Shown here: piece after piece, positions 1 through 64,000 of the stretch | Numbering within the stretch: position 1 is the stretch's first letter | How the letters are laid out: each line of letters opens with the position of its first letter | Virus record (IMG/VR): IMGVR_UViG_3300035698_020436 | Length of the DNA: 64,000 nucleotides | Source: an uncultured virus (IMG/VR IMGVR_UViG_3300035698_020436) | Taxonomy: Duplodnaviria > Heunggongvirae > Uroviricota > Caudoviricetes | Direction: 5' to 3' (one strand) | Made by a program: the position numbers and the translations under genes | Notes under the pieces: generated by a model | Seen by the model: only the letters and a program-made list of their open reading frames with translations | Told to the model about the DNA's origin: nothing | Database searches by the model: none

Positions 1-606
1 CTAAATCAGAAAAAAATTCATTCCACTACTGACAAGAACCAGACTGCTATTTTTCCAGTTTGTAAAACGGGTCAGCATGTTGTCCCACAACGAGGACTTA
101 GGTTCTGTTTGGGTCTTTTCTGGAAAAAAGATAATAGAACAAATATCTTCGTTAAACACTTTGGGTTTATTTATCATTGGCTTAATTGGTGTAGTTGGTT
201 TAGGCCAAATAACTTTTCTTTTTTCTTTTTCTCTCCATCGGAGGGTTCTAAGAAAACACTGTTCGGCTTTTCCGTAAACCTCACAGTGTTCTGCTGCAGA
301 ACCAGCCACAGCAGCAGCATGGACGGCAGTTCCAGAGTCAGCTACTTCAAACACTTCAAGATATGTCCAGTCAATAGGGATGTCTCCATAAACGAAAATA
401 GCCAAACCCCTATCCTTAGTACTCACGATCCAATTGTCAGATTGGATTTTCCTACCCCCTTTCAGACCCCTGACCATGTGGTTGTTGCCTACCTGTAGGA
501 ATGGGGTAGCTATGGGGATTCCGTGTTTAAGACCTCTCCAAATATGGTCTCCAACTTGAGGGATGTCTAAGAGTTCATAGGTTTTTGGTAGTCTGCATTT
601 TATCAT
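1..606 (-). CDS. hypothetical phage protein
   Basis: ORF with AAGGAG RBS directly downstream of the 38-bp element at 618-655; start moved from the track value 636 to ATG 606. Confidence 0.7.
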   Translation of the reverse strand: MIKCRLPKTYELLDIPQVGDHIWRGLKHGIPIATPFLQVGNNHMVRGLKGGRKIQSDNWIVSTKDRGLAIFVYGDIPIDWTYLEVFEVADSGTAVHAAAVAGSAAEHCEVYGKAEQCFLRTLRWREKEKRKVIWPKPTTPIKPMINKPKVFNEDICSIIFFPEKTQTEPKSSLWDNMLTRFTNWKNSSLVLVSSGMNFFLI

Positions 607-617
607 AGTTTGCTCCT

Positions 618-655
618 TCTTACTACAACAACCCACAACTTTCAGAAACTAAGCT
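618..655 (-). promoter_or_regulatory. 38-bp bipartite element copy 1 (putative phage promoter)
   Basis: AGCTTAGTTT-CTGAAAGT-TGTGGGTTGTTG-TAGTAAGA on minus strand. Confidence 0.75.
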
Positions 656-1274
656 AATCCAAGTCTGGTGGTGTCCAGACCGTATGGGGATATAGTAGTC
701 CTTCTGGCAAATGTATCAACTGTTCTCTCTTGATCGAACGAGACCAATCAAAATATTTCTTTTCAGGGTGTATCCAAGCTCTAGGGTACGAGACAAGTGT
801 ACTCCCTTCATGTAAGACTTTACCCTTTGGTACTCCAAGGGAGGTTTTCGTTGGATTCAGGCAAACTGCCAGACCTTTAGGAATAATGACTCTGAATCCA
901 TTCATGCTGATAACATACTCACAGGTTGTGAGCCACAGGCTGAAATGAACCAGTTCAGGGTCTTCATTTTCAGTTACTTCAAAGTAATCGTTCAGGAGTT
1001 TAACTCCATAGATGTGAATGTCATCAGCAGGGTGTATTTTCTGGTCTCCCCATTGTTTAGCTGGTATTTTATCATAATAGATACCGAACTCCGGTGTAGG
1101 GGGTGCAGGACGTTGAAAATAGACGTGGGTATGTGTGTGTGTGGATATAATGTTGATCGTCGTTCCTAGACCGTCTAAGACCCCTTTTGAGTGATTTGGG
1201 GCAGGGTATGTCCAGTCCTTCGGATGAACCCATGGAAAGAAGGATTGGAATCCTGTTGGATCGTTATTTGACAT
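654..1274 (-). CDS. hypothetical protein
   Basis: 206-aa ORF in operon orientation; stop abuts element copy 1. Confidence 0.7.
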   Translation of the reverse strand: MSNNDPTGFQSFFPWVHPKDWTYPAPNHSKGVLDGLGTTINIISTHTHTHVYFQRPAPPTPEFGIYYDKIPAKQWGDQKIHPADDIHIYGVKLLNDYFEVTENEDPELVHFSLWLTTCEYVISMNGFRVIIPKGLAVCLNPTKTSLGVPKGKVLHEGSTLVSYPRAWIHPEKKYFDWSRSIKREQLIHLPEGLLYPHTVWTPPDLD

Positions 1275-1801
1275 GTTTTTCGGCCCCTCTGTTTAGTTCC
1301 AATCTTGATCTCATTATGGCTCTCAGAGAGCTTTCGATACTTTTCGTAAAGAACTCAATCATAATTTCTGCTACTGCACCCCCTCTTATTTCCCAGAACT
1401 CCTGTTGTTTTTGGTACCTGATGATATCTTGTTCATTGTATCTGATAAAAGCATTGATTCTTTCTTCATCAGATTTGCTTGAGTCTTGAAACAGCAGGTA
1501 ATCTTCAGATAGTTGTGTTGTCATGACTGTTTCCTTTTGATTGAGGCTTCAGCAAACTCTACATCGTTAATAAGGTTTTTATAAGAAAATCTTATGTTGA
1601 AGTCAGATGTGAGGTGGATGTCTTCATGATCTATGTCAAAACTATTGCAGGTTAGTAAGAGCCAACCAAGGTCTTTTACCATGCTGCCTGTTCCTTTAAG
1701 GGCAAAGACTCTAGCAGCTAATGCTGGGAGTTTTTTACCGATTGTTTTCATGCTGTCAAAGTATTTTATAATTCCTGCTTCGTTCATGATTGTTCTCCTT
1801 T

Positions 1802-1839
1802 TCTTACTTCAACAACCCACAATAAAGAGAAACTAAGCC
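1802..1839 (-). promoter_or_regulatory. 38-bp element copy 2
   Basis: GGCTTAGTTT-N8-TGTGGGTTGTTG-AAGTAAGA. Confidence 0.75.
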
Positions 1840-2174
1840 AGAAAAGAAATTATTTGATTTCGTAAAGTTCCACCCATTCTGTTTTGATCCAGAATTTCCA
1901 TTTAGGAACACGTTTAACGGCCATGAATAATATGTCTGAGTTGTTGTAGAGGTCATCAAAGACATCATAAGCTGCCTGGAATGCTGCCTCAGCATCGTTC
2001 ATGGTGTCGTAGCGGGTTGCGTTATCAAGACCCCATATGAAATCATAGCCTTTCCTGTAAAAGTCGTTGGGGTGGTGATTTGGGTCGTATTTCAGGTATG
2101 TCGGAGTGTCATACCTGCCGGTTAAGCTCTTGATAATGATGGTTTCCTGTTTCATTATGATCTTTCCTTTTGCA

Positions 2175-2522
2175 TTACTCAATCAGTTCAGCTTTTTCTT
2201 TTGTAATAGCTGCCAAACATTTGCTTTCACACATTTCCTGATCTTTTTTTGATGTATAGAGCAGCCATATATCTGAACATTCACCTTTACAGCATGAGGT
2301 AGTGTATTTAGATTCGAGGCATTGATATATAACTCGTGACATTTTCTGATTGATATTGTTTTCGAGCAGTTCATTAAACGTCTGGTCCATATCCAGACTA
2401 TTTAGAGCTTTGCTGCATTTCTTGATGCCCACTGCTACCACAATTATCAGTGCTATAACTACAAGTATTGATGCAATAGTTACAACCCAGTCTTTTATTG
2501 ATTTTTTTGTTTCTTTAGTCAT
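2175..2522 (-). CDS. membrane-anchored Cys-rich protein
   Basis: N-terminal hydrophobic helix; C-terminal CCKGEC...CxxxC. Confidence 0.65.
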   Translation of the reverse strand: MTKETKKSIKDWVVTIASILVVIALIIVVAVGIKKCSKALNSLDMDQTFNELLENNINQKMSRVIYQCLESKYTTSCCKGECSDIWLLYTSKKDQEMCESKCLAAITKEKAELIE

Positions 2523-2555
2523 TTTCTCTCTCCAAGATTAGGGTTAATGTTTCTT

Positions 2556-2593
2556 TCTTACTACAACAACCCACAGATTAAAGAAACTAATCC
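2556..2593 (-). promoter_or_regulatory. 38-bp element copy 3
   Basis: GGATTAGTTT-N8-TGTGGGTTGTTG-TAGTAAGA. Confidence 0.7.
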
Positions 2594-2601
2594 AAGCTGG
2601 T

Positions 2602-2898
2602 TCAATAGTCCAAATTAAAATCGTCTAGTTCGTGGTATTTATTACAAACCTCATCAACAGTTTTTAGTCTTTTTGTGATGTTGACACAAGCTATTATGCA
2701 GGCCGACCGCCTGGTGTTAGTGCAGCCTCAAGAACCAAAGAAGCATTGGCCTTTGCAGCATTCTAAAACACTTGGCTCTCCGGTACAGATTAAGCCGTTG
2801 GCACAAGCTTTCTCCTCACCTATTTGGACATTTTCTTCATCCGACTCAAAACAGCCTGTAAGACTTACCACAAGTACCAGTAAAATTAAATATTTCAT
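2602..2898 (-). CDS. Cys-rich lipoprotein with in-frame TGA at codon 57 (candidate selenoprotein, or nonsense pseudogene)
   Basis: AAGGAG RBS, signal peptide with lipobox LTGC, TGA at 2730-2728, frame stays open 41 more codons to TGA at 2604-2602; not in the ORF track. Confidence 0.6.
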
Positions 2899-2909
2899 CT
2901 TTATCTCCT

Positions 2910-3401
2910 TTATTGTTTATATTTCAACATTTCTTTTTGTTCAGATATTAATCGTTTTTCCTCTGCCTTATAAGACACTCCGAACTCAGGTGATTTTTCT
3001 TGTATTGTTTCAAGGATAACATCCGAGTCTATTAGTATCTGAATACCTTGATCGACAAACTGTAAGGATTGTTTGAGTGCTTCTGATGTAAAGTCGTTAA
3101 GCTCCATTTGAGCTGCTTTTATAAGTGCTGTTGTTTTAACAATGTCTTCTCCACAGAGGTCCTTATGAAGAATACAAATTTGTTTACCGTAGATTTGAAA
3201 CTTATCTAATAACAAGATAGCCTGTAATCCGCTGTTTCTTGGGACGGGGTCAATTTTATCCCCAAGACGGAGAATATTTATCAGAACCTCAATAGCACCC
3301 AGATTACGTCCGGCCATTTTATGTAACATGGATGGCATCCATTCACCATTATTATCAATTTGCAAGGCATCAAGTTTACAATATTCACTTATAGAGCCCA
3401 T
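2910..3401 (-). CDS. hypothetical protein, paralog of 4019-4441
   Basis: shared NLGA...GD.IDP...AILLLD.F.IYG.QI..LHK..CGEDIVKT motif. Confidence 0.75.
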   Translation of the reverse strand: MGSISEYCKLDALQIDNNGEWMPSMLHKMAGRNLGAIEVLINILRLGDKIDPVPRNSGLQAILLLDKFQIYGKQICILHKDLCGEDIVKTTALIKAAQMELNDFTSEALKQSLQFVDQGIQILIDSDVILETIQEKSPEFGVSYKAEEKRLISEQKEMLKYKQ

Positions 3402-3987
3402 CACTTTCTCCCTATTAGTATTGCTTATTTGGTTCAAGAGAGAAGAATAAGCAGATGATTTTTAAGTTTGGTTTATTTTGTACGTGTTTGTCTAAAAGGG
3501 CCTGGTAGACAGCTTCTCTTGTTTCATTTTTTACTTTGACTATCCCTCTGGCAGTGTGTGTGTATTCTTTCCAGCCATCATTTACTCTTAAAGTTATTAT
3601 GTAGAACAATTTAATTGGTTCTTTCATTTTTCTCTCCGTTTTTCGTCTTCACGTTTATCGTGGGCTTTATATTCCTCTTTGTCCACAAACCAAGGCACTA
3701 TCCAACTCTGTGCAAGAGGCCGATTTTGTGAATCATAGGCTTGTTTACCACATCTCAGGGATGGTAGGTCTGGATGTTTCAGAGAATAATCTTTACCGGT
3801 CGGGTAGTTACTGAAAAAGACTTCATTTTCCCTGCATTCCGGGTGTTGGCTATCGGTACGATCATTGTAATAATTATTACCATCACCCTTTATACTGAAT
3901 AAGGGACGAGACTTATTTTTAGGTGTCCACTTTAGTTTAAACTCTTTTGTCATAATCTGTTCCTCTTTTTAAGGGTTGTCAATCACT

Positions 3988-4025
3988 TCTTACTACAACA
4001 ACCCACAAAAGTTGGAAACTAAGCC
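3988..4025 (-). promoter_or_regulatory. 38-bp element copy 4
   Basis: consensus match; its TAG is the stop of the upstream ORF. Confidence 0.75.
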
Positions 4026-4441
4026 ATTTTAGGCATGATTTCTCCAAGTTTTGGTAATCTCTCTTGAACTGTCTTAAGAACAGCATCTATATCCAGTGTG
4101 ATTTCGATACGTTGGCTAACAAACTGTACGGCTTGTTTAAGTGCCTCTCCGGTCATTTCTTCAAGATCCATCTGAGCCGAGCGTATGAGGGCTATTGTTT
4201 TTACAATATCTTCTCCACAGATGCTTTTGTGGAGAACCCAAATTTGTTCACCATAGATCTCAAACCGGTCTAATAACAGAATAGCCAGTGAGCCCCCATT
4301 TCTTGCATCTGGGTCAATTCGATCACCAAGGTTAAGAATATTCACCAAAACCTTAGTAGCACCCAGATTTCCCTTGGCCATCCTTACGATAGCATTAGTT
4401 GACCAATCCCCAGTAATTTGTAAGTCGTTTAGTTCAGGCAT
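4019..4441 (-). CDS. hypothetical protein, paralog of 2910-3401
   Basis: clear alignment by eye; GGAG RBS before ATG 4441. Confidence 0.75.
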   Translation of the reverse strand: MPELNDLQITGDWSTNAIVRMAKGNLGATKVLVNILNLGDRIDPDARNGGSLAILLLDRFEIYGEQIWVLHKSICGEDIVKTIALIRSAQMDLEEMTGEALKQAVQFVSQRIEITLDIDAVLKTVQERLPKLGEIMPKMA

Positions 4442-4694
4442 TTTTCTCCATCCAATACACATTTCTTGAACCGTTTGACGGTTTGATTGAACCCGACAAG
4501 TTTGCCTGTTAGTTCTTCATCGTAGGCAGAACAAACCCATTTCTCATCTTCTTGAATAGTAAAGACACAAAACGGGCAAGTGATTCCGTTTATAGAGCAG
4601 TGTTTTTTGTCTGCCGGTTTGATTATAACAGAACCAGGTTTTTCAAATTGTATCATTGTTTTTTCCTATTAATTGATTAGTTAAAAAATATCTC

Positions 4695-4732
4695 TCTTAC
4701 TACAACAACCCACAACTTTTCAAAACTAAGCC
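4695..4732 (-). promoter_or_regulatory. 38-bp element copy 5
   Basis: consensus match, immediately after a terminator. Confidence 0.75.
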
Positions 4733-4775
4733 AAAAAGCACAACCCCCGTAAGCAGGATTACTCACAGGGGTTGT
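4733..4775 (-). terminator. intrinsic terminator
   Basis: minus strand CAACCCCTGTGAGTA-ATCC-TGCTTACGGGGGTTG, 15-bp stem that is complete only with G-U pairs on this strand, then TGCTTTTT. Confidence 0.75.
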
Positions 4776-4930
4776 TAAAGCTTCGGTCAGTCCTACAATT
4801 AAAACAGTCCCGACTCGAACAGACTGCAAAAGGAGTCTATATCAAATACAAGAACTATCTGGCAGCTTTTGATATAGACGGAAGGATCATAGAAACCTCA
4901 AAAACAACACATGCTGCCAGCACCGCACCA
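4733..4930 (-). ncRNA. candidate structured ncRNA with pseudoknot
   Basis: no sizeable minus-strand ORF; interlocking inverted repeats 4835-4846/4868-4879 and 4859-4866/4913-4920; TATAAT upstream; terminator downstream. Confidence 0.45.
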
Positions 4931-6499
4931 TTACTATATTATACCCTACTTCTCGTAATTATAGAATTTCTTTAAGGTCATACCGTAGGTTCTCCTTTCA
5001 AGGCCAACAGCCTTGGGCAATCATCTGGGATTCTGAGCCCACTTATCATATTGTCAGGTAATACTTTCTCTTGGCAGGCATAACCAACGAAATGTTCAGT
5101 AATGACCATATCATAGCAATCAGGGCAATCACTACACCATTCTATCGTCGTGGCTGGTATCAGAACGGTATTTTTCTTCTTTTCAGTCATTCTTTGGCCC
5201 TCTCAAGGCTGCATATAAAATTTCAAGAGTGTCTTCTTCAATGGTTCCTGGAAGACGGTCGATGGTGTACTCCAACTGATTAAGTTTATCCTGCATGATT
5301 CGTTGCCACTCTCCGATATTCTGGAGATGCTCCATAGCATGTTTTGCCCAACCATCTGTCTCTGACAGGTAACCGTCTCGGCTACCGTGGTCTGGGATAG
5401 GTTCAGGATGCATGTTCAGAGCTGATTGAGCACTGATAATCTCACTGGATATTGTTTCAAGGATGTCTTTCATTCCCTTGGTATTATCTGGTTTTACAGG
5501 TGTTCCCATTATTCTACTCCTATTCCACTCCACAGTCAGGGTCGATGATAAATTCGGCATCAGCAAACAGTTCCGTGATATCAATCAACATTTTCTGGGT
5601 TTTGTTGTTTTCTTCTTGAAGGGCATACTCACGTTTGATACGTTCTAATTTCCATGCAAGCAAATGTATTCTCATACCTGCCGGTATGCCTTTGAGGGAG
5701 TCCACATTGAAGCTGATTCGTCCTACTACTAAATTACCGGGCTTGATGACTTCCAAGTCTATTTCCCAACCATCACTGTCTTTATTGGTTTTATTGTTGC
5801 CTTTCGGGGCATTGATGACACCTCTGATGGTCAAATCACCGACAGTGGTATTAAAGCCTCTGTTGTTGAATCCAGGTCTAGTTTTACCGATTTCTATTTT
5901 CATTATGCGTTTCCTTGTCCTTTCCAGTACCAGCAATGTTTTCCGATAGCTGCTAAGAGCTTGAGTTCCACGAGAACCCGACGAAAATGAGAGGTCATTT
6001 CATCATTGTGATCGAAAGCATTGTTGAAGGGGTATCCAATAATTTGGCATTTCTTCTGCCAATATTCTTTCATGACGGCTTTAAGGGTGGCATCAGGGAT
6101 GTATTCGTCAAGTTGTGGCCCGACTTCACTCATAGCCTGTTGAAATTTCTTGGCTTGGGCTTGGTCATTTGATAGTAAGGTTTGTTCATAGTTTTTCATG
6201 GCCATACTCCTTATTTGAGGGGCTTACCGACTTCAACACGAATGACTGGTCCTGAGCCGATGGTGAAGTCTTCAATACCAACGGAAACTAGAACACCACC
6301 AGTATAAGAAAAGTCTCCACAGACAACGTAGGGTCGGAACATCTGGATACTGCCATCAGGGTTGATACATTTGACCGTAGCGTGGCCGTATGACCCCTCA
6401 AGGCTTATATCAAGTACGTCACCAAGGTTGATGTCTTTCAAGTCTTGTAGTTTTTCAGGTTTCATTGTTCAACTCCTATTTTGAAGGTTTTGTTGCCGT

Positions 6500-6537
6500 T
6501 CTTACTACAACAACCCACAAAAACTAGAAACTAAGCC
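6500..6537 (-). promoter_or_regulatory. 38-bp element copy 6
   Basis: consensus match. Confidence 0.75.
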
Positions 6538-6890
6538 ACAACCTATTTATCTGGGAGGGGATGGATCATAGTGTCCATATTGAATCCTTTTAGGTTCTGT
6601 ACTGGCTACATTGAGGGTAATTGATACAGACATCTATGGATTTCTCAAAATGTTTGTTCATAATTTAATCCTTTTCTGGGTAAACAGTTGTTTCAGCATC
6701 TGCCATAAAGTCCTCTTTTTCAATAATACCCTCATCCTTGGCACACTTGGGGCACAAGACAGTACTCTCATACCCTGAAGGTGTCCAACCAATCTCACCA
6801 ATCAAACGATTGACGGTGTACGCCGGAGTCGTTACATGTATTTCTTTAGTTCTCCCACAACCTTTACAGATTATATTCAGTTTCATAATT

Positions 6891-7577
6891 TTAATCCTTT
6901 TCATCCTTGTGTTCAAGGATATTTCCAAGTTTAACTGTAAGATCCTTTATAACAGCAATCCGGGCATCCTCATAAGAGGTAATGAGCCCTTTGCTTTCAG
7001 TGTTTTCGGCTGCCTTAACCACTTTAGTCAGACCTTGAAACAGGTCTTCCAACTTGAGTAGCCCAGCAACAGCATCCCAACCTTTCCGTACATCACCAAA
7101 GAAAGCATCTATGGCAAAGTCCATAACGTCTTCTGATAGTTTGTTGTCAAATCCCATGTAATCCTGAATATTTTTCCTTATGTTGAGGCCTTTATCATTA
7201 ACAATGCCTGCTATGTTTCTTACATAGAATTCTATCAGAAATGAGATGATTTCCGGTTTCGGGATCATTTGAGGTTCATGGACCAAAGGACAGAACTTAC
7301 TTAGTTCTCCGGGCGGAGTTGCTTTTTGTTCATCCGACAAGGGTGCATAGAATGTAGTCCGACCGATATGTTCAGGGTGTTTACAGGTAGTGTAGCCTCG
7401 GACAGGTGGGTCTGATAGGGGTCTTGATAGGGGTCTGTAGCCCGGCCCCGCTGGTTTTGATAGAGGGCAATCCTCACAACGGGTGATTTTCATCTGTAGA
7501 AGTCGAGGTGTTTCTTGTTTTTCTTGTTCAAGAAATAAAGTTTTGTTTGGGTCACCTAAAGTATGTTGTGGTTTCAT
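6891..7577 (-). CDS. hypothetical Cys/His (Zn-binding-like) protein, paralog family member
   Basis: CxxCP...CxHP...CP...FLxEFY...SYxxAR shared with the N-terminus of 12289-13362. Confidence 0.7.
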   Translation of the reverse strand: MKPQHTLGDPNKTLFLEQEKQETPRLLQMKITRCEDCPLSKPAGPGYRPLSRPLSDPPVRGYTTCKHPEHIGRTTFYAPLSDEQKATPPGELSKFCPLVHEPQMIPKPEIISFLIEFYVRNIAGIVNDKGLNIRKNIQDYMGFDNKLSEDVMDFAIDAFFGDVRKGWDAVAGLLKLEDLFQGLTKVVKAAENTESKGLITSYEDARIAVIKDLTVKLGNILEHKDEKD

Positions 7578-9110
7578 AATAGTTTTCCTTAGTGAATTAT
7601 CTCCTTAGCAAGAGGGTCTACCTGTCTCATAACACTCGGCCCTTTACACATATCACGGGCAAATTCGTTAACTTTGATGATAAATTCAAGGGTGTTATAC
7701 TCAGAGTCTTGGAAACAACCCCACTCTGTAATCAGATACTGGAGGAATACAACACCTTCGATATCCCCTCTCACAGATAAAAGATTAATGTAAGCAAAGG
7801 TGTCCCAAAAGGCATCCAGTAACTCATTCGTGGCTCTGGGGTCATTTATACTATAGCCTATTCGGGTTGCTGTTGCTTCTCTTCGTTTCTTTAGTTCTTC
7901 CCGTTTCATTTTGGGAATACTCCTTTGGCACATTCCCCACCATACCGCATGAAGGATTTTTTCAGGATATCGTCTTCAAATTCTTGGTCTCGTTCGTCAG
8001 ATTGTCTCAGGGCATTGGAAATGGCAGTTGCAATCAACAAAAGTCTGCTCTGAGGTACCATTGGGGCACCGTAGTATTCAGAACGCGTGTAACACTCCGG
8101 TAGGGAAAACATACCCAGAGTGATTAGTTCTTCACGAGATACGTCAGGAGGAACTGTGATATAATTAATAATGTAGTTGTTAAGTGTAACTGTTCGGACT
8201 TCTGAACTACCTTTAACATCAGTCTCCTCATCCCATTTGACCTCTAGGACAACTTTTTGAAGGACTGAATGCCGTCTGTCCAGTTCTCCGATCAATCCGT
8301 TGATCTTCATTCTGGTTTTATTAGGTACGCTTTCCAGATCAAGGGTCTTGAAAGTGACTGTTTCATCCACATGGTAGGGTGGGTCACTTCGAGCAATATT
8401 ATATTCTCCGATAATACGGGCTTCAACGTGATACCCAGCGTTATGTTGAATCACTGTGCCTACAATTTTGATTTTCTGAAACGCGGGTTCTGTGAAGTCC
8501 CAGCGTCTAGTAGTCCCAGGTGCTTGAATTAGTCTCATATTAAAAACTTTCTGTTTTGAGTAAGTCGTATCTTGCTTTTTCCTTATTTAGTCTCGTAAAT
8601 TCTACCCCTATAGAATCCAATTCCTTCATAGCCAAATGATGAGGCATTTGAGACTCTTTAAGAGTTTTCACTCTTGATTCCAACTTTTCCATATCTTGTC
8701 TTAGGAAAAAGGCACAAGTAAATGTTTCGATTATTCCATCTGTTGTCATCAAGCCCTCCTAAAAGACAGGGTTTTTCTTTATTGTCTCTTGAGTTTTTTT
8801 GGTTGTCTCTGTTTTACCACAGAGATTACAAATCCTTGTCCATTGAGGTGTTTCAGTACCAGAAACATAATGAGGCAATCGACGGTCAATTCCCATAGTG
8901 CCTACAGGATCACCCTCGATTTGGTATCCTTTTGTAATGATCGGGTCATAGACGGGATCACTCCATTGGTGGTTGCAGTTATGCTCACAAGCATCAAGTT
9001 GTCGTTTGAGGCTTTCAAGATTATCCTCAGCTTTCGTTATTTGTTTTCGTAGGTAGCTTGCATCAATTATAGTCATCGGGTTCTCCTTTTCATAATATCT
9101 TACCCCATTT

Positions 9111-9425
9111 TTAGGCATCAGAAGTGAGTTTAGCTTGAATGAGTTTAATGTCCTCATCGGTCAGGTCTTCATTTTCACCAGTGTCCATGTTGCAACGGAC
9201 AATAGCAAAATCACCATGGATCATGTCTTGGAGTTCGGGGATAAAGCGGTTGGGGAGTAAATTAGTGAGCTTGCCTTCTTCATTACAGATAATAGCAAGG
9301 GGTTCATTCATCTCGAACCCGACCATTTCAATGGGTCCACCAACGACGTTTTGCAGCCCTTCAAGGCTGTTCTCAATATCAGTGATTTTAGGTTCATTTC
9401 CTACAGGGACAATTATAACTTTCAT
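9111..9425 (-). CDS. DUF3846-like protein
   Basis: LEGLQNVVGGPIE...IICNEEGK..NL.PNR...IHGDF pattern. Confidence 0.7.
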   Translation of the reverse strand: MKVIIVPVGNEPKITDIENSLEGLQNVVGGPIEMVGFEMNEPLAIICNEEGKLTNLLPNRFIPELQDMIHGDFAIVRCNMDTGENEDLTDEDIKLIQAKLTSDA

Positions 9426-9450
9426 AGTTTCTCTCCTTGGTTGTCAGTAT

Positions 9451-9488
9451 TCTTACTACAACAACCCACAAAAAAGAGAAACTAAGCC
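9451..9488 (-). promoter_or_regulatory. 38-bp element copy 7
   Basis: consensus match. Confidence 0.75.
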
Positions 9489-11448
9489 GTAGGATTATTT
9501 GAGTGTCTGTTTTACTGTTGCAAAGAACTTAGCATACAGACTTTTAACTATAGCATTATAAACAGGAGGTGAGAGATCAGTAAGGCCTATAACATCAGGA
9601 TTCCCGTATTTTTTGAGCTGTCTGAGAGCAATGTCTGCATCCCCTGTCAGGAATCGAACGAAAGCATCAAGAACCCAGATCATTTTCGTGTTGTTAAAGT
9701 GAATGTCAAAATTAGCCTGTTTCAAGATCGGAACGATGTGTTTCCGAGTCTCAGGGCGTTTATTGGCTATCTTGGTCAGTTTTTTAATAGAATCGGTCAT
9801 AATATCCTCCAGTCGTTTCAACTACTAAGAGGGATTGATAGGCTGATTATTGCTTTAGACTCTTTCTATAACCTTGAGGCATTTCAAGGCTAATTGTCGT
9901 CCAAGCTGCTTTGCACCTGAAAGATTTCTGTTAACCCACATAATTTGTTCAGTGTAAATACTGGAACCTTCAGCTTTACTAGCTCCTGAGACACGAAGCC
10001 AAGTATGAGCGTCACAACCCTTCTGGTTAGTTCGTATATGTATTTTCACTAGTCCTTTCGGGGTGTTAACATCTGCCCAAACAGCACTGTCATGACGACG
10101 TTTCCAAGGTATTCTACCAAGAGATGTATTAGGGACGGCATCCTTCATATCCCACTCTTTATAGGTGTTCAGAGCCATTTGACGTGCAATCCTTTTGGCT
10201 TGGGCGTAGCTGCCTGTCGTGGCATAGTTCCTGATGACTTTCCGGCCATCTTCTCGTCGAGCAAAAACTCGGATATCAATAGCATCTTCACAAGTTTTAT
10301 TATCACAAGTATGACTCAGATATAAATAAATTTTCACATCAGGTAAAGGGACAATGGCCTCTACTCTTGCATTGTGTGCAAGTACAGGATTGGTTTCTGC
10401 CCACGTAATTCGTTTAGGGAATCCTTTAAGTGGTGTCATCTCTTACCTCTCTTATCATCAGATACCTTCTTACTTGTTAACGGTGATTAAACCATCCACA
10501 TCTCGTAGGGGTTTCCGACGAGGTGTTCTGACAGGTTTGGATGTTATTTTTATACCGGACTCAGCTGCCATTTTTCTAATAGCAGCCAAAACTTCATCCA
10601 GTTCCTTTTGTCTTTCAGGAGTCGGCCTTGGTATCCAGAGCATTATTCTATCTCCAGGAAAATGAGGAACTTATCGAACATTTCCTTGTCTGTAGTGAAA
10701 AATACATCATTTACAATATCCAACCATGCTACAGTCTTATATTTACCCTGTAAGGATTCCCGTATCATGGCGGGTGACCCTGATTTGGCCAGAGTTTGGA
10801 TGTCTTCGATACACTGGTCTATGACCTTTGACGGGGCAAAAATGTGAAAAGTTTTGCCACTGTATTCAACGGCTGATTTGGTGTAATCTTTCTGATTTCC
10901 GTTGATCCGAGTCAAGCATTCAGGCAGTGCTGACCACTCAAACTCAGATCGTCCCATATAATCAAAAGACAAGATTGGGATGAGTTCCTCCACGGCTTCC
11001 GGGGTCAGGCCGTGGCCACCTCCACCAAAAGGCATCTGGAATAGTCTGGGGGTCATATTAGCCTTGGGAGGCTCGATTCTTTGGATTCTCTCTGAATTTA
11101 ATATCATGTTTTAAACTCCTGCCAGCCACGGTATGTAAGCTGAGAAATTGTGAGCAATGATGCTCCAACCTATTTCACAAAGGTTAAAAACCAGTAGCCC
11201 AAGAGCAAAGTTAGACAGGGCATTAAAGATCACGGCTGTTTTGTGAGTGAGTACAGGATCGTTTACAAAGAAACCTGTACAGAACTGACTGATGAATTTC
11301 AGGACAACAAACAGAGCAAATGCTTGAGGTACTGTGGAAAAAGTTGTTTCAATGGGCATTACATATCTCCTTATGTTTTTTGGACAATGTTATATTTCTT
11401 CAAGGTATCCAGCCGAACATCACAGGTTTTCTCTCATTTTTTTTTCAT

Positions 11449-11976
11449 TTAATTCTCCTGTAAATGTTTATTCCTGACTGTCGTGACATGTGCCACAATG
11501 GAGTCAGTTCTTGTCATCCGTTTGTCTTTGGTGTGGTGTTCAAAGGTCATATCTGTGATAACGGCTTTTGGTTTATCCAATACTTCTTGCGGGATTGAAT
11601 TCGGCCATACCGGTTTTATAGTCTTAAACTCACAGGTAACTCGGAGAGTCACATTTTTCATGTTGGGGATGTGGATAGTTGAACCACTGAGTTTCCCACC
11701 GTGTCCGACTGCTTTCAAGGCATCGTTGATGGGGCCTAAAAAATTATTTATTGCTTGGACTCTTGTATTTGTAGCCTTGTCAAAACAAGCCTTATGGTAA
11801 ATACCGTTCAGCATTGGGTAATCGGTATTACCCAAACGTACCCAGTAGGCTTTAGTGCCTTTGTCTACAGGTTTTCCGCAGCAAGGGCAGCCATTTGTGG
11901 TTTGGTGGATGAACACGAAGTCTGAGTTTTCTTTGAGGTATTCACCTTCTTCTTTGGTGTAAGTTTTCATTGCCAT
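11449..11976 (-). CDS. hypothetical protein with CxCC/HxxC motif, paralog of 12017-12220
   Basis: AGGAG RBS before ATG 11976 (MAMKTYTKEE); leader duplicated with the neighbouring gene. Confidence 0.7.
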   Translation of the reverse strand: MAMKTYTKEEGEYLKENSDFVFIHQTTNGCPCCGKPVDKGTKAYWVRLGNTDYPMLNGIYHKACFDKATNTRVQAINNFLGPINDALKAVGHGGKLSGSTIHIPNMKNVTLRVTCEFKTIKPVWPNSIPQEVLDKPKAVITDMTFEHHTKDKRMTRTDSIVAHVTTVRNKHLQEN

Positions 11977-12016
11977 TGTTTTTCTCCTGTTAAAAAGTAT
12001 CTCTCTTGTGCATAAC

Positions 12017-12220
12017 CTATTCTTTAGTAGCTTGTTTATAACAGAATATGTGGTACATAGCAGCTTCAGAAGAACCATTGCCTTGTACCCAATAACTTTC
12101 AGAGTTAGCTTGAATGATTTCCCCACAACAAGAGCAAGTGGTTGCTTGGAGGATTTTTACTCTACGAGCCAGCTCTTTCATATTTTTGATTTCATCTTTG
12201 GTATAAGTTTTCATTTCCAT
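12017..12220 (-). CDS. short paralog of the N-terminus of 11449-11976
   Basis: MEMKTYTKDE...CSCCG...YWV...YHxxC. Confidence 0.65.
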   Translation of the reverse strand: MEMKTYTKDEIKNMKELARRVKILQATTCSCCGEIIQANSESYWVQGNGSSEAAMYHIFCYKQATKE

Positions 12221-12249
12221 TGTTTTCTCCTGTTAAAAAGTGTCTCTCT

Positions 12250-12287
12250 TTCTACTACAACAACCCACAATAAAGAGAAACTAAGCC
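12250..12287 (-). promoter_or_regulatory. 38-bp element copy 8
   Basis: consensus match. Confidence 0.75.
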
Positions 12288-12288
12288 A

Positions 12289-13362
12289 TTAAGATAATTT
12301 TTCCAAAACTTCGTCTGCTATCTCACGGGTTAATCCTGTATCGGTGTCCGTTAGGACAAGACGATCCATCAAATGGGCCATGTCAGTTTCGTCATCAAGG
12401 ATAACAAAACGGGTGTATTGAGGATGCTCTTTTAACCAAGCAGCAATTTCGTCTCCACGTTGTTTCCCATCCAGTTCCGGGGTCATACCGATCATATCAC
12501 CGGTTATCCCACGTCCAAAGAAAAAACTTAGTTCACGGCTGCTTTTCCTCCATGATGAAGAAATAACAATTTGAGCTCCTGTTTTATCAGTAATTTCATT
12601 AAGGAGTTTAACACACTGAGGTGCCATCCAGTAAATGATTTTGAGCATTAATTCTTGGTCGTCCGGCTCCATGTCTACAAGACGTTCTGTGGGTTCGGGT
12701 TTCCCAAGCTTGGCCCATTCTTTTTCAGGTTCCCAATCATCCATAGGGTTCATCACCCCATCCATGTCCAAGAATATGATCGGAGGTGGTTCCATAACGC
12801 CCCTGAGCAGCCCTACAACCTCTGTTAAGGTGTCAAAGCGAGCTTCGTCATAGGACGAGAACAAATCGTGACTCTGAGGCTTGTCAGGCGTTCCGTTTAT
12901 TTCGGATTTCAGTTTTTTATAAACGGTGGCCAGTCGGCCCATTCCTAAGATGGGGTCCCAACTATTCGGGATACGTTTGACTATCTCCTGTTTCGTCAGG
13001 TCCATCATCTTCTGTTTGACTATTTCAAAAGCTAACATTGTTTTCCCACTACCTTGAGTGAGAGCTAACATTTTTTTCCCTTCGTCTTTGATTTTTTCTT
13101 TTGTGTATGCATTCATTAAGTCCTGATAAAACTCAGACAGGAATTTGATTGTATCAGGTTCAGGGAATAATGTGTGGTCAGAAAGTGGACAGGTTGAATC
13201 TGGAGTGTCATTTTTGTAAGCTAGTTTGAGGAATTCCCCAGAAATTGGGTTATACATCCCTCGGGTGGATTTAGGGTGGTGGCAACAATCATGATGATTT
13301 TCACCCCTTCGGTTCCAAGGGCAGTCTTTACAAGATTCAATTTGAGCATATAGAGTTTTCAT
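12289..13362 (-). CDS. Cys-rich N-terminal domain fused to a HAD phosphatase of the RNA-repair (Swiss-army-knife HAD) type
   Basis: IIFLDMDGV, IVISSSWR, RGDEIAAWL, FVILDD motifs. Confidence 0.8.
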   Translation of the reverse strand: MKTLYAQIESCKDCPWNRRGENHHDCCHHPKSTRGMYNPISGEFLKLAYKNDTPDSTCPLSDHTLFPEPDTIKFLSEFYQDLMNAYTKEKIKDEGKKMLALTQGSGKTMLAFEIVKQKMMDLTKQEIVKRIPNSWDPILGMGRLATVYKKLKSEINGTPDKPQSHDLFSSYDEARFDTLTEVVGLLRGVMEPPPIIFLDMDGVMNPMDDWEPEKEWAKLGKPEPTERLVDMEPDDQELMLKIIYWMAPQCVKLLNEITDKTGAQIVISSSWRKSSRELSFFFGRGITGDMIGMTPELDGKQRGDEIAAWLKEHPQYTRFVILDDETDMAHLMDRLVLTDTDTGLTREIADEVLEKLS

Positions 13363-13396
13363 ACTTCAACAACCCACAACTTTCCAAAACTAAGCC
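13359..13396 (-). promoter_or_regulatory. 38-bp element copy 9 (ATG at element position 35)
   Basis: GGCTTAGTTT-TGGAAAGT-TGTGGGTTGTTG-AAGT-ATG. Confidence 0.75.
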
Positions 13397-13981
13397 GATT
13401 TTATTAAACAGTCATCAGTTTCTTTGTTTGATGGAGTATTTTTGACAGCCTCTGAGCATAATTCCCATGCTTGGCTATCTTGGCCAAAGCCCCTCCAAGG
13501 ATTTCATCAAGGGTGCTTACATTGTAATCGTATATCTCATAAACCTCAACTTTTTGTTTCCGGCCTTTCACCAAGGTTTTGCCTGATAATATGACACGTA
13601 CTTCAATTAAATCAGGTGCTGGCCTAATTGCATTTCCCTTAAGCTGTGGTCCATTCTCAAGGGTTTTTTCAAAGGTCCAAACTCCATATGAAGTTTCTGT
13701 AATATCCATACTATCTCCTATCAGAACGGGCAGTCATCACAGGTCTCTATGAAATTAATTTTCTTTGTCATCCTTAAGCCTCTCAAATGTAATTGGAGTA
13801 CTTGTCATCACGTCATTGGATTCAGGCATCTCAGGGGCTGATACGAAACATACTTCTTCTGCATAGGTGATTGTTGCTCCACAACCCATACAGGTTTGAG
13901 GGAGATCCTTGATCGGGGTCACTGTAACTCCATATAAAGTGTCAATGTAGTGAGGGAATGGGCAATTTTTATCACTCATAG

Positions 13982-14605
13982 TTATTTCCTTTTAGGTGTA
14001 AACATTGAGGAAGGGGTCATCATTTTCTGAATTTCTTTTTGCATCATTTTCCGAGCCTCTTTTCCCATCATTTTCTGGTTATTCTGGGAGGTATTAATAA
14101 AAAGACCAGCCAATAGCGTATTTGAGTTATATAAATTCTCTTTACCCCAGTCCATAGTAGACAGCTTTGTTGTGAAACTGCCCGGGTCGATAGTTATCGT
14201 TTTACCTTCTTTTTCAATGCATTGAGGACACTTAACAGTGTCTTGTTGAGTATTATTATCATACCCTGATTTCCAACCAGCAAGCTCCAGAACCGATCCC
14301 GGCTGATACCACTGACCCAACGGGAATGATTCTGTTCGGCCACATTGAGTACAAGTAGCCGAACAGCGGAACGGTGCTTCAGGATTTTGCTGGTATAAAG
14401 GCTTTAGAGGAATATTCAAGAACAAATCTTTAGCAGAATAACTCTTAGTGTGTATTTCGGAAGCTTGTTTACCACACCTCGGACAATCCACAATACCCTG
14501 AGCATAAAACTCCAACCTGTGGTGAATTGTCTTAATCTGAAACAGCATCGGATCATCACAGTTTGGACATTTTCCGCTGTATGTTCTTGTCATTTCCTCT
14601 AGCAT
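13982..14605 (-). CDS. multi-CxxC zinc-ribbon protein
   Basis: four CxxC pairs. Confidence 0.65.
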   Translation of the reverse strand: MLEEMTRTYSGKCPNCDDPMLFQIKTIHHRLEFYAQGIVDCPRCGKQASEIHTKSYSAKDLFLNIPLKPLYQQNPEAPFRCSATCTQCGRTESFPLGQWYQPGSVLELAGWKSGYDNNTQQDTVKCPQCIEKEGKTITIDPGSFTTKLSTMDWGKENLYNSNTLLAGLFINTSQNNQKMMGKEARKMMQKEIQKMMTPSSMFTPKRK

Positions 14606-15000
14606 TAAACCAAGCCTTCCCCCAACTCTTCTGAGAAAGTCCTGATCAGAGCTGTGGCCTCTTTTACCGGCAGACTTTTAACAGCTCTCTTAATCAGGGC
14701 TGTCCGTTCCATAATTGACAGGAAACCTGAACTCTTAGTAGAGAAATCGGGCGTCTCCTCAGATACCCGTGGGTTTCTGATTCTTAGGAGACAAGGGTGT
14801 TTCTCACTGAATTTAATAAGATCCACCCCTTCGTAACAGCTTCGTAACCCCCCGTTGACGGGCTCAGAATAGAAAGGGACATTATAACAACGTAGCCGGG
14901 AACCGACAGTATCAGAAGTTTTTTGGAATCCCAGTAACCTCGTTAGGCTAGATACATAGTATATCTTAGAGGGGTCTATTTTAAGATAAGTTGTTTTCAT
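14605..15000 (-). CDS. putative DNA-binding protein (one HTH-like repeat)
   Basis: YYVSSLTRLLG...YEGVDL. Confidence 0.55.
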   Translation of the reverse strand: MKTTYLKIDPSKIYYVSSLTRLLGFQKTSDTVGSRLRCYNVPFYSEPVNGGLRSCYEGVDLIKFSEKHPCLLRIRNPRVSEETPDFSTKSSGFLSIMERTALIKRAVKSLPVKEATALIRTFSEELGEGLV

Positions 15001-15554
15001 ATTGTACCTTTTTCCAATCCTGTTGTAAAGCCTGTCAGCAATGCTTGTGCTGAATCTACACCCATACCTTCCACAGCTTTTTCAAGAAATCGGTTATTTA
15101 CCGATTTTACTGGTATGTCCTTTAATTTGTTGGGTTTTTTCACAAGCAAGGCTGCATCTTTCCCATAGTACCGTGTTATGGAAAGCTTGAACCCTGCTTG
15201 TTCTTGTTGTAGTGTTGTAGCGTTTCGAACTCCAGCTTGTATTAACCGATTTACGATAGTCGTTGTACCCATTCCGAGAATGTCTGAAATTTCAGAAAGA
15301 GTATAAAGCCTGTAAGGTTCAAAACCGTGAATCAACTCTTTTGGTTTTTCTTCCACTTTCTTAGGCATCTCGAAGCCTGGGTTAAGTATACCAAGGCCGG
15401 CACTAATAACATCCTCTCCTTGATAACCACCACCGTCTATTTTATAACCACGGCTTTTCATCTCTTTTTTGACTTCTTTATAACTGATGCCCAAGAGAAA
15501 CGATAGGTCTGACAAAGTGTATAGGGTGTTAGGGACTACGAGGGGTTGGTTCAT
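14997..15554 (-). CDS. putative DNA-binding protein (two HTH-like repeats)
   Basis: YTLSDLSFLLG...YQGEDV and YTLSEISDILG...YYGKDA. Confidence 0.6.
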   Translation of the reverse strand: MNQPLVVPNTLYTLSDLSFLLGISYKEVKKEMKSRGYKIDGGGYQGEDVISAGLGILNPGFEMPKKVEEKPKELIHGFEPYRLYTLSEISDILGMGTTTIVNRLIQAGVRNATTLQQEQAGFKLSITRYYGKDAALLVKKPNKLKDIPVKSVNNRFLEKAVEGMGVDSAQALLTGFTTGLEKGTI

Positions 15555-16147
15555 GATCTCCTCCCTGACTTTCCTGACAAAATTACCACCATGTTTTCAA
15601 ACTGCTCAATACCTTTTTTCCGTAAAGTTTTTTGGCCTCTAGGAATCCTGGAATTTTTCAAAGAATCCAAGATGTGAGCAGCTCTTTTTTTGCTAAAAGA
15701 TGCCGTTACGGTTGGAGCTGGTGGGACTCTGCCGAGATGTCTGTACACTTCAGACCTGAGATCTTGACATGTCCACGCATAAGCACCAAGCTCAATCAGG
15801 GATATGATTTCTGTTGCAGGCAACAGGCATAAAAGGTGGAAGTTGGTTTTGTGCATGTTAAGCATATGATCTTTGATTATTACATAATTACTACCTGTGA
15901 GACTGCGTATTTCAGTCATCCGTTCATATGCTTGGATAGCCTTAGTAGCTAAGGCCGGTGAAATCAAAGAATACGTAAGGTATAGCCCCCATTTTTTGAA
16001 ATATGGTTCCATATTCCGGAAATGGTTATTCTTTTTGATATCCAAAAGTACCCCACCCATTTTGATGAGGTCATTACGTCTGCCTGTTTTCAATTTATAA
16101 ACGGCAGCTTGGAGTCGAAGTGCTTTTTTAGTGGTTTTCTGTTTCAT
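15551..16147 (-). CDS. basic hypothetical protein, paralog of 16224-16799
   Basis: KL...RR.D.I..G..L..I.....M.P.F.....YL shared. Confidence 0.65.
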   Translation of the reverse strand: MKQKTTKKALRLQAAVYKLKTGRRNDLIKMGGVLLDIKKNNHFRNMEPYFKKWGLYLTYSLISPALATKAIQAYERMTEIRSLTGSNYVIIKDHMLNMHKTNFHLLCLLPATEIISLIELGAYAWTCQDLRSEVYRHLGRVPPAPTVTASFSKKRAAHILDSLKNSRIPRGQKTLRKKGIEQFENMVVILSGKSGRRS

Positions 16148-16223
16148 AGCTCAAGTATCCTCCTTTAAGGATTGGTAAAAAAACTTACTTATATAATTAT
16201 TACCCTAAATTTGTTGGGTATCC

Positions 16224-16799
16224 TTACAAAGCTAATAAACGGCGTTGAAGCCTGAGTTGTAATTCTTTTTTGACAATTCCTTGGTTTCTAGGGGCTTTTA
16301 GTTTATCAAGTCCTTTTATGATCAGGATTAATTCTTGATCATACACAGATAAATTTATTTGCTTTTTCAGAGGGGAGTCTCCACATAGGTTTCTGACTTT
16401 TGATCGTAATTGTCGTTCGTTTAGTTGATTTAGCTGATTGCTTTCCACTAACTCAGCAATATCTTTAACAGGTAATCGACATAGAGTATTCAAGTTTGCT
16501 TTAGACATTTGAAACAGTTGCTTCTGTATGGAATTAGCTCTTTCAGCACCAACAACTTTAAGAAGCCCTTCAAATTTCTCCCAAGTATTAATAGCTCTAT
16601 AGGCATATGACAGTGTGAATCCTTCACTGCCTAAGTATGCTTTCAAGCTGGAAAAACTGGGGGTCATATGTTTGTACAGTTTCTTTTCTCTGATGTTATT
16701 CAGCCACTGACCGAGACCGATGTAATCTTTCCGTCTATTATTTCTTAGTTTCTGTACCTGATTTTTGGCTTTAGACGCTTGGGTCTTTAAATTTTTCAT
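16224..16799 (-). CDS. basic hypothetical protein, paralog of 15551-16147
   Basis: alignment by eye; AAGGAG RBS. Confidence 0.65.
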   Translation of the reverse strand: MKNLKTQASKAKNQVQKLRNNRRKDYIGLGQWLNNIREKKLYKHMTPSFSSLKAYLGSEGFTLSYAYRAINTWEKFEGLLKVVGAERANSIQKQLFQMSKANLNTLCRLPVKDIAELVESNQLNQLNERQLRSKVRNLCGDSPLKKQINLSVYDQELILIIKGLDKLKAPRNQGIVKKELQLRLQRRLLAL

Positions 16800-16810
16800 A
16801 TTGAACTCCT

Positions 16811-17677
16811 TCATTTGGATTGGGTGTGTGGCCCTCTTTTAAGAGGTTCCGCTAAATTATATTCTTTCACATAAAAATTGAGAGTTGGGCCTTCATACTT
16901 TAAGAATTGTGTACGTTCTTCGATCTGGAATGGGACACGAAGACGTTGAAGACGGAATCTAGCACTGTTACGTGTTAATCGAAGTATTGAATTGATTTCT
17001 CCAATACCGTACAGACGATCTTCAAAGAGATCATCTGTAAGAACAAGTGGCGTTAAAAGTCCAGGTTTAAGTGTTTCTTCTTCTAATAACATTTCCCCAG
17101 AATACATAAATTTTTTATCTATTTTGAATTTGGGCAGTCTTCGTAAATGTATTTCTTCAATTGTATGCTCACCACAGATTTCTCTTATTTGCTTGAAGGA
17201 GTAGATTCGATCTGCTCTGATTTTTTCAAGGGTTTCTTTTTTTGTGATGGGTTTGAGTTTCTGTAAGATTTTTGGTGCTTCTTCAGCAGCCTTTAAAAGA
17301 GTAAAACCATAATAAAGACGGTCTTTCCCTTTCACTCCACAGGAAGGGATTTCCTGCCTATCAAACATTGTTTGTGTTTGATAAACTGACTTATTAAGCA
17401 TGACTGATACATTTTTAGCAGTGTATTTTTTATTTGATTCAAGAACAACTGAAAGTTTTCTGTCTGGGAAGGAACTTTTTTTTCCTAATACAATTTTGTT
17501 ACTAAAAAACCCCTCAGTCATAGCTTTTTTAATATCTGACCCTTGATACTTAACAGGTTTTGTTGTTTTTGGTATTTGGAATGCCAGGAGCCTGCTTTTT
17601 ATGGTCCCTTTAGGTAATCCTGACATGTCGGTTAATTCTTGTAGTGAGTATCCTTGTTTTGCATTTATTTTAAGCAT
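16811..17677 (-). CDS. putative DNA-binding protein with four HTH-like repeats
   Basis: four Yxhxxh...YxGxxh units. Confidence 0.6.
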   Translation of the reverse strand: MLKINAKQGYSLQELTDMSGLPKGTIKSRLLAFQIPKTTKPVKYQGSDIKKAMTEGFFSNKIVLGKKSSFPDRKLSVVLESNKKYTAKNVSVMLNKSVYQTQTMFDRQEIPSCGVKGKDRLYYGFTLLKAAEEAPKILQKLKPITKKETLEKIRADRIYSFKQIREICGEHTIEEIHLRRLPKFKIDKKFMYSGEMLLEEETLKPGLLTPLVLTDDLFEDRLYGIGEINSILRLTRNSARFRLQRLRVPFQIEERTQFLKYEGPTLNFYVKEYNLAEPLKRGPHTQSK

Positions 17678-17689
17678 GATATTCTCTCT

Positions 17690-17727
17690 TTCTACTACAA
17701 CAACCCACAACTTTTCAAAACTAAGCC
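17690..17727 (-). promoter_or_regulatory. 38-bp element copy 10
   Basis: consensus match; supplies the stop codon of 17721-19124. Confidence 0.75.
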
Positions 17728-19124
17728 GTGGATGATGGGAATGCTGGATTATCTACATCACCCTCAACCCATTGGATCGGTTCTGTCTGGCTAGGGCTAT
17801 CAGGGTCTCTATATTTTACTAAAGTTCCTTGCTTGATCATATTATGGATAGCAAATTTATTCCAAGCATAAAACCATGGCTCCCCCTTATCAGCATCAAT
17901 TGGCCATTTCATCGGGCCTCTGAGAGCTGTATGGTTTGGATTCAGGTACATGACCATCTGTCCAATCAGTCTTAAAGGGTGGTCATGGAACAAGGTTGTA
18001 AGAACTGTAGATGACGATTTTGGTGAATCATATTTGTACGGAGTAAACTTAGGATCGAAACGACCAGTACCCACCACATACCCCACCCCATTAAAATCTA
18101 ACCCCTGACACGGATAATCCGAACGGATCACAGAAAGGCATCCAATGATATCACTTTCTCTTGGTCTGATAGTTTTCTGGGTAGCTACTTTTTTATTGAC
18201 TTCGTATACAATCAAGCAATGACGCACGGGATCACCGGAGGTTTCTGCTGCTTGAGAGTCATCGTATCCGTGTAGACGGATACTAATTTTGTGGGTATGA
18301 TCAAGCCGAACTTCCGATACCACTGATTTTCCCCCCAGAGTCAATGTGATATCATGTTTGGGATTGACCCATTCAAAGATGGCTCGGACAGATTTTAGAA
18401 TGGTTGTCATTACGCAAAGCAAAGCTTCTGACTCATTAGGAACAGAGATACCCATAATGTCTTCAAGGATCGTCTGTGTGGCCTGTAACAGTGGTGGGGT
18501 AGGCTTTAGTCCTGTCAGCTTGGGTGAAGGCACTACAATACGGTCTCCAAGTATATCCTGTTGAGTTACTTTATGATCTCCTGAGCTGAAAATAGAGTCT
18601 GGGATATTTAGAAGCAAATTTTTAACTGTCTCAGAAGGGATATCAATACCAATTGCTTGGTGGAAAGGTACCTTTCCTTTAATAATAAACGTAGATGGTT
18701 CACGCATCGTGTGTTTCAACTCAAAACTTGTTATTTCTGTGCAAAGCCCACGATGGATTGGTGCAACAGCTGCTGGGATTGGTGTTGGGACGTATGGAGA
18801 GTATCCTCCAGGGGATGGTAAAATTCTAGGAGTTTTATATTCTGAGGTTGTGAACCCTTTCAGCACCCCTTTTGGCTCATCGGGGTCGTCATCATCAAGT
18901 GCAGCTACAGTATCCCAGAGTTTTTTCATACCGTGGTAATCTTTTTCATTTCTTATACCGAGGTGCTCTTTAAAACTCTGAAGGTTTTTTTCATCCTTGA
19001 GATCTTCTTCAAATTCAGCCTTTGATGTCCGAGTAATGTTTTTGTTTTTTGCTACATCGTCAGAATCTTCTGAAATTATCTTGGGTGTCGATTTTCTAAT
19101 TCCTAACCAGTTTCTAAAGCCCAT
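17721..19124 (-). CDS. hypothetical protein
   Basis: 467-aa ORF. Confidence 0.75.
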   Translation of the reverse strand: MGFRNWLGIRKSTPKIISEDSDDVAKNKNITRTSKAEFEEDLKDEKNLQSFKEHLGIRNEKDYHGMKKLWDTVAALDDDDPDEPKGVLKGFTTSEYKTPRILPSPGGYSPYVPTPIPAAVAPIHRGLCTEITSFELKHTMREPSTFIIKGKVPFHQAIGIDIPSETVKNLLLNIPDSIFSSGDHKVTQQDILGDRIVVPSPKLTGLKPTPPLLQATQTILEDIMGISVPNESEALLCVMTTILKSVRAIFEWVNPKHDITLTLGGKSVVSEVRLDHTHKISIRLHGYDDSQAAETSGDPVRHCLIVYEVNKKVATQKTIRPRESDIIGCLSVIRSDYPCQGLDFNGVGYVVGTGRFDPKFTPYKYDSPKSSSTVLTTLFHDHPLRLIGQMVMYLNPNHTALRGPMKWPIDADKGEPWFYAWNKFAIHNMIKQGTLVKYRDPDSPSQTEPIQWVEGDVDNPAFPSSTA

Positions 19125-19845
19125 GGTTCTTTTCCTTATCTAACGGATAACGCCGTTTAAACTCAGGGAGTTGTGCCCACCCTAAATTATTTTCATTAAG
19201 AGACACAATGTTATGTTTTTTCACATACTCAATGTTTCTGTTTTTCGGGTGAACCCATTGTTGTGTTTCCAGATCATAAAAAGTTAATTCTGTGGGTGAT
19301 AATATTATGTCATTAGATGGTCGGAAATGATATTCCAAGTCTTCATCAAATTCCCTACTTAACAACATATTATCTACCCCAAGTCCATGATGTCTCATAA
19401 CAGAATACTGCCGGAAGAACTGTCGGACTCCAGTGCTAACTTCATGAATGTACACCCCAAGCATTTGAGAAATACAACCAATAATGTCAGCTTCTTCGGT
19501 AGATAACACTGTCTTATCAAACAGTACCCTTTTGCTATAGTCCATTTCATCCAGTACCTGCAACATTACTTGCAGGGTGTTCTCTCCGTTAAGGGCTATA
19601 AACACTTGAATACGAGGGGCTAGTACCCCTGATAACAACATGATATTTTTATTGACAATAATTTCCCATTCTTTAGTGATATGAACCCAAGGCAAGATTT
19701 CAGTAGCATGTGGGATAATACGGACAATTGCTATTGTATTTCTTGGTCCAGCAGAATAGTCAGAGTTACGTTCAAGCTCCTGTTGTGTAAATGTGAGTTC
19801 TTCAACTTGTTTGAGGAACTCAGGGATTTTATGCCTGACAGTCAT
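19114..19845 (-). CDS. hypothetical protein
   Basis: 243-aa ORF overlapping its neighbours in operon fashion. Confidence 0.7.
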   Translation of the reverse strand: MTVRHKIPEFLKQVEELTFTQQELERNSDYSAGPRNTIAIVRIIPHATEILPWVHITKEWEIIVNKNIMLLSGVLAPRIQVFIALNGENTLQVMLQVLDEMDYSKRVLFDKTVLSTEEADIIGCISQMLGVYIHEVSTGVRQFFRQYSVMRHHGLGVDNMLLSREFDEDLEYHFRPSNDIILSPTELTFYDLETQQWVHPKNRNIEYVKKHNIVSLNENNLGWAQLPEFKRRYPLDKEKNHGL

Positions 19846-20369
19846 TTTAAATCCCCTGCCACCACTCCAAGTTTTTTATCTAATGCATTCAGTATTGCTA
19901 TCAAGGCATCGGAATAGCCTTCGTTGTAAGTAGAGTATGCTTCCTTTTCTATTTGCTTTTGAAGCTGATGAATCTTGGTCAGGAGTCCTTTTCGGATTCC
20001 AGCCAGACCACCAATAATGTTCTGGGCATCATTCCCGATGGTCAGGATGTCTTTCAAAGCAATATTGACCCGTTCTTGAGCTTCCTCTTTGATTTGATCC
20101 TCTTTACCTGATGCAGTGAAATCAGCACTCCATGTTGAAAATGACATAGCATCTAGGGTACTACTATCAGGGAACTCAAGAAAACTTGTATCTAAAAGTG
20201 GCCTGTAACCAGGGGCTTCTGTTGCAGCAAAATGACAGCCTTGAGGGAACGGTTTTTTCAGTTTGCTTAGGACTTTTACACACTCTGGGTGTGTGCAAGG
20301 CGGATCATGAATCGTCATCGGTGCATTCGGACACCCCTTACAAGTTGGGAAAAGCAGTGGGGGTTTCAT
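19842..20369 (-). CDS. hypothetical Cys/His protein, distant member of the 6891/12289 family
   Basis: CKGCP...CTHPE...FP. Confidence 0.6.
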   Translation of the reverse strand: MKPPLLFPTCKGCPNAPMTIHDPPCTHPECVKVLSKLKKPFPQGCHFAATEAPGYRPLLDTSFLEFPDSSTLDAMSFSTWSADFTASGKEDQIKEEAQERVNIALKDILTIGNDAQNIIGGLAGIRKGLLTKIHQLQKQIEKEAYSTYNEGYSDALIAILNALDKKLGVVAGDLK

Positions 20370-21787
20370 TTTTCTGTTCCTGTCAGATCAAGTTCCATAT
20401 TTTCACCAAGTTCCAAGTGAGCCTCTTCGGAAGTTGCAAATTTCTCTAGTCCTATGAGGGACTTACAGATAGGGCAGTGTTCCGTAGAAATTATGTACCA
20501 CTGTTCCTTTTCATCTTGGATGTTGAGTTTCACCACCTGGAAATCCAGTTCTGTTTTACATTTGGGGCATTCTTTTATCATTAACAGTTTCCAGTTCTGA
20601 GTTTTAAAACACTTTCACCAATCATAATTGCTATAGGGATAATTTTTTCTAATGCATTAGATGCTGAAAGAGCTTCTTCGGTGTCATTGATTATGGCATC
20701 AAGGCAGTCCATTACAAAGTCTCGGACGGCCTCAACGGAAATAGAAAATTCCCCAGTGGCTATTGGAGAGTCCATCTGGCCTATAGAACTACGTGGGTGC
20801 AGACTCCCAATTATAATCTCTGGAGTGTCTGGGTCGAAGACAAATGCCAACATGAAAGGTCCGAGTTTTTCACTGGTAATAATAGATGTTTGACGGCCTT
20901 TTATCTGTCGAATAAAAGCATTTGGGATTGAGGCCTTTCTTAGGCCTTCGTGGATAGTCCACGCCCATAAATTCTCAGTGCCTTCTTTTACGAAGGATTC
21001 GAGAGATTGGTTGATTTTTAGGTCTGGTATCATTGATTAACACCATCTTTCTTTAGCTGCTTCGTAAAGCTCAACACCATATTCAAATTTACCCAGAGTC
21101 ATGTTAAGTAAAGCAGTCAGGTAAGCAGCCGTGCTTTGGTCAGGTTTCAAACCAAACCTTGCAGCCACATAATCTATGGAGTGGTGTCCACCATCAATCA
21201 TTGCCCATGAATGAGCCACTTGACCGTTATAGTAGGTCACCAAGAAATGAGCATTGGTGCCACCTACCAACTCTATCAAGGAGTCAGGGAGTTTGTTGAA
21301 TAGGACGGCATAACGATAGCCGTCCCCAGGTTCCCAGACGATTGCTTGGGAGTTGGGGTCTTCAATCCCAGCATTGGTAAGTGCTACCCGACCGATTTTT
21401 TGGTCCTGTATTTTCATTGTAGTTTTGTTTAAGTCCATTATTTTGCTGCCTTTCTTACGAATATGTAACGATGAGTAGCATCACCAACAAACCAGCGTTT
21501 TGATGCTTCAAGAGCTTCTTCATACAACCAAGCCTCTTTTGAACCTGCCAGAATCAGGAACCCGTCCAAACCGGAGTCAGAACGAAGTACCCAGCCCTGA
21601 TTGTTTTTGACCAGTTCAGCACCACGATAGCCATCACGGAATAATTCTTCCTGAGTGTCTGTCAAAGTGGCACCGTTCGACATAGCTGCTTCGGTCAGTT
21701 CGTCTATCCAATCGACAGTTTTCTGGCCAGCGGTAATTTCAAAATGTTTAGGGTCTAACATGGTTTTTCTCCTATGATTGTTAGTCT

Positions 21788-21825
21788 TTCTACCCCAACA
21801 ACCCACAAAAAATGAAAACTAAGCC
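21788..21825 (-). promoter_or_regulatory. 38-bp element copy 11
   Basis: consensus match (GGGTAGAA end). Confidence 0.75.
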
Positions 21826-21830
21826 AAAAC

Positions 21831-22505
21831 TTATAGAGTACCTTCGAGACCCATGTCCACAAACTGGAATCCTTGAGCACATTTGACGCAGTTATCATGG
21901 GAGAGTAGTGTGTGTGTTTTAGAATCTCGTCTCATAAATAAAACCCCATCACCACAGATAGGACAATAAACACTATAAGTATCTTCATCTGTAGATGTCA
22001 TACCCTTGTATTTGGTGAAAACTTGGTTGTGATGTTTTTGGGTTTTGTCAGTAATGAAACCAGAAAGGTATTTTTCTTCTCCGAATACAATAGCACCAGG
22101 AGCTCGGTGCAGCACACTCATATGATATACTTCAGGAAGTTCAACCTTCACTGTATTGTTTCCCAGATAGGAATTGAATAATTGTGAAGGATTCCCACTG
22201 AATCTCAAAGGCTTGCTGGGGTCATAAGAGGCAAAATAACAATCTTGATGGTTAGGTCCCCAAATGTGCCAGCCTCCACCAAATTCAGGCAAGAAAACAC
22301 CAACTCCAAAACGAACAGTCCGACCTGTGGCGTCCACAAATCGAAGCTTATAAGGAGCCCCAAATTCCGGCGGGTATGATTCCCAAACACATTCTTCTTC
22401 ACCAGAATAAATGATTTTGGTTATTTTTTCACTACGATTCTCATTGGCAGGTAGCTTAATGGCCAGCCAACGGGCATCAAGTTTTAGAGTTTCAATGGGA
22501 GTCAT
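21831..22505 (-). CDS. hypothetical protein with C-terminal zinc ribbon
   Basis: CPICG...CVKC. Confidence 0.65.
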   Translation of the reverse strand: MTPIETLKLDARWLAIKLPANENRSEKITKIIYSGEEECVWESYPPEFGAPYKLRFVDATGRTVRFGVGVFLPEFGGGWHIWGPNHQDCYFASYDPSKPLRFSGNPSQLFNSYLGNNTVKVELPEVYHMSVLHRAPGAIVFGEEKYLSGFITDKTQKHHNQVFTKYKGMTSTDEDTYSVYCPICGDGVLFMRRDSKTHTLLSHDNCVKCAQGFQFVDMGLEGTL

Positions 22506-23524
22506 AAGGAATCCTTGGTATAGGGTTTCTCAACGTCTTACCATCCTCTGACAAAGCCAGTATGAGATGGTCTCCACAACAGAACGTGACAATCTGGCCA
22601 TCATGTTCCCAATCAATAACGAAAGGAATATCTTTTTTAGTCAAATATGTTAACATTTCTTCTGCCGTTTTGGGGATTTCAGACTCTACCACAGGTATCC
22701 CTTTATTGCATACTGCACAGGATACAATGACTTCCTCTGGAGATTTCTTAGGGGTGTGTTTGTGCTTATTTCGTTTCTTTTTTGTCATCTTAATCCCATT
22801 CAAACCCACCGTCCGTTAGGATAGTGGTACCTTCACTTTCAATATTAGCTAAAGGTTCTCTCTCTATACTTCGGATAGGTGGTGCTTTATCATAAGATTT
22901 CCTTCTAGGTACTGTTTTGCCATCATGTCGTAAGTGTTCTTCAAGGACATCTTGTCTGGCCCAGTATTCGTGACCATCATAAGCTGGAGACACTTGGTAT
23001 CGTTTATCCAGTTTGGTAACACTGGAATGTTTCCCATCAACAGTTGTAATGGTACGTTTCAGATCCCCAATGAAATAAGAAGGTTTGGTCTGATAACTGA
23101 CAAAAACCAACCCGTCTGTTCTACCTTCACTTCCAATGATATACCACTGGTTATCTTGAAAAACTCCATGCTCGAAACAACAATGTGCATTATTACGAGG
23201 GACAAACCGCATCAGATAACCTACATTAGATTCCGAGGGGGCCTCAAACCATAGGTTATCCCCATCAGGGATACCGGCAGTGATGATTGACCCGTCTTGT
23301 AGTTTTATTTTTCGTCTTGACATTTAAGGTGTTCTCCTCTTGCATAGAAACCTTTTGGAACTTCAAGAATTACCCAGCCCCTAGAAGATTGCCCTCGACG
23401 GGCACATTTCAGAGCTGCCTCTTTTGATTTATGTTCTCTTTTACAATACTCTTCATCGGTAGGGTTAGAGCACGTCCATCTTACAGTAGCCACAATCAGT
23501 CTCCTTTTCAATTAGGTTACGTCA

Positions 23525-23562
23525 CCTTAGTTCAACAACCCACAAGTTGAATAAACTAAGCC
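23525..23562 (-). promoter_or_regulatory. 38-bp element copy 12
   Basis: consensus boxes intact, tail AACTAAGG. Confidence 0.7.
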
Positions 23563-23563
23563 A

Positions 23564-24613
23564 TCAAAATAAATCTTTTAAATCCTCAACTCCTGAATCA
23601 GGGCGTATCTGAGTCTTTTTCTTTGGGCTTTTCAGCTCCAACATATCAAATGTTTCGATACTTAAATCAACTCTACCCTTATTTGGATTCCTATCCAACC
23701 CGGGGTTTTGTGGTTCTGCTTCTAACAATTTATCTAAGTCATCAATTCCTGAATCCACATGAACAGTCGGATCTATCTCACGACCCCATCTTTTCCCATT
23801 GCTTCCGATGGAAATAGGGGGTCGGTTTTTGTTGTGTTGTTTCGGATATTTAGGGTAGTTATCCGGTTTCGGATATTTAGGGTAGTTATCCGAAGGGTCA
23901 TACTTCACTATTGGGGGGTCAACTGCATCGAAAATACCAGTGTGTAGTTGAGTCCTCACCCAAGATTGGGTCTCCGCTCCTGAAGTTAATGATGGGTGTA
24001 ACCACGGCCCTACAGGTTTATATTCCCTATTGATTGGTCGGAGAGATGTCCGTAAGGGATTAATCTCTAACCATTTGCCTTCGGGTAGGGGGATTCCCAG
24101 TCCTGTGGTCATATCAGGTACTACTATCCTATTTTCTATAATTTTCCAAGGTTTTTTGGACACAGGGACGGACACATACAGTAAATCAAGACCTGTCTCT
24201 TCAAAGGTACTTCTTGCCCAAGAACACCACCCAACCATATCCGTCCAAACTTGAGGGTTGAGAGTCATATAACATTTACGTTCCATTAAAGACCCCCTCT
24301 CTTCGATAATACAACCAGTTACAACAGGGTGGTAAAGGGATAGGTGTATTTCGAGAGATAAGGTGTGGCTTTGGTCAAGTTGTCCCCGCAGTTCAACCCA
24401 TTCAACCACTGAAGTATCTTCAATCTCCTCTATCAACCATTGGTGGATATGAACGAAATCAAATATGTCCTTAGCAAGGTCATAAATTCGTTGGATCAAG
24501 CCGGTATTGGTGAGATTGTCCGTAAAAAGCCTTAAGCTTCTGTGTTTAAGAATTTCCCCTGCTACTGAGTAATTTGAATTATCCATTTTAATCCTCCGAT
24601 TTAGGAGCCTCAT
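23564..24613 (-). CDS. hypothetical protein with low-complexity C-terminus
   Basis: 349-aa ORF; true start may be the internal ATG (MDNSN). Confidence 0.7.
   Translation of the reverse strand: MRLLNRRIKMDNSNYSVAGEILKHRSLRLFTDNLTNTGLIQRIYDLAKDIFDFVHIHQWLIEEIEDTSVVEWVELRGQLDQSHTLSLEIHLSLYHPVVTGCIIEERGSLMERKCYMTLNPQVWTDMVGWCSWARSTFEETGLDLLYVSVPVSKKPWKIIENRIVVPDMTTGLGIPLPEGKWLEINPLRTSLRPINREYKPVGPWLHPSLTSGAETQSWVRTQLHTGIFDAVDPPIVKYDPSDNYPKYPKPDNYPKYPKQHNKNRPPISIGSNGKRWGREIDPTVHVDSGIDDLDKLLEAEPQNPGLDRNPNKGRVDLSIETFDMLELKSPKKKTQIRPDSGVEDLKDLF
23839..23892. repeat. perfect 27-bp tandem duplication (in frame)
   Basis: GTTTCGGATATTTAGGGTAGTTATCCG x2. Confidence 0.9.
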
Positions 24614-25465
24614 CAGGGACTGCTACAGCATAGAGTCCGCCGTCTTTGGGGTTCTGAGGCCCCATACCTTCTTGACAACGGCCTTCATTATAATCCTTAG
24701 CTAGTTGGGTTGCCTCTTCCAAGGTTGCCCCACCTTTACCAAGCATCTGACCGGTTTCTCGGTACCCGTCGAGGCGGTATCGTAAAATAATCGTTCTGTA
24801 AGTCATTTTGCACCTTTCATTAAATTTTTTAGCCCCACGTCAAAGGAGGGCTTAATTCTCCTATTCCGACTAACCCTCCCTGTTGGAGAGCCCGATCAAT
24901 ATTTTCTTTGTTCCTTCGGTCATACCAAGTCCGAGCATTGTTGATCCAACTAAAGAAGTCAATCCATGATTCATTTCTGATAACCCTTCGATTAACAGAC
25001 CCTACAACACCCAACTGGATATCAGAGTTTTCAATAACTATCATAACAGAAGTAGCTTTCTCTCCCATAACTAACCGAATTGAAATGGCAGGATCAATCC
25101 GCAAAGCTATTGTCCCAAATCCTTTATCGGTTAATGAAGTCAGTCTCCAATTATCACTGGACACTTCTGGAAAAATAGCCCTGAGCAATGCAACTACACG
25201 AACGAAAAGCTGAGAAGAATCCATAAAACAAGGGTTTATAAGGCTTAACCATTCTCTAGTCATCACCATTGGTATATCATAATTTTTGGAAGCAAATTCA
25301 TCATAAGCTTCCGAACACCCAAGGCACAAATCAAATTCATGACACCCTGGAAATTCTGTCGTTCTACGCACAGCTGCAAGAACCGACTCACAGTTGTCAC
25401 ACAATATTCCATCTTCCATTTAAAAAACCTCCACACCTTTTACCCTAAAACGGTATAGTATCCCC

Positions 25466-26059
25466 ATGACTATTAAAAGACACCACAACTTGTCTCTGAA
25501 ACTTCTCGTCGGGAGATCTTTATCCGATGGATCTCCTTGGTCTGCATCAGAGGAACGGAAACTAATCCTTAAAGAACGAGAATTATGGGATACTCTCTCA
25601 GAATCCGAACGGTTAGAAGAACAAACTTTCCTAGCAGGCTTATGGAGTAGTTCCGAAAACAGGAACATCCTAATCCAACCTGAATGGGGCTTCGATGCCA
25701 CAGGGGAAATCCGAATAACTGATTCAGCTTTTGGTATCCCACGCCAGAGTTACCGGCCATACCCTAAAGGGTTGCCTCTTGACGAATACCCAATGTTTGT
25801 GGGTGTTGTCCAGTGGCTTTGGGGTAGAGGATTTCAAGTCATTGATATCACCAATGATATTATTGCCGTTGCCGTTCCTGGAGCTAGGGCAATACCCGAA
25901 GTCGAGCGTCTTTATAAGTTATTGGTTCAGTTTTTTGCTAACCTCCGTATCACCCCTCATGGTTCAGATGAGGGGGTTCAAATTAGAGCACTTTATGATC
26001 CTGTCAGTGGCCAAGCGTCCCTTGAAATTTCGGGACTCAGTGACGACCTGCTGACTTAA
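25466..26059 (+). CDS. hypothetical protein, lone plus-strand gene in the leftward arm
   Basis: 197-aa ORF filling the gap between minus-strand genes. Confidence 0.7.
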   Translation: MTIKRHHNLSLKLLVGRSLSDGSPWSASEERKLILKERELWDTLSESERLEEQTFLAGLWSSSENRNILIQPEWGFDATGEIRITDSAFGIPRQSYRPYPKGLPLDEYPMFVGVVQWLWGRGFQVIDITNDIIAVAVPGARAIPEVERLYKLLVQFFANLRITPHGSDEGVQIRALYDPVSGQASLEISGLSDDLLT

Positions 26060-26468
26060 TACTGTTGAGCATCGTGGATGTCTGTACAAGGCATCCCACC
26101 GAGGATACGGTATTTGTAAGGGAACACTTGGCCAGAAGTGCGTTTCAGGGCTTCAAGGAATGTATCCGCACTCTGTTCGACCATATCACCTTCAAGAGTG
26201 AGAACCATCATACCACCCAATTCTCCAGCACTCTGTTCGTCAATGCAAAAGAAAGCATTGTGTTCAGTGCCATCAGCAAAACGGACATTACCTGAATGCA
26301 GAGCATAACCACCACCAATGTCACTACGGCCAGCTTTACCAGCTACAAACTTACTGGTAGTTTTACCGTCTTTAATAGTGCAGATGGTTCCTTTGGTTTT
26401 GGTTTTTGTTCCATATTGTTTAGGACGACGTGCCATTTTGATTCTCCAGTTCGGTTAAGTTTTCATCT

Positions 26469-26506
26469 TCTTACTTCAACAACCCACAAGAAATGAAAAC
26501 TAAGCC
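26469..26506 (-). promoter_or_regulatory. 38-bp element copy 13 (left half of divergent pair)
   Basis: consensus match at the strand switch. Confidence 0.8.
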
Positions 26507-26519
26507 AAATCTGTTTCAC

Positions 26520-26557
26520 GGCTTAGTTTCAAGAAATTCTGGGTTGTTGGGGTATAA
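26520..26557 (+). promoter_or_regulatory. 38-bp element copy 14 (right half of divergent pair)
   Basis: GGCTTAGTTT-CAAGAAAT-TCTGGGTTGTTG-GGGTATAA. Confidence 0.75.
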
Positions 26558-26595
26558 GAGAGGTACTTTAACTTAAACATACTAAGGAAACTATT

Positions 26596-27111
26596 ATGAA
26601 AAACAAAGAAGTTGAGACCCTTGTCAAGTTGTTAACCGAAAAAGGTTGGCATATCGTAACAATGGAGTCCTGTACAGGCGGTGCATTGGCCAATGCTATT
26701 ACTAATGTTCCAGGTGCAAGTGCTGTCATCAAGGACTCTTTCATTACTTATTCTAATGAAGCCAAGATCAAATTGGGTGTTCCAGCAGAATTGATTGATA
26801 AATATACGGTCTATAGCCTTCCAGTTGCTGAAGCTATGGCTAAACAAGCTATAGCAAATTCAGTAACCGACCATCAGAAAATCGTAGGTGTTGGGATCAC
26901 TGGTTCTCTCACCCGAGAAGACCCGAACAACCCTAACTCAGAACCAGGTAAGGTTTATATTGCTATTTGTGTTTCGGGGAGTGCCAAAGGGAATGTTAAT
27001 TTTTCCTATGGGATTATTGTCAATGGAGACGACAGGGAAAAAGGTAAGGAAGAAGTGCTGGAAGTTTTTCTTAAACTGACTTTGGATAGTGTTTGGATGA
27101 AATTATTATAA
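26596..27111 (+). CDS. pncC: CinA C-terminal family / NMN amidohydrolase
   Basis: ESCTGG, VPGAS, TYSNEAK, VAEAMA, GITG, PGKVYIA motifs. Confidence 0.85.
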   Translation: MKNKEVETLVKLLTEKGWHIVTMESCTGGALANAITNVPGASAVIKDSFITYSNEAKIKLGVPAELIDKYTVYSLPVAEAMAKQAIANSVTDHQKIVGVGITGSLTREDPNNPNSEPGKVYIAICVSGSAKGNVNFSYGIIVNGDDREKGKEEVLEVFLKLTLDSVWMKLL

Positions 27112-27122
27112 AGGAGTGCCTG

Positions 27123-27641
27123 ATGGAAGAAATCATCTGTCAAAGATGTCAAACCTCTTTTAAATACAAATCCCTCGGTGGAAGAAAACGAAAGTTATGT
27201 CCGACATGTATTAAGGAGAAACTAAACAAAGAACGGATATGTTGTATTTGTGGTGGAACATATTTAACAAAGGAACGGCTGTCTGATAAAAGATACCCTT
27301 TGACCACCTGTTCAGAATCGTGTGAACAGATACAACAAGAAAACAAAAAAATCAAAGATCAAGAGTACAATAAGAAGTGGTGGCGTGAAACGTATTACCC
27401 GAAAAACAAGGCTGCTATTGACAAAAAAAACAGTGATTGGGCTAAAAATAATAAAGACCGTGTTAATGAATTGGTCAGGTTAAGAAAAGCTGATAAATTA
27501 GTGATGGAAACTCGGATTTGTAGCCATTGTGAGAAAGAATTTCAGGTTAATGAAAAAAATACGATAAAGAAATACTGTCAAATGAAATGTATGATTGCAG
27601 CAAGAAACAAACGCTACTACAGAAAAAACAAGGAGATTTGA
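27123..27641 (+). CDS. basic multi-zinc-finger protein
   Basis: repeated CxxC and CxxxC motifs, Lys-rich. Confidence 0.65.
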   Translation: MEEIICQRCQTSFKYKSLGGRKRKLCPTCIKEKLNKERICCICGGTYLTKERLSDKRYPLTTCSESCEQIQQENKKIKDQEYNKKWWRETYYPKNKAAIDKKNSDWAKNNKDRVNELVRLRKADKLVMETRICSHCEKEFQVNEKNTIKKYCQMKCMIAARNKRYYRKNKEI

Positions 27642-28114
27642 ATGGCTACGAGAAGCTGGAAAAGAGATGCTACTTTTATAAGAGTGTTTGGTGAGGGTGA
27701 TTATGCAGAGAAAGCCTATGAATACCTTTACAAGGGACTTGTTAAAGTAGAGATCAGGGTGCCAAAAAAAGGAAGGAATTCTTATAGAGTTTATTTGGGT
27801 TGTAACAGTACCACTTTTACATCCTGGAAAGAGGTTGTCTCAATATTACCCAAGGAATATAAAAAAGCTCTTTTGCAGATTGAAAGGACCAAGGAATATA
27901 AAAAACAAAAGCTGAAACAGATAAGGCTTCACCGGTTTAAAAAACGAGTCTATTCTAAAATAATAACCAAACAGTCTTTAGAGGGTTTATCCCAAAGAGA
28001 AACTACCCTTATATTAAAAGATTTGGCAGCTTATAAAGAACAATTAGCTTGGAATCAGATCAATAGTGGGTACAACCCTAAAGTTGGAAACATGATTTTC
28101 GGATGAGGGGTTCT

Positions 28115-28152
28115 GGCTTAGTTTCTCTTTTTTGTGGGTTGTTGAAGTAAGA
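28115..28152 (+). promoter_or_regulatory. 38-bp element copy 15
   Basis: consensus match. Confidence 0.75.
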
Positions 28153-28351
28153 AAAGGAGAACAGTCATGAAAATGATTACCTTGATTTCAGTAGCAGATA
28201 AAAATAAAGCACTTCGGGTACTTAAAGATACCATAGGTGTGACTACTCAGTATAGTAAATTTATCCTTCAAAGTCTCCCCAGATACAATGCTTATGTGGA
28301 TGAAAAAACATTGAGGGTTTTTGATAAAAACAATATCTATTACAAGATGAT

Positions 28352-28389
28352 GGCTTAGTTTTGAAAAGTTGTGGGTTGTTGTAGTAAGA
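28352..28389 (+). promoter_or_regulatory. 38-bp element copy 16
   Basis: consensus match; supplies the stop of 28167-28358; precedes ligA. Confidence 0.75.
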
Positions 28390-28416
28390 AACAACTGATA
28401 ATTCAGGAGAAAAACA

Positions 28417-30369
28417 ATGAACACTACACAAATTGACCAATTAGCACTAAGAGTACGGGCTGCAAAAAATGCATATTACAATGGTAACCCTGTAATGTCC
28501 GATGCAGAATACGACACTCTGGAAGACGAACTCAGAAAAGCTGACTCGAATCACCCCGTCCTGAAAATGGTCGGTATGGCTCCAACAGGCGGTTCTTGGC
28601 CTAAAGCCAAACACGAAATACCAATGGGTTCGTTGAACAAAGCTCAGGTCAAGGCTGAAGTTGAAAAATGGATCAAAGGGGCTGCTACGGCTGGTGAAAT
28701 TGCAGTTATGGATAAACTTGATGGAGCTTCCATTGAGTTAACATACGAAAAACGTCATCTGGTTCGTGGTGCTACTCGTGGTGATGGTGATATCGGTCAG
28801 AACATAACCCGAAACATTCTGCTTATGCAGGGTGCTGTCAAGGTTTTGCCTTCTACCATTAACGGTCAACCAACCCCTGACAAAGTATATGTCCGTGGTG
28901 AAGTTATCGTATCCAAATCCCTGTTTGCCAAATTCTTCAAAGGGGAGTCAAACCCTCGTAACACTGCAAACGGAACAATGACCCGTCAAACCAACCATGA
29001 CAAATGTAAACATCTGTCCATCATTGCTTATCAGTATATGCCTGAAGGTTATGGTATGGACACCAAAAAGGCCGAACTGACTACCTTGAAGGACATCGGT
29101 TTTATCACTCCCAGATGGTCAATCGTAAGCTCTCTGGCCGAAATCGAAGCTGTCTATCAGGATTACATTAACAGTATCCGTGACGGCCTTGATTACTTGA
29201 TTGATGGTCTGGTTCTTGAAGTGAACAACAGAGACAAGAGAAATGACCTTGGTGACCTGAATGGTCGTCCTAAAGGTGCTATTGCTTACAAGTTCCCTCA
29301 TGAGTCCAAGCCGACCCACCTGAAAGCTATCCGCTGGCAGGTTGGTAACTCTGGCCGAATCACACCGGTTGCTGAGTTTGATACCGTAAATCTGGCAGGA
29401 GCTAACATTTCTCAGGCTTCGTTGCATAACCTCAGTAACATTGCTGAAATGGTGAACGAAGTCAGACCTGGATGGAAAGAACTCTGTATTGATGATTCAA
29501 TTTTGGTGAGTCGTAGAAATGACGTAATTCCCTACGTGGAGTCATTACTCTCCAGTGGTGATACGGCAGTACGTTTTAATATCCCGAAAAAATGCCCCGT
29601 ATGTGGTGAAAAACTCAGCATGAATGGTGAGTACCTTGTCTGTACGAATTCAGATGAATGTGAAGCTCAGATTATCGGAATGCTGAAACGCTGGGTAACC
29701 AAACTGGATATCAAACATATGGGTGAAGCTCTCTTGACAATGCTGATTGAAGACGGCCACATTGAAGACATTGCTGACCTCTACAGAGTTGACCCTATCA
29801 AGGTTTCAGTTATGACAATGAATGGCCGTATGGTTGGTGGAAGTGCCGACCGTGGCTTCCAGAACCTTCGTGCTAAAAAATCTATCCCTGTCGACCTCTT
29901 GGTAGGTTCCCTTGGAATCCCAATGATCGGTCGTAGTATGGCAAGAAAAATTAGTGATGCCGGATATGATACTCTCTCTAAAATGTATAAGGCTCAGATC
30001 GTTGATATTGCTCAAATCCCAGGTGTTGGCCAGACCAAAGCAGAATATTTCGTTCGTGGGTTTAGCAAAAGAATCGGTTTGATTGCCAAATTGATCCAAC
30101 ACCCCGACGATGGTGGTGCTGGTATCACCATTAAGGTCACTAAGGGGCCACTGAAGGGCAAAACTTTCTGTATGACAGGCTTCCGTGACAGTGCCTTGGT
30201 GGATGCCATTGAAGGCTCAGGTGGGACGGTGAAATCTGGTGTCAGCAAAACTCTGGATTATTTGGTTGTTCAAGACGTAACCTCAACCAGTGGCAAAGCC
30301 AAGAAAGCTGCCAAGTACGGAACTGCTATCATCAGTATTGATGAAGCCAAAAAAATGGCTGGTATCTAA
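28417..30369 (+). CDS. ligA: NAD+-dependent DNA ligase
   Basis: YY...SDAEYD, KLDG, TRGDG, RGEV, NPRN, DGLV, zinc finger, HhH repeats, C-terminal BRCT. Confidence 0.97.
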   Translation: MNTTQIDQLALRVRAAKNAYYNGNPVMSDAEYDTLEDELRKADSNHPVLKMVGMAPTGGSWPKAKHEIPMGSLNKAQVKAEVEKWIKGAATAGEIAVMDKLDGASIELTYEKRHLVRGATRGDGDIGQNITRNILLMQGAVKVLPSTINGQPTPDKVYVRGEVIVSKSLFAKFFKGESNPRNTANGTMTRQTNHDKCKHLSIIAYQYMPEGYGMDTKKAELTTLKDIGFITPRWSIVSSLAEIEAVYQDYINSIRDGLDYLIDGLVLEVNNRDKRNDLGDLNGRPKGAIAYKFPHESKPTHLKAIRWQVGNSGRITPVAEFDTVNLAGANISQASLHNLSNIAEMVNEVRPGWKELCIDDSILVSRRNDVIPYVESLLSSGDTAVRFNIPKKCPVCGEKLSMNGEYLVCTNSDECEAQIIGMLKRWVTKLDIKHMGEALLTMLIEDGHIEDIADLYRVDPIKVSVMTMNGRMVGGSADRGFQNLRAKKSIPVDLLVGSLGIPMIGRSMARKISDAGYDTLSKMYKAQIVDIAQIPGVGQTKAEYFVRGFSKRIGLIAKLIQHPDDGGAGITIKVTKGPLKGKTFCMTGFRDSALVDAIEGSGGTVKSGVSKTLDYLVVQDVTSTSGKAKKAAKYGTAIISIDEAKKMAGI

Positions 30370-30382
30370 AAATAAATTTAAC

Positions 30383-30420
30383 GGCTTAGTTTTGAAAAGT
30401 TGTGGGTTGTTGTAGTGTAG
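30383..30420 (+). promoter_or_regulatory. 38-bp element copy 17
   Basis: consensus match. Confidence 0.75.
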
Positions 30421-30478
30421 AAAGACAATAATGTTTTATAAATTTAACTTCTTTAATTTCTTTAAAAGGAAAAAAACA

Positions 30479-31501
30479 ATGACAAAGAAAAAAACCCCAA
30501 GATCCGTAAATGCCAGTTACGATCCAGACATGTACTTGAAATCACACAAAAATGTCTTCAAAGGTCTGAAAACCGAATTTGTATGGCTTACCCCTAAACT
30601 AGCCAAAGAATTTATGGCTAGAAACATCAGTAAAAACAGAACCATGAATCCTAAACGCCTTGATATTATAGAAGGTGATATGGTGGGAGGCCTTTGGGGA
30701 TTTAACGGAGATTCTCTTCGTTTTAACATTCCCAAAGACATGATTGATGGCCAGTACAGATGCCAAGCAGTCATCAACACAGGCATTACCATACCAGTAA
30801 TGGTGCAGACAGGACTCAGCAAAGAAGCCTTTGATATGTTGGATTGTCTTGGTAAATCCAGAACCTTCGGTGAAACTTTGAAAACCAAAAAATTCCAGAA
30901 TGTTGATGTTTTGAATAAAACCTTAAAGATGGTGATTTCATTACGAGAGGATTTCAAACCAGGCAACGACCGTTTCCCTGATGTACATCATCAGGAAACA
31001 TCCCCTGCTGTAAAACTCAAAACCATAATGTCTGAAAAAAACCTTTCCAATATTGTGGATCTTGTTTGTTACAAAGACAAGAACACCAATACCAAAAAAG
31101 ACATTGAAGAAGCTGCCCCTGCCTATATGGTTGCAGCATTCTATCATGTATTCAACAAAATTGATGCTGAGAAAGCCAAAACCTTCAAGGAAGGTATGCC
31201 ATTAGGTTTCACACCACCAAACAGCCCTTCCGGTAAAATGAGAAAATACCTTGCAGCCCTTGAAGTACAGAGATTGCTTAAACCTGAGTTGAAACTCACA
31301 GGCCGAAAACTTCTGTACAAACAGATGTATGCTATCATCGTGGCCTGGAATGCTGAAATGAAAGGTGTCCCGTTGAACCCTAAAGCATTGGAGCTTGATC
31401 TGGAAAACGGTAAAGTAAAAGAGAACCTCATGCCTATGACTGAAATAGTTGGCTCTGAGAAGTATCTGGAATGGTTGAAAGCCAACGTCAAAGGCTTTTA
31501 A
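30479..31501 (+). CDS. ParB/Srx-fold (DGQHR-type) protein
   Basis: NR...DM..G.W.FNGD...IDGQYR..AV. Confidence 0.65.
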   Translation: MTKKKTPRSVNASYDPDMYLKSHKNVFKGLKTEFVWLTPKLAKEFMARNISKNRTMNPKRLDIIEGDMVGGLWGFNGDSLRFNIPKDMIDGQYRCQAVINTGITIPVMVQTGLSKEAFDMLDCLGKSRTFGETLKTKKFQNVDVLNKTLKMVISLREDFKPGNDRFPDVHHQETSPAVKLKTIMSEKNLSNIVDLVCYKDKNTNTKKDIEEAAPAYMVAAFYHVFNKIDAEKAKTFKEGMPLGFTPPNSPSGKMRKYLAALEVQRLLKPELKLTGRKLLYKQMYAIIVAWNAEMKGVPLNPKALELDLENGKVKENLMPMTEIVGSEKYLEWLKANVKGF

Positions 31502-31520
31502 TCCCTGATTACAACACCTA

Positions 31521-31549
31521 AACCCCCTGATGTAATGTCAGGGGTTCTT
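31521..31549 (+). terminator. possible terminator hairpin
   Basis: CCCCTGAT-GTAA-TGTCAGGGG, weak U-tract. Confidence 0.45.
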
Positions 31550-31833
31550 AAGGAGATTGATATGGGTCGTAAAATTACTGATGTAATAGAAGCTATCCGT
31601 GAAGCTATCCCGACTGAGGAAGCAGACCTTCATTCCAGATTGAACGCTATTGAAGAAACTGCTCAATATAGGGCACCTGAAATGATAGGAGACTCTTGGT
31701 ATGACCTTGGTATCTTGGTGGGTCGGTTTGCTGACCCTAACGACCCACCCAAGAAAAATACTTGGCAGATGAAAGCTGTTTGTGCTTTGACAGGTCAAAC
31801 AATAGAACAGATGGATGAGTCCAAGGAGAATAC

Positions 31834-32049
31834 ATGATTAAAATAGCCCGTAATGACCCCTGCCATTGCGGTTCGGGTAAAAAATATAAGAAATGCTGCC
31901 TACGGGCAGATCAATATCCTGAACCCGAAGAGCCTGAACCTCGTAAAAAGGGTTCGAAGATGCAAGCCAAGATGTTGATGGCAATGATGGCAGGTTTTGA
32001 AGCCCAACAAGGTGTTCAACTCGTAAAGAGACCCAAAAAGGAAGACTAA
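31834..32049 (+). CDS. SEC-C motif protein
   Basis: RNDPCHCGSGKKYKKCC. Confidence 0.85.
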   Translation: MIKIARNDPCHCGSGKKYKKCCLRADQYPEPEEPEPRKKGSKMQAKMLMAMMAGFEAQQGVQLVKRPKKED

Positions 32050-32344
32050 TGATGGCAACTTCATATTTCAGAGGCTATCCGACCGTCGTGATTGACAATA
32101 AATGGTGTTATGAAGATACCAAGGAAACTATTGAAGATCATCTTCGGCCTTGTAAGAAATGTGGGCAAGAATATGAATTCAATGCCCCTGTTTAGGTATG
32201 TTGCCTGGAGTAGCTTTTGCTTGTTGTGGTCATGGAGTTCAAAGTGAGGCCTATGTCCATTTCGTTGACAGCCCTATCCGATTGGATGATTTTACCGTAA
32301 CAAGGTTGAGGTTAGATGATGCTGGGACTAAAGAAAAAATATGA
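32049..32344 (+). pseudogene. frameshifted Cys-rich phage protein
   Basis: frame 1 RPCKKCG stops at TAG 32193-32195; the -1 frame continues PCLGMLPGVAFACCGHG...AY to TGA 32344. Confidence 0.55.
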
Positions 32345-33556
32345 CAAGAACAAATGCCTGGCTGTAGTCACAGATCAGGAAACTGGTTTGTTACACGGAG
32401 CTATGTATTATAATCACCCAACCCCTTCAGGTTGTGAACGGTGGCTCTTAGGGGTTACCACAAACCCCTGTGACACTGAACTCGAAGCAGCTAAACTTAT
32501 CAATAAAGCTTATCCTGATGTGAAACCTTTGAAACTCAAAGGTCTCTCAACTGAGAGTTGTGATATTTTGGAACTTAAGCTGAAACGTGGGTCGTGCATC
32601 CATTGGATGCACCACAGAGACGGCAATAAGAAGCCTGCAAAGGGAGAAGATCCTGTTGACCCTATTGAGATTATAGAGGTCTCTAAGCCTTATAAGGAGA
32701 CTGAGATTGATCCAACTATTCAGGTGACTTCACTTCAACTGAAAAGGTTGATTGCCACAGGTAGAGTCGAGTTAGACAGTTGCCAACCTGTCTGTAGTGA
32801 TCTGTACTATTCGTATCTTCATTACCGTGTGAAACGTGGCGGAGAGAAACCAAAGGAAGTTCAAAATGTCATTGCTTGACGACTTCAAACTTGAAAAAAT
32901 AGACACCAACGTAGATAAGACTGAGTTTGTCATGGTGGTTATACCTCATGTAATTGATACCCCAGCCCTCGTGGATTATGAAGGGTTCAGCATTGAAACG
33001 GATGTACGTGAAGGTGGCCTGACTGCTGAAGATATGGGGTTCGGACCAACAGGTACAGCTCCAGGATTATGGATTGGTGAAGGTGTCCCTGTTTGGGTAC
33101 CTACAGGTTCAATGGACGGTTACCCAGGTGAATCTGAAACCGAAGCTACATATGATAACTTCACTTGGAGACGGCCAACCTCAGAAGAAATGGAAGCCTT
33201 AAATAACGAGGGGCTTTGGGGTAAACGTAAACGATGTTTACATTGTGGTGAGTACCTCACTGAGGGTGAAGAACTGATTTTACAAGTTAAGTTAACACCT
33301 GAAGATGAACCATCCTTTCAGAAGTTTTGTACTGAATGTTATGAAAAGGAGCTTGATAAATGAACGATAAAGACCTTGAAAATTTATGTTCAATCGAGCC
33401 GACTCAACCATGTCCTGACTGTGGGCAAATTGCCCTTGCTACATGGGTAGACATTGGTTTTGGACCATACTCTCAGCAGGCTGGTCCTTATTCCTGTACT
33501 GAATGTGATTGGGTAGAGCCTTGTCCTTATGTGAGTCCTGAAAAATGTGATCGGTG

Positions 33557-33640
33557 TGTGAGTTTTGACACCTGTTACACTCGTTTGGAGAAAAAATATG
33601 TGAGTTTTGACACCTGTTACACTCGTTTGGAGAAAAAATA
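33557..33640. repeat. perfect 42-bp tandem duplication at the 3' end of ORF 33360-33641
   Basis: TGTGAGTTTTGACACCTGTTACACTCGTTTGGAGAAAAAATA x2. Confidence 0.95.
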
Positions 33641-33906
33641 AGTGATGAATTTATATACTGTCAATATCCGTATTCCAAATAAAATACAGAGTATTAAAGA
33701 TGATGGTTCTATTGATGATTTGAAATGTTATCATTATTTAGTATTAGCATTAAAAAAAGATATCTACAGGTTAGTTTCAAGTATGCCTGAAATTAAGAAT
33801 TTTAAAATTAAACCAGACCAACTTGAAATATCATTGTTCGATGTACCTGCTGTTTTTACGGATGTAGGGGGAAATCAGGTTTGGTTTGATATAGAAAACA
33901 ATACTG

Positions 33907-34320
33907 ATGAATAATATGCCGGATGAGAGAACAGACTTGATATGCCCCGATTGCAAAGCCTTGATGGTTCTTAGAGAAGGAAAATTCGGTTTGTTCTATG
34001 GATGCTCAACATATCCTGAATGTACTTGTGCTCATGGTGCCCACAAAGAAGGTGGTGCTCCGCTTGGTATTCCGGCTAACCGTGAGACTAAGGACTGGAG
34101 AATTAAAGCTCATGATGCCTTTGATGGACTCTGGAAAGTGAAAAAAGCAATGACCCGGAAAGAGGCTTACCTGTGGATGTCCGAAGTTATGGAATTATCA
34201 CACAAGGATGCTCATATCGGTATGTTCGACATTGTTCAATGTGAGAAACTGATTGGTTTGGTATTTGATTTTATTAAAAAACTCCTGGATGAAGATCCGG
34301 GGATTGAATTAGAGGTGTAA
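33907..34320 (+). CDS. topoisomerase-type C4 zinc ribbon plus DUF3268-like protein
   Basis: CPDC...G.FGLFYGCS.YP.C; PLG.PA...R..AH.AFD.LW...AY.W...AHIG.F. Confidence 0.75.
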   Translation: MNNMPDERTDLICPDCKALMVLREGKFGLFYGCSTYPECTCAHGAHKEGGAPLGIPANRETKDWRIKAHDAFDGLWKVKKAMTRKEAYLWMSEVMELSHKDAHIGMFDIVQCEKLIGLVFDFIKKLLDEDPGIELEV

Positions 34321-34832
34321 TGATGACGAACTCTTGGAAAGAAGATATGTACAAAGGTTATCGGGTAGTGTGGTCACAAGGGCCATCTCTATCAATCCCT
34401 TCATGGTGTCTTTACACATTGGAGCAAACCCCCGGAGACAGTATGTGTGCTGATTGGTCTTTCTATAAAGGTGGTTTTGAAAAACTGAGGGATGCTCATA
34501 AATGGATAGATGAACAGGTAAAAAAGAAAACAGCAGAGTTTTCAAGACATATGCCTTGTGAACGGACTGATTTGATTTGTAAACAATACCCTATGAAACT
34601 CCAGACTGGAAAACACGGGCTATTCTACGGCTGTACTAACCACCCGAAATGCAATGGCTCTCACGGTGCCTGTGAAGATGGGTCACCGAAAGGAATCCCA
34701 GCCAAAGCCGAGACGAGACAGTGGAGACAGAAAGCAATTGCTGCTGTGGACATTCTGGCCAACCATCTGCCGAAAGCCAACATCAAAGATTGCCAAGCTA
34801 TTATTGAGCTGGCCAAGAAATTTCGATTTTAA
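34320..34832 (+). CDS. paralog with a degenerate zinc ribbon C-terminal half
   Basis: ERTDLIC...GLFYGC...C..HGA...G.P.GIPA..ET..WR.KA. Confidence 0.7.
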   Translation: MMTNSWKEDMYKGYRVVWSQGPSLSIPSWCLYTLEQTPGDSMCADWSFYKGGFEKLRDAHKWIDEQVKKKTAEFSRHMPCERTDLICKQYPMKLQTGKHGLFYGCTNHPKCNGSHGACEDGSPKGIPAKAETRQWRQKAIAAVDILANHLPKANIKDCQAIIELAKKFRF

Positions 34833-34833
34833 T

Positions 34834-34871
34834 GGCTTAGTTTCTCAAAGTTGTGGGTTGTTGATGTAAGA
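34834..34871 (+). promoter_or_regulatory. 38-bp element copy 18
   Basis: consensus match. Confidence 0.75.
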
Positions 34872-34885
34872 AGGAGAACAACAAT

Positions 34886-36466
34886 ATGCCTGAATTAAAA
34901 TGTTTTTATCATGAAACTTTAATTTATTATGACGGTATTCAAGTTTTCAAAGCATTAGATGACGCCCGTAAAAAGGTTTATCTTGGAGTTTGTGTTGAGA
35001 CTGGAAGTCTAGCAGATAAGTTTTTAGTCGTTGAAGTTAAACCTGACTCTGATTTATCTATAGAAAACCTGAGAACTCTAATCCTTGAACGCCCAAACCC
35101 TGAATGGTATCTGTTACAGACAGATGACTTTGAAGGAGCACTTCTCCTAAAACAACAATCAGGTGATATCCCTGAAGAATATTTACCAGAGAAAGAGATC
35201 AATATGCCCCTTATTTCAAAAGCAGCAAAACTTCTGGATGTTCCTGAAAAGGAACTCCAAGAATTCGATATGCCTGATACTTTCAATCCGGGCAATACCA
35301 TTGCCGGATACCTGTGCCGTCGTGGTGACCACCGATACGGAGCATTAGTCATTAATATGGTTAATGGTGTGGGTGTTGAACCTCAAGTTGTTTGGTGTAC
35401 ACCGAAGCTTCACTACCCCTTTGGTAGAACTGAAATGGAAGATCGTAACTACCATTTCCCCAAGAAAATCATCAGGGTTGGTGTCTATGAGAAACTGGAC
35501 GGCACGAATGTTCTGGCCTACTCCTATGCAGATGCAGAGGGAACACGGTACAGGACGTTCAAGACACGGCTGACCCCTATATTGTCAGACAACCGATTCG
35601 GAGCTCTGGCTCAAATGTGGAACGAGCTTCTGGAGGATAAACATCTTCAGATGATTACGTCTGTACAAGCTCTCAAAAACCAAACCCTCAGTTTCGAGAT
35701 GTACGGCTACCGGAATCCGCATCTTGTGGTATATAAAGATATTCCGCTGTCTGCCAAGCTGTTGTTTTCAGTGGATCAGATAGACCAGTCTATCCGACCG
35801 TCTAACGGGGTGTTCTTCGAGGATTGGGGGGGTGACCCTCCATATCAAATGTATGAAGATCAAGTCATGATGTGGCCAATGGCAGTCCTGACTGCCCCTC
35901 AGTGGGTTTTAGTACCAGAAGCTACCTTAGAGTCCCCAGAAGACCTTGTGGCCTTCTACGAGTCCAAGAGGGACGAAGCAGAGGCTCAGAACAAGAGCTT
36001 CGGGGAAGACACCGACAAGACTATTGAAGGTATAGAAGGATTTATCTTTTATACCCTCGTGGAAGGCGGAGAATGGGAGATGTGGAAATGTAAACCACCC
36101 TCAGTGGAAGATATTCACTGGACTCAAGGCAACTCCGTTCCGATGACTGTCATCGTACCAACGGCCTGGAATGCTCTGGAATCCTGTGATGGTGAACTGA
36201 CTCCCGAATACATTCGTAGTTTGTTGCTGGAAGAATTTAGCCCTGAGCAGGTCGGTAAATCCGAGATCCGAATCGGTAAAGCTGTAGCTTACATTAATGG
36301 CCGAGTGAACCGGCAGATCAAAGTCAGGGCACTGTATGATGACTCTGGTTTGGATTGGGAAAAAGATGGCCGTGGGAATATTATGAGAATGCTATCAAAA
36401 CATTTTGACAGCAAAGAAATGAAGAAAGTGTATCAATCTTTGACTGAAATGGGGATTGTAAAATGA
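34886..36466 (+). CDS. ATP-dependent ligase-type nucleotidyltransferase (putative RNA ligase) with extra N-terminal domain
   Basis: motif I YEKLDGTN, FEMYG, motif IV EGFIF, motif V WKCK. Confidence 0.7.
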   Translation: MPELKCFYHETLIYYDGIQVFKALDDARKKVYLGVCVETGSLADKFLVVEVKPDSDLSIENLRTLILERPNPEWYLLQTDDFEGALLLKQQSGDIPEEYLPEKEINMPLISKAAKLLDVPEKELQEFDMPDTFNPGNTIAGYLCRRGDHRYGALVINMVNGVGVEPQVVWCTPKLHYPFGRTEMEDRNYHFPKKIIRVGVYEKLDGTNVLAYSYADAEGTRYRTFKTRLTPILSDNRFGALAQMWNELLEDKHLQMITSVQALKNQTLSFEMYGYRNPHLVVYKDIPLSAKLLFSVDQIDQSIRPSNGVFFEDWGGDPPYQMYEDQVMMWPMAVLTAPQWVLVPEATLESPEDLVAFYESKRDEAEAQNKSFGEDTDKTIEGIEGFIFYTLVEGGEWEMWKCKPPSVEDIHWTQGNSVPMTVIVPTAWNALESCDGELTPEYIRSLLLEEFSPEQVGKSEIRIGKAVAYINGRVNRQIKVRALYDDSGLDWEKDGRGNIMRMLSKHFDSKEMKKVYQSLTEMGIVK

Positions 36467-37201
36467 ACAAACCACCTAGCAGAAAATGTAGGATGCAGTG
36501 TCCATTATCAGATAGGTGTCTTAGATATGATGCAAATATGAGTATCCATGACCCAACTATTTCTATTGGATATCAGGCAGATGAACAATACTGCCCGGAA
36601 CAGTTGCTTAAACCTGAGAAATCCGACGAGGACTTTCAGGCACAAGAACTGAAGCGGATACGGGATACATACAAGAATGACCCTACTATTCAGAATTTAG
36701 TTATAAGTGGCCGTCCCACAGACTTGATGGCTGTTGATGAGATTCTGGCGTTACGTGGCCATATTGATAAGATGATCGAGCTCGTTGAAACTACTTTAGA
36801 GCTTAATACTGCAGAACTTTTGAACTGGCTTAAAAAAGCCAAGAAAATTAGGAGGTAATAATGAGTTATTATGTATTGGATAGCAACCTGAAACTGAAGT
36901 TTGTGAGAAATCTGTCTGTCGGATGGTTACAGCATTTGGTTAGGTTTGGATTTACTGTACAGCATTTGTCAGACAGTACCATAAATATCCTAAAAAACCC
37001 CTGTGATCACAACGAGATTGGTGGATGCTCCAGTCACATAAATGCTTTGGAAGCAGTCCAAGAATATATAGTACCAGGTTCAAAAATTACCGTAGTTTAC
37101 CCAGAAAATGACTGGACTGTCGTTCGTACCATTTTTGAGAAAAAGGGTAAAAAAGAAATTATCGGCCATATGAAACCTGTATGGAAAACTAAGGAGACAG
37201 C

Positions 37202-37783
37202 ATGAAACTGAAAGACCGCCTGTTGGCATTCGTTGACGTTGAAACGACTGGGTTAGACCCAGAAAAACACGAGATGATCGAGTTTGCCTGTAAAACTTCT
37301 GACGGCAAGAAAATCCAGTTCAAGATCAAGCCTCAACACATCGAAACAGCTCACCCAAGAGCCTTGGAAGTGAACGGATACACCCCAGAACGATGGAAAG
37401 ATGCCATAGAGCCTAAACAGGCTGCTGCCATTATCCAAGAGTGGTTGGAAGAGGTTATCATCATCGGTCAAAGCATTAAATTTGATGTGGGTTTTATCAA
37501 AGCCTTGTTGAAACGGGAAGGTGTTGAATATGATAACAATTTCCTGAGATATTCTGGAGACACTGTTACCTTGGCACTGGCACATTTAGTCCCCAAAGGA
37601 CTCACGAACCTATCACTGAAATCTATCATGCAATTCCTTAATATGGAACCTGAGCCTGATGTCCATGAGGCTATGAATGGAGTGGACTGCTGCAAAGCTG
37701 TATGGGAAAAGTTAACAGATACAGGCTTCGATGCTTCCAAGTTCCACAAACATTACTCCGGCCCGGAGTACGATAAAGAGTAA
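37202..37783 (+). CDS. DEDDh 3'-5' exonuclease (DnaQ-like)
   Basis: DVETTGLD, FD, H.A...D motifs. Confidence 0.85.
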   Translation: MKLKDRLLAFVDVETTGLDPEKHEMIEFACKTSDGKKIQFKIKPQHIETAHPRALEVNGYTPERWKDAIEPKQAAAIIQEWLEEVIIIGQSIKFDVGFIKALLKREGVEYDNNFLRYSGDTVTLALAHLVPKGLTNLSLKSIMQFLNMEPEPDVHEAMNGVDCCKAVWEKLTDTGFDASKFHKHYSGPEYDKE

Positions 37784-37793
37784 ACAGCTCTTT

Positions 37794-37831
37794 GGCTTAG
37801 TTTTCGTTTCCCGTGGGTTGTTGATGTAAGA
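37794..37831 (+). promoter_or_regulatory. 38-bp element copy 19 heading the cas operon
   Basis: GGCTTAGTTT-TCGTTTCC-CGTGGGTTGTTG-ATGTAAGA. Confidence 0.75.
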
Positions 37832-37887
37832 ATGATGGTCTTAACTATACGGAGACAAATATTACTCTTAGAGTAATATAAAAAATA

Positions 37888-40695
37888 ATGGATAAATATC
37901 TTCAACTCACTCAAAACATTGCAGTTTTGTCTGGTCTGTTTCATGACTGGATTAAAGCCTCGGAGTTTTTTATAACAAAACTCCGAAAAAACGAAATTGT
38001 CCAAGACCCTCTAAGACATGATTGGCTATCTGCCGTGTTTTTTTCTTCTATAGTTGGGAAACAATCCGACCTTGAATGGCTTCAACAACTTATTGATGGG
38101 AATATCCCATCAGAATTTAAAATACCTGACAACCCATTAGAAAATCTCCCAGACACAGCTGCCGTTATATTTTGGTTAATTTTAACGCATCACAGATTAC
38201 CGATAATTGATCGATATAGAGGAAAAAACTGTGGGGATTTTCGGAATCTTTTTAAGTTTATTTCGGCTGAGTGGGGATACCAACATCTTAAAACCCAAGG
38301 CTTAGAGAAATGTTTTAAATTCCCTAAAGGATTACCAGACCATTCCCCTATTTTAGTACAACACATCCAGAAAGCAGCTCAGGATTTATATAATTCTATA
38401 GGTACGCTGGAGGAAGTAATCCAAAAAAGAAATCTTCGTACAATCCTGACTCAAGCTCGTATGGCTCTCATGTTAGCGGATCATTTCCATTCGTCCCAAG
38501 ATGCTGACCCAAACTGGCCGAAGACATATCCTGTTTTTGCTAATACGTACCGAGACACTGGTAAATTAAAGCAACGGCTTGATGAACACCTTGTCGGAGT
38601 AGCTAATCAGGCAGCCTTCAATGTGAAATTTCTGCATGAGCTTGTGGACATTAATCACAAACACCAAGCCTACCCGTCACTCGTTATTAAAAGCCCCGCT
38701 GAATTTCAATGGCAAGAAGATGCTGTCACAGTTATCCGAAACCAGTATCAAAAAGGAGGCTTTTTTGGGGTCAGTATTGCCAGTACAGGAACAGGTAAAA
38801 CATTAGGTAATGCTAAAATTATGCAAGCTCTATCGAAAGACGGGAAAGGACTTCATTATACATCAGCCCTTGGACTCCGAACCTTAACCCTACAAACTGG
38901 ATTGGAATACCGTGACCGGATTGGATTAACGGATAAAGATATGGCCGTTCTGATTGGTTCTACTGACAACCTGAATCCATTCTATGCAGGTTCAGAATCT
39001 GAAGACTGTTTATTAGATAATGAATTGATTGGGGGCTTGGCAGAAGCAGGGTTATCCCCAGTATTACGAGATGAAAAGAGCTGTCGGTTTTTCCACACTC
39101 CTGTGGTGGTTTGTACTATTGACCATCTAGTTGGGGCTACGGAAACTAGAAAGGGTGGCCGGTATATCCTACCTCTCCTTCGATTGATGTCTTCTGACCT
39201 AGTTATTGATGAAATAGATAATTTCTCAAATGGAGACTCCGTTGTTATTGGCCATTTAATCCATCTTGCTGGGATGTTAGGAAGAAAAGTCCTCATTTCC
39301 TCAGCCACAATTCCTCCTGATATGGCAGAAGGGTATTTTAATGCTTATCAGGCCGGTTGGGAAGAATTTTGTAAAAACCAATCTGAAAACCCTGCTGTTA
39401 GTTGTTTCTGGACAGATGAGTTTGGAGCAACACTTGAATCTGTGGAGACCCTGACTGAGTATCGGAAATACCATCAAGAATTTGTTGAACAGCGTGTCAT
39501 AGAATTAGCTAAGAAACCAATCAGACACCGAGTTAATATAGGGGAAATCCAACCTGTTAAAAATGAAAGCCGTAAAAAAACAAAAAACAGATTTTTTAAA
39601 TCCATGACAGATTGTTGTTTCGAATTACACAAGGACAATTACACTAAAGATGCCAAAACAGGTAAATTAGTGAGTATTGGTGTTATCAGAGTCAATACTA
39701 TAAATACTTGTGTATCACTTACAAAACATCTCTTGAAAACCAAACTTCCACCTAATATCGATATCCGAACAATGGCCTACCACAGCCAACAAGTTATGGC
39801 CTTGCGTAATGTTCAGGAGACTCATTTAGATAACGTGTTGAAAAGACACAAAGGTTCTCAAGCAATTTTTGATAACCCCATCATTAGAGAGCATGTAGAT
39901 AATAGCTCGGCTGATCATGTGATATTTATTCTTGTAGCTACTTCAATCGAAGAAGTTGGTAGAGATCATGATTTTGATTGGGGTGTAATCGAACCATCCT
40001 CATTTCGGGCAATTATTCAGCTAATAGGACGTATATTACGACATAGGATGAAAAATGTTACACAACCTAATGTAACGATTATGCAGTATAACTTAAAAGG
40101 CTTGCTTGGAGACCGACTCCCTTTCAAACTCCCAGGCTATGAATCTACTCAGCATGTTTTCAATTCTCATGATATTACTAACCTCATTGATAAGGAGACT
40201 ATCTGTGAAGGTTTGAATGCTACACCAAGAATTACCAAGAACACCCCCTTAGACCCCCAAAACAAGCTGGTAGACCTCGAACACACAATCACTCATGAAA
40301 CCCTATCTGATTACACCCAACAAGGGCCAGAGAGTCTTGCAGGCTGGGTTAAGACGTTTTGGTGGATGACTGCCACACCTCAAAAAATGAATAAGTTTCG
40401 GTCAGATTATCCCTGCCTTCGAGTCTTCTTGATCCCCACGGATGATGGTCCTGTTTTTTTTGAAAAAACAAAAAGACATGGGATTCGAAAAATCGAATCC
40501 TTGTATGGAGTTAGGGTAAACAAGTCTGATGATGAAATGCCTTTGAAAAGATTATGGCTTCATAGAGATTTTGAAACTATTATTGATGGTTTGGACCTTA
40601 TGATACACGGAGAAATCAACCTACCAACGTATGGTAAGGATAAAAATGAAATTCGTTATGAGTATTCTGACCAGTTTGGGTTAATTGCAAAATAG
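37888..40695 (+). CDS. cas3: type I-F Cas3 HD nuclease-helicase lacking the N-terminal Cas2 domain
   Basis: FHDWIKA at about residue 18, DPLRHDW, THHRLP, LADH, ASTGTGKT, DEID, SSAT, EVGRDHDFD, QLIGRILRHR. Confidence 0.93.
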   Translation: MDKYLQLTQNIAVLSGLFHDWIKASEFFITKLRKNEIVQDPLRHDWLSAVFFSSIVGKQSDLEWLQQLIDGNIPSEFKIPDNPLENLPDTAAVIFWLILTHHRLPIIDRYRGKNCGDFRNLFKFISAEWGYQHLKTQGLEKCFKFPKGLPDHSPILVQHIQKAAQDLYNSIGTLEEVIQKRNLRTILTQARMALMLADHFHSSQDADPNWPKTYPVFANTYRDTGKLKQRLDEHLVGVANQAAFNVKFLHELVDINHKHQAYPSLVIKSPAEFQWQEDAVTVIRNQYQKGGFFGVSIASTGTGKTLGNAKIMQALSKDGKGLHYTSALGLRTLTLQTGLEYRDRIGLTDKDMAVLIGSTDNLNPFYAGSESEDCLLDNELIGGLAEAGLSPVLRDEKSCRFFHTPVVVCTIDHLVGATETRKGGRYILPLLRLMSSDLVIDEIDNFSNGDSVVIGHLIHLAGMLGRKVLISSATIPPDMAEGYFNAYQAGWEEFCKNQSENPAVSCFWTDEFGATLESVETLTEYRKYHQEFVEQRVIELAKKPIRHRVNIGEIQPVKNESRKKTKNRFFKSMTDCCFELHKDNYTKDAKTGKLVSIGVIRVNTINTCVSLTKHLLKTKLPPNIDIRTMAYHSQQVMALRNVQETHLDNVLKRHKGSQAIFDNPIIREHVDNSSADHVIFILVATSIEEVGRDHDFDWGVIEPSSFRAIIQLIGRILRHRMKNVTQPNVTIMQYNLKGLLGDRLPFKLPGYESTQHVFNSHDITNLIDKETICEGLNATPRITKNTPLDPQNKLVDLEHTITHETLSDYTQQGPESLAGWVKTFWWMTATPQKMNKFRSDYPCLRVFLIPTDDGPVFFEKTKRHGIRKIESLYGVRVNKSDDEMPLKRLWLHRDFETIIDGLDLMIHGEINLPTYGKDKNEIRYEYSDQFGLIAK

Positions 40696-40708
40696 AAAGG
40701 ATTTGAAA

Positions 40709-41944
40709 ATGGATATTGAAATCCAGAAGTTTTTTGATGAACGTATCAAGAAAAAAATTAAGCATGGAAGTCAAAATATACCTGATGAACAGATGCCTGA
40801 TTTTGAGAACAAAATCAGGGAGAATTTTGTTTTGGAAACGTGGTTGCCAATAGCTGCGGAAAAAGCAAAATTCGTTACTCTCCGAACCCACTCAGGGAAA
40901 ATGACTCACCCTAGTGCCCGGACATCTTCGTTCGTAGCCAAGAAACCCCAAGAAAATGATGGTTATCTTCGAACAGGGAATGTTTCTGTAGAAACAGATA
41001 TGTGTGGAGGTGGGGCAGCCAGCCTAATCTATTATGCCTTCATGAACCTCAAGCTGACTGATGGGCAAACCATTTTAAGCCACCTACAAAAGTCTACTGA
41101 CTATATCAAACAGCAATTCGATATCCCTACAATGTCGTTCGATGACATCCAAAAAGGTTTTCTGGCTGTTTTTGATGAAACAGATGAAGACATTTATACT
41201 GATGGTTTACTCCGAGAAGTATTTTTCCCAGTTGACGATGGTTATCATCTTCTGTCCATTACGAGCCCTTCTGGGATCATTTTTGCCCAAACTGACAAAA
41301 TTGATAAAATCCGTTTCTCAGAAGAAACTAAAGAAATCCGAAAACTTAAACGGCAGGGAAAACCGTCAGATAAAGGTTTTACCGAATTTTTTGACCTGAC
41401 CATTGCCAACTATGGAGGTTCTCAACCTCAGAACATCGGAGCTCTCAACAGCAAGTACAAAAAAGTATACTTGTTATCAGCTTCCCCACCTCAGTTTAAA
41501 AAACGGAAAACCAAGCTACCCAAAACGAACTTTATGTCTATTCTGTGGGTAAAAGGCTTTCAGAGGTCTTTCCAGAAATTTCATACTCAGATAGCTATTA
41601 AAAAACAAAACCAACATAGCCGTCTCCGACGTGATAACCATATTCGGTTCATTGTGGACCAAATCTCTAAACAGATGTGGGCAGTTCGACAGACTGAGCC
41701 TGGATGGTCTAATTCAGATACCTATAGATCATTGCCCAGACATCAAAAAATCTGGTTGGATCAACAGTATGCTGGCAACCGCTATGACAATCCCGATTGG
41801 ATGGGCAAAGTAATTGCTGATATTAGCAGATGGTTCATCAACTCTTATAACACCCTGCTCGGTTCTGATGCAGAGTTGCTTGACGATACTGATTTGAGAC
41901 ATGTGGAAACTATCATTCAAGAATGTGAGGAGGCCATCCGATGA
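40709..41944 (+). CDS. cas8f: type I-F Cas8f (Csy1)
   Basis: TH..K.THP, FFPV...YHLLS, YGGSQPQNIG.LNS, YLL...PP. Confidence 0.92.
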   Translation: MDIEIQKFFDERIKKKIKHGSQNIPDEQMPDFENKIRENFVLETWLPIAAEKAKFVTLRTHSGKMTHPSARTSSFVAKKPQENDGYLRTGNVSVETDMCGGGAASLIYYAFMNLKLTDGQTILSHLQKSTDYIKQQFDIPTMSFDDIQKGFLAVFDETDEDIYTDGLLREVFFPVDDGYHLLSITSPSGIIFAQTDKIDKIRFSEETKEIRKLKRQGKPSDKGFTEFFDLTIANYGGSQPQNIGALNSKYKKVYLLSASPPQFKKRKTKLPKTNFMSILWVKGFQRSFQKFHTQIAIKKQNQHSRLRRDNHIRFIVDQISKQMWAVRQTEPGWSNSDTYRSLPRHQKIWLDQQYAGNRYDNPDWMGKVIADISRWFINSYNTLLGSDAELLDDTDLRHVETIIQECEEAIR

Positions 41945-42834
41945 AAGACATTTTACTGATACCAAAGATACAAGCTGAAAGTGCCAATGCTCATTCCAGT
42001 CCATACTCCGGCGGATTTCCTGCTATGACGGCTTGGATGGGTTTTGCTCATTTGCTTGAAAGAAAACTTCAACAGACTTCTTATGCAGGGATCAAGTTTA
42101 AAAGTGTTGGGGTGGTGAGTCATGATTTTACTTTGAGAAATTTTAAGCACCCCAAGGATTTCTGTTCCGCTATTATTGGCAGACGTTTACCCCCTCAAAA
42201 CCCTAGTCAAAAAGGGGCACCTCTGATTCCCGACTTAACCTGTGACCTAACGGTTTCTATAGTGTTGGAATGTTCAGGGATGGGGATGATAGATCATGAA
42301 GATTTCACCAACACTATTAGGAAAATCATTTATAGTCTTAAATTGGCTAGTGGTGATATTGTAAACCTCCAAAAACCAGAAGTTCTCACCGTCCATGATG
42401 AGAAAAGCCAAAAAACCCTGCTCCGTCGGCTTATGCCAGGTAACTGTCTGATTGAACGTCGGGATCTGATACAGAAAGCTATGGAAAACGGCCAAGATGC
42501 CCTTGAAGCTGTTCTTTCTCATACTTGTATAGAACACTCATATAATGAGGTAACAGATAAGTGGGAAAGTAAACGGAAAACATCAGGTTGGCTGGTTCCA
42601 ATTACTACAGGTTATCAAGGACTCACTAAATTGGGTCCTGCTGAAAACACACGAGATGCAAACGATACCCCACACCGATTTGCTGAAGCTATTGTAACAT
42701 TATGTGAATTTATCATGCCATATAAAATTGTCGAACTTGATAACATGCTATGGCACTATCATTCTGATATGAACAAAGACCTTTATCTTTGTCAACAGAA
42801 TAAACCTACATACTCAGGAGAAAACTATGTCTAA
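41941..42834 (+). CDS. cas5f: type I-F Cas5f (Csy2)
   Basis: ANA.SSP...GFPAMTAW.GF.H.LER, GWLVPI..GY, HRFAE. Confidence 0.93.
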   Translation: MKDILLIPKIQAESANAHSSPYSGGFPAMTAWMGFAHLLERKLQQTSYAGIKFKSVGVVSHDFTLRNFKHPKDFCSAIIGRRLPPQNPSQKGAPLIPDLTCDLTVSIVLECSGMGMIDHEDFTNTIRKIIYSLKLASGDIVNLQKPEVLTVHDEKSQKTLLRRLMPGNCLIERRDLIQKAMENGQDALEAVLSHTCIEHSYNEVTDKWESKRKTSGWLVPITTGYQGLTKLGPAENTRDANDTPHRFAEAIVTLCEFIMPYKIVELDNMLWHYHSDMNKDLYLCQQNKPTYSGENYV

Positions 42835-43858
42835 AGTCAAAATCCCCGGGAATTTGTCATTCCGCAAGCGTTTAGAACCCTCAAAAGGAATCCTTTTTGG
42901 AACTTCCTGGGACAAACGCCGAGAAATTTGTGTCCCTTTAACCAATGAACTTATCACTGTCAGAGGTGGTAAAACTCACCACCAAAATTTCCCTGACAAT
43001 CGTGAGAAAGGTGAGTCTGAGTTGGGTGATGCCAACATCCACACTCTTGATTCCTGTTTGTTGTCCAAGGATCACGATACCGTGCGTTTAACTTACACCT
43101 TGAAAGTTCTCAACGGTGTTGCCGGTATGGAAAGCTGTAATGACAAAGAATTCCTTAACCTGTTCGAGGAATGCTTAAAAGAAAAACTGGATACTGTTGG
43201 AGTGAAAGTTCTGGCCCATCGTTATGCCACCAACATTGCCAATGGTCGTCCTTTGTGGAAAAACCGTGAAGCTACCCATATTGAAACGGTCGTTCGTTGC
43301 CGTGGCAGTGAGACAGAGTGGGTTTTTGACGGTAAAGAAATCCCATTGCATACTTTCGATTATGAAAGTTCTGCATTGACAGGGCTAACTCAAGTCATTG
43401 AAGATGCTTTGTTAGGTAACACTGACCTTATCATTCTGGAAGTGTCCTCATACGCTTTGGTCGGTCAAGGTCAGCCGGTATTCCCCAGTCAAGAATTCAT
43501 TCAGGATCAAGGGAATGGTTTCAGCTCGAAGAAAGACGGGAAGAAAAGCAAAGTTTTATACTTCCCCGAAGATGTAGCCGGCCTGCACCCGCAAAAAATC
43601 GGTAATGCCATCCGTACTATTGATTCATGGTATGGAGACGGTGTCTCTCCGATTGCTGTGGAACCTTACGGTGCCCAGCCTACTTTCAATACCCATCACC
43701 GTAGCCCTTACGAACAAAAGGACTTTTATTCCATGTTGGTGAAATTTGTGAACAAGGAAGAATTGACCGAATCCGAAGTTCATTACTTCATGGCCATGCT
43801 GGTCAAAGGTGGTGTGTTTGGTGCAGCCAAATCCAAGCCTAAACCCAAATCCAAGTAG
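42827..43858 (+). CDS. cas7f: type I-F Cas7f (Csy3)
   Basis: LSF...L.PS, RYA.NIANGR.LW.NR, VFPSQEF, H.QKIGNAIRTID.WY, AVEPYG, GGVFG. Confidence 0.95.
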   Translation: MSKVKIPGNLSFRKRLEPSKGILFGTSWDKRREICVPLTNELITVRGGKTHHQNFPDNREKGESELGDANIHTLDSCLLSKDHDTVRLTYTLKVLNGVAGMESCNDKEFLNLFEECLKEKLDTVGVKVLAHRYATNIANGRPLWKNREATHIETVVRCRGSETEWVFDGKEIPLHTFDYESSALTGLTQVIEDALLGNTDLIILEVSSYALVGQGQPVFPSQEFIQDQGNGFSSKKDGKKSKVLYFPEDVAGLHPQKIGNAIRTIDSWYGDGVSPIAVEPYGAQPTFNTHHRSPYEQKDFYSMLVKFVNKEELTESEVHYFMAMLVKGGVFGAAKSKPKPKSK

Positions 43859-43870
43859 GAGAAAAAGAAC

Positions 43871-44440
43871 ATGAAATACTACCAAGAAATTACGTTGATC
43901 CCTGACCCTGTTGGGATGCCCCTGAGTTATTTACAGCAACGTCTGTTCTATCAGGTTCATGCAGCCTTGGCTCGTGAACCTGGGGATAATTCCGTGGGTA
44001 TATCTTTCCCTGATTACGATGGGGAAGGATGCCAACTGGGAAATAAAATAAGGTTGTTAGCTCCGACTGAGGATATTTTAAAAAACCTTCAACTTCGACA
44101 CCTACTTCTCAGGTTAAGTGATTATTCTCATTTGTCAGATATCCGACAGGTGCCTGAGAAAATTGAAAGCTATGCTTTTTTTCGTCGGGTTCAACCGAAA
44201 ACCAGCCTTGGCAGCATAGCTCGTCGAAAAGCTAGACGTGAAGGGATTACAGTTGATGAAGCCTTGAATCTTTTAGGACCACCTAAAAAAACACCCAAAC
44301 TCCCCGCTGTTTCAATGGAGAGTAAAAGTTCAGGTCAACAATATCCTTTGTTTGTTTCCCGAGTTTTATCTGATGAGCCAGCTACGGGGTCATACAGTAC
44401 GTATGGATTGAGTTCCACAGGTACTGTACCTTTATTTTAA
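43871..44440 (+). CDS. cas6f: type I-F Cas6f (Csy4) crRNA endoribonuclease
   Basis: YYQEITL, VH.AL, GISFP.Y, Arg-rich helix, S.SSGQ, YGLS...TVP.F. Confidence 0.93.
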   Translation: MKYYQEITLIPDPVGMPLSYLQQRLFYQVHAALAREPGDNSVGISFPDYDGEGCQLGNKIRLLAPTEDILKNLQLRHLLLRLSDYSHLSDIRQVPEKIESYAFFRRVQPKTSLGSIARRKARREGITVDEALNLLGPPKKTPKLPAVSMESKSSGQQYPLFVSRVLSDEPATGSYSTYGLSSTGTVPLF

Positions 44441-44558
44441 TCAAAACAAAAAACCTAAGTGGTTATGGCTACTTAGGTTTTTTGCTTTTAACATTGGTAA
44501 AAACATGTAATCATGTATAGGTCTTTGAAAACTCAATAGTTTTATGATTTATGCTCCT
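44441..44558 (+). promoter_or_regulatory. CRISPR leader
   Basis: AT-rich region between cas6f and the most conserved end of the array. Confidence 0.7.
44447..44484 (+). terminator. hairpin after cas6f (probable terminator)
   Basis: CAAAAAACCTAAGT...ACTTAGGTTTTTTG inverted repeat. Confidence 0.6.
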
Positions 44559-46490
44559 GTGAACTGCCGAGTAGGCAGCTTAGAATAACAGTTTGTACCG
44601 GTATTGTTTGGCAGATGTGTGAACTGCCGAGTAGGCAGCTTAGAATCTGCTCTGGAAATTTTGAGTATCCATACTGCCGTGAACTGCCGAGTAGGCAGCT
44701 TAGAATTGTTTGATTTTCTGACTCATTCCACCGAACGGGTGAACTGCCGAGTAGGCAGCTTAGAATTGTTTTGTCGAACCGACATTGATTTTTGAAAAGT
44801 GAACTGCCGAGTAGGCAGCTTAGAATTGGAGGTCAGAAAGGAAACGGTAACTATGTCTAGTTAACTGCCGAGTAGGCAGCTTAGAATTCAGACAATAATT
44901 CAAGAAAGTATCAATTAAAGTGAACTGCCGAGTAGGCAGCTTAGAATTGGAAAACCATAGAATCAGAGAAGCTGGATTCGTGAACTGCCGAGTAGGCAGC
45001 TTAGAATACATGTGTCGTAACCGTGTTCACGAAAAATTCGTGAACTGCCGAATAGGCAGCTTAGAATGGGTAACGATGACGTTGGAAAATGTAGACAGAG
45101 GTACACTGCCGAACAGGCAGCTTAGAATGACAGGTCGCATCGTGAATTTCTGGATCTGAAGTTAACTGCCGAGTAGGCAGCTTAGAATATTGATATTGAT
45201 GCTAATAACGGCAGTGATGAGTGAACTGCTGAATAAGCAGCTTAGAATACAAGTCACAATATTGGATTAGCAAGCACATAGTTAACTGCCGAATAGGTAG
45301 TTTAGAATTTGCTTTTTTGTGACTGTACCTAGAACCTGTGGTTAACTGCCGAGTAGGCAGCTTAGAATCGAAGAACACGTCGGATCTCCCTGAAAATATC
45401 GTGAACTGCCGAACAGGCAGCTTAGAATAGTTCATCACACAAGGCCATTAGCTCGTCCACCGTTAACTGCTGAACAGGTAGTTTAGAATACAGGGAATCT
45501 GCGGACTTTGCCAACCTTGATGTAAACTGCCGAATAGGCAGCTTAGAATTGGTCAACCGAACTACACAAAATGTCTTTTGCATGAACTGCCGAGTAGGTA
45601 GTTTAGAATTGTCCTGAAATGCCTGTTGTCACAAATGAGATGTTAACTGCCGAATAGGCAGTTTAGAATTATGTGGGATCAAAGCTCTCCCAAGGGTGGG
45701 TGTTAACTGCCGAGCAGGCAGCTTAGAATCATGTATAAGTTGCTCTCAATCCACAATTTAGGTGAACTGCTGGATAAGTAGTTTAGAATAATTTAATCAG
45801 GTCATTCATAACGGCCATTTTAGTTAACTGCCGAATAGGCAGCTTAGAATTCTTGTTGGATGCAAGTGTCTTATCAACATTTGTTAACTGCCGAATAGGC
45901 AGCTTAGAATTGAGACAGATCCCAAAGCTGAAATCGAATCCAGTGAACTGCCGAACAGGCAGCTTAGAATAAGGAACAGAAGCAGCTAGTTCAATTGGTA
46001 CTGTTAACTGCCGAACAGACAGCTTAGAATGAAATTCCTTCATCCACATATTCGGCAACTATGTGAACTGCCGAACAGGTAGTTTAGAATTTTATGGAAC
46101 TCACTACGACCGCCAGACCGGATCGTGAGCTGCCGAATAGGTAGTTTAGAATCTATTGACACCAAAGCAGATTGAATCCGCGGGAACTGCCGAATAGGCA
46201 GCTTAGAATGATGAAACTCTATGACGAGGAACGAGTGGAGGGTGAACTGCTGAATAAGCAGCTTAGAATACAATCGAATCAATGCCGTCTAAAAGCTCCG
46301 CAGGAACTGCTGGATAAGCAGCTTAGAGTTCGTATGGAGTAACCGTGAAAAACTGCCGGACAGGTAGTTTAGAATTTAGAAATAAGGGTGTGGCATTGAA
46401 GCCGAGTGAAAACTGCCGAATAGGCAGCTTAGAATAAGCACATCAGCTATGTTAAACCGCACTGCGTGAACTGCTGAATAAGTAGCTTAG
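44559..46490 (+). CRISPR. type I-F CRISPR array, 33 repeats and 32 spacers
   Basis: 28-bp repeat GTGAACTGCCGAGTAGGCAGCTTAGAAT with CTGCC/GGCAG stem; mostly 32-33-nt spacers; degenerate distal end. Confidence 0.97.
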
Positions 46491-46526
46491 CTTAGTTTCC
46501 AAAAGTTGTGGGTTGTTGGGGTAGAA
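46489..46526 (+). promoter_or_regulatory. 38-bp element copy 20, overlapping the last CRISPR repeat
   Basis: AGCTTAGTTT-CCAAAAGT-TGTGGGTTGTTG-GGGTAGAA. Confidence 0.75.
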
Positions 46527-46561
46527 GTAATTAACAATCTTAACCTATTTGGAGATAGAAC

Positions 46562-48109
46562 ATGGCCAAAACAATCATTGATAGTGTTACTTTAAATTTT
46601 ACTGACCTTACCGGTGCCAAGACAGGCTGTACCAAACTCGGTTCCAACAAATTCTGGAAGGGCTGGGTTGAAGACCTTGGAGACGGCACAGGCAATTTCG
46701 AGTGTTGCTGGGGTGCTACAGGCACACCAGGTAAAGACACCGGAAGCAAACGAGGTATTGACCTTGATGATGCCCAAACCTTGCTCAATAAGAAAGTTAA
46801 ATCAAAAGTAAAAAAAGGTTATACCCTCCTTGAAGTTCGTTCCGATGAGGAAGAGGTGGCCAAGGCTGCTGACAACGGTGTAAACCTCACTGCTGACAAG
46901 AAAGCCCCCAAAAAGAAAAAAGCTGTCAAGAAATCAACTTTCAATCCTGCTATCGGAAACTTGCTGGCTACCATCTATAATGAAACCAGCCGTGTTGTCA
47001 CAGCAGGTCTTTCCTCTCAGGCTGGCTCATCTGCTGATAACCCTATAGGTAACCTGTCTGATGCCCAGTTAGACGTAGGTGGTGGCATTTTGGACGATAT
47101 AGAGGCATTCCTGACACAGGAACTTGGCCATGAAGACACAGCTAACCGTGTTCAAACCTTGGCTTTGTCTGCTGATGGTGTACCTTCTGATGGTGTCATT
47201 GATTTGACTAATCAGTACATGTCGAATGTTCCGAGAGAAATTGACCGTTCACAAAGAGGTAGAGGCAACCTGCATCGTCTGGTTATTTCATCCTTTGAAC
47301 GCTTGGAAGAGCAACGAAAGTTTTTACAGTTGCTTCGTGATGCTCACCTGACCAAAGGTGTCTTTAAAGCTGCTGCTAATGCTTCTACAGGTGGTAAAGA
47401 ACAGATTTGGTATGAAGGCCTCAATTGCCTTATCGAATTGTGTGAGTCTGGATCAGCCGAATTCAAGAAAGTGTCAGACATATTCAACAACAACCAATCT
47501 CGTAAAAACCAGAACTGGTTCAGTGGTGGACGTTCTACTCTCCGCTTGAAACGGATTTTCAAGTTCACTCGTAATGGTACAGACAAACAGTTTGCCAAGT
47601 ATGCTAAAGAGATGGCTTCCAAGCCCAATGCAGTCGGCAATATTTTTGCTTGGCACGGCACACGTACTGAGAACCTTCTCGGTATCAGTAAAACTGGCCT
47701 CTTGATGCCTGAAAACTTGCCTCGTGGTATCCACGTATCAGGTAAAGCTTTCGGCAAAGGGATTTATCACGCCCCTGATATTTCAAAAATAAGAACCATT
47801 CACGGTGTGCAAACAGATGGTACGAATGGAGCTTTGAAGTCTATGAACTATACCTCTTCAAGGGGAGCTTATTACGGTTCAAATAACACTTCAAATTCGG
47901 CCTTCATGTACCTGCAGGAAGTTGCTTTAGGTAACGGTGATGTTCATACAGCCCCTTGCTGGGACAAACACCGTCCGAATAACTACCCGAAGAACGATTT
48001 CATTTATGCAGCAGCCGGCGGTTGTAGCACGTTATCCCATGATGAATTGGTAACTTTTTCTCAGGATGCTCAAATATTCCGCTATTTGCTTGAGATTGAA
48101 GCAAGATAA
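46562..48109 (+). CDS. PARP-like ADP-ribosyltransferase (WGR-like, helical regulatory and catalytic domains)
   Basis: NKFW...WGATG...K.K.KKGY; PIGNLS..QL...LTNQY...VP; WHGT, GKAFGKGIY, S.NY, EVALG, DELV. Confidence 0.85.
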   Translation: MAKTIIDSVTLNFTDLTGAKTGCTKLGSNKFWKGWVEDLGDGTGNFECCWGATGTPGKDTGSKRGIDLDDAQTLLNKKVKSKVKKGYTLLEVRSDEEEVAKAADNGVNLTADKKAPKKKKAVKKSTFNPAIGNLLATIYNETSRVVTAGLSSQAGSSADNPIGNLSDAQLDVGGGILDDIEAFLTQELGHEDTANRVQTLALSADGVPSDGVIDLTNQYMSNVPREIDRSQRGRGNLHRLVISSFERLEEQRKFLQLLRDAHLTKGVFKAAANASTGGKEQIWYEGLNCLIELCESGSAEFKKVSDIFNNNQSRKNQNWFSGGRSTLRLKRIFKFTRNGTDKQFAKYAKEMASKPNAVGNIFAWHGTRTENLLGISKTGLLMPENLPRGIHVSGKAFGKGIYHAPDISKIRTIHGVQTDGTNGALKSMNYTSSRGAYYGSNNTSNSAFMYLQEVALGNGDVHTAPCWDKHRPNNYPKNDFIYAAAGGCSTLSHDELVTFSQDAQIFRYLLEIEAR

Positions 48110-48140
48110 ATCCAGCTATTTCCATTTTGGAAACAGTTGA

Positions 48141-48170
48141 TCCCTGCCTTTACGGGCGGGGGTTTTTTTT
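48141..48170 (+). terminator. intrinsic terminator
   Basis: CCCTGCCT-TTAC-GGGCGGGG followed by a T8 run, directly before element copy 21. Confidence 0.8.
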
Positions 48171-48208
48171 GGCTTAGTTTCTAATTTTTGTGGGTTGTTG
48201 TAGTAAGA
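48171..48208 (+). promoter_or_regulatory. 38-bp element copy 21
   Basis: perfect consensus. Confidence 0.75.
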
Positions 48209-48563
48209 AGGCAATGATGCCTGATAAGTTGGTTGAAGCAAGATAAACAGGAGGATACTGTAATGACTAATTCAAAAAATGCTCAGAAGTTTGCCTCGTT
48301 TACCTATGCCGAGCAAAAAGAACTTTCAAATGCTCTTAGACACCACTTGAGTGAGTGTCAGGTACGAGAAGAATCTCAACGGGATGATGATCCGATCAAA
48401 CTCTTTGCGGAAAGTCTTCAAAATGTCTGTAAAGATAAATTTGTAGATTTAAGCCCTGCTGCTGCTCTGGAAAAAACTACCCACGAGACAGCAAAAGAGC
48501 GGATTACTCGTGTAGCATTGATGAGCAATGCTTTGTCCTATGCTTTAAAAGAGGGTATCAATA

Positions 48564-48941
48564 ATGAGACTTAAAAAAGGTGAAAAAAGGCACATAAACC
48601 CAGATGGTAATATTGGTGGGAAAGTTAGTTTCGGTTCTTTTGTTTCGAAAGATTCCTTTATATCATATGATTCTATAGTCCAATCAGGGTCTACAGTAAA
48701 AGAGAAGTCCACGGTAATACAATCTACTATTTCGGGTAAATCAATTATTCGGAATAATAGTTTTGTACGACGGTATGTTGTTTGGGAACAGTCTATTGTA
48801 GATAATAGTAATGTAGATAATTCTTCAACTAATAAGGAAGAAATACACACATCCATTATACAAAATTCACAAGTGGCTAATTGCAGCCTTGTGAATTGCT
48901 ACGGTATTAAAAATATGGAAATTAAAAAGGTAACAAAATGA
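48564..48941 (+). CDS. beta-helix repeat protein
   Basis: periodic S-[IV]-[IV]-x-x repeats; AT-rich. Confidence 0.55.
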   Translation: MRLKKGEKRHINPDGNIGGKVSFGSFVSKDSFISYDSIVQSGSTVKEKSTVIQSTISGKSIIRNNSFVRRYVVWEQSIVDNSNVDNSSTNKEEIHTSIIQNSQVANCSLVNCYGIKNMEIKKVTK

Positions 48942-51442
48942 TAAAAACGGAACAGTTTATCAACCAGCTTACTAAAGCCTTGGTTGAAAAAGACGTTGAG
49001 AATGTTTACCGCCAGTTATTCCAAATGGGGATACCTGACAGTGTGATTACTTCTCCCTATGGTGGTGATGGTATGTTGAAAAGTAAAGCTGAGAACCTGA
49101 TAGCTCTACTTGAATTCAAATATGACTATGACTTCACCAGTCGTAAAGACACCATCAAAGTTCTGATACAGGCTTTATACTATCTTAAAAAGGCTGAGTC
49201 TGCCGGGGATATCCTTCCTTCAATTGTTTTTGTCGGGGATAAAAACGAATGCTTTGTTATTCATTTGAATAGCCTTCAAAAGTATTTGGATGCTGATATT
49301 GATTGGACGATTGCCCCTTCAAGTGCTGGGGTTAAAAACCCAGAACTGACATTGGAAATGTTCAATGATAAAGAAGTGAACCCTTTCGTATTTGATGTAG
49401 GTAAAGGGTTCGATTTCTCAGAAGTTGTCAACAAAATACTGGACTTGAACAGTAATGTCGTTCGGTTGGTTCGTATCACTGAGAAAAACATCAATAACAT
49501 CTTTGAATATTTCGTTGGGAAAGTCTTGGTGACCTCAAAGAAGCTGGACACCAATGCTCAAGTAAGCCTGTTCATCAATATCCTGACCAATCCTGATGAG
49601 AACTACATCCATCCGAAAAAGAAAAACACCCTGATTACACCTGCCGGTGAAATTACAGTTAAAGGTGCAAAGTTTGCATCCTTCTTCTCTCACTTTGAAC
49701 GGGAATACAAGCCCTCAGAGAAAGAGAACCTGATAGCTATTTCCGACCGGTTAATTGAGGACGAAACCCGCCGGAGAGAGGGTGCATTTTTCACCCCAAC
49801 AATCTGGGTAGATGAAGCTCATAAAATGATTACGGAGCAATTCGGCTCGGATTGGAAAGAGAAGTATGTTGTTTGGGATTGTGCCTGTGGAACAGGTAAT
49901 TTGACTCGTGATTATAAATTCAAGGAATTATATTGTTCTACCTTGGTGCAAGAAGAAATTGATATGATGATTCAGAATAGGATTAATCCTGAAGCTGTAA
50001 AGTTTAAATATGATTTTTTGCAGGATGTACCTGAAGGGGTTGTCACAGGTTTTGGTGGTGGTTGGGAAGAGAAATTACCTGAAGGTCTGGTTAAAGCCCT
50101 TGATGAAGGCAAACCTATGATTATGTTGATCAACCCTCCTTATGGTACAGCAAGTAATCGAGACGAATCTTCTAAAAAAGGAGTTGCTTTTAACCAGGTG
50201 AATGCTGAAATGAAAGCTGATAAATTAGGAGCTTGTTCCCAGCAACTTTATGCACAATTCATGTATAAAATTGCTCGTATTAAAGAGCATTACAGTCTAG
50301 CAGATATGAATGTGGCTATTTTCAATAAGCCAAACTTTTTAACCGCCCCCACCTACAAGAAATTCCGTTCTTTTTGGGTTAGCCAATTCAGAATGAAAAA
50401 AGGGATGTTGTTTCAAGCTAGTAATTTCTCGGATGTTTCCACTCAGTGGGGGATTCTGTTTAGTATCTGGAAATCAGGAGGTTATGGAAAATATATGACC
50501 TGGGTTCAGGCTGATGTTAAAGAACAGGTTCCTGTTAAAGGCTTGGGTTTGAATACCATCCAAACGATAGGTACAAAAGATTTTGATAATATGGACAATA
50601 ACTACCCTGCTTCAAAGTGGGTCAGGGAAGAAACCAAAAATGATAGAGTATCTTTTAAATATGTCTTATGTTTAAAGTCATCTATAAATATAGGAAACAA
50701 GATCAAAACTCTTCCTATAAATGCTTTTGGGACTTTCATATCCGATACAAATACTGTTTATCAAAACTCACAAGGGGTAGTAATACTTAACACACGAAAT
50801 TCTGCAAATCAGGGTTCTTTACCTATAATCCCTGAGAATTTCCGCAAGGTTTGCTCCCTCTTTACAGCCCGTAAAACCATAACAGGGAAATATGCCAACT
50901 GGATAAACGACAAGGATGAATATAAAAGACCAAACCAAACCCACGATGATTATGAACAATGGAACAACGATGCTATTATTTATTCTTTGTTTCACTCAGC
51001 CTCAAACCAGTCTTCACTCAGAGATATCACGTACAAAGATAAGCAGTGGGATATTGAAAACGAATGGTTCTGGATGTCTATTGAATCAATCAAAGGGTTG
51101 GCCAATGAACACTCCAATCAGGCCGTCTATGACGACTGTAAGGCTAAAGGCAAGGAAAGGCATGTTTGTACCCTCCTGAAGGATTTAAAGCTCTCTGACG
51201 ATGCCTCAGACCTTTTAGTTGAGGCCAACAAATTGGTCGAGAAATCTTTCAAGTTCCGTGAAATGATGAATGAAGAACACCCTGAATATCACCTCAACTC
51301 CTGGGACGCTGGCTGGTATCAGATCGTCAAGATCCTCAAGGAATACCTGCCTGATGACCTGAAAGAGTTCCGTTTAGGGTATAAGAAGCTGGAGGATAGA
51401 CTCCGAAGTGGAGTTTATCAGTTTGGTTTCTTGAGGATGTAA
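48938..51442 (+). CDS. fused restriction-modification-like protein (PD-(D/E)xK-like N-terminus plus amino-methyltransferase; type IIG/IIC-like)
   Basis: GDG...LLEFK; GAFFTP; WDCACGTG (motif I); INPPY (motif IV). Confidence 0.75.
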   Translation: MIKTEQFINQLTKALVEKDVENVYRQLFQMGIPDSVITSPYGGDGMLKSKAENLIALLEFKYDYDFTSRKDTIKVLIQALYYLKKAESAGDILPSIVFVGDKNECFVIHLNSLQKYLDADIDWTIAPSSAGVKNPELTLEMFNDKEVNPFVFDVGKGFDFSEVVNKILDLNSNVVRLVRITEKNINNIFEYFVGKVLVTSKKLDTNAQVSLFINILTNPDENYIHPKKKNTLITPAGEITVKGAKFASFFSHFEREYKPSEKENLIAISDRLIEDETRRREGAFFTPTIWVDEAHKMITEQFGSDWKEKYVVWDCACGTGNLTRDYKFKELYCSTLVQEEIDMMIQNRINPEAVKFKYDFLQDVPEGVVTGFGGGWEEKLPEGLVKALDEGKPMIMLINPPYGTASNRDESSKKGVAFNQVNAEMKADKLGACSQQLYAQFMYKIARIKEHYSLADMNVAIFNKPNFLTAPTYKKFRSFWVSQFRMKKGMLFQASNFSDVSTQWGILFSIWKSGGYGKYMTWVQADVKEQVPVKGLGLNTIQTIGTKDFDNMDNNYPASKWVREETKNDRVSFKYVLCLKSSINIGNKIKTLPINAFGTFISDTNTVYQNSQGVVILNTRNSANQGSLPIIPENFRKVCSLFTARKTITGKYANWINDKDEYKRPNQTHDDYEQWNNDAIIYSLFHSASNQSSLRDITYKDKQWDIENEWFWMSIESIKGLANEHSNQAVYDDCKAKGKERHVCTLLKDLKLSDDASDLLVEANKLVEKSFKFREMMNEEHPEYHLNSWDAGWYQIVKILKEYLPDDLKEFRLGYKKLEDRLRSGVYQFGFLRM

Positions 51443-52159
51443 AATGAAACCCTGTAATCAAGAAAACAGATACATGAAAAAGGTAAAATACCGTCCGGCT
51501 AAGGATGGTGAGGTAGTATGCCAGGATTGTTTTCATTTCACATACCACCCATTCCCGAAACCTTGTTGTGTTGATGAAAATAATTTCCACATGTTTTTCT
51601 TAAAAGACCCAGAAAAATATACTTGTAGTAGAAGTCGGCCAGCTTAATTTTCTAAGGAGAAATACAATGAAAAATTTACTATTGAGAGCAGCTGCTATAC
51701 TTATTTTTTCTGTGATGATATTAGTTTTATACTCATATATGACAGCAAATCCAAATAAGTTTAACTTCTCGGCCAAAGAAGCACCCTCTGAAACGATAAT
51801 CTATGCCACAGGTAAAGTGGTAACAGCAACGACATGGAATGCTACTGTTATGGTACTTACACGCCCTCCAAGGGCAGGTGAGCAGCCTGAGAGGCTCACT
51901 TTTACAAAACAGGATACCGATACAATCCACATTCAAGAGAAATTCACCCCGACATTAAATGATGAGGCATTGAAAAACAGAAACGAGCAGACTTTAAAAA
52001 CCTTAAAGAACCTGAAAAAGCTATTACCAAAGAATACCACTGTATCTTATGACCCATCTTTTGGGGGCATTGTGATATTTGCAGAAGGTCGAAGATTTGA
52101 TTTTGGGGTAGCTTCTAATGAAACAATTACCTGTGATGAAACCTCTTTAAAATGATTCT

Positions 52160-52197
52160 GGCTTAGTTTCGGGTAGTAGTGGGTTGTTGTAGTAGAT
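52160..52197 (+). promoter_or_regulatory. 38-bp element copy 22
   Basis: GGCTTAGTTT-CGGGTAGT-AGTGGGTTGTTG-TAGTAGAT. Confidence 0.75.
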
Positions 52198-52245
52198 GAA
52201 AGATGGTCATAACGACCTTTAACCAATTTTTAATAGGAGAAAACT

Positions 52246-53043
52246 ATGTCAAATGCAATTGATTCCCAAACAAACAAAGATGCAATCAAAGCCTCAACCG
52301 ACTGGCGTGAAGCTGCTGTTGATCTAATCAGGTCTGAAATTTCAGAGGGGTTAAGCTTCTCTTCTGGTGAGATAGCTGCAATAATCCGAGTTGTCCGCCC
52401 TGAATTGAAATTCATGGTCAGTAAAGTCGGTGAGCTTATCCGTGATAAATTCCATGATCAAGAGCTTGACCAGTATAACGATGACGGTGACGGTTATCCT
52501 ACATACCCCTATCAGGGTCTGAGGATTGCTCAAGGCTTGTTCCCTGATCGTACCCCTGCTGGAACCGAAGTGTTTGTATATGGTCCTTCTCAAGAAGCCA
52601 TTGATGAACACGATTTCGAAGTTTACATCCCAATCCCAGGTGAAAACCTGAGTGATTACCCTGACCCTGATGTTCAGGCTGCCAGTGTCCCAGCCCCTGC
52701 TGCTTCTCAAGTCGTGAGTGACCGTCTGACAAAAACAGACATCAAAGCTAAAGTCTGGCAGGACAACCGTATGTGTATCCCTCGTAAAGCTTTGGAAGCC
52801 GCAATCTATCTTGGAGACGGAGTCTTGGGTGTTTCCAGTGACGTGTTTGTCTCTCAGACTGATACCGAAATCGTGGTAGTCATGGCTGACCCAAACAGCA
52901 CTGAGTTCAAATCTTACAAGATGTGGGCTACCAGTGGCAGCCGAATTGCTTTTGCCTCTACTGACAAGGATAATCCTTACGTCCCAGGTGAGTACAATTG
53001 CAAAATTGAAGCTGGTAAAATCACTGTAAACCTGAAAGACTAA
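52246..53043 (+). CDS. hypothetical acidic protein
   Basis: strong RBS, element upstream, hairpin downstream. Confidence 0.8.
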   Translation: MSNAIDSQTNKDAIKASTDWREAAVDLIRSEISEGLSFSSGEIAAIIRVVRPELKFMVSKVGELIRDKFHDQELDQYNDDGDGYPTYPYQGLRIAQGLFPDRTPAGTEVFVYGPSQEAIDEHDFEVYIPIPGENLSDYPDPDVQAASVPAPAASQVVSDRLTKTDIKAKVWQDNRMCIPRKALEAAIYLGDGVLGVSSDVFVSQTDTEIVVVMADPNSTEFKSYKMWATSGSRIAFASTDKDNPYVPGEYNCKIEAGKITVNLKD

Positions 53044-53050
53044 ATCCTAA

Positions 53051-53079
53051 CCCCTCCTTGAAAGAGGAGGGGGGGCTTT
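53051..53079 (+). terminator. hairpin, probable terminator
   Basis: CCCCTCCTT-GAAA-GAGGAGGGG. Confidence 0.55.
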
Positions 53080-53749
53080 GGAGGTTATTGAAATGCCTGA
53101 TACAAATGTTGTGGTGCTTGACGCACTTACTGTCTGTGATAACGATATAGGTGTCTGCTGGAAAATACAAGCAACTTATGATTTATCCCAGTTGCCTGTT
53201 AAGTACCACGTCCTAGCTACTCAGTCCATAGTACAGTCACAAGAGACGATAAAAGTATGTGATCGGCTCTCTGATGAAGAAGAACGGAATCTTGAGCTTG
53301 GGTATATCGGTCGTTTATTTCGGTGGGTTTTTGGAGGTGAGTAGTGACTACTGCTACAGTTCCGTTAATTACTCAGGACTTCATCAAATTTACGATGAAA
53401 GATAAATTTCCCGGATGCCGTCTGAGAATTAATGATCGGATGGGTGGTGTAGTTTTAGCCATGACCGTCTGGCATTATGATATATCCCTCTCACTAACTG
53501 AGCAGGAAGTATCTCTCTCCGACAACATTGGGGAGACCATGATGACTTTGACTTATTTGCCCAAGGAACTGAAAGCCGAAAAACCAGCAAAGACAATCAT
53601 TCTTCGTCGGTTAACGACTGATGATCCTGCAAGGGTAGCTCTCTTTATTAAGAATGTGAAAGCTTATATGAGAGGGATCGTATTAGCTATCAACACAGCA
53701 ACCTCAGACCCTGCTGAAAAAGAAGCAGATATCTTTGGTTTCGAGGATA

Positions 53750-54310
53750 ATGATGGATAAATGCAAAAAACACATTGTACCGTTACTTTGGGTAACCAAA
53801 AATTGGATTGCCAGATTAAATAAATTTCTTCCACTCGAACCAGACACAATGTATGGGGTGTCAGAAGTGGCTGCTTTCCTACAAGCCCCTAGTTCTTTTT
53901 TGGTAAATCAAACTAAAGGTTTTAAATCCCGTACCTCTATTTACAGAGGTACGGGAAGATCTGGTTCTATGATTTGTGTCTCTGGTAAAGAACTCCAACC
54001 ATTGCTAGAATCCTGTAAGCTTCGAGCACCGAAAAAACCTAGAAAAGTTGCTCAGTTGATGCAGTTGGAGACCCCTAAAATCATTCAGTCAGAATTGGTA
54101 TGTACTGATATGGGTAAAGTTAGTGAGTTGGTTGGCAAGCTTCAAGATCAATTAGACAAACTCCCAAAGGATATGGCTAGAGAAGTCTCTTTTCAGTTGG
54201 CTCGGCAGTATTGTAGATCAAGATCACAAACTAAAGGTTTAAGAAGTGGGAAAAAAAAGATACCGTCGAAAAACAATTTGGAAACAAAGATGGAAAAATC
54301 GACGACCTGA
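53750..54310 (+). CDS. putative DNA-binding protein, HTH-like repeat family
   Basis: YGVSEVAAFLQ...VSGKEL. Confidence 0.5.
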   Translation: MMDKCKKHIVPLLWVTKNWIARLNKFLPLEPDTMYGVSEVAAFLQAPSSFLVNQTKGFKSRTSIYRGTGRSGSMICVSGKELQPLLESCKLRAPKKPRKVAQLMQLETPKIIQSELVCTDMGKVSELVGKLQDQLDKLPKDMAREVSFQLARQYCRSRSQTKGLRSGKKKIPSKNNLETKMEKSTT

Positions 54311-54690
54311 CGGTACTTATGTTACCACAGGAGACAACTGGACTTATTGGAGAAAACAACGATGCCCTCACTGTGGCAGGAAATACTATTATTTCCGTAT
54401 GCCCTGTACTCGTGAGGAAGTTCTCTTAGGTTTGAAAGAGGAAGCCAAAAGAGGTGATATTACCTGTGTTACTCTTAGGACTCTCCTTGGCCGGTGTCAT
54501 GAAATAAAGCTGGATGCTTGGGATGCCCACATTCGGATGTGCAGCGGTGAGTTTGATATGGAGAATCTGGAACTGGATGAAAATGGAGAACCTTCTCTCG
54601 AAGACCAACAAGAAATTATGGAAATCTCTTATAGAGAAGGACATTTTCTGGACCCAAAAGTTGTGAACAAAAAACGAAAGAAAAAATAAT

Positions 54691-54728
54691 AGCTTAGTTT
54701 ATCTAAGTTGTGGGTTGTTGAGGTAGGA
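54691..54728 (+). promoter_or_regulatory. 38-bp element copy 23
   Basis: consensus boxes; RBS AGGAGG begins at element position 35. Confidence 0.75.
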
Positions 54729-54920
54729 GGTATTTATTGTGTTACATTTTGAAGAAGTAAAAATCGGAGATTTTGTCCGAGATCAACAAGGTCTTGGACG
54801 TTGGTTGAAAGTTTTACATATAGATCGGGTAGATCAGCAGACAACTTTGGTTCTGAGTTCCGATATCACTCCGTTGATCCGAAGTGGTTCAAGGAATAAA
54901 ATTGAAGTACGGAGAAAACA

Positions 54921-55076
54921 ATGAGTTTTGAAAAATTCATGTTAACGGAAAATTTTGAAGTTAATACCTGTTGGGACTGTGAGTCCCGGATAGGTGAGGA
55001 ATGTAGTTATGATGGTCATGAGGTTTTTCCTGACAGTGAAATCTGTGACCAATTTTCAAAAACGGAGGTCACCTAA
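54921..55076 (+). CDS. small Cys-rich protein (51 aa, below the track cutoff)
   Basis: GGAG RBS, ATGA overlap with the upstream ORF, CWDC...C...C. Confidence 0.55.
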   Translation: MSFEKFMLTENFEVNTCWDCESRIGEECSYDGHEVFPDSEICDQFSKTEVT

Positions 55077-55077
55077 A

Positions 55078-56247
55078 ATGGCACGAGAAGCAACAATACA
55101 AAGAATTGAAACGATTAGCCCTATCAAGAAAGCTGATTTTTTAGAACTAGCTACATTTGAAGGGTTAGGCTGGACATGTGTAGTTAAAAAAGGGGACTTT
55201 AAACCCGGTGACCCCTGTGTTTACTTCATGATCGATAGTGAACTGCCCCCAGAAGCACCGTGGGCAGTTTTCTTGGCCGAAAAAGGTAGCACACGTATCA
55301 AAACGATGCGTCTCCGTGGAGCTTTGTCTCAAGGACTGGCTTTGAAGACCAGTATCCTGATGGAATCCCTTCATCCTGATAATGATGAAATCATTACAGG
55401 TATTCAGAGTGATAGTATGGGTATTGAATTCACTACTGAATCTGGTTGGCAAGACCCGGTTCGGTGGGGGTATGACGTGACCCATATGCTGGGTGTCAAA
55501 CACTACGAGAAGCCGATCCCTGAAGGGATAAGCGGAGATCCAAAGGGAGCATTCCCCGGGTACATTCCGAAAACTGACGAAACGACACTCCAGAACATTC
55601 CGGCTATCCTACAAGAGATGGAAGGACAGGAAATATATGTCACAGTTAAATGTGATGGTACTTCCACGACGTTTGCCCAACTCGACGGTGATATAGATAT
55701 CTGTGGCCGTAACTGGTCTATGAAGGAGTGGTCTCGTGAGGATGATCCTGATGGTAAGCCACCCATTCACAACCTGTACTGGATTATGGCTCGAAAATAC
55801 GGAATCTTGGATATTCTCAAGGAACATGACGGGATTGCTATCCAAGCTGAAATGGTAGGCCCCGGAATTCAAGGTAACCGCCTCGGCCTCGACGAAACAG
55901 AAATTCGTGTATTCGATATCTGGGATATTAAGAAAGCTCAGTACTATGACTTTGAAGACCTCTGGAGTTTCTGCCAGAGATACAAACTCCCGATGGTTCC
56001 GATAGTTTACCTGACGGGTAGTGATTCTCAGAACCACCTGTGTTCTGAGACTGTAACAATGGAAGGACCTATGTTGACTCAGGAATACTGGTTGAGGATA
56101 GCTGAAATTCGTCATTACCTCGGCACGGAGAATCGTATCGAAGGACTCGTCACCCGTACCTGCAAAGCTCAGTACTTGGACGGTGTTCAGAACAGGGCTT
56201 CTTTCAAGGCTTTGAATAACATGTTTCTGTTGAAAGACGAGGAGTAG
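55078..56247 (+). CDS. RNA ligase, DRB0094/Rnl5-like family
   Basis: N-terminal OB-type ATIQRI..I.PI..AD.LE...GW..VVKKG.F..GD..VY..IDS; IPKTDE; KCDGTS; EGLV; SFK. Confidence 0.9.
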   Translation: MAREATIQRIETISPIKKADFLELATFEGLGWTCVVKKGDFKPGDPCVYFMIDSELPPEAPWAVFLAEKGSTRIKTMRLRGALSQGLALKTSILMESLHPDNDEIITGIQSDSMGIEFTTESGWQDPVRWGYDVTHMLGVKHYEKPIPEGISGDPKGAFPGYIPKTDETTLQNIPAILQEMEGQEIYVTVKCDGTSTTFAQLDGDIDICGRNWSMKEWSREDDPDGKPPIHNLYWIMARKYGILDILKEHDGIAIQAEMVGPGIQGNRLGLDETEIRVFDIWDIKKAQYYDFEDLWSFCQRYKLPMVPIVYLTGSDSQNHLCSETVTMEGPMLTQEYWLRIAEIRHYLGTENRIEGLVTRTCKAQYLDGVQNRASFKALNNMFLLKDEE

Positions 56248-57127
56248 TAATGGCTGATAAAAAGAAACCCTCCAATGACGGTAATGGTACAATCATTATG
56301 GCTTGGATTTTTATTGCCTTCTTAATGTGGGCAATGATGATGGTCGTATCAGGTAATATCCCTGACAGTTGGAAGACTAAGAAAAGAGTCCAAAACGAAG
56401 AAACGCCCCTCGAAGGGAGCGTTGACCCGAAGATACTATCAACGGGGTGGATGAGTAAAGATAACAAAGTTTAGATAAGGTGTCAAGTTAAAATGAAAAA
56501 AGAATGCCCATTCTGTAAAAGAAAATTTGCTGGGAAAGCTCCTGACGGAGAATCTTTCTACGACAAACACGAACGGGACTGTGAGAAACGTACCCCTCCC
56601 AGTGCTATGAGCCTGCCAGTTCAAGTCCAAATCACTAAATGTCAGAACTGTGAAGGAATGGAGTTCCGGTTTGTCTGTCACTACGATAGTTGGAATCCTC
56701 GGAGTGCTCTCTGGGAATATGCTTGTAAAGCCTGTGGCCAACATCATACATCAATCAGGTCTTTGGACACAATAGCTTCGGAAGTTCCTTATGATACAAA
56801 GGGACCAACGGAGCGTAAACCTCCGAAATGGGATAGATAAAATGTCACTTACAACGTCAATGGAAGCAGCAATCCCTATATGGATTGCCAAACTATCAAA
56901 ACAACCTCTTGATTATGTCCTTAAACGTATGGCTGAACAATCAAAAACCCTCCCCGGACTATTAGGTGGGAAAGGTGAGATTATGCTGTTCGGCGGTGGT
57001 GAAAAGGGAGAAGCAGCAGATATGTTTAATCAGACAGCCGAGGCCGTGGCCTTGATGTCTTTTTTACCAGGTGGTATTCATGTCTTTGGACACTGGGAAT
57101 CAACACACCCTGAGAAAGAAAAATAAC

Positions 57128-57547
57128 ATGCCTTATGCTGAAAAAACATCAGTACCTGTAGGGCGTAGTAAAGAACAAATTGAGGCTATGCTGCTAAAAG
57201 TAGGGGTGGAGAAATTTGCTTACCTATCAGAGGCTACCAATATTCTGTTGATGTTTAGCTATAAGGGAATCCCTTACAGAATTCATATGGATATACCACC
57301 CCATAGTACTTGGAAAGGGTCCAAAAAAAGCAGAGACCAGGAAATCCGTCGTTTGTGGAGAGTATCTTGGCTGGTCGTAAAAAATAGGGTTGTCTTAATT
57401 GAAGAAGGTGCAGAACCTTTCCAGGCTGCTTTCCTGCCTTATATGGCAGTCGGGGGAAACAACACATTATACGAAAAAATGCAAGGTGCCTTGGAAGATG
57501 GTCGTGTTCATGATGCCCTTCCAGCTATACCGTTTTATGAACCCTAA
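57128..57547 (+). CDS. conserved-looking phage hypothetical protein
   Basis: YAE.TSV...RS...IE..L...AFLPY pattern. Confidence 0.65.
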   Translation: MPYAEKTSVPVGRSKEQIEAMLLKVGVEKFAYLSEATNILLMFSYKGIPYRIHMDIPPHSTWKGSKKSRDQEIRRLWRVSWLVVKNRVVLIEEGAEPFQAAFLPYMAVGGNNTLYEKMQGALEDGRVHDALPAIPFYEP

Positions 57548-57839
57548 TGAGGAATAACATGTTTGAAGATAAAACTATTACATTGACCTGTGTTTGTGGA
57601 TGTGGTTCTATCAGATTCGACCTTTTTGCTGAGGAACCAGAAGTCTGTGTTACTCCTTATGCTCTCATGAGCCGGCCAATAATTATGCCAAATTCTATCT
57701 GGAATCGGGTAAGACTGGCTTGGGGGGTATTATTTGGGAAATATCCTGAGCCGACTATGATAATCGACCAAGATGAAGTACCACTGCTCCATGAATTTTT
57801 ACATCAAACTGAAAAAGCTTTGAAAAAGAAAGAAAATAA

Positions 57840-58349
57840 ATGATTTGGTTTACTGCCGATCCGCATTTTGGCCATAGAAATATTATTAAATATTGCAAAC
57901 GACCCTTTAAGGGTCCGAAAGAAATGGATACTGTTATTAGGACAAACTGGAATGCTTTGGTTAAACCCAAGGATACCGTTTACGTCCTTGGTGACTTTTC
58001 CATGTCCACTAATAAGAAAAACCTTGAAGATTGGTTTAATGCCCTACACGGTAAGAAAACTCTTATCGTAGGTAACCACGACTCCAAGGCTTGTCTCAAG
58101 CTCCCGTGGAAAGATGTGTTTGAAGTCAAACAGATACGCCATTCTGGCCATAGAATCTGGTTGAGTCATTATGCCCATAGAACATGGCCGAATGCCTACC
58201 ACGGTGCAATGCATCTGTTCGGCCATTCACACGGAATGCTGCCACCCTACCGACGCTCAATGGATGTCGGAGTTGATGTCTGTGACTTCAAACCGATATC
58301 TGGAGACAAGGTAGTAGAGATATTAATGAAAAAAGAAACAACTTCGTAA
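57840..58349 (+). CDS. calcineurin-like metallophosphoesterase
   Basis: D.HFGH, LGDF, GNHD, SHY, GHSHG, DVGVD. Confidence 0.92.
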   Translation: MIWFTADPHFGHRNIIKYCKRPFKGPKEMDTVIRTNWNALVKPKDTVYVLGDFSMSTNKKNLEDWFNALHGKKTLIVGNHDSKACLKLPWKDVFEVKQIRHSGHRIWLSHYAHRTWPNAYHGAMHLFGHSHGMLPPYRRSMDVGVDVCDFKPISGDKVVEILMKKETTS

Positions 58350-58518
58350 GGAGAAGTAATGGAAAATTTAGCTGAAGTAGATGTTGAGGTTTTAGTTCAT
58401 GGTGAAAAAGCCGTGAAAGTTACCAATGGTGTTATGGTGTGTTGGGTCAATTACAAGATCATCGATGATGATTCAGAAGTTCACGAGAAAACCCCAGTCG
58501 GCACAACGGCCACTTTAG

Positions 58519-59553
58519 TCATCCCTGAATGGAAAGCTGTCGAAGAAGGTCTTGTATAATCTGACGGATTTTTTCAATGTCTGTTACTTTAACATCAGGG
58601 TTACAAGGTAGGCAAATAATCCGTTTGAACATTCGTGTTGCATTTGGCATATCAAGAACTGGACGATAATACTGTCGAGCATCAACACCTTCATTTTTCA
58701 GTTTCTGAATCACTTCCTCAGCATTATCTAAGAATATCGGAAAACAGAAAGGCACACTGTTCTCCCCAACGTCAGGAAGTACCTCAAAACCATCGAAAAC
58801 GGCTCTGTATTGGACGTTTAGAGCTTGAAGGTGTCCTTTTATACCCTCAAGATTCCTAATCAAGTGGGCATGGATATAAGCTGCCGTGATACAATTCATT
58901 TTCCCATTAAAACCAAGATCTTGATGGCTTATTGATATCCCGAAATTGAGAATGGACCGAACAGTTTTCTCATATGCTTTCTTAACTATAGCCACACCAC
59001 CCTCAGCAAACCCGATTTGTTTCGTATGATGCAGGCTGACGATTGAAGCATCTCCATAATTAAGACTGTTTTTACCATTAAAGAATGAGAACGGTGTGGC
59101 TGCATTATCAAATACCAAGAGTTGTTTGCCTTGACCGGCCAGTTTCTCGTATTCTACTGGGGATCGTTGAAGCATTCCGAATAGGTTGGTTACGATCAGA
59201 ACCTCAGAATCAGGCAGTTCTTTGAAATTGAGGTCGTCATCAACGTCTGTGATCGTGGCTCCCTTGAGGGGTCCTTCAATGTTACTAGGGAACGTAAATG
59301 CTGGAGTGCCTGCCGATGAAATTCTATGATGGATATGGAAAGCAATGATGATAGCGTGTATGGCTGCTGTACCGTTGACAGATGCTATTACAGCTCTATC
59401 ATCTTCTATGGCCAGTTCGGCTCGGAGGTAGGTTTCCAGAGCTTGTACGGCTGGTCCGTAATTAGATAATTGGTTGCTAGATACAGAGGATGCCATCAAA
59501 ACCGTGGCCAGAGAGTGATCAGGTTTCTTGTGATTCAACCATGGTATTTTCAT
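58519..59553 (-). CDS. DegT/DnrJ/EryC1/StrS sugar aminotransferase
   Basis: NGTAA, FTF, DNAA, SLHHTK..G.AEGG, RQYY.P. Confidence 0.9.
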   Translation of the reverse strand: MKIPWLNHKKPDHSLATVLMASSVSSNQLSNYGPAVQALETYLRAELAIEDDRAVIASVNGTAAIHAIIIAFHIHHRISSAGTPAFTFPSNIEGPLKGATITDVDDDLNFKELPDSEVLIVTNLFGMLQRSPVEYEKLAGQGKQLLVFDNAATPFSFFNGKNSLNYGDASIVSLHHTKQIGFAEGGVAIVKKAYEKTVRSILNFGISISHQDLGFNGKMNCITAAYIHAHLIRNLEGIKGHLQALNVQYRAVFDGFEVLPDVGENSVPFCFPIFLDNAEEVIQKLKNEGVDARQYYRPVLDMPNATRMFKRIICLPCNPDVKVTDIEKIRQIIQDLLRQLSIQG

Positions 59554-60501
59554 TTACCACCTGTAGTATTCTTTGAAGTGTTTTACCAGTCCGGGAATGT
59601 CTTTCAAGACCCGACGTTTAGGCTCCCATCCCAAAGATCTCAGTTTTGAATCGTCTACGGCATATCGAACATCTTGACCCACTCGTTTATAGGTCAGGTC
59701 TACATATTGTTTCCAGTCACAATCTTCTCCGTGAAAAGCCTTGATGATAGTTTTCACAATCTCAATATTTTTTAAAATGTCCGGGCCAGAAATATTAAAT
59801 ACCCCTTCTTGGGTATTTTGACCCATTAGCATCAGGATTGCCCGGGCAGTATCTTCTGCATGAAGCCATGTACGATAAGGTTCCCCTTGATTATGAAGGA
59901 TGATAGGATGTTCTCGTTGGAGATTTTTAACAGAAAGGGGGATAAGTTTCTCTGGGTATTGATGTTCCCCGTAATTGTTAGTTGGTCGGACCAGAATGTA
60001 TTTGTGTCCGAATGTTCTTGCCCAAGCTTGAATAATCAGATCCCCAGCAGCTTTAGTTGCTGAGTAAGGGTTGCTGGGATTCAAGAAAGAATTTTCGTCA
60101 AAGAATCCCTTGTCGATGTCCCCATAGACTTCATCGGTACTGAAATGAAGAAATGTTGGACGACGAGCTGTGTTTCTCCGCTTGTGTAACATTTTAAGAA
60201 TATTATAAACACCATGGATATTACTAGCAATAAATTCCGTTGTCCCGATGATGCTGTTATCTACATGAGTTTCAGCAGCCATATTGACAATGTAGTCACA
60301 ATCAGGGAAGAATGTTGTGTTTTCAATCCCGATTTCTTCAAAATGGAAGTTAGGATTATTTTGAAATTCACCCAGTAGGTTGAGGTTAGCAGCATAAGTA
60401 CATTTGTCTATACCGTAAACCATCCAACCCTGTTCTAAACAGAGACGGGTTAAATGGGAAGCCATGAAACCTAAACAGCCTGTGATGGTTACAATTTTCA
60501 T
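59554..60501 (-). CDS. rmlB: dTDP-glucose 4,6-dehydratase-like
   Basis: TGCLGF, TYAAN, AAETHVDNSI, STDEVYG, YSATK, NNYG..QYPEKLIP. Confidence 0.9.
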   Translation of the reverse strand: MKIVTITGCLGFMASHLTRLCLEQGWMVYGIDKCTYAANLNLLGEFQNNPNFHFEEIGIENTTFFPDCDYIVNMAAETHVDNSIIGTTEFIASNIHGVYNILKMLHKRRNTARRPTFLHFSTDEVYGDIDKGFFDENSFLNPSNPYSATKAAGDLIIQAWARTFGHKYILVRPTNNYGEHQYPEKLIPLSVKNLQREHPIILHNQGEPYRTWLHAEDTARAILMLMGQNTQEGVFNISGPDILKNIEIVKTIIKAFHGEDCDWKQYVDLTYKRVGQDVRYAVDDSKLRSLGWEPKRRVLKDIPGLVKHFKEYYRW

Positions 60502-61106
60502 TTGTAAGGCCCTTTTAAAATAGCTGGTACACCTAAATAAGTACCAGGTTCTGTTATATCGTTTGTTATGACTGAACCAGCCCCAATTCTTACACGATCA
60601 GTAATTTTTATTCCTTCTAATGTACAGGAATTTGCACCAAATCTTACATCATTACCTATTTGAGTATGACCACTAAGAGTTACTGATGGTGCCGTTGTAA
60701 AATATTTTCCTGTATTGATATCATGACCAATAGTTGTATAAAGACTGATTTGAGAATAATCTCCGAGATTAACGGATGCCCTGACAGTAGCAAAAGCACA
60801 TATTACAGAACCCTTCCCAATATGTGCTCTTTTGGAAACCAGTGCTCTAGGGTGAATTAACGTCATTATTTCAATATTATCAGGAAGCCTGGATATTATT
60901 TTTTTCCGTGTTGTGACATCTCCTATAGCCAATACCACACTATGGATATTAGGTTTTAAATTGTCAATTGAGATCATAGGAATCCCAAAAAAAGGTTTTT
61001 TCTTAAAATCATCTGCAAAGAAAGCTGGTGTGTAACTATTAGCTTCTAAATTTTCCATTACTGCTTGACCAAACCCCCCAGCTCCTATAATACATATCTT
61101 TTTCAT
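60498..61106 (-). CDS. PglD/NeuD-family sugar acetyltransferase
   Basis: IIGAGGFG N-terminal domain plus hexapeptide repeats, GHD, GVPA. Confidence 0.88.
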   Translation of the reverse strand: MKKICIIGAGGFGQAVMENLEANSYTPAFFADDFKKKPFFGIPMISIDNLKPNIHSVVLAIGDVTTRKKIISRLPDNIEIMTLIHPRALVSKRAHIGKGSVICAFATVRASVNLGDYSQISLYTTIGHDINTGKYFTTAPSVTLSGHTQIGNDVRFGANSCTLEGIKITDRVRIGAGSVITNDITEPGTYLGVPAILKGPYK

Positions 61107-61594
61107 TTGATTTTCCTTGCTGGAGACCCTACATAAGTACCGGGGTCTGTGGTATTGTTAATAATTAATGTGTTATATCCAGTGGTCACATCGGGACCAA
61201 CGGTGCATCCTGCAGCAATGATAGTACGCATTCCAATAACACACCCAGAATGGATTTCTGTAAACAAATCATCCATCTGTTTTCTGGATTGTATTTGTTT
61301 TGAGTGGGATGTAATAACAGAGCCTCCGAAATAAACATTATCGTGGATGATAACATTTCTTGAAATCAGAGAACGCTTACTTATTCGGACATTATTACCT
61401 ATGGTACAAGGTCCTGTTGTATTACAATAATCATCCATTTCAACATCATTACCAATGATAGTCCCTGAACATAATTTCACATAATCACCGAGAGTTACAT
61501 TATCCCCAACAGTAACCCCATCCTCAATAATAACAAATTTTCCGATTTTGAAATTGGAACCTGATTTGAAATCCTCAGCTATAAAATTAGTCAT
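61103..61594 (-). CDS. hexapeptide-repeat acetyltransferase
   Basis: left-handed beta-helix repeats, YVGSPARKIK. Confidence 0.85.
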   Translation of the reverse strand: MTNFIAEDFKSGSNFKIGKFVIIEDGVTVGDNVTLGDYVKLCSGTIIGNDVEMDDYCNTTGPCTIGNNVRISKRSLISRNVIIHDNVYFGGSVITSHSKQIQSRKQMDDLFTEIHSGCVIGMRTIIAAGCTVGPDVTTGYNTLIINNTTDPGTYVGSPARKIK

Positions 61595-61598
61595 CTGA

Positions 61599-62132
61599 TT
61601 ATTTCACTCCTTCCACAATCAAATTGCTGAATTCTGGACCCCGCCGTTCAAGTCCTGATAGTTCTGGGAAATTACTTTTACGGTGTTCTACAAGATAGAC
61701 TTTATGGAATCCAGCAGCTTTCATTAAAGCTGTAAGTGTTTCTTCATCATAGATAAATTGATGGCCCCATTCCCTGAAAACCCCATTAAGATAAACAGCC
61801 CCAGTTTTCACAGGGAAGTCTAATTGTTTAATCCAATCTCGTTCGGTCCAATTTCCTGAATTATAAAGTTCTAGGGCTGCTTTTAATCCTGGTACAGCTA
61901 CTCGTAATACTCCGCCTGATTTTAACATTTTATGGCATATTTTAGTGGCTTTGAATCCATTTTCACGAGAAAAATGTTCCCACACATGCTCACTAAAAAT
62001 GAAAGATGCACTGTTGTCCTCAAAGGGGCAGGGATGTCTAATCACATCCCATTGAACATCACTTTTTTTAGTCCTGTCTATATTCACCCAATTTTTTAAA
62101 AGGTGTCCACCACAACCAATATGGATTTTCAT
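61599..62132 (-). CDS. class I SAM-dependent methyltransferase
   Basis: HIGCG...WVNID...SEHVWEH...LKSGG.LR..VP. Confidence 0.85.
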   Translation of the reverse strand: MKIHIGCGGHLLKNWVNIDRTKKSDVQWDVIRHPCPFEDNSASFIFSEHVWEHFSRENGFKATKICHKMLKSGGVLRVAVPGLKAALELYNSGNWTERDWIKQLDFPVKTGAVYLNGVFREWGHQFIYDEETLTALMKAAGFHKVYLVEHRKSNFPELSGLERRGPEFSNLIVEGVK

Positions 62133-62896
62133 TTCTTTGGTTCTCCTTTTACAATTAAACAATGAGATTGTATTCCTGTCGGATTAAACCATTGTCGAGT
62201 AGGGACTCCTCCCCAAGCATCTAAGGTAGCTCCCATATCAATACATATTTTCCCAAACTTATCTCGTAAATATACCCCTGTGTCTTTGCCCCCTGCCCCA
62301 TTAGCCCATAGAACTACAGTTTCTTTTATAGAATGTAAAGCTTGAAGCCTAGTCTCCCTGTCTTGTAATTTATCTTTACGGTCCACTTTGGTGTAAGATA
62401 TAGGACAGCCTAATAATTGATCAAGGTTATTACGCCTCATCCCATCTACATAAGTCCCTATTATATGAATACCTTTTAAGTCTCCTAATAATTCTCGGAA
62501 AGATTTAATAGACCCTAAATAAGAAGACCTACAAATTTGGTGGTCTGCAATGATGGAAGGGACAGGTAAACCCCAACTCTCAAAATCTTTAGTATATAAG
62601 CGTCCGTCTAAAAATACTTTTTTCATAGGGCAACTATCTTCGGCTAAGATACCCAACATGTCGGTACGGAGTGCTCTTTTTAATACCTCCCCCATATCAT
62701 TAAAGGCTTGTTCTTTTTCATCTGGGTATTGAAAACCCCAATTATTACACAAAGCCTTAGCAATGAAATCTTTTCTTTTTAGGACTGCAACATCCCCATC
62801 CCCAAACCGAGTAAATGTGAAGGGTTCTCTTTTTTTGATAACATCCTTCAATAAAAAAAATGTATCCTGATCTGATATAGTTGGAATTAATAACAT
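62129..62896 (-). CDS. GT-D-fold-like glycosyltransferase
   Basis: RFGDGD N-terminal motif, G..GK...IDMG..LD. Confidence 0.65.
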   Translation of the reverse strand: MLLIPTISDQDTFFLLKDVIKKREPFTFTRFGDGDVAVLKRKDFIAKALCNNWGFQYPDEKEQAFNDMGEVLKRALRTDMLGILAEDSCPMKKVFLDGRLYTKDFESWGLPVPSIIADHQICRSSYLGSIKSFRELLGDLKGIHIIGTYVDGMRRNNLDQLLGCPISYTKVDRKDKLQDRETRLQALHSIKETVVLWANGAGGKDTGVYLRDKFGKICIDMGATLDAWGGVPTRQWFNPTGIQSHCLIVKGEPKK

Positions 62897-62899
62897 AAT

Positions 62900-64000
62900 T
62901 TATGCCTTTTGAATATGTTCATTCTTTAATACACCACGAGTATCAACTACTAACTGAGCACGACGGCCAATGTCCTCCCAGTCGTATTGAGAATGATTGG
63001 TGACAATTACTACTGCATCGTACTGTTCAATGAACTCTAAGGATGCCGACCGACGAATGGATTTATGACGGCGGGTTTCCCAGAGTTCAGGAATGAAAGG
63101 GTCATTATAACTCACAAGAGCCCCGGCCTCACTGAGGATTTTTATAATCTCCAACCCAGGGGATTCTCTCATATCATCAATGTCAGGCTTATAAGCAACA
63201 CCAAGAACAAGCACTTTACTCCCCTTCAAGGATTTCTCATGGTCATTCAGAGCTGCTGCAACCCGACCTACAACGTAATGAGGCATCTGAGTGTTGATCT
63301 CTCCTGCAAGCTCAATGAACCTGGTAGTTAAACCGAATTCCTTTGCTTTCCAAGTGAAATAGAATGGGTCAATGGGAATGCAATGGCCACCGAGTCCGGG
63401 GCCTGGATAGAAAGGCATAAATCCGAAAGGTTTGGTTTTAGCAGCTTCAATAGCTTCCCACAAATCAATGTCCATCTCAATACAAGCCATCTTCAGCTCG
63501 TTTATCATGGCAATGTTGACGGATCGGAAGATATTCTCCAGCAACTTAGTCATCTCTGCCACTTCAGGACTGCTTACAGGGTGGACGGTATCGATGACAG
63601 ATTCGTATAAAGCAACAGCTCGTCTGGTGCATTCGGGAGTCAGGCCTCCGACGACTTTAGTGATGTTACTTGTGTTGTATTCTGGGTTGCCTGGGTCTTC
63701 TCGTTCAGGGGAAAAGGCTAAGTGGAAATCTACTCCAGCTTTGAGGCCAGAAGTTTCCAGAATGGGCAACATCCGTTCTCTGGTTGTTCCGGGGTATGTA
63801 GATGACTCCAGAACGACCAAGGTGTCCTTCTGTAGGTACTTAGCTATCGTATGTGACGTTGCATCCACAAAAGACAAGTCAGGTTGTCTGTGGGCGTCTA
63901 AGGGGGTTGGGACGCATATGATAATAGTGCCACATTTCTTTAGATTTTCCATATCTGATGTGACAAGCATTGTCTGGTGTCGAGCATCTGTAAAAGACAT
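62900..64000 (-). CDS. UDP-N-acetylhexosamine 6-dehydrogenase (WbpA/WecC-like), 5' end beyond the window
   Basis: ICVPTP, ESSTYPGTT, SPEREDPGN, KLLEN, GPGLGGHCIPIDP, AYKPDIDD.RESP. Confidence 0.93.
   Translation of the reverse strand: MSFTDARHQTMLVTSDMENLKKCGTIIICVPTPLDAHRQPDLSFVDATSHTIAKYLQKDTLVVLESSTYPGTTRERMLPILETSGLKAGVDFHLAFSPEREDPGNPEYNTSNITKVVGGLTPECTRRAVALYESVIDTVHPVSSPEVAEMTKLLENIFRSVNIAMINELKMACIEMDIDLWEAIEAAKTKPFGFMPFYPGPGLGGHCIPIDPFYFTWKAKEFGLTTRFIELAGEINTQMPHYVVGRVAAALNDHEKSLKGSKVLVLGVAYKPDIDDMRESPGLEIIKILSEAGALVSYNDPFIPELWETRRHKSIRRSASLEFIEQYDAVVIVTNHSQYDWEDIGRRAQLVVDTRGVLKNEHIQKA

What the first reader, a model, noticed from the sequence alone, without database searches (positions are those of the whole stretch)
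2602..2898. Candidate phage selenoprotein: lipoprotein with in-frame UGA and a SECIS-like hairpin
Seen: AAGGAG RBS, signal MKYLILLVLVVSLTG-C, then ...CCKGQCFFGS-TGA-GCTNTRRSACIIAC... The frame continues 41 codons and ends 8 bp before the next 38-bp element, filling the gap. A hairpin CAGGC-GGUCG-GCCUG starts 14 nt after the UGA (2713-2699), so its G-first loop begins 20 nt after the codon. The mature protein has 9 Cys besides the lipidated one; a Cys-like residue at the UGA would make 10. Knowledge: bacterial SECIS elements such as E. coli fdhF lie immediately 3' of the UGA with a GU-containing apical loop at about this distance. Inference: Sec insertion using host SelABCD, which would be very unusual for a phage. 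A plain nonsense mutation remains a real alternative because the stem is only 5 bp.
Basis: partly seen in the sequence, partly recalled or inferred. Interest (0 to 1): 0.75.

Follow-up and report, generated by a model that had tools for sequence, protein, structure and literature searches.

The report
Stop-interrupted phage lipoprotein gene, possibly selenoprotein
A small cysteine-rich lipoprotein gene of an uncultured giant phage-like element is split by one UGA stop that a distant relative ends at too and that is followed by a selenocysteine-type RNA hairpin, so it may be a first phage selenoprotein or merely a truncated gene.

Summary
On the minus strand, 2898-2731 encodes 56 codons with a lipobox. 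UGA lies at 2730-2728, 41 more open codons follow, and a second UGA lies at 2604-2602. A CAGGC-GGUCG-GCCUG hairpin sits at 2713-2699.

The UGA is real: it is identical in a second metagenome contig and in contigs of four further runs. The element uses UGA as an ordinary stop, so there is no global recoding.

The part behind the UGA looks coding. Its codon usage equals the upstream part, it ends 8 nt before the next promoter-like element as other genes do, and homolog P0003 (92 aa) reads straight through it (10 of 19 identical just after the site).

A second homolog, P0004 (55% identical), ends at exactly the same residue, which suggests an old, shared stop.

The hairpin meets the published bacterial SECIS constraints only marginally. 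About 1-2.5% of TGAs in the window do so, and 8 of 3000 synonymous recodings give one as good.

Against selenocysteine:
- P0003 has no Cys at the site.
- The stem is 5 bp.
- No Rfam SECIS matches.
- The host and the rest of the genome are unknown.

My odds: UGA decoded about 0.5 (Sec about 0.33, other read-through about 0.16); plain termination about 0.45. The DNA of P0004 would decide.

The parts
2905..2910 (-). Shine-Dalgarno AAGGAG, 6 nt before the ATG. It overlaps the TAA stop (2912-2910) of the upstream gene by one base.
   Evidence: Read directly.
2731..2898 (-). ORF part 1, codons 1-56. It holds the signal peptide MKYLILLVLVVSLTG, the lipobox Cys16, and a Cys-rich stretch ending ...CCKGQCFFGS.
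   Evidence: The identical 56-aa product P0002 is on record from 11 contigs. Homologs P0003 and P0004 align over all of it.
2728..2730 (-). In-frame UGA (codon 57), the candidate recoding site.
   Evidence: Identical in L001 and in contigs of 4 of 4 further runs laid. Homolog P0004 ends at the residue just before this position.
2699..2713 (-). Hairpin CAGGC-GGUCG-GCCUG: 5-bp stem and 5-nt loop starting GGU. The stem begins 14 nt after the UGA. SECIS-like.
   Evidence: -7.6 to -8.3 kcal/mol. It is built from rare codons AGG 0.14, CGG 0.13 and TCG 0.05. A hairpin as good arises in 8 of 3000 synonymous recodings.
2605..2727 (-). ORF part 2, codons 58-98 (GCTNTRRSACIIACVNITKRLKTVDEVCNKYHELDDFNLDY), open and coding-like.
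   Evidence: Codon-usage score. Residues 58-76 are 10 of 19 identical to P0003. AF2 predicts helices 61-75 and 81-85, with block pLDDT 85 and 84.
2602..2604 (-). Second UGA, the end of the long frame. An in-frame TAG follows five codons later (2589-2587).
2556..2594 (-). Copy of the 38-nt promoter-like element (GGCTTAGTTTC-N6-TTGTGGGTTGTTGTAGTAAGA type) that precedes the next gene (start 2522).
   Evidence: 17 copies in the window, and 0 of 100 shuffles reach that. Spacing statistics.
2175..2522 (-). Next gene: a 115-aa membrane-anchored Cys-rich protein that shares only the CCKGxC motif with the candidate. Paralogy is weak.
   Evidence: 100 of 2000 shuffles score as well.

Best explanation
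The 297-nt frame 2898-2602 is one intact gene for a secreted, lipid-anchored, Cys-rich helical protein of about 98 aa (about 82 aa mature). It lies in the early, promoter-studded region of an uncultured huge phage-like element.

Codon 57 is an old, shared in-frame stop, and a fraction of ribosomes decode it rather than terminate. Two products would result: a 56-aa form and the full-length form.

The mechanism I favour is selenocysteine insertion. When the ribosome has UGA in its A site, the alternative pairing of nt 3-12 is inside the mRNA channel. The 15-nt hairpin that starts 14 nt downstream is then free to present its GGU loop to the host's SelB-GTP-Sec-tRNA(Sec). That would give a U-G-C motif in the loop between helix 2 and helix 3.

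What is shown:
- The anatomy.
- That the UGA is real.
- That the downstream frame is coding-like.
- One read-through homolog, and one homolog ending at the same residue.
- That the hairpin fits the bSECIS constraints and depends on rare codons.

What is inferred:
- That P0004's end is a homologous stop codon.
- That the UGA is decoded at all.
- That Sec, and not another residue, is inserted.
- That the host has SelABCD.

My odds: UGA decoded 0.5. Within that, Sec is about 0.33 and non-Sec read-through about 0.16.
For: 1. The extension is coding.
- In-frame codon score is 0.118 bit/codon, the same as upstream (0.111). It sits at the 15th percentile of true in-frame windows, and about 1% of off-frame windows reach it.
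- No in-frame ATG or GTG follows the UGA, and the only TTG is codon 39 of the 41 (codon list). A separate gene is therefore excluded.
- With the extension the stop lies 8 nt before the promoter-like element. In 10 of the 16 other copies this distance is -7 to +10 nt. With the 56-aa ORF the gap is 134 nt.

2. HMMER over 1.84 billion representatives found 4 proteins at E<=0.001: the 56-aa self, P0003, P0004 and a repeat protein, P0005, which I dismissed. A word-index search with the alignment found the same three family members and no more.
- P0003 (92 aa) runs uninterrupted through the site. Identity to the window protein is 18 of 35 in the mature N part, 10 of 19 in residues 58-76 (ACIIACVNITK against ACKIACIKITK) and 3 of 22 in the tail.
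- Just behind the stop, constraint is therefore as strong as before it.

3. P0004 (55 aa) is 30 of 55 identical and has no indel between GEPS and its end. It stops after ...CIFDS, the same column as ...CFFGS-UGA. The three proteins are about equidistant at 54-56%. A stop at the same column in two of them argues for an old or maintained stop.

4. The hairpin meets all four constraints of the bacterial SECIS consensus as quoted in the review PMC13188914 (passages read):
- loop 3-9 nt: here 5;
- stem 4-16 bp: here 5;
- G in the first two loop positions with G[G/U]: here GGU;
- spacing 16-37 nt: here 19;
- energy <= -7.5 kcal/mol: here -7.6 and -8.3.
The false-positive rate per TGA is 72 of 2880, or 26 of 2880 with G[G/U]. 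It is the only passer among 36 gene-terminal TGAs.

5. The loop motif GGUC sits at nt 23-26 from the U of UGA. In E. coli fdhF, read here from K-12, it sits at nt 22-25.

6. The stem uses rare codons. Resampling synonymous codons by the element's own usage gives a hairpin as good in 8 of 3000, and an MFE as low in 94 of 3000.

7. AF2 on the 3-sequence alignment gives one helical unit drawing on both halves: helices 20-37, 44-51, 61-75 and 81-85, pTM 0.61, with the confidence dip exactly at 56-58.

8. With Sec or Cys at 57 the mature protein has an even number of Cys-type residues, 10.
Against: - The one homolog that reads through has no Cys opposite codon 57 or opposite Cys59. MAFFT places a 4-residue gap at FGSU. 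[quoted passage not shown]
- The stem is only 5 bp, has no bulged U, and reaches the energy cut-off only just.
- In isolation the 41- and 61-nt stretches prefer a competing fold.
- No Rfam SECIS family matches at E<=10, while the same search finds the fdhF SECIS at 87 bits. Those models are gene-family specific.
- The kind of stop in P0004, and whether its downstream frame is open, are unknown because its DNA could not be fetched.
- The host is unknown. SelA was found in 1 of 5 genomes that share the CRISPR repeat core.
- No tRNA(Sec), suppressor tRNA or sel gene lies in the 64-kb window or in L001. The rest of the roughly 402-kb genome was not available.
- There is no catalytic rationale for Sec in a structural-looking, disulfide-rich secreted protein.
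- No phage selenoprotein appeared in three literature searches or in the review, so the prior is low.
- All assemblies are identical, so population data cannot show selection on the site.
Confidence: 0.5

Rival explanations
1. Plain termination in a truncated or decaying gene. A nonsense mutation turned a sense codon into TGA. The candidates are Cys TGY, Trp TGG, or Arg CGA/AGA; Arg is what P0003 has there in a left-anchored alignment. Only the 56-aa lipoprotein is made. The 41 downstream codons are a remnant that has not yet decayed, and the hairpin is a chance feature.
For: - This is by far the commonest cause of an in-frame stop, so the prior is high (established knowledge).
- TGA is an ordinary stop in this element: 36 of 113 crude genes end in TGA, some with ATGA overlaps.
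- P0003 has no Cys at the site.
- The tail, residues 77-98, is only 3 of 22 identical to P0003.
- The hairpin is short and only marginally meets the energy cut-off, and 2.5% of all TGAs pass the same test.
- A clonal population would carry a recent mutation in every sample.
Against: - P0004 ends at the same column. That requires either two independent hits on one codon or an old stop.
- An old stop is hard to square with an open, coding-like extension that is 10 of 19 identical to P0003 right behind the stop.
- The hairpin depends on rare codons (8 of 3000).
- The truncated product would have 5 Cys after the lipid Cys and would lose helix 3 and its CxxxC.
Confidence: 0.4
2. UGA read-through without selenium. 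This share is already counted inside the 0.5 of the best explanation. Candidates are a low-level near-cognate reading of UGA, as in the Q-beta coat/A1 pair (recalled), or a suppressor tRNA encoded elsewhere in the huge genome. Either would give a minor full-length form beside the 56-aa form.
For: - It rests on the same evidence for a maintained stop with a coding extension.
- It needs no Cys homolog, so it fits P0003 better than Sec does.
- A TAG lies five codons behind the terminal TGA and would catch read-through there.
- Huge phages often carry suppressor tRNAs (recalled).
Against: - It does not explain a rare-codon hairpin at SECIS spacing.
- No tRNA lies in the window or in L001.
- No other gene in the window shows a convincing in-frame TGA with a coding extension.
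- The base after the UGA is G, which to my recollection is not the leakiest context.
Confidence: 0.16
3. A naturally short gene. The ancestral product is the lipoprotein of about 55 aa, as in the window and in P0004. The 123 nt behind it are an untranslated spacer with a structured RNA. P0003's long form arose secondarily, when a 12-nt deletion removed the stop.
For: - Two of three family members end at this column.
- The chance of 41 stop-free codons is not negligible; I estimate roughly 0.08 from composition, not from a call.
- A GC-rich hairpin 14 nt behind a stop could be an RNA-stability or processing element.
Against: - The codon usage of the spacer is gene-like in exactly this frame.
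- Four Cys occur in 41 codons, with CxxxC and ITK conserved in P0003.
- AF2 predicts a confident amphipathic helix there.
- A 134-nt gap before the promoter-like element is atypical; 10 of 16 other copies have 10 nt or less.
- The hairpin has no U-run, unlike the clear terminator upstream of the element copy at 48188.
Confidence: 0.05

Closest known systems
Bacterial selenoprotein genes with an intragenic SECIS (E. coli fdhF type; bSECIS consensus of Zhang and Gladyshev as quoted in PMC13188914)
   Same: - An in-frame UGA inside a continuing ORF.
- A stem-loop directly downstream, with a small apical loop that starts GGU.
- 19 nt of spacing, within the 16-37 range.
- GGUC one nucleotide off its position in fdhF.
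- A neighbouring Cys (U-x-C).
   Different: - The stem is 5 bp with no bulge or lower helix, and it sits at the energy cut-off.
- No Rfam SECIS model matches.
- No Cys-containing homolog exists.
- The protein is a secreted lipoprotein of no known redox family.
- The carrier is a phage-like element whose host and Sec machinery are unknown.
Programmed UGA read-through in phage genes (Q-beta coat/A1 protein; recalled, not checked here)
   Same: A phage gene in which a UGA separates a short major product from a C-terminally extended form in the same frame.
   Different: - Q-beta is an RNA phage and the extension is a virion component.
- No downstream hairpin is known to me as a requirement there.
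- Here the extension completes a small disulfide-rich domain rather than adding a new one.
Small phage lipoproteins of early regions, such as T5 Llp or Cor-type superinfection-exclusion proteins (recalled; an analogy of role only)
   Same: - A short signal peptide with a lipobox and a small Cys-containing mature part.
- A position among early genes behind repeated promoters.
   Different: No sequence, profile or fold similarity to any named family was found. The function is therefore only guessed.
Stop-codon-reassigned phages (TGA=Trp or TAG=Gln, codes 4 and 15)
   Same: An in-frame stop codon in a phage ORF.
   Different: This does not apply. 36 of 113 crude genes end in TGA. Coding density is already 93% under code 11. 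Only this gene has a convincing in-frame TGA.

Membership tests
Bacterial selenoprotein gene (Sec-UGA plus bSECIS) | In-frame UGA with the reading frame continuing as coding sequence | tested here: met
   - 41 open codons with gene-like codon usage.
- Homolog P0003 reads through the site.
- The gene end then fits the local layout.
Bacterial selenoprotein gene (Sec-UGA plus bSECIS) | Stem-loop meeting the bSECIS consensus: loop 3-9 nt, stem 4-16 bp, G in the first two loop positions, 16-37 nt from the UGA, energy <= -7.5 kcal/mol | tested here: met
   The constraints are taken from PMC13188914. The hairpin has a 5-nt loop GGUCG, a 5-bp stem, 19 nt of spacing, and -7.6 and -8.3 kcal/mol. It is only just over the energy bar. 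72 of 2880 TGAs in the window pass my ungapped version of the test.
Bacterial selenoprotein gene (Sec-UGA plus bSECIS) | Homologs carry Cys (or Sec) at the aligned position | tested here: not met
   P0003 is the only homolog that spans the site. It has a 4-residue gap or a non-Cys residue there and no Cys between C50 and C61. This rests on a single homolog.
Bacterial selenoprotein gene (Sec-UGA plus bSECIS) | UGA and SECIS conserved in orthologs | tested here: inconclusive
   P0004 ends at the same column. Its stop codon, its downstream frame and any hairpin could not be read.
Bacterial selenoprotein gene (Sec-UGA plus bSECIS) | Host (or element) provides selA, selB, selC and selD | not testable with these tools
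   - No genome is held for the window.
- No sel gene or tRNA lies in the window or in L001.
- The CRISPR repeat core occurs in many lineages.
- SelA was found in 1 of 5 such genomes.
Rfam SECIS families (SECIS_2 to SECIS_5 type models) | Covariance-model match | tested here: not met
   No SECIS hit at E<=10 in 2400-3000. Control: E. coli fdhF gives SECIS_2 at 87.1 bits and SECIS_3 at 35.8 bits.
Bacterial lipoprotein | N-terminal signal peptide ending in a lipobox [LVI][ASTVI][GAS]C (motif recalled) | tested here: met
   MKYLILLVLVVS-LTGC, read. The lipobox Cys is kept in P0003 (LIGC) and P0004 (LTAC). No signal-peptide predictor was run.
Stop-codon-reassigned phage (code 4-like) | TGA rarely used as a stop; many genes with in-frame TGA | tested here: not met
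   36 of 113 crude genes end in TGA, and coding fraction is 0.93 under code 11. There is one convincing in-frame TGA.
Programmed stop-codon read-through | Conserved stop followed by a conserved coding extension; an extended product is detectable | tested here: inconclusive
   A stop at the same column occurs in 2 of 3 family members, and the extension is conserved against P0003. The product was not testable; no RNA holder was listed.

The most novel reading that the evidence does not exclude
A bacteriophage-encoded selenoprotein. It would be a secreted lipoprotein with a U-G-C selenylsulfide motif, and its UGA would be decoded by the host's SelB through a minimal 15-nt SECIS. The site would be old enough to be shared with a 55%-identical relative, and a third relative would have lost it by a 12-nt deletion. 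It would make a phage's early-gene expression depend on the host's selenium status.
Probability: 0.33. Interest if true: 0.9.

Novelty: new variant of a known kind. Interest (0 to 1): 0.68.

Why it matters
- No selenoprotein of a bacteriophage turned up in three full-text searches. A 2026 review of prokaryotic selenoproteomes does not contain the words phage or virus (term search).
- If the UGA is read as Sec, this would extend Sec recoding to phages. It would give a natural minimal SECIS and tie a phage surface or periplasmic function to selenium supply.
- If it is non-Sec read-through, it would be a rare DNA-phage case of a two-product gene made by a leaky UGA.
- Either way it shows that gene callers cut such genes. 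All databases hold only the 56-aa form.
- If it is only a truncated gene, the finding is ordinary. The test that separates these readings is cheap.

Tried and rejected
- **GenBank phages.** There was no DNA match to 1-8000 and only chance tblastn hits.
- **IMG/VR.** There was no relative of the protein and no exact DNA match. The alignment query gave only L025, an unrelated lipoprotein that matches in the signal peptide alone.
- **Metagenome contigs.** Only L001 was found. It is identical to the window and so carries no comparative information.
- **Whole genome.** None is held and the record is not held. tRNA(Sec), suppressor tRNAs and sel genes outside the window could therefore not be sought.
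- **Global stop-codon reassignment.** Rejected.
- **Other TGA-ended genes with long open extensions** (53735-54310, 28188-28424). Their extensions are not convincing.
- **Paralogy with the neighbouring 115-aa protein.** Only CCKGxC is shared. 100 of 2000 shuffles score as well, and 794 of 2000 for the post-UGA part. I do not use it.
- **P0005** (2248 aa, E 5.9e-7). It is a repeat protein matched in short Cys/Gly-rich stretches. I dismissed it by eye.
- **MFE-versus-shuffle tests.** They are not significant, but they are equally weak for the true fdhF SECIS.
- **Rfam.** No SECIS family matched.
- **Function searches.** Pfam and PHROGs gave nothing for the protein, its homologs or its neighbours. 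Foldseek against the PDB gave nothing at E<=0.001.
- **ESM Atlas.** With the natural homolog P0003 all hits were under 0.9.
- **Host.** Csy3 found no relative in genome contigs. The repeat core is spread over many Gammaproteobacteria and others. SelA was found in 1 of 5 of those genomes.
- **Sequencing runs.** No RNA holder was listed. The four runs laid are contigs with no variants.
- **Earlier findings of this scan.** Nothing.

Full report
**What is there.**
- On the minus strand an AAGGAG (2910-2905) precedes ATG 2898. The ORF starts MKYLILLVLVVSLTG-C, a lipoprotein signal with the lipobox Cys at codon 16, and runs to ...ECCKGQCFFGS.
- Codon 57 is TGA (2730-2728). Read through, the frame continues for 41 codons (GCTNTRRSACIIACVNITKRLKTVDEVCNKYHELDDFNLDY) to a second TGA at 2604-2602. 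An in-frame TAG follows five codons later.
- The hairpin CAGGC-GGUCG-GCCUG is at 2713-2699. Its stem starts 14 nt after the codon.
- Cys sits at 16, 32, 38, 47, 48, 52, 59, 67, 71 and 85, with the UGA at 57.

**Context.**
- The window is 41% G+C and about 93% coding under code 11. Most of its products have no family.
- It carries a type I-F Cas set (Cas3-like helicase, Csy1-4) with a long CRISPR array, an NAD-dependent DNA ligase, a PARP-like protein, RNA ligase and repair genes, and sugar-nucleotide genes.
- The 56-aa product is on record from 11 contigs, the longest 402,136 bp.
- No virion gene lies in the window. 'Huge phage' is therefore likely but not shown.
- Seventeen copies of a 38-nt element (GGCTTAGTTTC-N6-TTGTGGGTTGTTGTAGTAAGA) each sit 10-35 nt before an RBS and start codon. 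They look like promoters of a phage-specific polymerase or sigma factor.
- TGA is a normal stop here: 36 of 113 crude genes end in it. Global reassignment is out.

**Is the UGA real?**
- Yes. A 114-kb metagenome contig (L001) is identical over 8898 nt, including the codon.
- Nineteen salt-lake or marine runs were listed as holding the stretch or part of it.
- In all four runs I laid, a contig covers 2728-2730 with no difference.
- The population is clonal, so this excludes error but says nothing about selection.

**Is the part behind the UGA coding?**
- A codon log-odds model trained on 74 long genes of the window scores the extension at 0.118 bit/codon in this frame. The upstream part scores 0.111.
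- The other five frames of the extension score between -0.22 and -1.53. Fifteen percent of true in-frame 41-codon windows score lower. About 1% of off-frame windows score as high; these controls include windows with stops.
- The only in-frame start codon in the extension is a TTG at codon 39 of the 41. It cannot be a separate gene.
- With the extension the gene ends 8 nt before the next promoter-like element. In 10 of the 16 other copies the upstream stop lies -7 to +10 nt from the element. With the 56-aa ORF the gap would be 134 nt.

**Homologs.**
- The word-index search found only the 56-aa self.
- HMMER over 1.84 billion representatives found 4 proteins at E<=0.001: the self, P0003 (92 aa, E 9e-14), P0004 (55 aa, E 1e-9) and a 2248-aa repeat protein that I dismissed. 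A profile search added nothing. Each homolog is on one short contig.
- P0003 is uninterrupted and aligns to residues 1-90. Identity is 12 of 16 in the signal peptide, 18 of 35 in the mature N part, 10 of 19 in residues 58-76 (ACIIACVNITK against ACKIACIKITK) and 3 of 22 in the tail. The stretch directly behind the stop is as conserved as the stretch before it.
- Around the site P0003 is four residues shorter. MAFFT puts the gap at F-G-S-U. By hand, other placements put Asn, Met or Arg opposite the UGA. In no placement does P0003 have a Cys opposite U57 or C59.
- P0004 has no indel from GEPS onward and ends at ...CIFDS, the same column as ...CFFGS-UGA.
- The three proteins are about equidistant at 54-56% identity. 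The tree cannot say which state is ancestral.
- A gene cut by a contig end at exactly this column would be a coincidence of about one in a hundred (my estimate). I therefore take P0004's end to be a stop codon.

**The hairpin.**
- A 2026 review (PMC13188914, passages read) quotes the bacterial SECIS consensus: loop 3-9 nt, upper stem 4-16 bp, G in the first two loop positions (mostly G followed by G or U), 16-37 nt between UGA and loop, and energy <= -7.5 kcal/mol.
- The candidate has a 5-nt loop GGUCG, a 5-bp stem, 19 nt of spacing and -7.6 kcal/mol, or -8.3 kcal/mol with its flanks. It passes, but only just on energy.
- In my ungapped implementation 72 of 2880 TGA triplets in the window pass, and 26 also have G[G/U]. 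Of the 36 TGAs that end crude genes, only this one passes.
- GGUC in the loop of a hairpin of at least 5 bp at SECIS range occurs at 21 of 2885 TGAs. Shuffled windows average 10.6.
- In E. coli K-12 fdhF, read here, the loop GGUC occupies nt 22-25 from the U of UGA. In the candidate it occupies nt 23-26.
- The stem codons are rare ones: AGG 0.14, CGG 0.13, TCG 0.05, GCC 0.24 and TGC 0.25 of their families. Re-drawing synonymous codons by the element's own usage gives a hairpin as good in 8 of 3000 draws and an equally low MFE in 94 of 3000. This suggests selection on RNA structure, provided the stretch is coding.

**Against the hairpin as a SECIS.**
- The free 41- and 61-nt RNAs prefer a competing fold that pairs nt 3-12 with 23-31. 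That pairing cannot exist while a ribosome sits on the UGA; this is inferred from the known ribosome footprint.
- MFE z-scores are -0.83 and -1.15, but the true fdhF SECIS scores only -1.22.
- Rfam finds no SECIS at E<=10, whereas it finds fdhF's at 87 bits. Those models are specific to their gene families.

**Fold and function.**
- AlphaFold2 on the three-sequence alignment gives mean pLDDT 69.6 and pTM 0.61, with helices 20-37, 44-51, 61-75 and 81-85. Confidence drops at 56-58.
- The model therefore uses both halves, with the UGA in the loop between helix 2 and helix 3. I could not inspect coordinates, so Cys pairings are not known.
- No Pfam, PHROG, PDB-fold or Atlas relative was found.
- An early-expressed envelope lipoprotein, perhaps for superinfection exclusion as in T5 Llp (recalled), is a guess from position and type only.

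**Weighing.** I started with a prior of roughly 100:1 for a nonsense mutation over Sec. I then applied these factors:
- the shared end of P0003-independent homolog P0004, about 15-fold for any maintained-stop reading;
- the hairpin, about 10- to 40-fold for Sec;
- the missing Cys in P0003, about 4-fold against Sec.

These are judgements, not computations. They leave Sec at about 0.33, other read-through at about 0.16, a truncated or decaying gene at about 0.40, and a naturally short gene at about 0.05.

**Host.**
- The host is not resolved. Csy3 found no close relative in the species genomes.
- The repeat core occurs in Arsukibacterium, Kangiellaceae, Thiothrix, Wohlfahrtiimonas, Pseudomonas and others.
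- SelA is present in 1 of 5 of those genomes tested.
- No tRNA lies in the window or in L001.

**Literature.**
- Three full-text searches listed no phage selenoprotein (listings and abstract starts seen).
- The review contains neither 'phage' nor 'virus'.
- Subscription journals are not covered by these searches.

**Verdict.** The Sec interpretation is plausible but unproven, and one of its expected features, a Cys homolog, is missing. The nucleotide sequence of the P0004 locus is the single most decisive missing datum.

Noticed in passing
window, 17 sites, e.g. 618-638, 3988-4008, 28369-28389, 48188-48208 (core); full element about 38 nt: A highly conserved element, GGCTTAGTTTC-N6-TTGTGGGTTGTTGTAGTAAGA, lies 10-35 nt upstream of RBS and start codons on both strands. 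There are 17 copies, and 0 of 100 shuffles reach that. It is probably a promoter for a phage-specific polymerase or sigma factor, since it does not look like a sigma-70 promoter. Many more copies appear in the sequencing runs.
   Followed up: partly
window 37888-44437 and 44559-46435: A type I-F CRISPR-Cas effector set (Cas3-like helicase-nuclease, Csy1, Csy2, Csy3, Csy4) plus an array of about 30 repeats (GTGAACTGCCGAGTAGGCAGCTTAGAAT type). No Cas1 hit appeared among the 88 products scanned. A crude ORF at 44604-44795 is an artefact of translating the array.
   Followed up: partly
window 46562-48106: A 515-aa protein with WGR, PARP regulatory and PARP catalytic domains. That is a eukaryote-like PARP architecture on a phage-like element.
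   Followed up: no
window 2910-3437 and 4019-4462: Two paralogous early genes (175 and 147 aa), about 70% identical over 300 nt, with no family. One of them lies directly upstream of the candidate gene.
   Followed up: no
window 2175-2522: A 115-aa membrane-anchored protein with 7 Cys. It shares the motif CCKGxC, followed by CxxxC and ITK, with the candidate. The similarity is not significant overall (100 of 2000 shuffles).
   Followed up: yes
window 12289-13362, 54994-56247, 57840-58349: RNA-repair-type genes are scattered in the window: the HAD domain of 'Swiss Army Knife' RNA repair proteins, an RNA ligase with an OB fold, and a phosphoesterase.
   Followed up: no
window 58519-64000: A minus-strand block of sugar-nucleotide and glycan genes: DegT-type aminotransferase, NAD-dependent epimerase/dehydratase, two hexapeptide acyltransferases, a GT-D-like glycosyltransferase and UDP-glucose/GDP-mannose dehydrogenase.
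   Followed up: no
window 48140-48190: A clear intrinsic terminator (GC-rich hairpin followed by a T-run) lies directly upstream of one promoter-like element. It shows what terminators look like here, and the candidate's hairpin lacks the T-run.
   Followed up: partly

Follow-up and report, generated by a model that had tools for sequence, protein, structure and literature searches.

The locus analysed here raises the question of how a CRISPR-Cas locus of type I-F with no spacer-capture genes beside it came to carry an array of 32 spacers, and whether it can still destroy DNA. It lies within a 64-kb stretch, hereafter the window, which belongs to a 402,136-bp contig found in salt-lake metagenomes. 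We conclude that it is probably a type I-F1-derived, interference-only CRISPR-Cas module on a phage-like genome of very large size (402 kb or more).

Five cas genes occupy positions 37888–44440, on the + strand throughout and in the order Cas3f, Csy1, Csy2, Csy3 and Csy4, followed by a leader and array. The genes are intact, with Pfam matches that span almost the whole profile for all five, and four of the five products passed the NCBIfam equivalog cut-off; the exception, Csy1, scored just under it (156.9 versus 169.4). The csy1/cas8f gene (40685–41944), which encodes 419 aa when read from a TTG, its exact start codon being uncertain, matched positions 2–377 of the 378 in PF09611 with 292 bits. 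Because its product aligns with residues 17–409 of the 434-aa P. aeruginosa Cas8f, the C-terminal part of the protein is present. The products of csy2/cas5f (41941–42834, 297 aa) and csy3/cas7f (42827–43858, 343 aa) covered positions 1–296 of 296 in PF09614 and 2–328 of 328 in PF09615, and exceeded the cut-offs of TIGR02565 and TIGR02566 (283 bits versus 157.6 for the latter). The csy4/cas6f endoribonuclease (43871–44440, 189 aa) exceeded its NCBIfam cut-off and aligned end to end with P. aeruginosa Csy4, retaining the histidine that matches His29. The I-F1 effector signature of cas8f/csy1, cas5f/csy2, cas7f/csy3 and cas6f/csy4 is therefore complete in the module.

Type I-F1 systems carry Cas2 as an N-terminal fusion to Cas3 (2020 classification), a feature that is absent from the module. 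The cas3f gene (37888–40695), identified by Pfam and NCBIfam profiles and by alignment, encodes a 935-aa protein with an HD nuclease, a RecA1/RecA2 helicase, a linker and a C-terminal domain. It scored 631.6 bits against TIGR02562, the Yersinia-subtype Cas3f profile (cut-off 565.95), with a match confined to profile positions 115–1019 of 1110, positions 1–114 being absent. Similarly, residues 11–830 aligned to residues 115–961 of P. aeruginosa Cas2/3 (E = 7e-146), and a MAFFT alignment with full-length relatives placed the start of the protein at the Cas2/HD boundary, with conservation running to the C-terminal end. The start thus falls inside the Cas2-Cas3 linker and the Cas2 part alone is missing. 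The original prediction had deduced the absence of the Cas2 domain from an HD motif within the first ~20 residues; that motif is at residues 19–20. A second assembly contains the same 935-aa start, with 934 of 935 residues identical. Motifs of the HD site (RHDW, THHRLP and LMLADH) and of the helicase (ASTGTGKT, DEID, SAT and QLIGRILRHR) are all retained.

We searched for adaptation genes across the 64-kb window of the contig, which is at least 402 kb long. A tblastn search with two Cas1 proteins found no Cas1 in the window (best E 0.14), one with eight Cas2-domain N-termini found no Cas2 there beyond the HD start, and Cas1 and Cas2 Pfam families were absent from all 79 scanned ORFs (out of 105 that reach 100 aa or more, the others being overlapping shadow frames). 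The original prediction was thus upheld in finding no cas1 here, as it was in regarding the four Csy genes and the nuclease and helicase motifs as intact. Its claim of interference competence also agrees with what can be read from the sequence: with every motif and reading frame whole, the module appears interference-competent.

Comparison with known systems placed the module nearest to bacterial I-F1, and its description as phage-type did not survive, given a Cas3 that shares ~30% identity with that of ICP1 and as much as 48% with bacterial I-F1 proteins, together with a full-length Cas8f. The nearest relatives of Cas3f, none more than 48% identical, are bacterial I-F1 Cas2-3 proteins of Methylococcales/Crenothrix/Thiotrichales type. 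With canonical I-F1 systems of the P. aeruginosa PA14 and Pectobacterium type, the module shares the cas3-to-csy4 order and downstream array, a 28-nt hairpin CRISPR-DR4 repeat with 32-nt spacers and an I-F-type leader, a full-length Cas8f and all Cas3 catalytic motifs. It differs from them in having no cas1, in a Cas3 without the ~105-residue Cas2 domain and linker, in sequence identity (at most 48%), in a repeat that ends in T where the bacterial one ends in A, and in an operon placed behind a promoter-like motif specific to its genome.

ICP1 and Vibrio phage 1.161.O likewise encode I-F systems with Cas3, Csy proteins and an array of their own. According to one report (10.1101/2024.03.09.584257), ICP1 retains cas1 and a fused Cas2-Cas3, whose Cas2 domain spans residues 1–78, and its Cas8f is short and without the C-terminal helical bundle, so that Cas1 bridges Cas2/3 to the Csy complex and interference needs Cas1. 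The module has the opposite layout: Cas1 and the Cas2 domain are both missing, but its Cas8f is full length, so that Cas3 can probably be recruited without Cas1, unlike in ICP1. Vibrio phage 1.161.O carries cas1 and a Csy1 of 185 aa, whereas the module has no cas1 and a Csy1 of 419 aa. A compact I-F system of the ICP1 type is ruled out by this 419-aa Cas8f and the lack of cas1 in the window. Tn7-associated type I-F3 systems, described in the review PMC11656645 as having no Cas3 and as having tniQ/tns genes adjoining the effector, are ruled out by the presence of Cas3 and by the absence of transposase or TniQ Pfam families from the 79 ORFs.

We then considered how the module may be transcribed. 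A promoter-like motif lies upstream of cas3 (37794–37832, + strand), ending ~56 bp before the ATG, and proved to be the element that the original prediction had noted at that distance. It is built of a 10-nt box and an 11-nt box, parted by a 9-nt spacer, and a TAGTAAGAA-like tail. The window contains 23 copies in all, and every one of them lies upstream of an ORF start in the same orientation as that gene; the 13 copies below 26.5 kb are on the − strand, the 10 above it on the + strand. The next copy (46489–46527, + strand) overlaps the degenerate last repeat of the array, precedes a PARP-like gene (46562–48109) and sets the downstream limit of the module. We infer that the repeated motif acts as a promoter, which accords with the proposal that the operon is under phage transcriptional control, lying as it does behind a motif used genome-wide. 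Directly after the csy4 stop, a hairpin with a 5′ A-run and a 3′ U-run (44443–44489, + strand) folds at −22.3 kcal/mol (z = −6.8; none of 200 shuffles folds as well). It is likely an intrinsic terminator, at which operon transcription would end, and the array would consequently need a promoter of its own, for which we found only a weak sigma-70-like candidate.

These features suggest an origin and a working model, the steps of which draw on knowledge of the family. A deletion may have taken cas1 and the first ~105 codons of a cas2-3 fusion; with its downstream end in the disordered Cas2-Cas3 linker, it would have produced an independent Cas3 that begins at a new ATG, and the operon would have been put behind the recurrent promoter-like motif of the genome. 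The cas operon would be transcribed from that motif to the hairpin after csy4, and the array from its own I-F-type leader. Csy4 would cleave at the hairpin base of each repeat, Csy1-4 and crRNA would assemble and bind matching DNA, and the full-length Cas8f would directly recruit the Cas2-less Cas3, leading to degradation of the target. As I-F integration requires Cas1 and a Cas2 dimer (10.1101/2023.05.26.542337), the module cannot integrate spacers itself. Further growth of the array would need an outside integrase, either the Cas1-Cas2/3 of an I-F host or the product of genes elsewhere in the genome.

The leader and array record how the spacers may have accumulated. The 118-bp leader (44441–44558, + strand) was identified with a profile of 31 non-redundant bacterial I-F leaders, for which it is the best match in the window (E 0.093, 9.9 bits). 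Positions 44487–44544 match the bacterial consensus in exact register with the first repeat, in that position 86 of the 100-position profile coincides with 44544, which puts position 100 at the leader-repeat junction. The array (44559–46493, + strand) contains 33 repeats and 32 spacers, the latter in the number originally predicted. Its I-F1 architecture comprises a repeat of 28 nt, in which a 5-bp stem closes a 5-nt loop, and spacers of ~32 nt (24 of 32 are 32 nt long, and the remainder 18 to 34 nt); 11 of the 33 repeats exceeded the Rfam CRISPR-DR4 gathering score. The repeats fall into 22 distinct variants, of which one is shared by repeats 1–5, 7 and 8, and the farther a repeat lies from the leader, the more it has diverged (Spearman rho 0.75, p = 5e-7). 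The array gives the impression of slow assembly over a long period. Several distal units are damaged, which counts against a working module, spacer 30 being only 18 nt long and repeats 30, 31 and 33 carrying 6 to 8 changes. Nevertheless, the stem is fully paired in all repeats except repeat 25, which has one broken pair, and stem pair 10–16 is C-G 27 times, T-A five times and T-G once, an upkeep that fits selection on crRNA processing.

The type I-F1 protospacer-adjacent motif is CC, and the spacers were expected to lead to targets beside it. No protospacer was found for any of the 32 spacers in the window or in 50,697 phage records, nor for the four spacers that were searched in IMG/VR. A host array with the same repeat likewise failed to appear, the exact repeat being absent from 185,579 species genomes and from IMG/VR; a repeat in a Kangiellaceae MAG matches at 27 of 28 positions.

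Of the ways in which the array may have arisen, a real possibility, if still short of probable, is that it was captured with its spacers or long ago stopped acquiring them, and now serves as a fixed guide set or slowly decays. Two other metagenome contigs carry the array with 100% identity, and the leader-proximal spacers are unchanged in every assembly and run compared. The five leader-proximal repeats are indeed identical, as the original prediction observed, but the recent acquisition that it drew from them does not show over the time span covered by the samples, since these spacers are the same everywhere we looked. The 22 variants among 33 repeats, the truncated or odd-length distal spacers and a window without an integrase also point to a frozen array. 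However, a single capture followed by decay predicts even divergence rather than the observed gradient with seven of the first eight repeats identical, and the leader motifs have been retained. The stems have been preserved as well, which argues that the units are under selection and not freely decaying.

Somewhat less likely, and advanced here only tentatively, is adaptation in trans, in which the Cas1-Cas2/3 of an I-F host recognises the phage leader and first repeat and occasionally extends the array. The I-F leader motifs are kept in exact register, the divergence gradient suggests that units were added over a long period, and the first repeat retains the 5′ GT required for I-F integration (10.1101/2023.05.26.542337). 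Same-family repeats with other spacers occur on contigs from three of the four runs compared, where at least two such spacers follow a repeat with a non-T last base and hence probably come from bacterial arrays; the Kangiellaceae repeat is also close. Precedent comes from plasmid-borne type IV-A3 systems, which are likewise mobile-element CRISPR systems without adaptation genes of their own. These have been shown experimentally, as cited in the review PMC11656645, to acquire spacers in trans through host I-E adaptation genes, and they offer a functional analogy, although they belong to another CRISPR type and have no nuclease. Against in-trans growth, no genome or IMG/VR record searched holds the exact repeat, and T ends all 33 phage repeats, whereas A ends 2,382 of 2,383 same-family repeats from 92 bacterial loci and T ends none. 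Moreover, the array does not differ between metagenome contigs, and contigs of three runs span the leader into repeats 1–3 with no new spacer. The leader is just 118 bp long and contains the hairpin, whereas I-F leader motifs can reach 100–200 bp upstream (also 10.1101/2023.05.26.542337), and its motifs might persist for transcription alone.

We regard it as very unlikely that the genome encodes adaptation genes at another site, as stand-alone cas1 and cas2. The contig measures at least 402 kb, of which the window covers 64 kb, but I-F Cas2 is fused to Cas3, the fusion here was cut rather than moved, no Cas2-like sequence is nearby, and huge-phage CRISPR systems usually lack adaptation genes altogether (PMC7162821).

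The carrier itself looks like a huge phage, with a 402,136-bp contig, mostly ORFans (Pfam gave no match for 56 of the 79 window ORFs) and genes of phage type for DNA and RNA repair (PHROG matches to NAD ligase, RNA ligase, polymerase exonuclease and phosphoesterase). The label is drawn from this context: among the genes recognised in the window, none was a virion or packaging hallmark (capsid, portal, terminase or tail). That absence, and IMG/VR searches that gave no match to the window or close kin, would also suit a megaplasmid or other extrachromosomal or integrated element, a reading that we find very doubtful given the extreme ORFan density, the repair-gene set, the absence of plasmid replication, partition and conjugation families and cellular core genes from the Pfam-scanned window ORFs, the single recurrence of the promoter-like motif in an IMG/VR virus contig, and an 834-aa neighbouring protein whose nearest language-model clusters are mostly Uroviricota.

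CRISPR systems without adaptation genes in huge phages were already published in 2020. In the part of that work available (Al-Shayeb et al. 2020, PMC7162821), nearly all such systems lack Cas1, Cas2 and Cas4, and Table S1 includes at least five of type I that have cas3 but neither Cas1 nor Cas2. Like them, the module has, within the 64-kb window, an effector and array without Cas1, Cas2 or Cas4; its contig, 402,136 bp long in cluster records, exceeds the 200 kb of a huge phage and is phage-like in gene content. Among the Table S1 rows listed, the only Csy-bearing phage is A9 (236,936 bp), with Csy1-4 and no Cas1, Cas2 or Cas3, whereas the module keeps Cas3 with its fused Cas2 cut off.

A joint reading, which we offer as speculative and consider improbable, combines adaptive removal of Cas2 that uncoupled Cas3 from Cas1, rare growth in trans and guides marked by T. 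Cas1 reportedly restrains the Cas2/3 nuclease, according to one study. If this joint reading is true, the phage would carry an always-armed Cas3 nuclease beyond restraint by the Cas1 of an I-F host, the leader would be kept for rare growth of the array by the host Cas1-Cas2/3 integrase, and the terminal T would mark phage versus host guides at crRNA handle position −1. The module is an unusually clean form of a known giant-phage theme, in which the DNA-cutting module is intact and the parts for spacer capture have been lost.

The locus encodes a type I-F interference module from which the adaptation parts are missing. Five co-oriented genes on the plus strand (37888–44440) encode Cas3f, Csy1 (Cas8f), Csy2 (Cas5f), Csy3 (Cas7f) and Csy4 (Cas6f), and in profile searches the family matches of all five products spanned nearly the full profile. 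Cas3 (935 aa) scored 631.6 bits against TIGR02562 (cut-off 565.95), with the match limited to profile positions 115–1019 of 1110. In a comparison with solved structures, its residues 11–830 corresponded to residues 115–961 of P. aeruginosa Cas2/3, and its HD motif lies at residues 19–20. Since the disordered Cas2–Cas3 linker of the P. aeruginosa protein is placed at residues 90–110 and its HD domain at 111–374 (10.1101/2023.05.26.542337), the phage Cas3 begins inside the linker. A MAFFT alignment with full-length relatives of ~1,095 aa likewise showed that its N-terminus coincides with the end of their Cas2 part, and that conservation extends to the final residues. Both the metal-site motifs (HD, RHDW, THHRLP, LMLADH) and the helicase motifs (ASTGTGKT, DEID, SAT, QLIGRILRHR) are retained, in keeping with the original prediction that the interference parts are intact.

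The short start of Cas3 is not an assembly accident, as a second assembly encodes the same 935-aa protein but for one substitution. Amongst 120 listed Cas3 relatives, seven have no match to the Pfam Cas2-domain family, including two environmental Cas3f proteins, P0056 (1007 aa) and P0059 (993 aa, on a 5,580-bp contig), the latter of which starts at the same boundary as the phage Cas3. These two could be further Cas2-less forms or contig-edge artefacts. We found no published description of a Cas2-less Cas3f; the only full-text literature match was a preprint on the type I-F system of the Vibrio phage ICP1, which makes for thin support for such an absence. An apparent backward joint from 40837 to 37986 in the salt-lake metagenome runs X2 and X9 was taken as chance, its matches being only ~20 nt long.

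The predicted loss of adaptation genes held across the 64 kb, where neither cas1 nor a Cas2-like sequence was found. No Pfam match to Cas1 or Cas2 occurred among the 79 ORFs scanned in the window, which were taken from 105 ORFs of at least 100 aa, the remainder being overlapping shadow frames. Two Cas1 proteins compared with the window by tblastn gave a best E value of 0.14, at a position inside csy4, and the first 125 residues of eight relatives detected no Cas2-like sequence by the same method. The 104-bp gap between the end of the upstream exonuclease gene at 37783 and the cas3 ATG is filled by a regulatory motif and thus holds no cas1 or cas2 remnant.

In this promoter-like motif of ~39 bp, a 9-nt spacer separates a 10-nt box from an 11-nt box, which is followed by a TAGTAAGAA-like tail. 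The motif occurs 23 times in the window, 13 times on the minus strand below 26.5 kb and 10 times on the plus strand above, for example at 635(−), 26486(−), 26540(+), 37814(+), 46509(+) and 54711(+), with a divergent pair at the strand switch near 26.5 kb. All copies lie upstream of an ORF and are oriented towards it, and they probably serve as promoters for a single temporal class of genes. One copy ends ~56 bp before the cas3 ATG, and another overlaps the degenerate last repeat of the array, upstream of the gene at 46562. None of the 23 copies precedes the array, and a strong hairpin, flanked by runs of A and U, lies directly 3′ of csy4 (−22.3 kcal/mol; 0 of 200 shuffles as stable). From these two features we infer that the array and the cas operon form separate transcription units, in which case the array would be transcribed from its own leader. 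The motif also occurs once, in the same layout, in an IMG/VR virus contig with a CheckV completeness of 14% (L098). Loose ends at 37794, 46487–46526 and 48167–48214 were rejected as rearrangements and assigned to other copies of the motif.

We compared the module with known I-F systems. The closest Cas3 relatives are bacterial I-F1 Cas2-3 proteins (43–48% identity), the sources listed including Methylococcales, Crenothrix and Candidatus Venteria, whereas ICP1 and its kin share only ~30% identity with the window Cas3. ICP1 is described as keeping cas1 and the Cas2 domain and as having a short Cas8f that lacks the Cas2/3-recruiting helical bundle, with Cas1 bridging Cas2/3 to the Csy complex instead (10.1101/2024.03.09.584257). 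Vibrio phage 1.161.O has an ICP1-like layout, with cas1 and a 185-aa Csy1. The window Cas8f is 419 aa long, not short, and aligned to residues 17–409 of the 434-aa P. aeruginosa protein, so that its recruiting part is present and interference by the module without Cas1 is plausible from the sequence. The kinship with ICP1 that had been suggested does not hold; the two systems are rather mirror images, Cas1 having become necessary for interference in ICP1. ‘Acinetobacter phage MD-2021a’ (40% identity) was rejected as a phage comparator, as chromosomal housekeeping genes surround its locus and cas1 adjoins it. The record filed under this name (CAKLQH020000006.1, 119377–146415) carries thiE, hemL, rapA and rluA around a complete I-F locus, and with such ordinary chromosomal genes it looks like mislabelled bacterial DNA.

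The cas genes are followed by a 118-bp leader (44441–44558) and an array (44559–46493) of 33 repeats of 28 nt and 32 spacers, the number originally counted. Because the repeats are co-oriented with the cas genes, the leader is on the csy4-proximal side and repeat 1 is at 44559. Most spacers (24 of 32) are 32 nt long, and the rest range from 18 to 34 nt. As expected, the repeat forms a hairpin of a 5-bp stem and a 5-nt loop, and 11 of the 33 repeats passed the gathering score of Rfam CRISPR-DR4. The repeats fall into 22 distinct variants. Repeats 1–5, whose identity had already been noticed, are indeed the same, and repeats 7 and 8 share their sequence. Differences from repeat 1 run 0,0,0,0,0,1,0,0,1,4 at the leader end and 7,8,3,6 at the far end, and divergence grows with array position (Spearman rho = 0.75, p = 5 × 10−7).

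Variation is concentrated at repeat positions 1–3, 10, 12–14, 16, 18 and 21; 14 positions are invariant (6–9, 11, 15, 19, 20, 22–25 and 28), and positions 4, 5, 17, 26 and 27 are each changed in just one or two repeats. The stem is completely paired in 32 of the 33 repeats, with pair 10–16 being C-G in 27 repeats, T-A in five and T-G in one, and pair 8–18 being G-C in 25 and G-T in eight. Given the paired stems and the divergence gradient, the array units seem to be under selection for processing and seem to be of widely differing ages. Slow growth at the leader end over a long time would yield such a gradient, whereas a single capture followed by decay would not. The interspersed variants were not claimed as recombination between arrays, as recurrent transitions at a few tolerated positions explain them equally well. 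On the sampled time scale the array is unchanged: it is identical in two other metagenome contigs, and contigs from the salt-lake runs X2, X9 and X10 span the leader into repeats 1–3 without an extra spacer.

We then considered how an array without adaptation genes might be filled. The proposal that host adaptation proteins are borrowed in trans is unproven, and the evidence on it is divided; type IV-A3 systems are cited in a 2024 review as acquiring spacers in trans (PMC11656645). When the whole window was searched with a profile of 31 non-redundant bacterial I-F leaders, the best match lay at 44487–44544, in exact register with the leader–repeat junction, though with a weak score (E = 0.093, 9.9 bits), and the first repeat retains the 5′ GT that the I-F integrase is reported to require (10.1101/2023.05.26.542337). 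Furthermore, three spacers foreign to the phage array, each flanked by repeats of this family, occur on contigs from runs X2, X9 and X10 that map to 45100–45980. For two of these, the match to the phage repeat ends one base before its terminal T, so that they probably derive from arrays in which, as usual, the last base is A, suggesting that the salt-lake data contain, alongside the phage, bacterial I-F arrays whose repeats are nearly identical to its own. Against borrowing, the exact repeat had no match in 185,579 species genomes or in IMG/VR, leaving the expected host array with the same repeat unfound; the closest one, with 27 of 28 positions shared, belongs to a Kangiellaceae MAG, an incomplete genome whose lack of a Cas3 match is uninformative. 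The terminal base is also T in all 33 phage repeats but in none of 2,383 bacterial repeats of the same family (92 loci), where it is A in 2,382 and G in the other. This difference sits at crRNA handle position −1. A one-base shift of the repeat register was rejected as its explanation: the base preceding each repeat varies, and the terminal T therefore belongs to the repeat.

Spacer targets were sought in the window itself and in two collections. In the masked window no match reached 18 nt, and only chance-level matches were obtained among 50,697 phage records (E limit 10). IMG/VR, which had been proposed for the spacer search, gave no match for spacers 1–4 searched with N at every sixth position.

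The carrier is large: this Cas3 is recorded in a protein collection on a 402,136-bp contig, and the window shares 18,258 bp at 100% identity with a metagenome contig of 114,006 bp and 21,412 bp, also at 100% identity, with one of 116,247 bp. At least part of the stretch is present in 20 salt lake metagenome runs, eight of which contain half or more of the sampled words. No Pfam match was obtained for 56 of the 79 window ORFs. Recognised genes, several of which match PHROG families, include a polymerase-type exonuclease and an HNH endonuclease, and nucleic-acid repair genes are scattered across the window: a HAD domain of ‘Swiss Army Knife’ RNA repair proteins (12289–13362, −), CinA (26596–27111, +), NAD-dependent DNA ligase (28417–30369, +), RNA ligase with a PHA02142 OB fold (54994–56247, +) and a phosphoesterase (57840–58349, +). 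A sugar-modification cluster on the minus strand (58519–64000) comprises a DegT-type aminotransferase, an NAD epimerase/dehydratase, two hexapeptide acyltransferases, a methyltransferase, a GT-D-like protein and a UDP-glucose dehydrogenase. Two adjacent paralogous plus-strand ORFs (33907–34832) each combine a topoisomerase-type zinc ribbon with a DUF3268 zinc-finger domain, and perfect or near-perfect intergenic tandem duplications lie at 33557–33645 (42 nt × 2.1) and 23839–23892 (27 nt × 2.0). Right after the array, behind its own motif copy, a plus-strand gene (46562–48109) encodes a 515-aa protein with WGR, PARP regulatory and PARP catalytic domains, a eukaryote-like poly(ADP-ribose) polymerase architecture that is unusual for a phage; many variant letters are listed for it in runs X2 and X9 and none for the cas genes.

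Relatives in viral collections were few. Megablast of 37000–47000 against the 50,697 phage records gave no match, Cas3 found one distant locus in IMG/VR (L001, 31% identity), and the 526-aa upstream neighbour found no relative there. In language-model searches the neighbours of an 834-aa ORF were mostly Uroviricota, and a 467-aa ORF had no usable match. No tRNA genes are present in the window, and no virion or packaging, plasmid or core cellular genes were recognised in it. On its gene content and size we read the carrier as a huge phage, and that it is another kind of large mobile element strikes us as rather improbable.

Interference-only CRISPR systems in giant phages are already known. Almost all huge-phage CRISPR systems are described as lacking Cas1, Cas2 and Cas4 (Al-Shayeb et al. 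2020, PMC7162821), an absence restated in a 2024 review (PMC11656645), and Table S1 of the former lists at least five cas3-bearing type I systems that lack Cas1/Cas2, as well as at least one, that of the A9 phage (236,936 bp), with Csy1–4 and neither Cas3 nor adaptation genes (PMC7162821). What the window locus adds is an I-F1 system with only the integrase parts removed. I-F-based tools could gain a simpler nuclease module from its Cas3f, which occurs naturally as a stand-alone protein without Cas2. Structures and assays exist for all the homologous I-F parts. Together, ICP1 and the window system represent two opposite phage reshapings of the same I-F system, and the window locus, with its well-studied I-F1 machine, bacterial-looking I-F leader and time-ordered record of repeat drift, is a clean natural case in which to test how phage arrays that lack adaptation genes get filled.

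Follow-up and report, generated by a model that had tools for sequence, protein, structure and literature searches.

The 64-kb window (the whole stretch of DNA analysed, part of a 402-kb contig of a salt-lake huge phage) carries a gene of the PARP family next to a type I-F CRISPR-Cas locus, with a NAD-dependent DNA ligase gene (LigA) further upstream and a gene for a conserved protein, here called the partner, downstream (Table 1). An earlier reading, made from the sequence alone, had placed the PARP gene directly after the CRISPR array, and this is where it lies: the last repeat, a degenerate one, spans 46466-46493 and the ATG stands at 46562. The array is uniform at its cas end and decays toward PARP, and contigs from four other runs bridge the junction between the two.

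That reading had also credited the gene with an element and a terminator of its own, and a candidate for each was found. The promoter-like motif TTAGTTTC-N7-TGTGGGTTGTTG that precedes PARP occurs in 23 copies within the window against 0 expected, all oriented along the downstream genes. Further copies precede LigA (28355-28381) and the partner gene (52163-52189), and in the five closest relatives (L008, L009, L010, L011 and L038) the motif is conserved on both sides of PARP. Beyond the stop codon, a consensus scan identified a hairpin at 48139-48164, with 6 G-C among its 11 pairs and TTTTTTGG after it, which is terminator-like in a region where the same scan gave 2 such sites against 2.4 expected. 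Contig joints at 37791, 46490, 46527, 48170 and 48200 coincide with copies of the repeated motif and were taken as assembly ambiguity.

Table 1. Coordinates of the PARP gene, its domains and surrounding features in the window
Feature	Position	Strand	Details
NAD-dependent DNA ligase (LigA)	28417..30369	+	Pfam and PHROG; 16.2 kb upstream of PARP
8.7-kb indel, cas3 through array, relative to L038	37774..46478	.	blastn
cas3, csy1, csy2, csy3, csy4	37888..44440	+	Pfam Cas3-like_C_2, Cas_Csy1, Cas_Csy2, Cas_Csy3, Cas_Csy4
Type I-F CRISPR array	44559..46493	+	32 repeats of 28 nt, about 30 spacers
Promoter-like phage motif TTAGTTTC-N7-TGTGGGTTGTTG	46492..46518	+	44 nt before the PARP ATG
PARP gene	46562..48109	+	ATG start, 515 aa; WGR, Lys-rich linker, helical regulatory and ART catalytic parts
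WGR domain, residues 9-88	46586..46825	+	Pfam PF05406, E 9.9e-7, 29.2 bits (cut-off 22)
Lys/Ala/Pro-rich linker, about residues 104-124, DKKAPKKKKAVKKS	46871..46933	+	read from the translation
Helical regulatory domain (PARP_reg/HD), residues 125-273	46934..47380	+	Pfam PF02877, E 2.5e-8, 34.5 bits (cut-off 26.8)
ART catalytic domain, about residues 298-515	47453..48106	+	Pfam PF00644 at residues 298-409, E 4e-15, 56.3 bits (cut-off 26.7)
Terminator-like hairpin and T run	48139..48174	+	30 nt past the PARP stop codon
Downstream partner, 265 aa, no Pfam family	52246..53043	+	winged-helix-like N-terminal and MraZ/AbrB-like C-terminal parts, both weak

An intact three-domain PARP

The open reading frame is a real, intact PARP with WGR, helical regulatory and catalytic parts. 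The PARP2/3-like layout first read from the sequence (equally the layout of the C-terminal part of PARP1) was borne out by three Pfam domains and by superposition of the predicted fold. At the N-terminus, the proposed WGA variant of the WGR motif is W50-G51-A52, which aligns with the WGR of PARP1 ('sWGRvGT') in a profile alignment and lies in a PF05406 match above the cut-off. The motifs quoted earlier as a regulatory-domain signature align as stated, at residue level in HMMER: 'NPIGNLSD.QL' with PARP1 'MPLGKLSKRQI', and 'DLTNQYMSNVP' with 'DLSNRFYTLIP'. Within the same domain N160, P161 and G163-D167 are invariant among 34 relatives. The predicted lysine-rich linker is present in the translation; it is variable and unconserved in the alignment of relatives, and its residues 104-107 and 111-124 have a pLDDT under 50. 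The PF00644 match to the catalytic domain spans profile positions 1-95 only, and PHROG 23333 matches the C-terminal part of the protein at residues 326-509.

An AlphaFold (AF2) model of the protein (pLDDT 80.4) provided the comparison with PARP1 and PARP3 that the sequence-only reading had recommended. On the WGR-CAT part of PARP1 (4dqy_C), residues 1-515 of the model superposed on 541-1008 with Z 25.8 and an rmsd of 3.3 Å over 395 residues (VIA), and the WGR part (model residues 1-100) was included in this superposition, which starts at PARP1 residue 541. Residues 124-515 superposed on PARP1 662-1008 with Z of about 26, and the catalytic domains of PARP1, PARP2, PARP3 and PARP4 matched model residues 116/124-515 with Z 24-26.6 (both VIA). 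In Foldseek, structures of PARP1 and PARP2 bound at DNA breaks ranked first, with E from 1e-21 to 6e-23.

The H-Y-E triad, suggested on the strength of WHGT, GKGIY and DEL, is assigned to H365, Y402 and, putatively, E495. 'WHGTRT' (H365) aligns with PARP1 'WHGSRT' and 'GKGIYHA' (Y402) with 'GKGIYFA', again at residue level in HMMER; we take H862 and Y896 to be the PARP1 counterparts of H365 and Y402. The equivalence of E495 to PARP1 E988 is drawn at the level of the fold superposition and of a likeness in motif, the HMMER alignments ending near residue 416-419. In the model E495 sits where a strand begins, and its motif presumably resembles 'NEYIVY' (E988) of PARP1. In the C-terminal 'HDELVTF', H493, D494 and E495 are invariant (family form H-D-E-[LIV]-V-T-F). 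The four residues H365, Y402, Y430 and E495 are identical in 34 of 34 aligned sequences, and none of the 42 locus-derived sequences spanning these positions has lost them; an insertion of ~15 residues lies between Y402 and Y430, the two active-site tyrosines. The gene appears to encode an active ADP-ribosyltransferase of the PARP family with an H-Y-E-type active site.

Relatives, recurrent neighbours and the WGR arginine

The family is compact and comprises at least 256 metagenome clusters, many of them on contigs of 300-536 kb (huge phages). All three domains are kept in 116 of 120 homologues among the matches listed. The gene is under purifying selection; of the 28 differences listed within the PARP ORF for strain variants of other runs, 23 fall at third codon positions. 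The earlier suggestion that such genes are rare in phages agrees with the deposited records, since a tblastn search of 50,697 of them gave only 8 with a match, all below 35% identity; it does not extend to metagenomes with their many clusters, and PARPs of jumbo phages are already in print (PMC7824862 and PMC11662467).

Because the matches among deposited phages reach only 25-34% identity and none covers 80% or more of the query in tblastn, the window protein belongs to a separate, metagenome-only clade, distinct from the PARPs of isolated jumbo phages. No nucleotide relatives of window positions 36000-52000 were found among deposited phages. A bacterial sister clade, also metagenomic, shares 42-47% identity with the phage protein. 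In a neighbour-joining tree of 39 sequences, built without support values and after dropping L007 (a duplicate of the window) and the truncated L040 and L065, phage and bacterial clades separated and the two cas-adjacent lineages fell apart from each other; we give this tree little weight. PARP is a vertically conserved gene in one clade of huge phages.

LigA and the partner recur around these genes. In the phage clade, 7 of 18 loci have LigA no more than 4 kb upstream of PARP, a number that rises to 9 at a distance of 10 kb, and the partner gene lies downstream, on the strand of PARP, in 16 of 27. The window and the two complete relatives (G002 and G003) share the order LigA ... PARP ... partner, with LigA and PARP 20 kb and 55 kb apart in the relatives. 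The linkage of LigA and PARP in phages is thus a loose synteny and no operon. The bacterial sister clade has an ARH-LigA-PARP-partner operon, in which LigA ends less than 1 kb upstream of PARP in 10 of the 13 loci with at least 1 kb of upstream sequence. An ADP-ribosylglycohydrolase (ARH) gene precedes LigA in three bacterial loci (L055, L064 and L073), and a Macro-domain protein follows PARP in another (L068). No description of a LigA-PARP operon was found in the open-access literature searched. For NAD-jumbo phages, PMC11662467 reports PARP1-like genes together with LigA and proposes 'self-repair'.

The sequence-only reading had recommended a search for a PARG or macrodomain partner that might erase the modification. 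This gave no eraser within the 64 kb: neither a Pfam analysis of the 79 ORFs that reach 100 aa nor tblastn, queried with ARH, Macro and small-PARP sequences, revealed an ARH, Macro or second PARP-like gene. Of 5 related viral records, 3 encode an ARH, both complete ones among them.

The phage partner corresponds to the bacterial protein encoded directly after PARP with an hhalign probability of 72% (E 3.3e-5). Its model (pLDDT 78.8) gave weak fold matches, to Fur-type winged helices (Z 5.0-5.6) and to MraZ (Foldseek E 0.024, VIA Z 5.0). As a side observation, ESM Atlas returned no usable feature match for the partner, and its structure rows, which include MazE-, MraZ- and SymE-type proteins, all had TM below 0.56, a weak hint. 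The conserved partner offers a handle for the biochemistry of these PARPs. HNH / DUF4379-type genes, which converge on the 3' end of PARP in many relatives, were considered as partners and set aside as homing-endonuclease-like insertions; the window has none of them.

In PARP1 and PARP2, the WGR arginine is important for activation by DNA. The residue at its position is A52 in the phage protein and A, S, P, T or E in each of the 34 aligned relatives, and the arginine is missing from every phage-clade locus that covers the site; the bacterial sister clade keeps it, as [YF]GR. Because this residue is gone throughout the phage clade, DNA sensing by these PARPs may be altered or lost. The proposal of a DNA-break sensor accordingly holds as far as the domain layout, which fits, and is weakened by the clade-wide loss. 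The loss of the arginine with retention of the tryptophan provides a handle for the biochemistry of a PARP that works without chromatin.

Possible roles and the adjoining CRISPR-Cas locus

We lean, with moderate confidence, towards a role for PARP as a conserved huge-phage gene, independent of cas, whose product would carry out ADP-ribosylation in response to DNA ends or nicks when phage DNA is replicated or repaired. The WGR domain would bind a DNA end, a nick or another replication or repair intermediate of the phage genome, and binding would lift the block that the helical domain places on the NAD+ site. The enzyme would then ADP-ribosylate itself, nearby proteins or DNA ends, probably in a module with the phage LigA and the conserved, DNA-binding-type partner, and the marks would be erased by an ADP-ribosylglycohydrolase whose gene lies elsewhere in such genomes. 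We infer the DNA-dependence, the targets, mono- versus poly-ADP-ribosylation and the repair or replication role by analogy with PARP1, PARP2 and PARP3 and with the DNA-dependent Herpetosiphon enzyme.

PARP might instead be a host-takeover enzyme that ADP-ribosylates host RNA polymerase or translation factors in the manner of T4 Alt, ModA and ModB, as Iyer et al. proposed for jumbo-phage PARPs (PMC7824862). The promoter-like motif, which PARP shares with many genes of the window, would fit a programmed expression class. We nevertheless regard host takeover as unlikely: a WGR domain joined to an autoinhibitory helical domain makes a design gated by nucleic acid, which sets the protein apart from the T4 enzymes; its nearest relatives in cells lie in bacterial LigA/ARH/Macro operons, where host takeover is not at issue; and synteny with LigA and a DNA-binding-type partner points to DNA transactions.

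Considerably less probable is a NAD+-depleting switch, by which PARP, once triggered (for example when a competitor or a host nuclease damages DNA), would stall the cell in superinfection exclusion or altruistic shut-down. PARPs of the H-Y-E type can use NAD+ fast, and the window encodes a CinA/PncC-type NMN deamidase besides LigA, which suggests that NAD+ is a managed resource for the phage. Depletion would, however, harm the phage, whose own ligase needs NAD+; the ARH erasers of relatives and bacterial operons indicate reversible signalling and not a one-way sink; and the family is conserved like a housekeeping gene.

The adjoining CRISPR-Cas locus also has to be considered as a possible functional neighbour. 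No Cas1 or Cas2 family match was found in the window (Pfam, 79 ORFs of at least 100 aa), and the PHROG helicase profile aligns only from its position 96. Phage CRISPR systems that lack acquisition genes are known (PMC7162821), and this type I-F locus fits that description. The 30 spacers gave no match at E <= 0.01 in the array-masked window or in any fetched locus; the first spacer had no exact match in viral contigs, and the whole array had none in the phage collection.

Comparison with relatives separates PARP from this locus. In L038, which is 75% identical, the RNase T gene is joined straight to the PARP promoter region: L038 4004-4161 corresponds to window 37616-37773 (the 3' end of RNase T) and L038 4247-5879 to window 46479-48108 (blastn). 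The block from cas3 through the array is therefore a clean 8.7-kb indel. In L008, the relative closest to the window (89% identity), the 625 nt of upstream sequence contain no I-F repeat. Two complete relatives (536 kb and 315 kb) encode PARP, and the C-terminal domain of Cas3 was not found in either. The check for PARP-cas co-occurrence, recommended at the outset, went against a link: of 25 non-redundant phage-clade loci only 2 have cas genes no more than 10 kb from PARP, of 13 bacterial-clade loci none does, and arrays near PARP are confined to the two cas-adjacent groups among the loci examined. By chance, about 5% would be expected to fall within 10 kb on either side in a 400-kb genome, and 2 of 25 loci are too few to establish an excess. 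In the second group, the lineage of L001, L002 and L015 (65% PARP identity), a type I-C cas cluster and an array precede PARP by 1-10 kb. The I-F and I-C clusters differ in subtype, in strand and in their side relative to the partner gene, and the region is plastic in relatives, with inserted HNH-type genes, TnpB-like genes and methyltransferases.

It could be argued that two cas subtypes settled independently within 10 kb of PARP because the site is more than a plastic hotspot, and that PARP, the DNA-binding partner and LigA form a module that deals with, or signals, the nicked and single-stranded products of Cas3. We give this very little credence; if true, the module could, for example, shield or mend the genome of the phage itself while interference acts on competitors. 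Least credible of all is a CRISPR-coupled PARP that would sense nicks or single strands left in DNA by Cas3 and would modify Cas proteins, targets or repair factors: adjacency seen again in four other runs, the second lineage with its different cas type, possible read-through in the lack of a terminator-like site between array and PARP, and the ADP-ribosylation of a type I-F complex by AcrIF11, an unrelated ART (PMC8120803), speak for it, whereas the rarity of cas and arrays near PARP in both clades, the complete relatives with PARP and no Cas3, the clean indel in L038, the repeat-free upstream region of L008, the dissimilarity of the two cas clusters in a visibly plastic region, and the promoter-like motif and terminator-like hairpin of PARP itself speak against it.

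Relatives carry PARP and cas independently of each other, and the coupling to Cas3-generated DNA ends raised by the sequence-only reading is not upheld. PARP is not an accessory of the adjoining CRISPR-Cas locus, and their adjacency looks like an accident of cassette insertion, the 8.7-kb indel, with no partnership between them. What travels with such PARP genes is a NAD-dependent ligase, a DNA-binding-type partner and ADP-ribosylglycohydrolases; CRISPR-Cas does not.

Comparison with known systems

PARP-type DNA-damage signalling is a hallmark of eukaryotes. To our knowledge, prokaryotic and viral relatives of these enzymes have been annotated and have hardly been put to experimental test. Human PARP1 (4dqy_C), PARP2 and PARP3 have the same three-domain order and fold as the phage protein and share the HD, WHG and GxGIY motifs; like PARP2 and PARP3, the phage enzyme has neither zinc fingers nor a BRCT domain. 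It differs from the human PARPs in its low identity (~17-24%), in a WGR motif of the form W-G-[A/S/P] and in the ~15-residue insertion between its active-site tyrosines. Its lysine-rich segment lies between WGR and HD and not at the N-terminus.

Among bacteria, the PARPs of Herpetosiphon aurantiacus and Clostridioides difficile CD160 have the same domain set as the window protein, a comparison at the level of architecture. PMC8120803 describes bacterial WGR-reg-cat PARPs as active in vitro, with a need for DNA in the Herpetosiphon enzyme and reversal of the marks by cognate glycohydrolases. The metagenomic bacterial sister clade differs from the phage clade in keeping the WGR arginine, and in the window no eraser gene adjoins the phage PARP.

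The ART fold is likewise found in AcrIF11, a phage and plasmid ART that inactivates the type I-F Csy complex (PMC8120803), and this was the only relevant case when the open-access literature was searched for PARP with phage CRISPR. AcrIF11 is a small single-domain mono-ART without H-Y-E triad, WGR or HD. An AcrIF11-like anti-CRISPR role for PARP was rejected on this difference in architecture and on the conservation of PARP in phages without cas.

The phage-encoded counterparts on record are the annotated poly(ADP-ribose) polymerases of Klebsiella phage vB_KpM_FBKp34 and of Xanthomonas phages XacN1 and Xoo-sp13, for which the tblastn matches cover the HD and ART parts. The window protein differs from these isolated jumbo-phage PARPs in sequence, at 25-34% identity over 29-60% of the query. 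Jumbo-phage PARPs have been noted together with LigA and NAD+ supply (PMC7824862 and PMC11662467). PARPs in large phages are thus already on record, and the window adds another well-preserved member, from a salt-lake huge phage, which helps to define what accompanies such genes.

A three-domain PARP of very large phages

As the sequence-only reading had proposed, the open reading frame (ORF) directly 3' of the type I-F CRISPR array is real, and its three Pfam domains all score above their curated cut-offs (see table). The 44 distinct sequences that its product retrieved from the PDB at E <= 1 were all PARP1, PARP2 or PARP4 chains (best 3e-9). A profile of 34 relatives improved the best E to 2.9e-14, the alignment then running from the WGR domain to residue 410. 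These alignments bore out at the residue level each PARP1 motif pairing suggested earlier: WGA with WGR, NPIGNLSD.QL with MPLGKLSKRQI, DLTNQYMSNVP with DLSNRFYTLIP, WHGTRT with WHGSRT, and GKGIYHA with GKGIYFA. In addition, PHROG 23333 matches residues 326-509.

An AlphaFold2 model was built from the 34-sequence alignment (mean pLDDT 80.4, pTM 0.75), with low confidence in the Lys-rich linker (104-107, 111-124) and at 153-162 and 393-397. Its top Foldseek matches in the PDB were PARP1 and PARP2 on DNA breaks (E 6e-23 to 2e-20). VIA-align placed model residues 1-515 on PARP1 541-1008 (4dqy_C; Z 25.8, rmsd 3.3 A, 395 residues) and residues 124-515 on PARP1 662-1008 (Z about 25-26, many catalytic-fragment entries). 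Residues H365, Y402, Y430 and E495 are invariant in all 34 sequences, and the fold-level fit, along with a resemblance to the PARP1 catalytic-glutamate motif, suggests that E495 may be the counterpart of that glutamate. Domains, residue alignments and fold match all support the assignment, and the product is almost certainly a PARP-family enzyme.

Of 8000 candidates scored in a word-indexed search of metagenome proteins, 256 were homologues at E <= 1e-3. The 120 best of these are 455-527 aa long and 54-100% identical to the window PARP; the full set of Pfam domains is present in 116, and many come from contigs 100-536 kb long. Among 50%-identity representatives the family shrinks to four full-length entries (E 1.8e-260 to 3e-159), beyond which there are fragments and far weaker PARP-like proteins (2042 proteins in total at E <= 1e-3, 477 at 1e-10, 15 at 1e-30). 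In 50,697 deposited phage records, tblastn gave just eight PARP matches (25-34% identity; Klebsiella, Xanthomonas and Stenotrophomonas phages and one uncultured phage), none covering at least 80% of the query, and no close nucleotide relative of the window was found there.

The gene content of the window is that of a very large phage, many ORFs having no family at all, and the protein cluster of its PARP is recorded on a 402,136-bp contig. The same DNA occurs in salt-lake metagenome runs, with at least half of the sampled words in 8 of the 19 runs listed. Among strain variants in other runs, 23 of the 28 PARP differences listed fall at third codon positions (manual count), and the closest relatives share 82-83% DNA and 88-89% protein identity; these values fit purifying selection on PARP. 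Elsewhere the window encodes two RNA-repair-type proteins, one (12289-13362, -) bearing the HAD domain known from 'Swiss Army Knife' RNA repair proteins and the other (54994-56247, +) an RNA ligase whose OB-fold domain is of the PHA02142 type. It also carries a sugar-nucleotide or surface-polysaccharide-type cluster (58519-64000, -) comprising a DegT aminotransferase, an NAD-dependent epimerase, two hexapeptide acyltransferases, a methyltransferase, a GT-D-like glycosyltransferase and a UDP-glucose dehydrogenase.

Features of the PARP gene and its surroundings (window positions unless residues are stated)
Feature	Position	Strand	Remark
PARP ORF	46562-48109	+	ATG start, 515 aa
WGR domain	PARP residues 9-88		Pfam E 9.9e-7
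PARP_reg domain	PARP residues 125-273		Pfam E 2.5e-8
PARP catalytic domain	PARP residues 298-409		Pfam E 4e-15
Terminator-like hairpin and T run	48139-48164		3' of PARP stop codon; consensus match only
Partner gene	52246-53043	+	downstream of PARP
Bipartite motif	46492-46518	+	44 nt 5' of PARP ATG
Bipartite motif	48174-48200	+	directly past PARP terminator-like hairpin
Bipartite motif	37797-37823	+	5' of cas3
Bipartite motif	28355-28381	+	5' of LigA
Bipartite motif	52163-52189	+	5' of partner gene
Bipartite motif	626-652	-	
NAD-dependent DNA ligase (LigA)			very-large-phage gene content (Pfam/PHROG)
CinA/PncC-type domain			very-large-phage gene content
DNA-polymerase-exonuclease-like RNase T			very-large-phage gene content

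Recurrent neighbours, transcription signals and proposed function

Clustering of flanking genes and tblastn counts over metagenome loci fetched around PARP relatives identified two recurrent neighbours, LigA upstream and a Pfam-less partner protein downstream. In the sister clade at 42-47% identity, whose flanks are bacterial (NadA, GGDEF, sigma factors, transporters), the end of LigA is no more than 1 kb from PARP in 10 of the 13 loci with at least 1 kb of upstream sequence. Of the 18 phage-clade loci with at least 4 kb upstream, 7 have it within 4 kb and 9 within 10 kb; the distance is 16.2 kb in the window and about 20 kb and 55 kb in two complete relatives. An ADP-ribosylglycohydrolase (ARH) gene, as well as a reverse transcriptase, precedes LigA in bacterial-clade loci L055, L064 and L073, and a Macro-domain protein is encoded 3' of PARP in L068. 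No ARH was found in the 64-kb window; ARH genes occur elsewhere in three of five related viral records, both complete ones included.

The conserved bacterial row (L055, L059, L064, L068, L073) reads HEAT-repeat protein of ~1000 aa, 551-aa protein, reverse transcriptase, ARH (a solo WGR protein in L068), LigA, PARP and partner, and in L057 it is followed by DarT and a Macro-domain protein. Within the window, a CinA/PncC-type gene (NMN deamidase family), an HNH-like gene and LigA are grouped at 26596-30369 (+), and this grouping of the first with the ligase suggests that the phage deals with the NMN that the ligase releases.

Among the 27 phage-clade loci whose downstream sequence reaches at least 2 kb, 16 have a member of the partner family (265-345 aa, same strand as PARP), 146-7083 nt past PARP. 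For this count the clades were split at 54% identity; L051 falls just below, yet a neighbour-joining tree places it among the phages. The partner gene is 11 kb downstream in both complete relatives. Its profile aligns with a ~280-aa protein directly 3' of the bacterial PARP (hhalign probability 72%, E 3.3e-5, 147 columns). In the model of the partner (pLDDT 78.8), the N-terminal part is winged-helix-like, as in Fur-type regulators (Z 5.0-5.6), and the C-terminal part is MraZ-like (Foldseek E 0.024, probability 0.99; VIA Z 5.0). These fold scores, which are below the tool's advised trust level, are only a lead that the partner may be of a DNA-binding type.

Other genes lie near PARP. An 834-aa protein without a Pfam family (48938-51442, +) has an NPPY-type motif in its translation and is thus possibly an N6-adenine DNA methyltransferase-like enzyme; its homologues adjoin PARP in L009 (two copies), L023, L024 and L038. 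In L002 (11515-12873, -), L019 (2760-4151, -), L048 (11530-13053, -) and others, a 340-510-aa gene absent from the window converges on the PARP 3' end with slight overlap; its weak matches are to HNH or DUF4379 treble-clef and HTH domains, and it is likely a homing-endonuclease-type insertion. Two related huge phages encode a second, short protein (276-301 aa) with the PARP catalytic domain alone, 5-6 kb downstream of the three-domain PARP (L003, 17628-18533, +; L024, 16102-16932, +), and it has no window counterpart.

A bipartite intergenic motif, TTAGTTTC-N7-TGTGGGTTGTTG, occurs in 23 window copies against 0 expected. Every copy has the orientation of the genes downstream of it: copies in the left half of the window lie on the minus strand and those in the right half on the plus strand. 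The motif flanks PARP on both sides in the five closest relatives and is not kept in relatives at or below 67% identity; it is probably a phage-specific promoter class. A consensus scan found no terminator-like site between array and PARP, and transcription may therefore read through from one into the other.

The WGR-motif arginine contributes to DNA-dependent activation of PARP1 and PARP2. In the 34 relatives the motif is W-G-[A/S/P/T/E], with arginine in none. In the locus-derived set, arginine is likewise absent from every phage-clade sequence covering the site, and the bacterial-clade sequences are all [Y/F]-G-R. If the role of this residue holds, the phage PARPs would either have a different mode of DNA sensing or need a further factor, for which the conserved partner protein is an obvious candidate.

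On balance, we lean slightly towards a model in which PARP would carry out ADP-ribosylation gated by DNA structure in phage DNA replication or repair, acting with LigA, the partner protein and an ARH encoded in trans. Modification of host proteins for takeover appears improbable, and depletion of NAD+ is more doubtful still.

The adjacent CRISPR-Cas system

The sequence-only reading had also raised, from adjacency alone, a coupling of PARP to DNA ends made by Cas3. We fetched 78 loci around PARP relatives (67 non-redundant groups); Pfam scans covered four loci down to an ORF length of 90 aa and 33 further loci down to 170 aa, and 11 ORFs lay outside them (four long and probably antisense, seven annotated previously). 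Beyond the window's own group, Cas proteins were found near PARP in one group (L001/L002/L015; 65% PARP identity), where type I-C cas3, cas5d and csd1, on the opposite strand, and a TnpB-like gene lie 1-8 kb upstream. This amounts to 2 of 25 phage-clade and 0 of 13 bacterial-clade loci, counts that are drawn from PARP neighbourhoods alone and hence give no basis for an enrichment statistic. An array scan of all loci and a window-repeat search found no arrays outside these two groups, and the Cas3 C-terminal domain had no match in two PARP-bearing, CheckV-complete related records (536 kb and 315 kb).

The most direct evidence comes from L038, whose PARP is 75% identical: it matches the RNase T 3' end at window 37616-37773 and, ~85 nt later, window 46479-48108. 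By this alignment the interval between the two (37774-46478), which coincides exactly with cas3, csy1-4 and the array, is an indel of 8.7 kb relative to L038. The I-F repeat is absent upstream of PARP in the closest relative (L008, 89%; 625 nt searched), in L010 (77%; 288 nt) and in L011 (76%; 492 nt). The junction of array and PARP is real, being spanned without differences by contigs of four other runs. The low cas counts and the indel leave the proposed coupling unsupported. We consider it very unlikely. It keeps small residual odds since two lineages have each gained a cas locus within 10 kb of PARP, and of different subtypes, although relatives show this region to be clearly plastic, with insertions of HNH-type, TnpB-like and methyltransferase genes.

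The window system itself (37888-46493) is a phage-borne type I-F CRISPR-Cas with cas3 and csy1-4; no cas1 or cas2 was seen within the window, and its Cas3 lacks the N-terminal region found in the Cas2-3 type profile. Of the 32 repeats, those nearest cas are uniform and those farthest away degenerate, the last abutting the PARP promoter-like motif. In contigs from other runs, 121, 512 or 752 nt of the array are skipped or swapped for a different spacer-sized insert. No spacer target was found with 30 spacers against the array-masked window and the fetched loci (E <= 0.01), with the first spacer as an exact match in viral contigs, or with the whole array in the phage collection. In L002 (1-8839; also L001 and L015) the minimal type I-C cluster, with its array at 1-384 and a 502-aa TnpB/Cas12f-TNB-like gene, separates the partner gene from PARP; the phage was assembled as a 528-kb contig, and another TnpB-like fragment lies 5 kb downstream.

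Relation to known systems

Phage CRISPR systems without acquisition genes are already described in PMC7162821. Our searches of open-access literature found nothing linking PARP with phage CRISPR, AcrIF11 apart, and nothing on any LigA-PARP operon. Bacterial PARPs of the WGR-regulatory-catalytic type, and their activity in vitro, are reviewed in PMC8120803, and a few jumbo phages with PARPs are noted in PMC7824862. NAD-jumbo phages, which carry PARP1-like genes along with LigA and for which 'self-repair' was proposed, are treated in PMC11662467.
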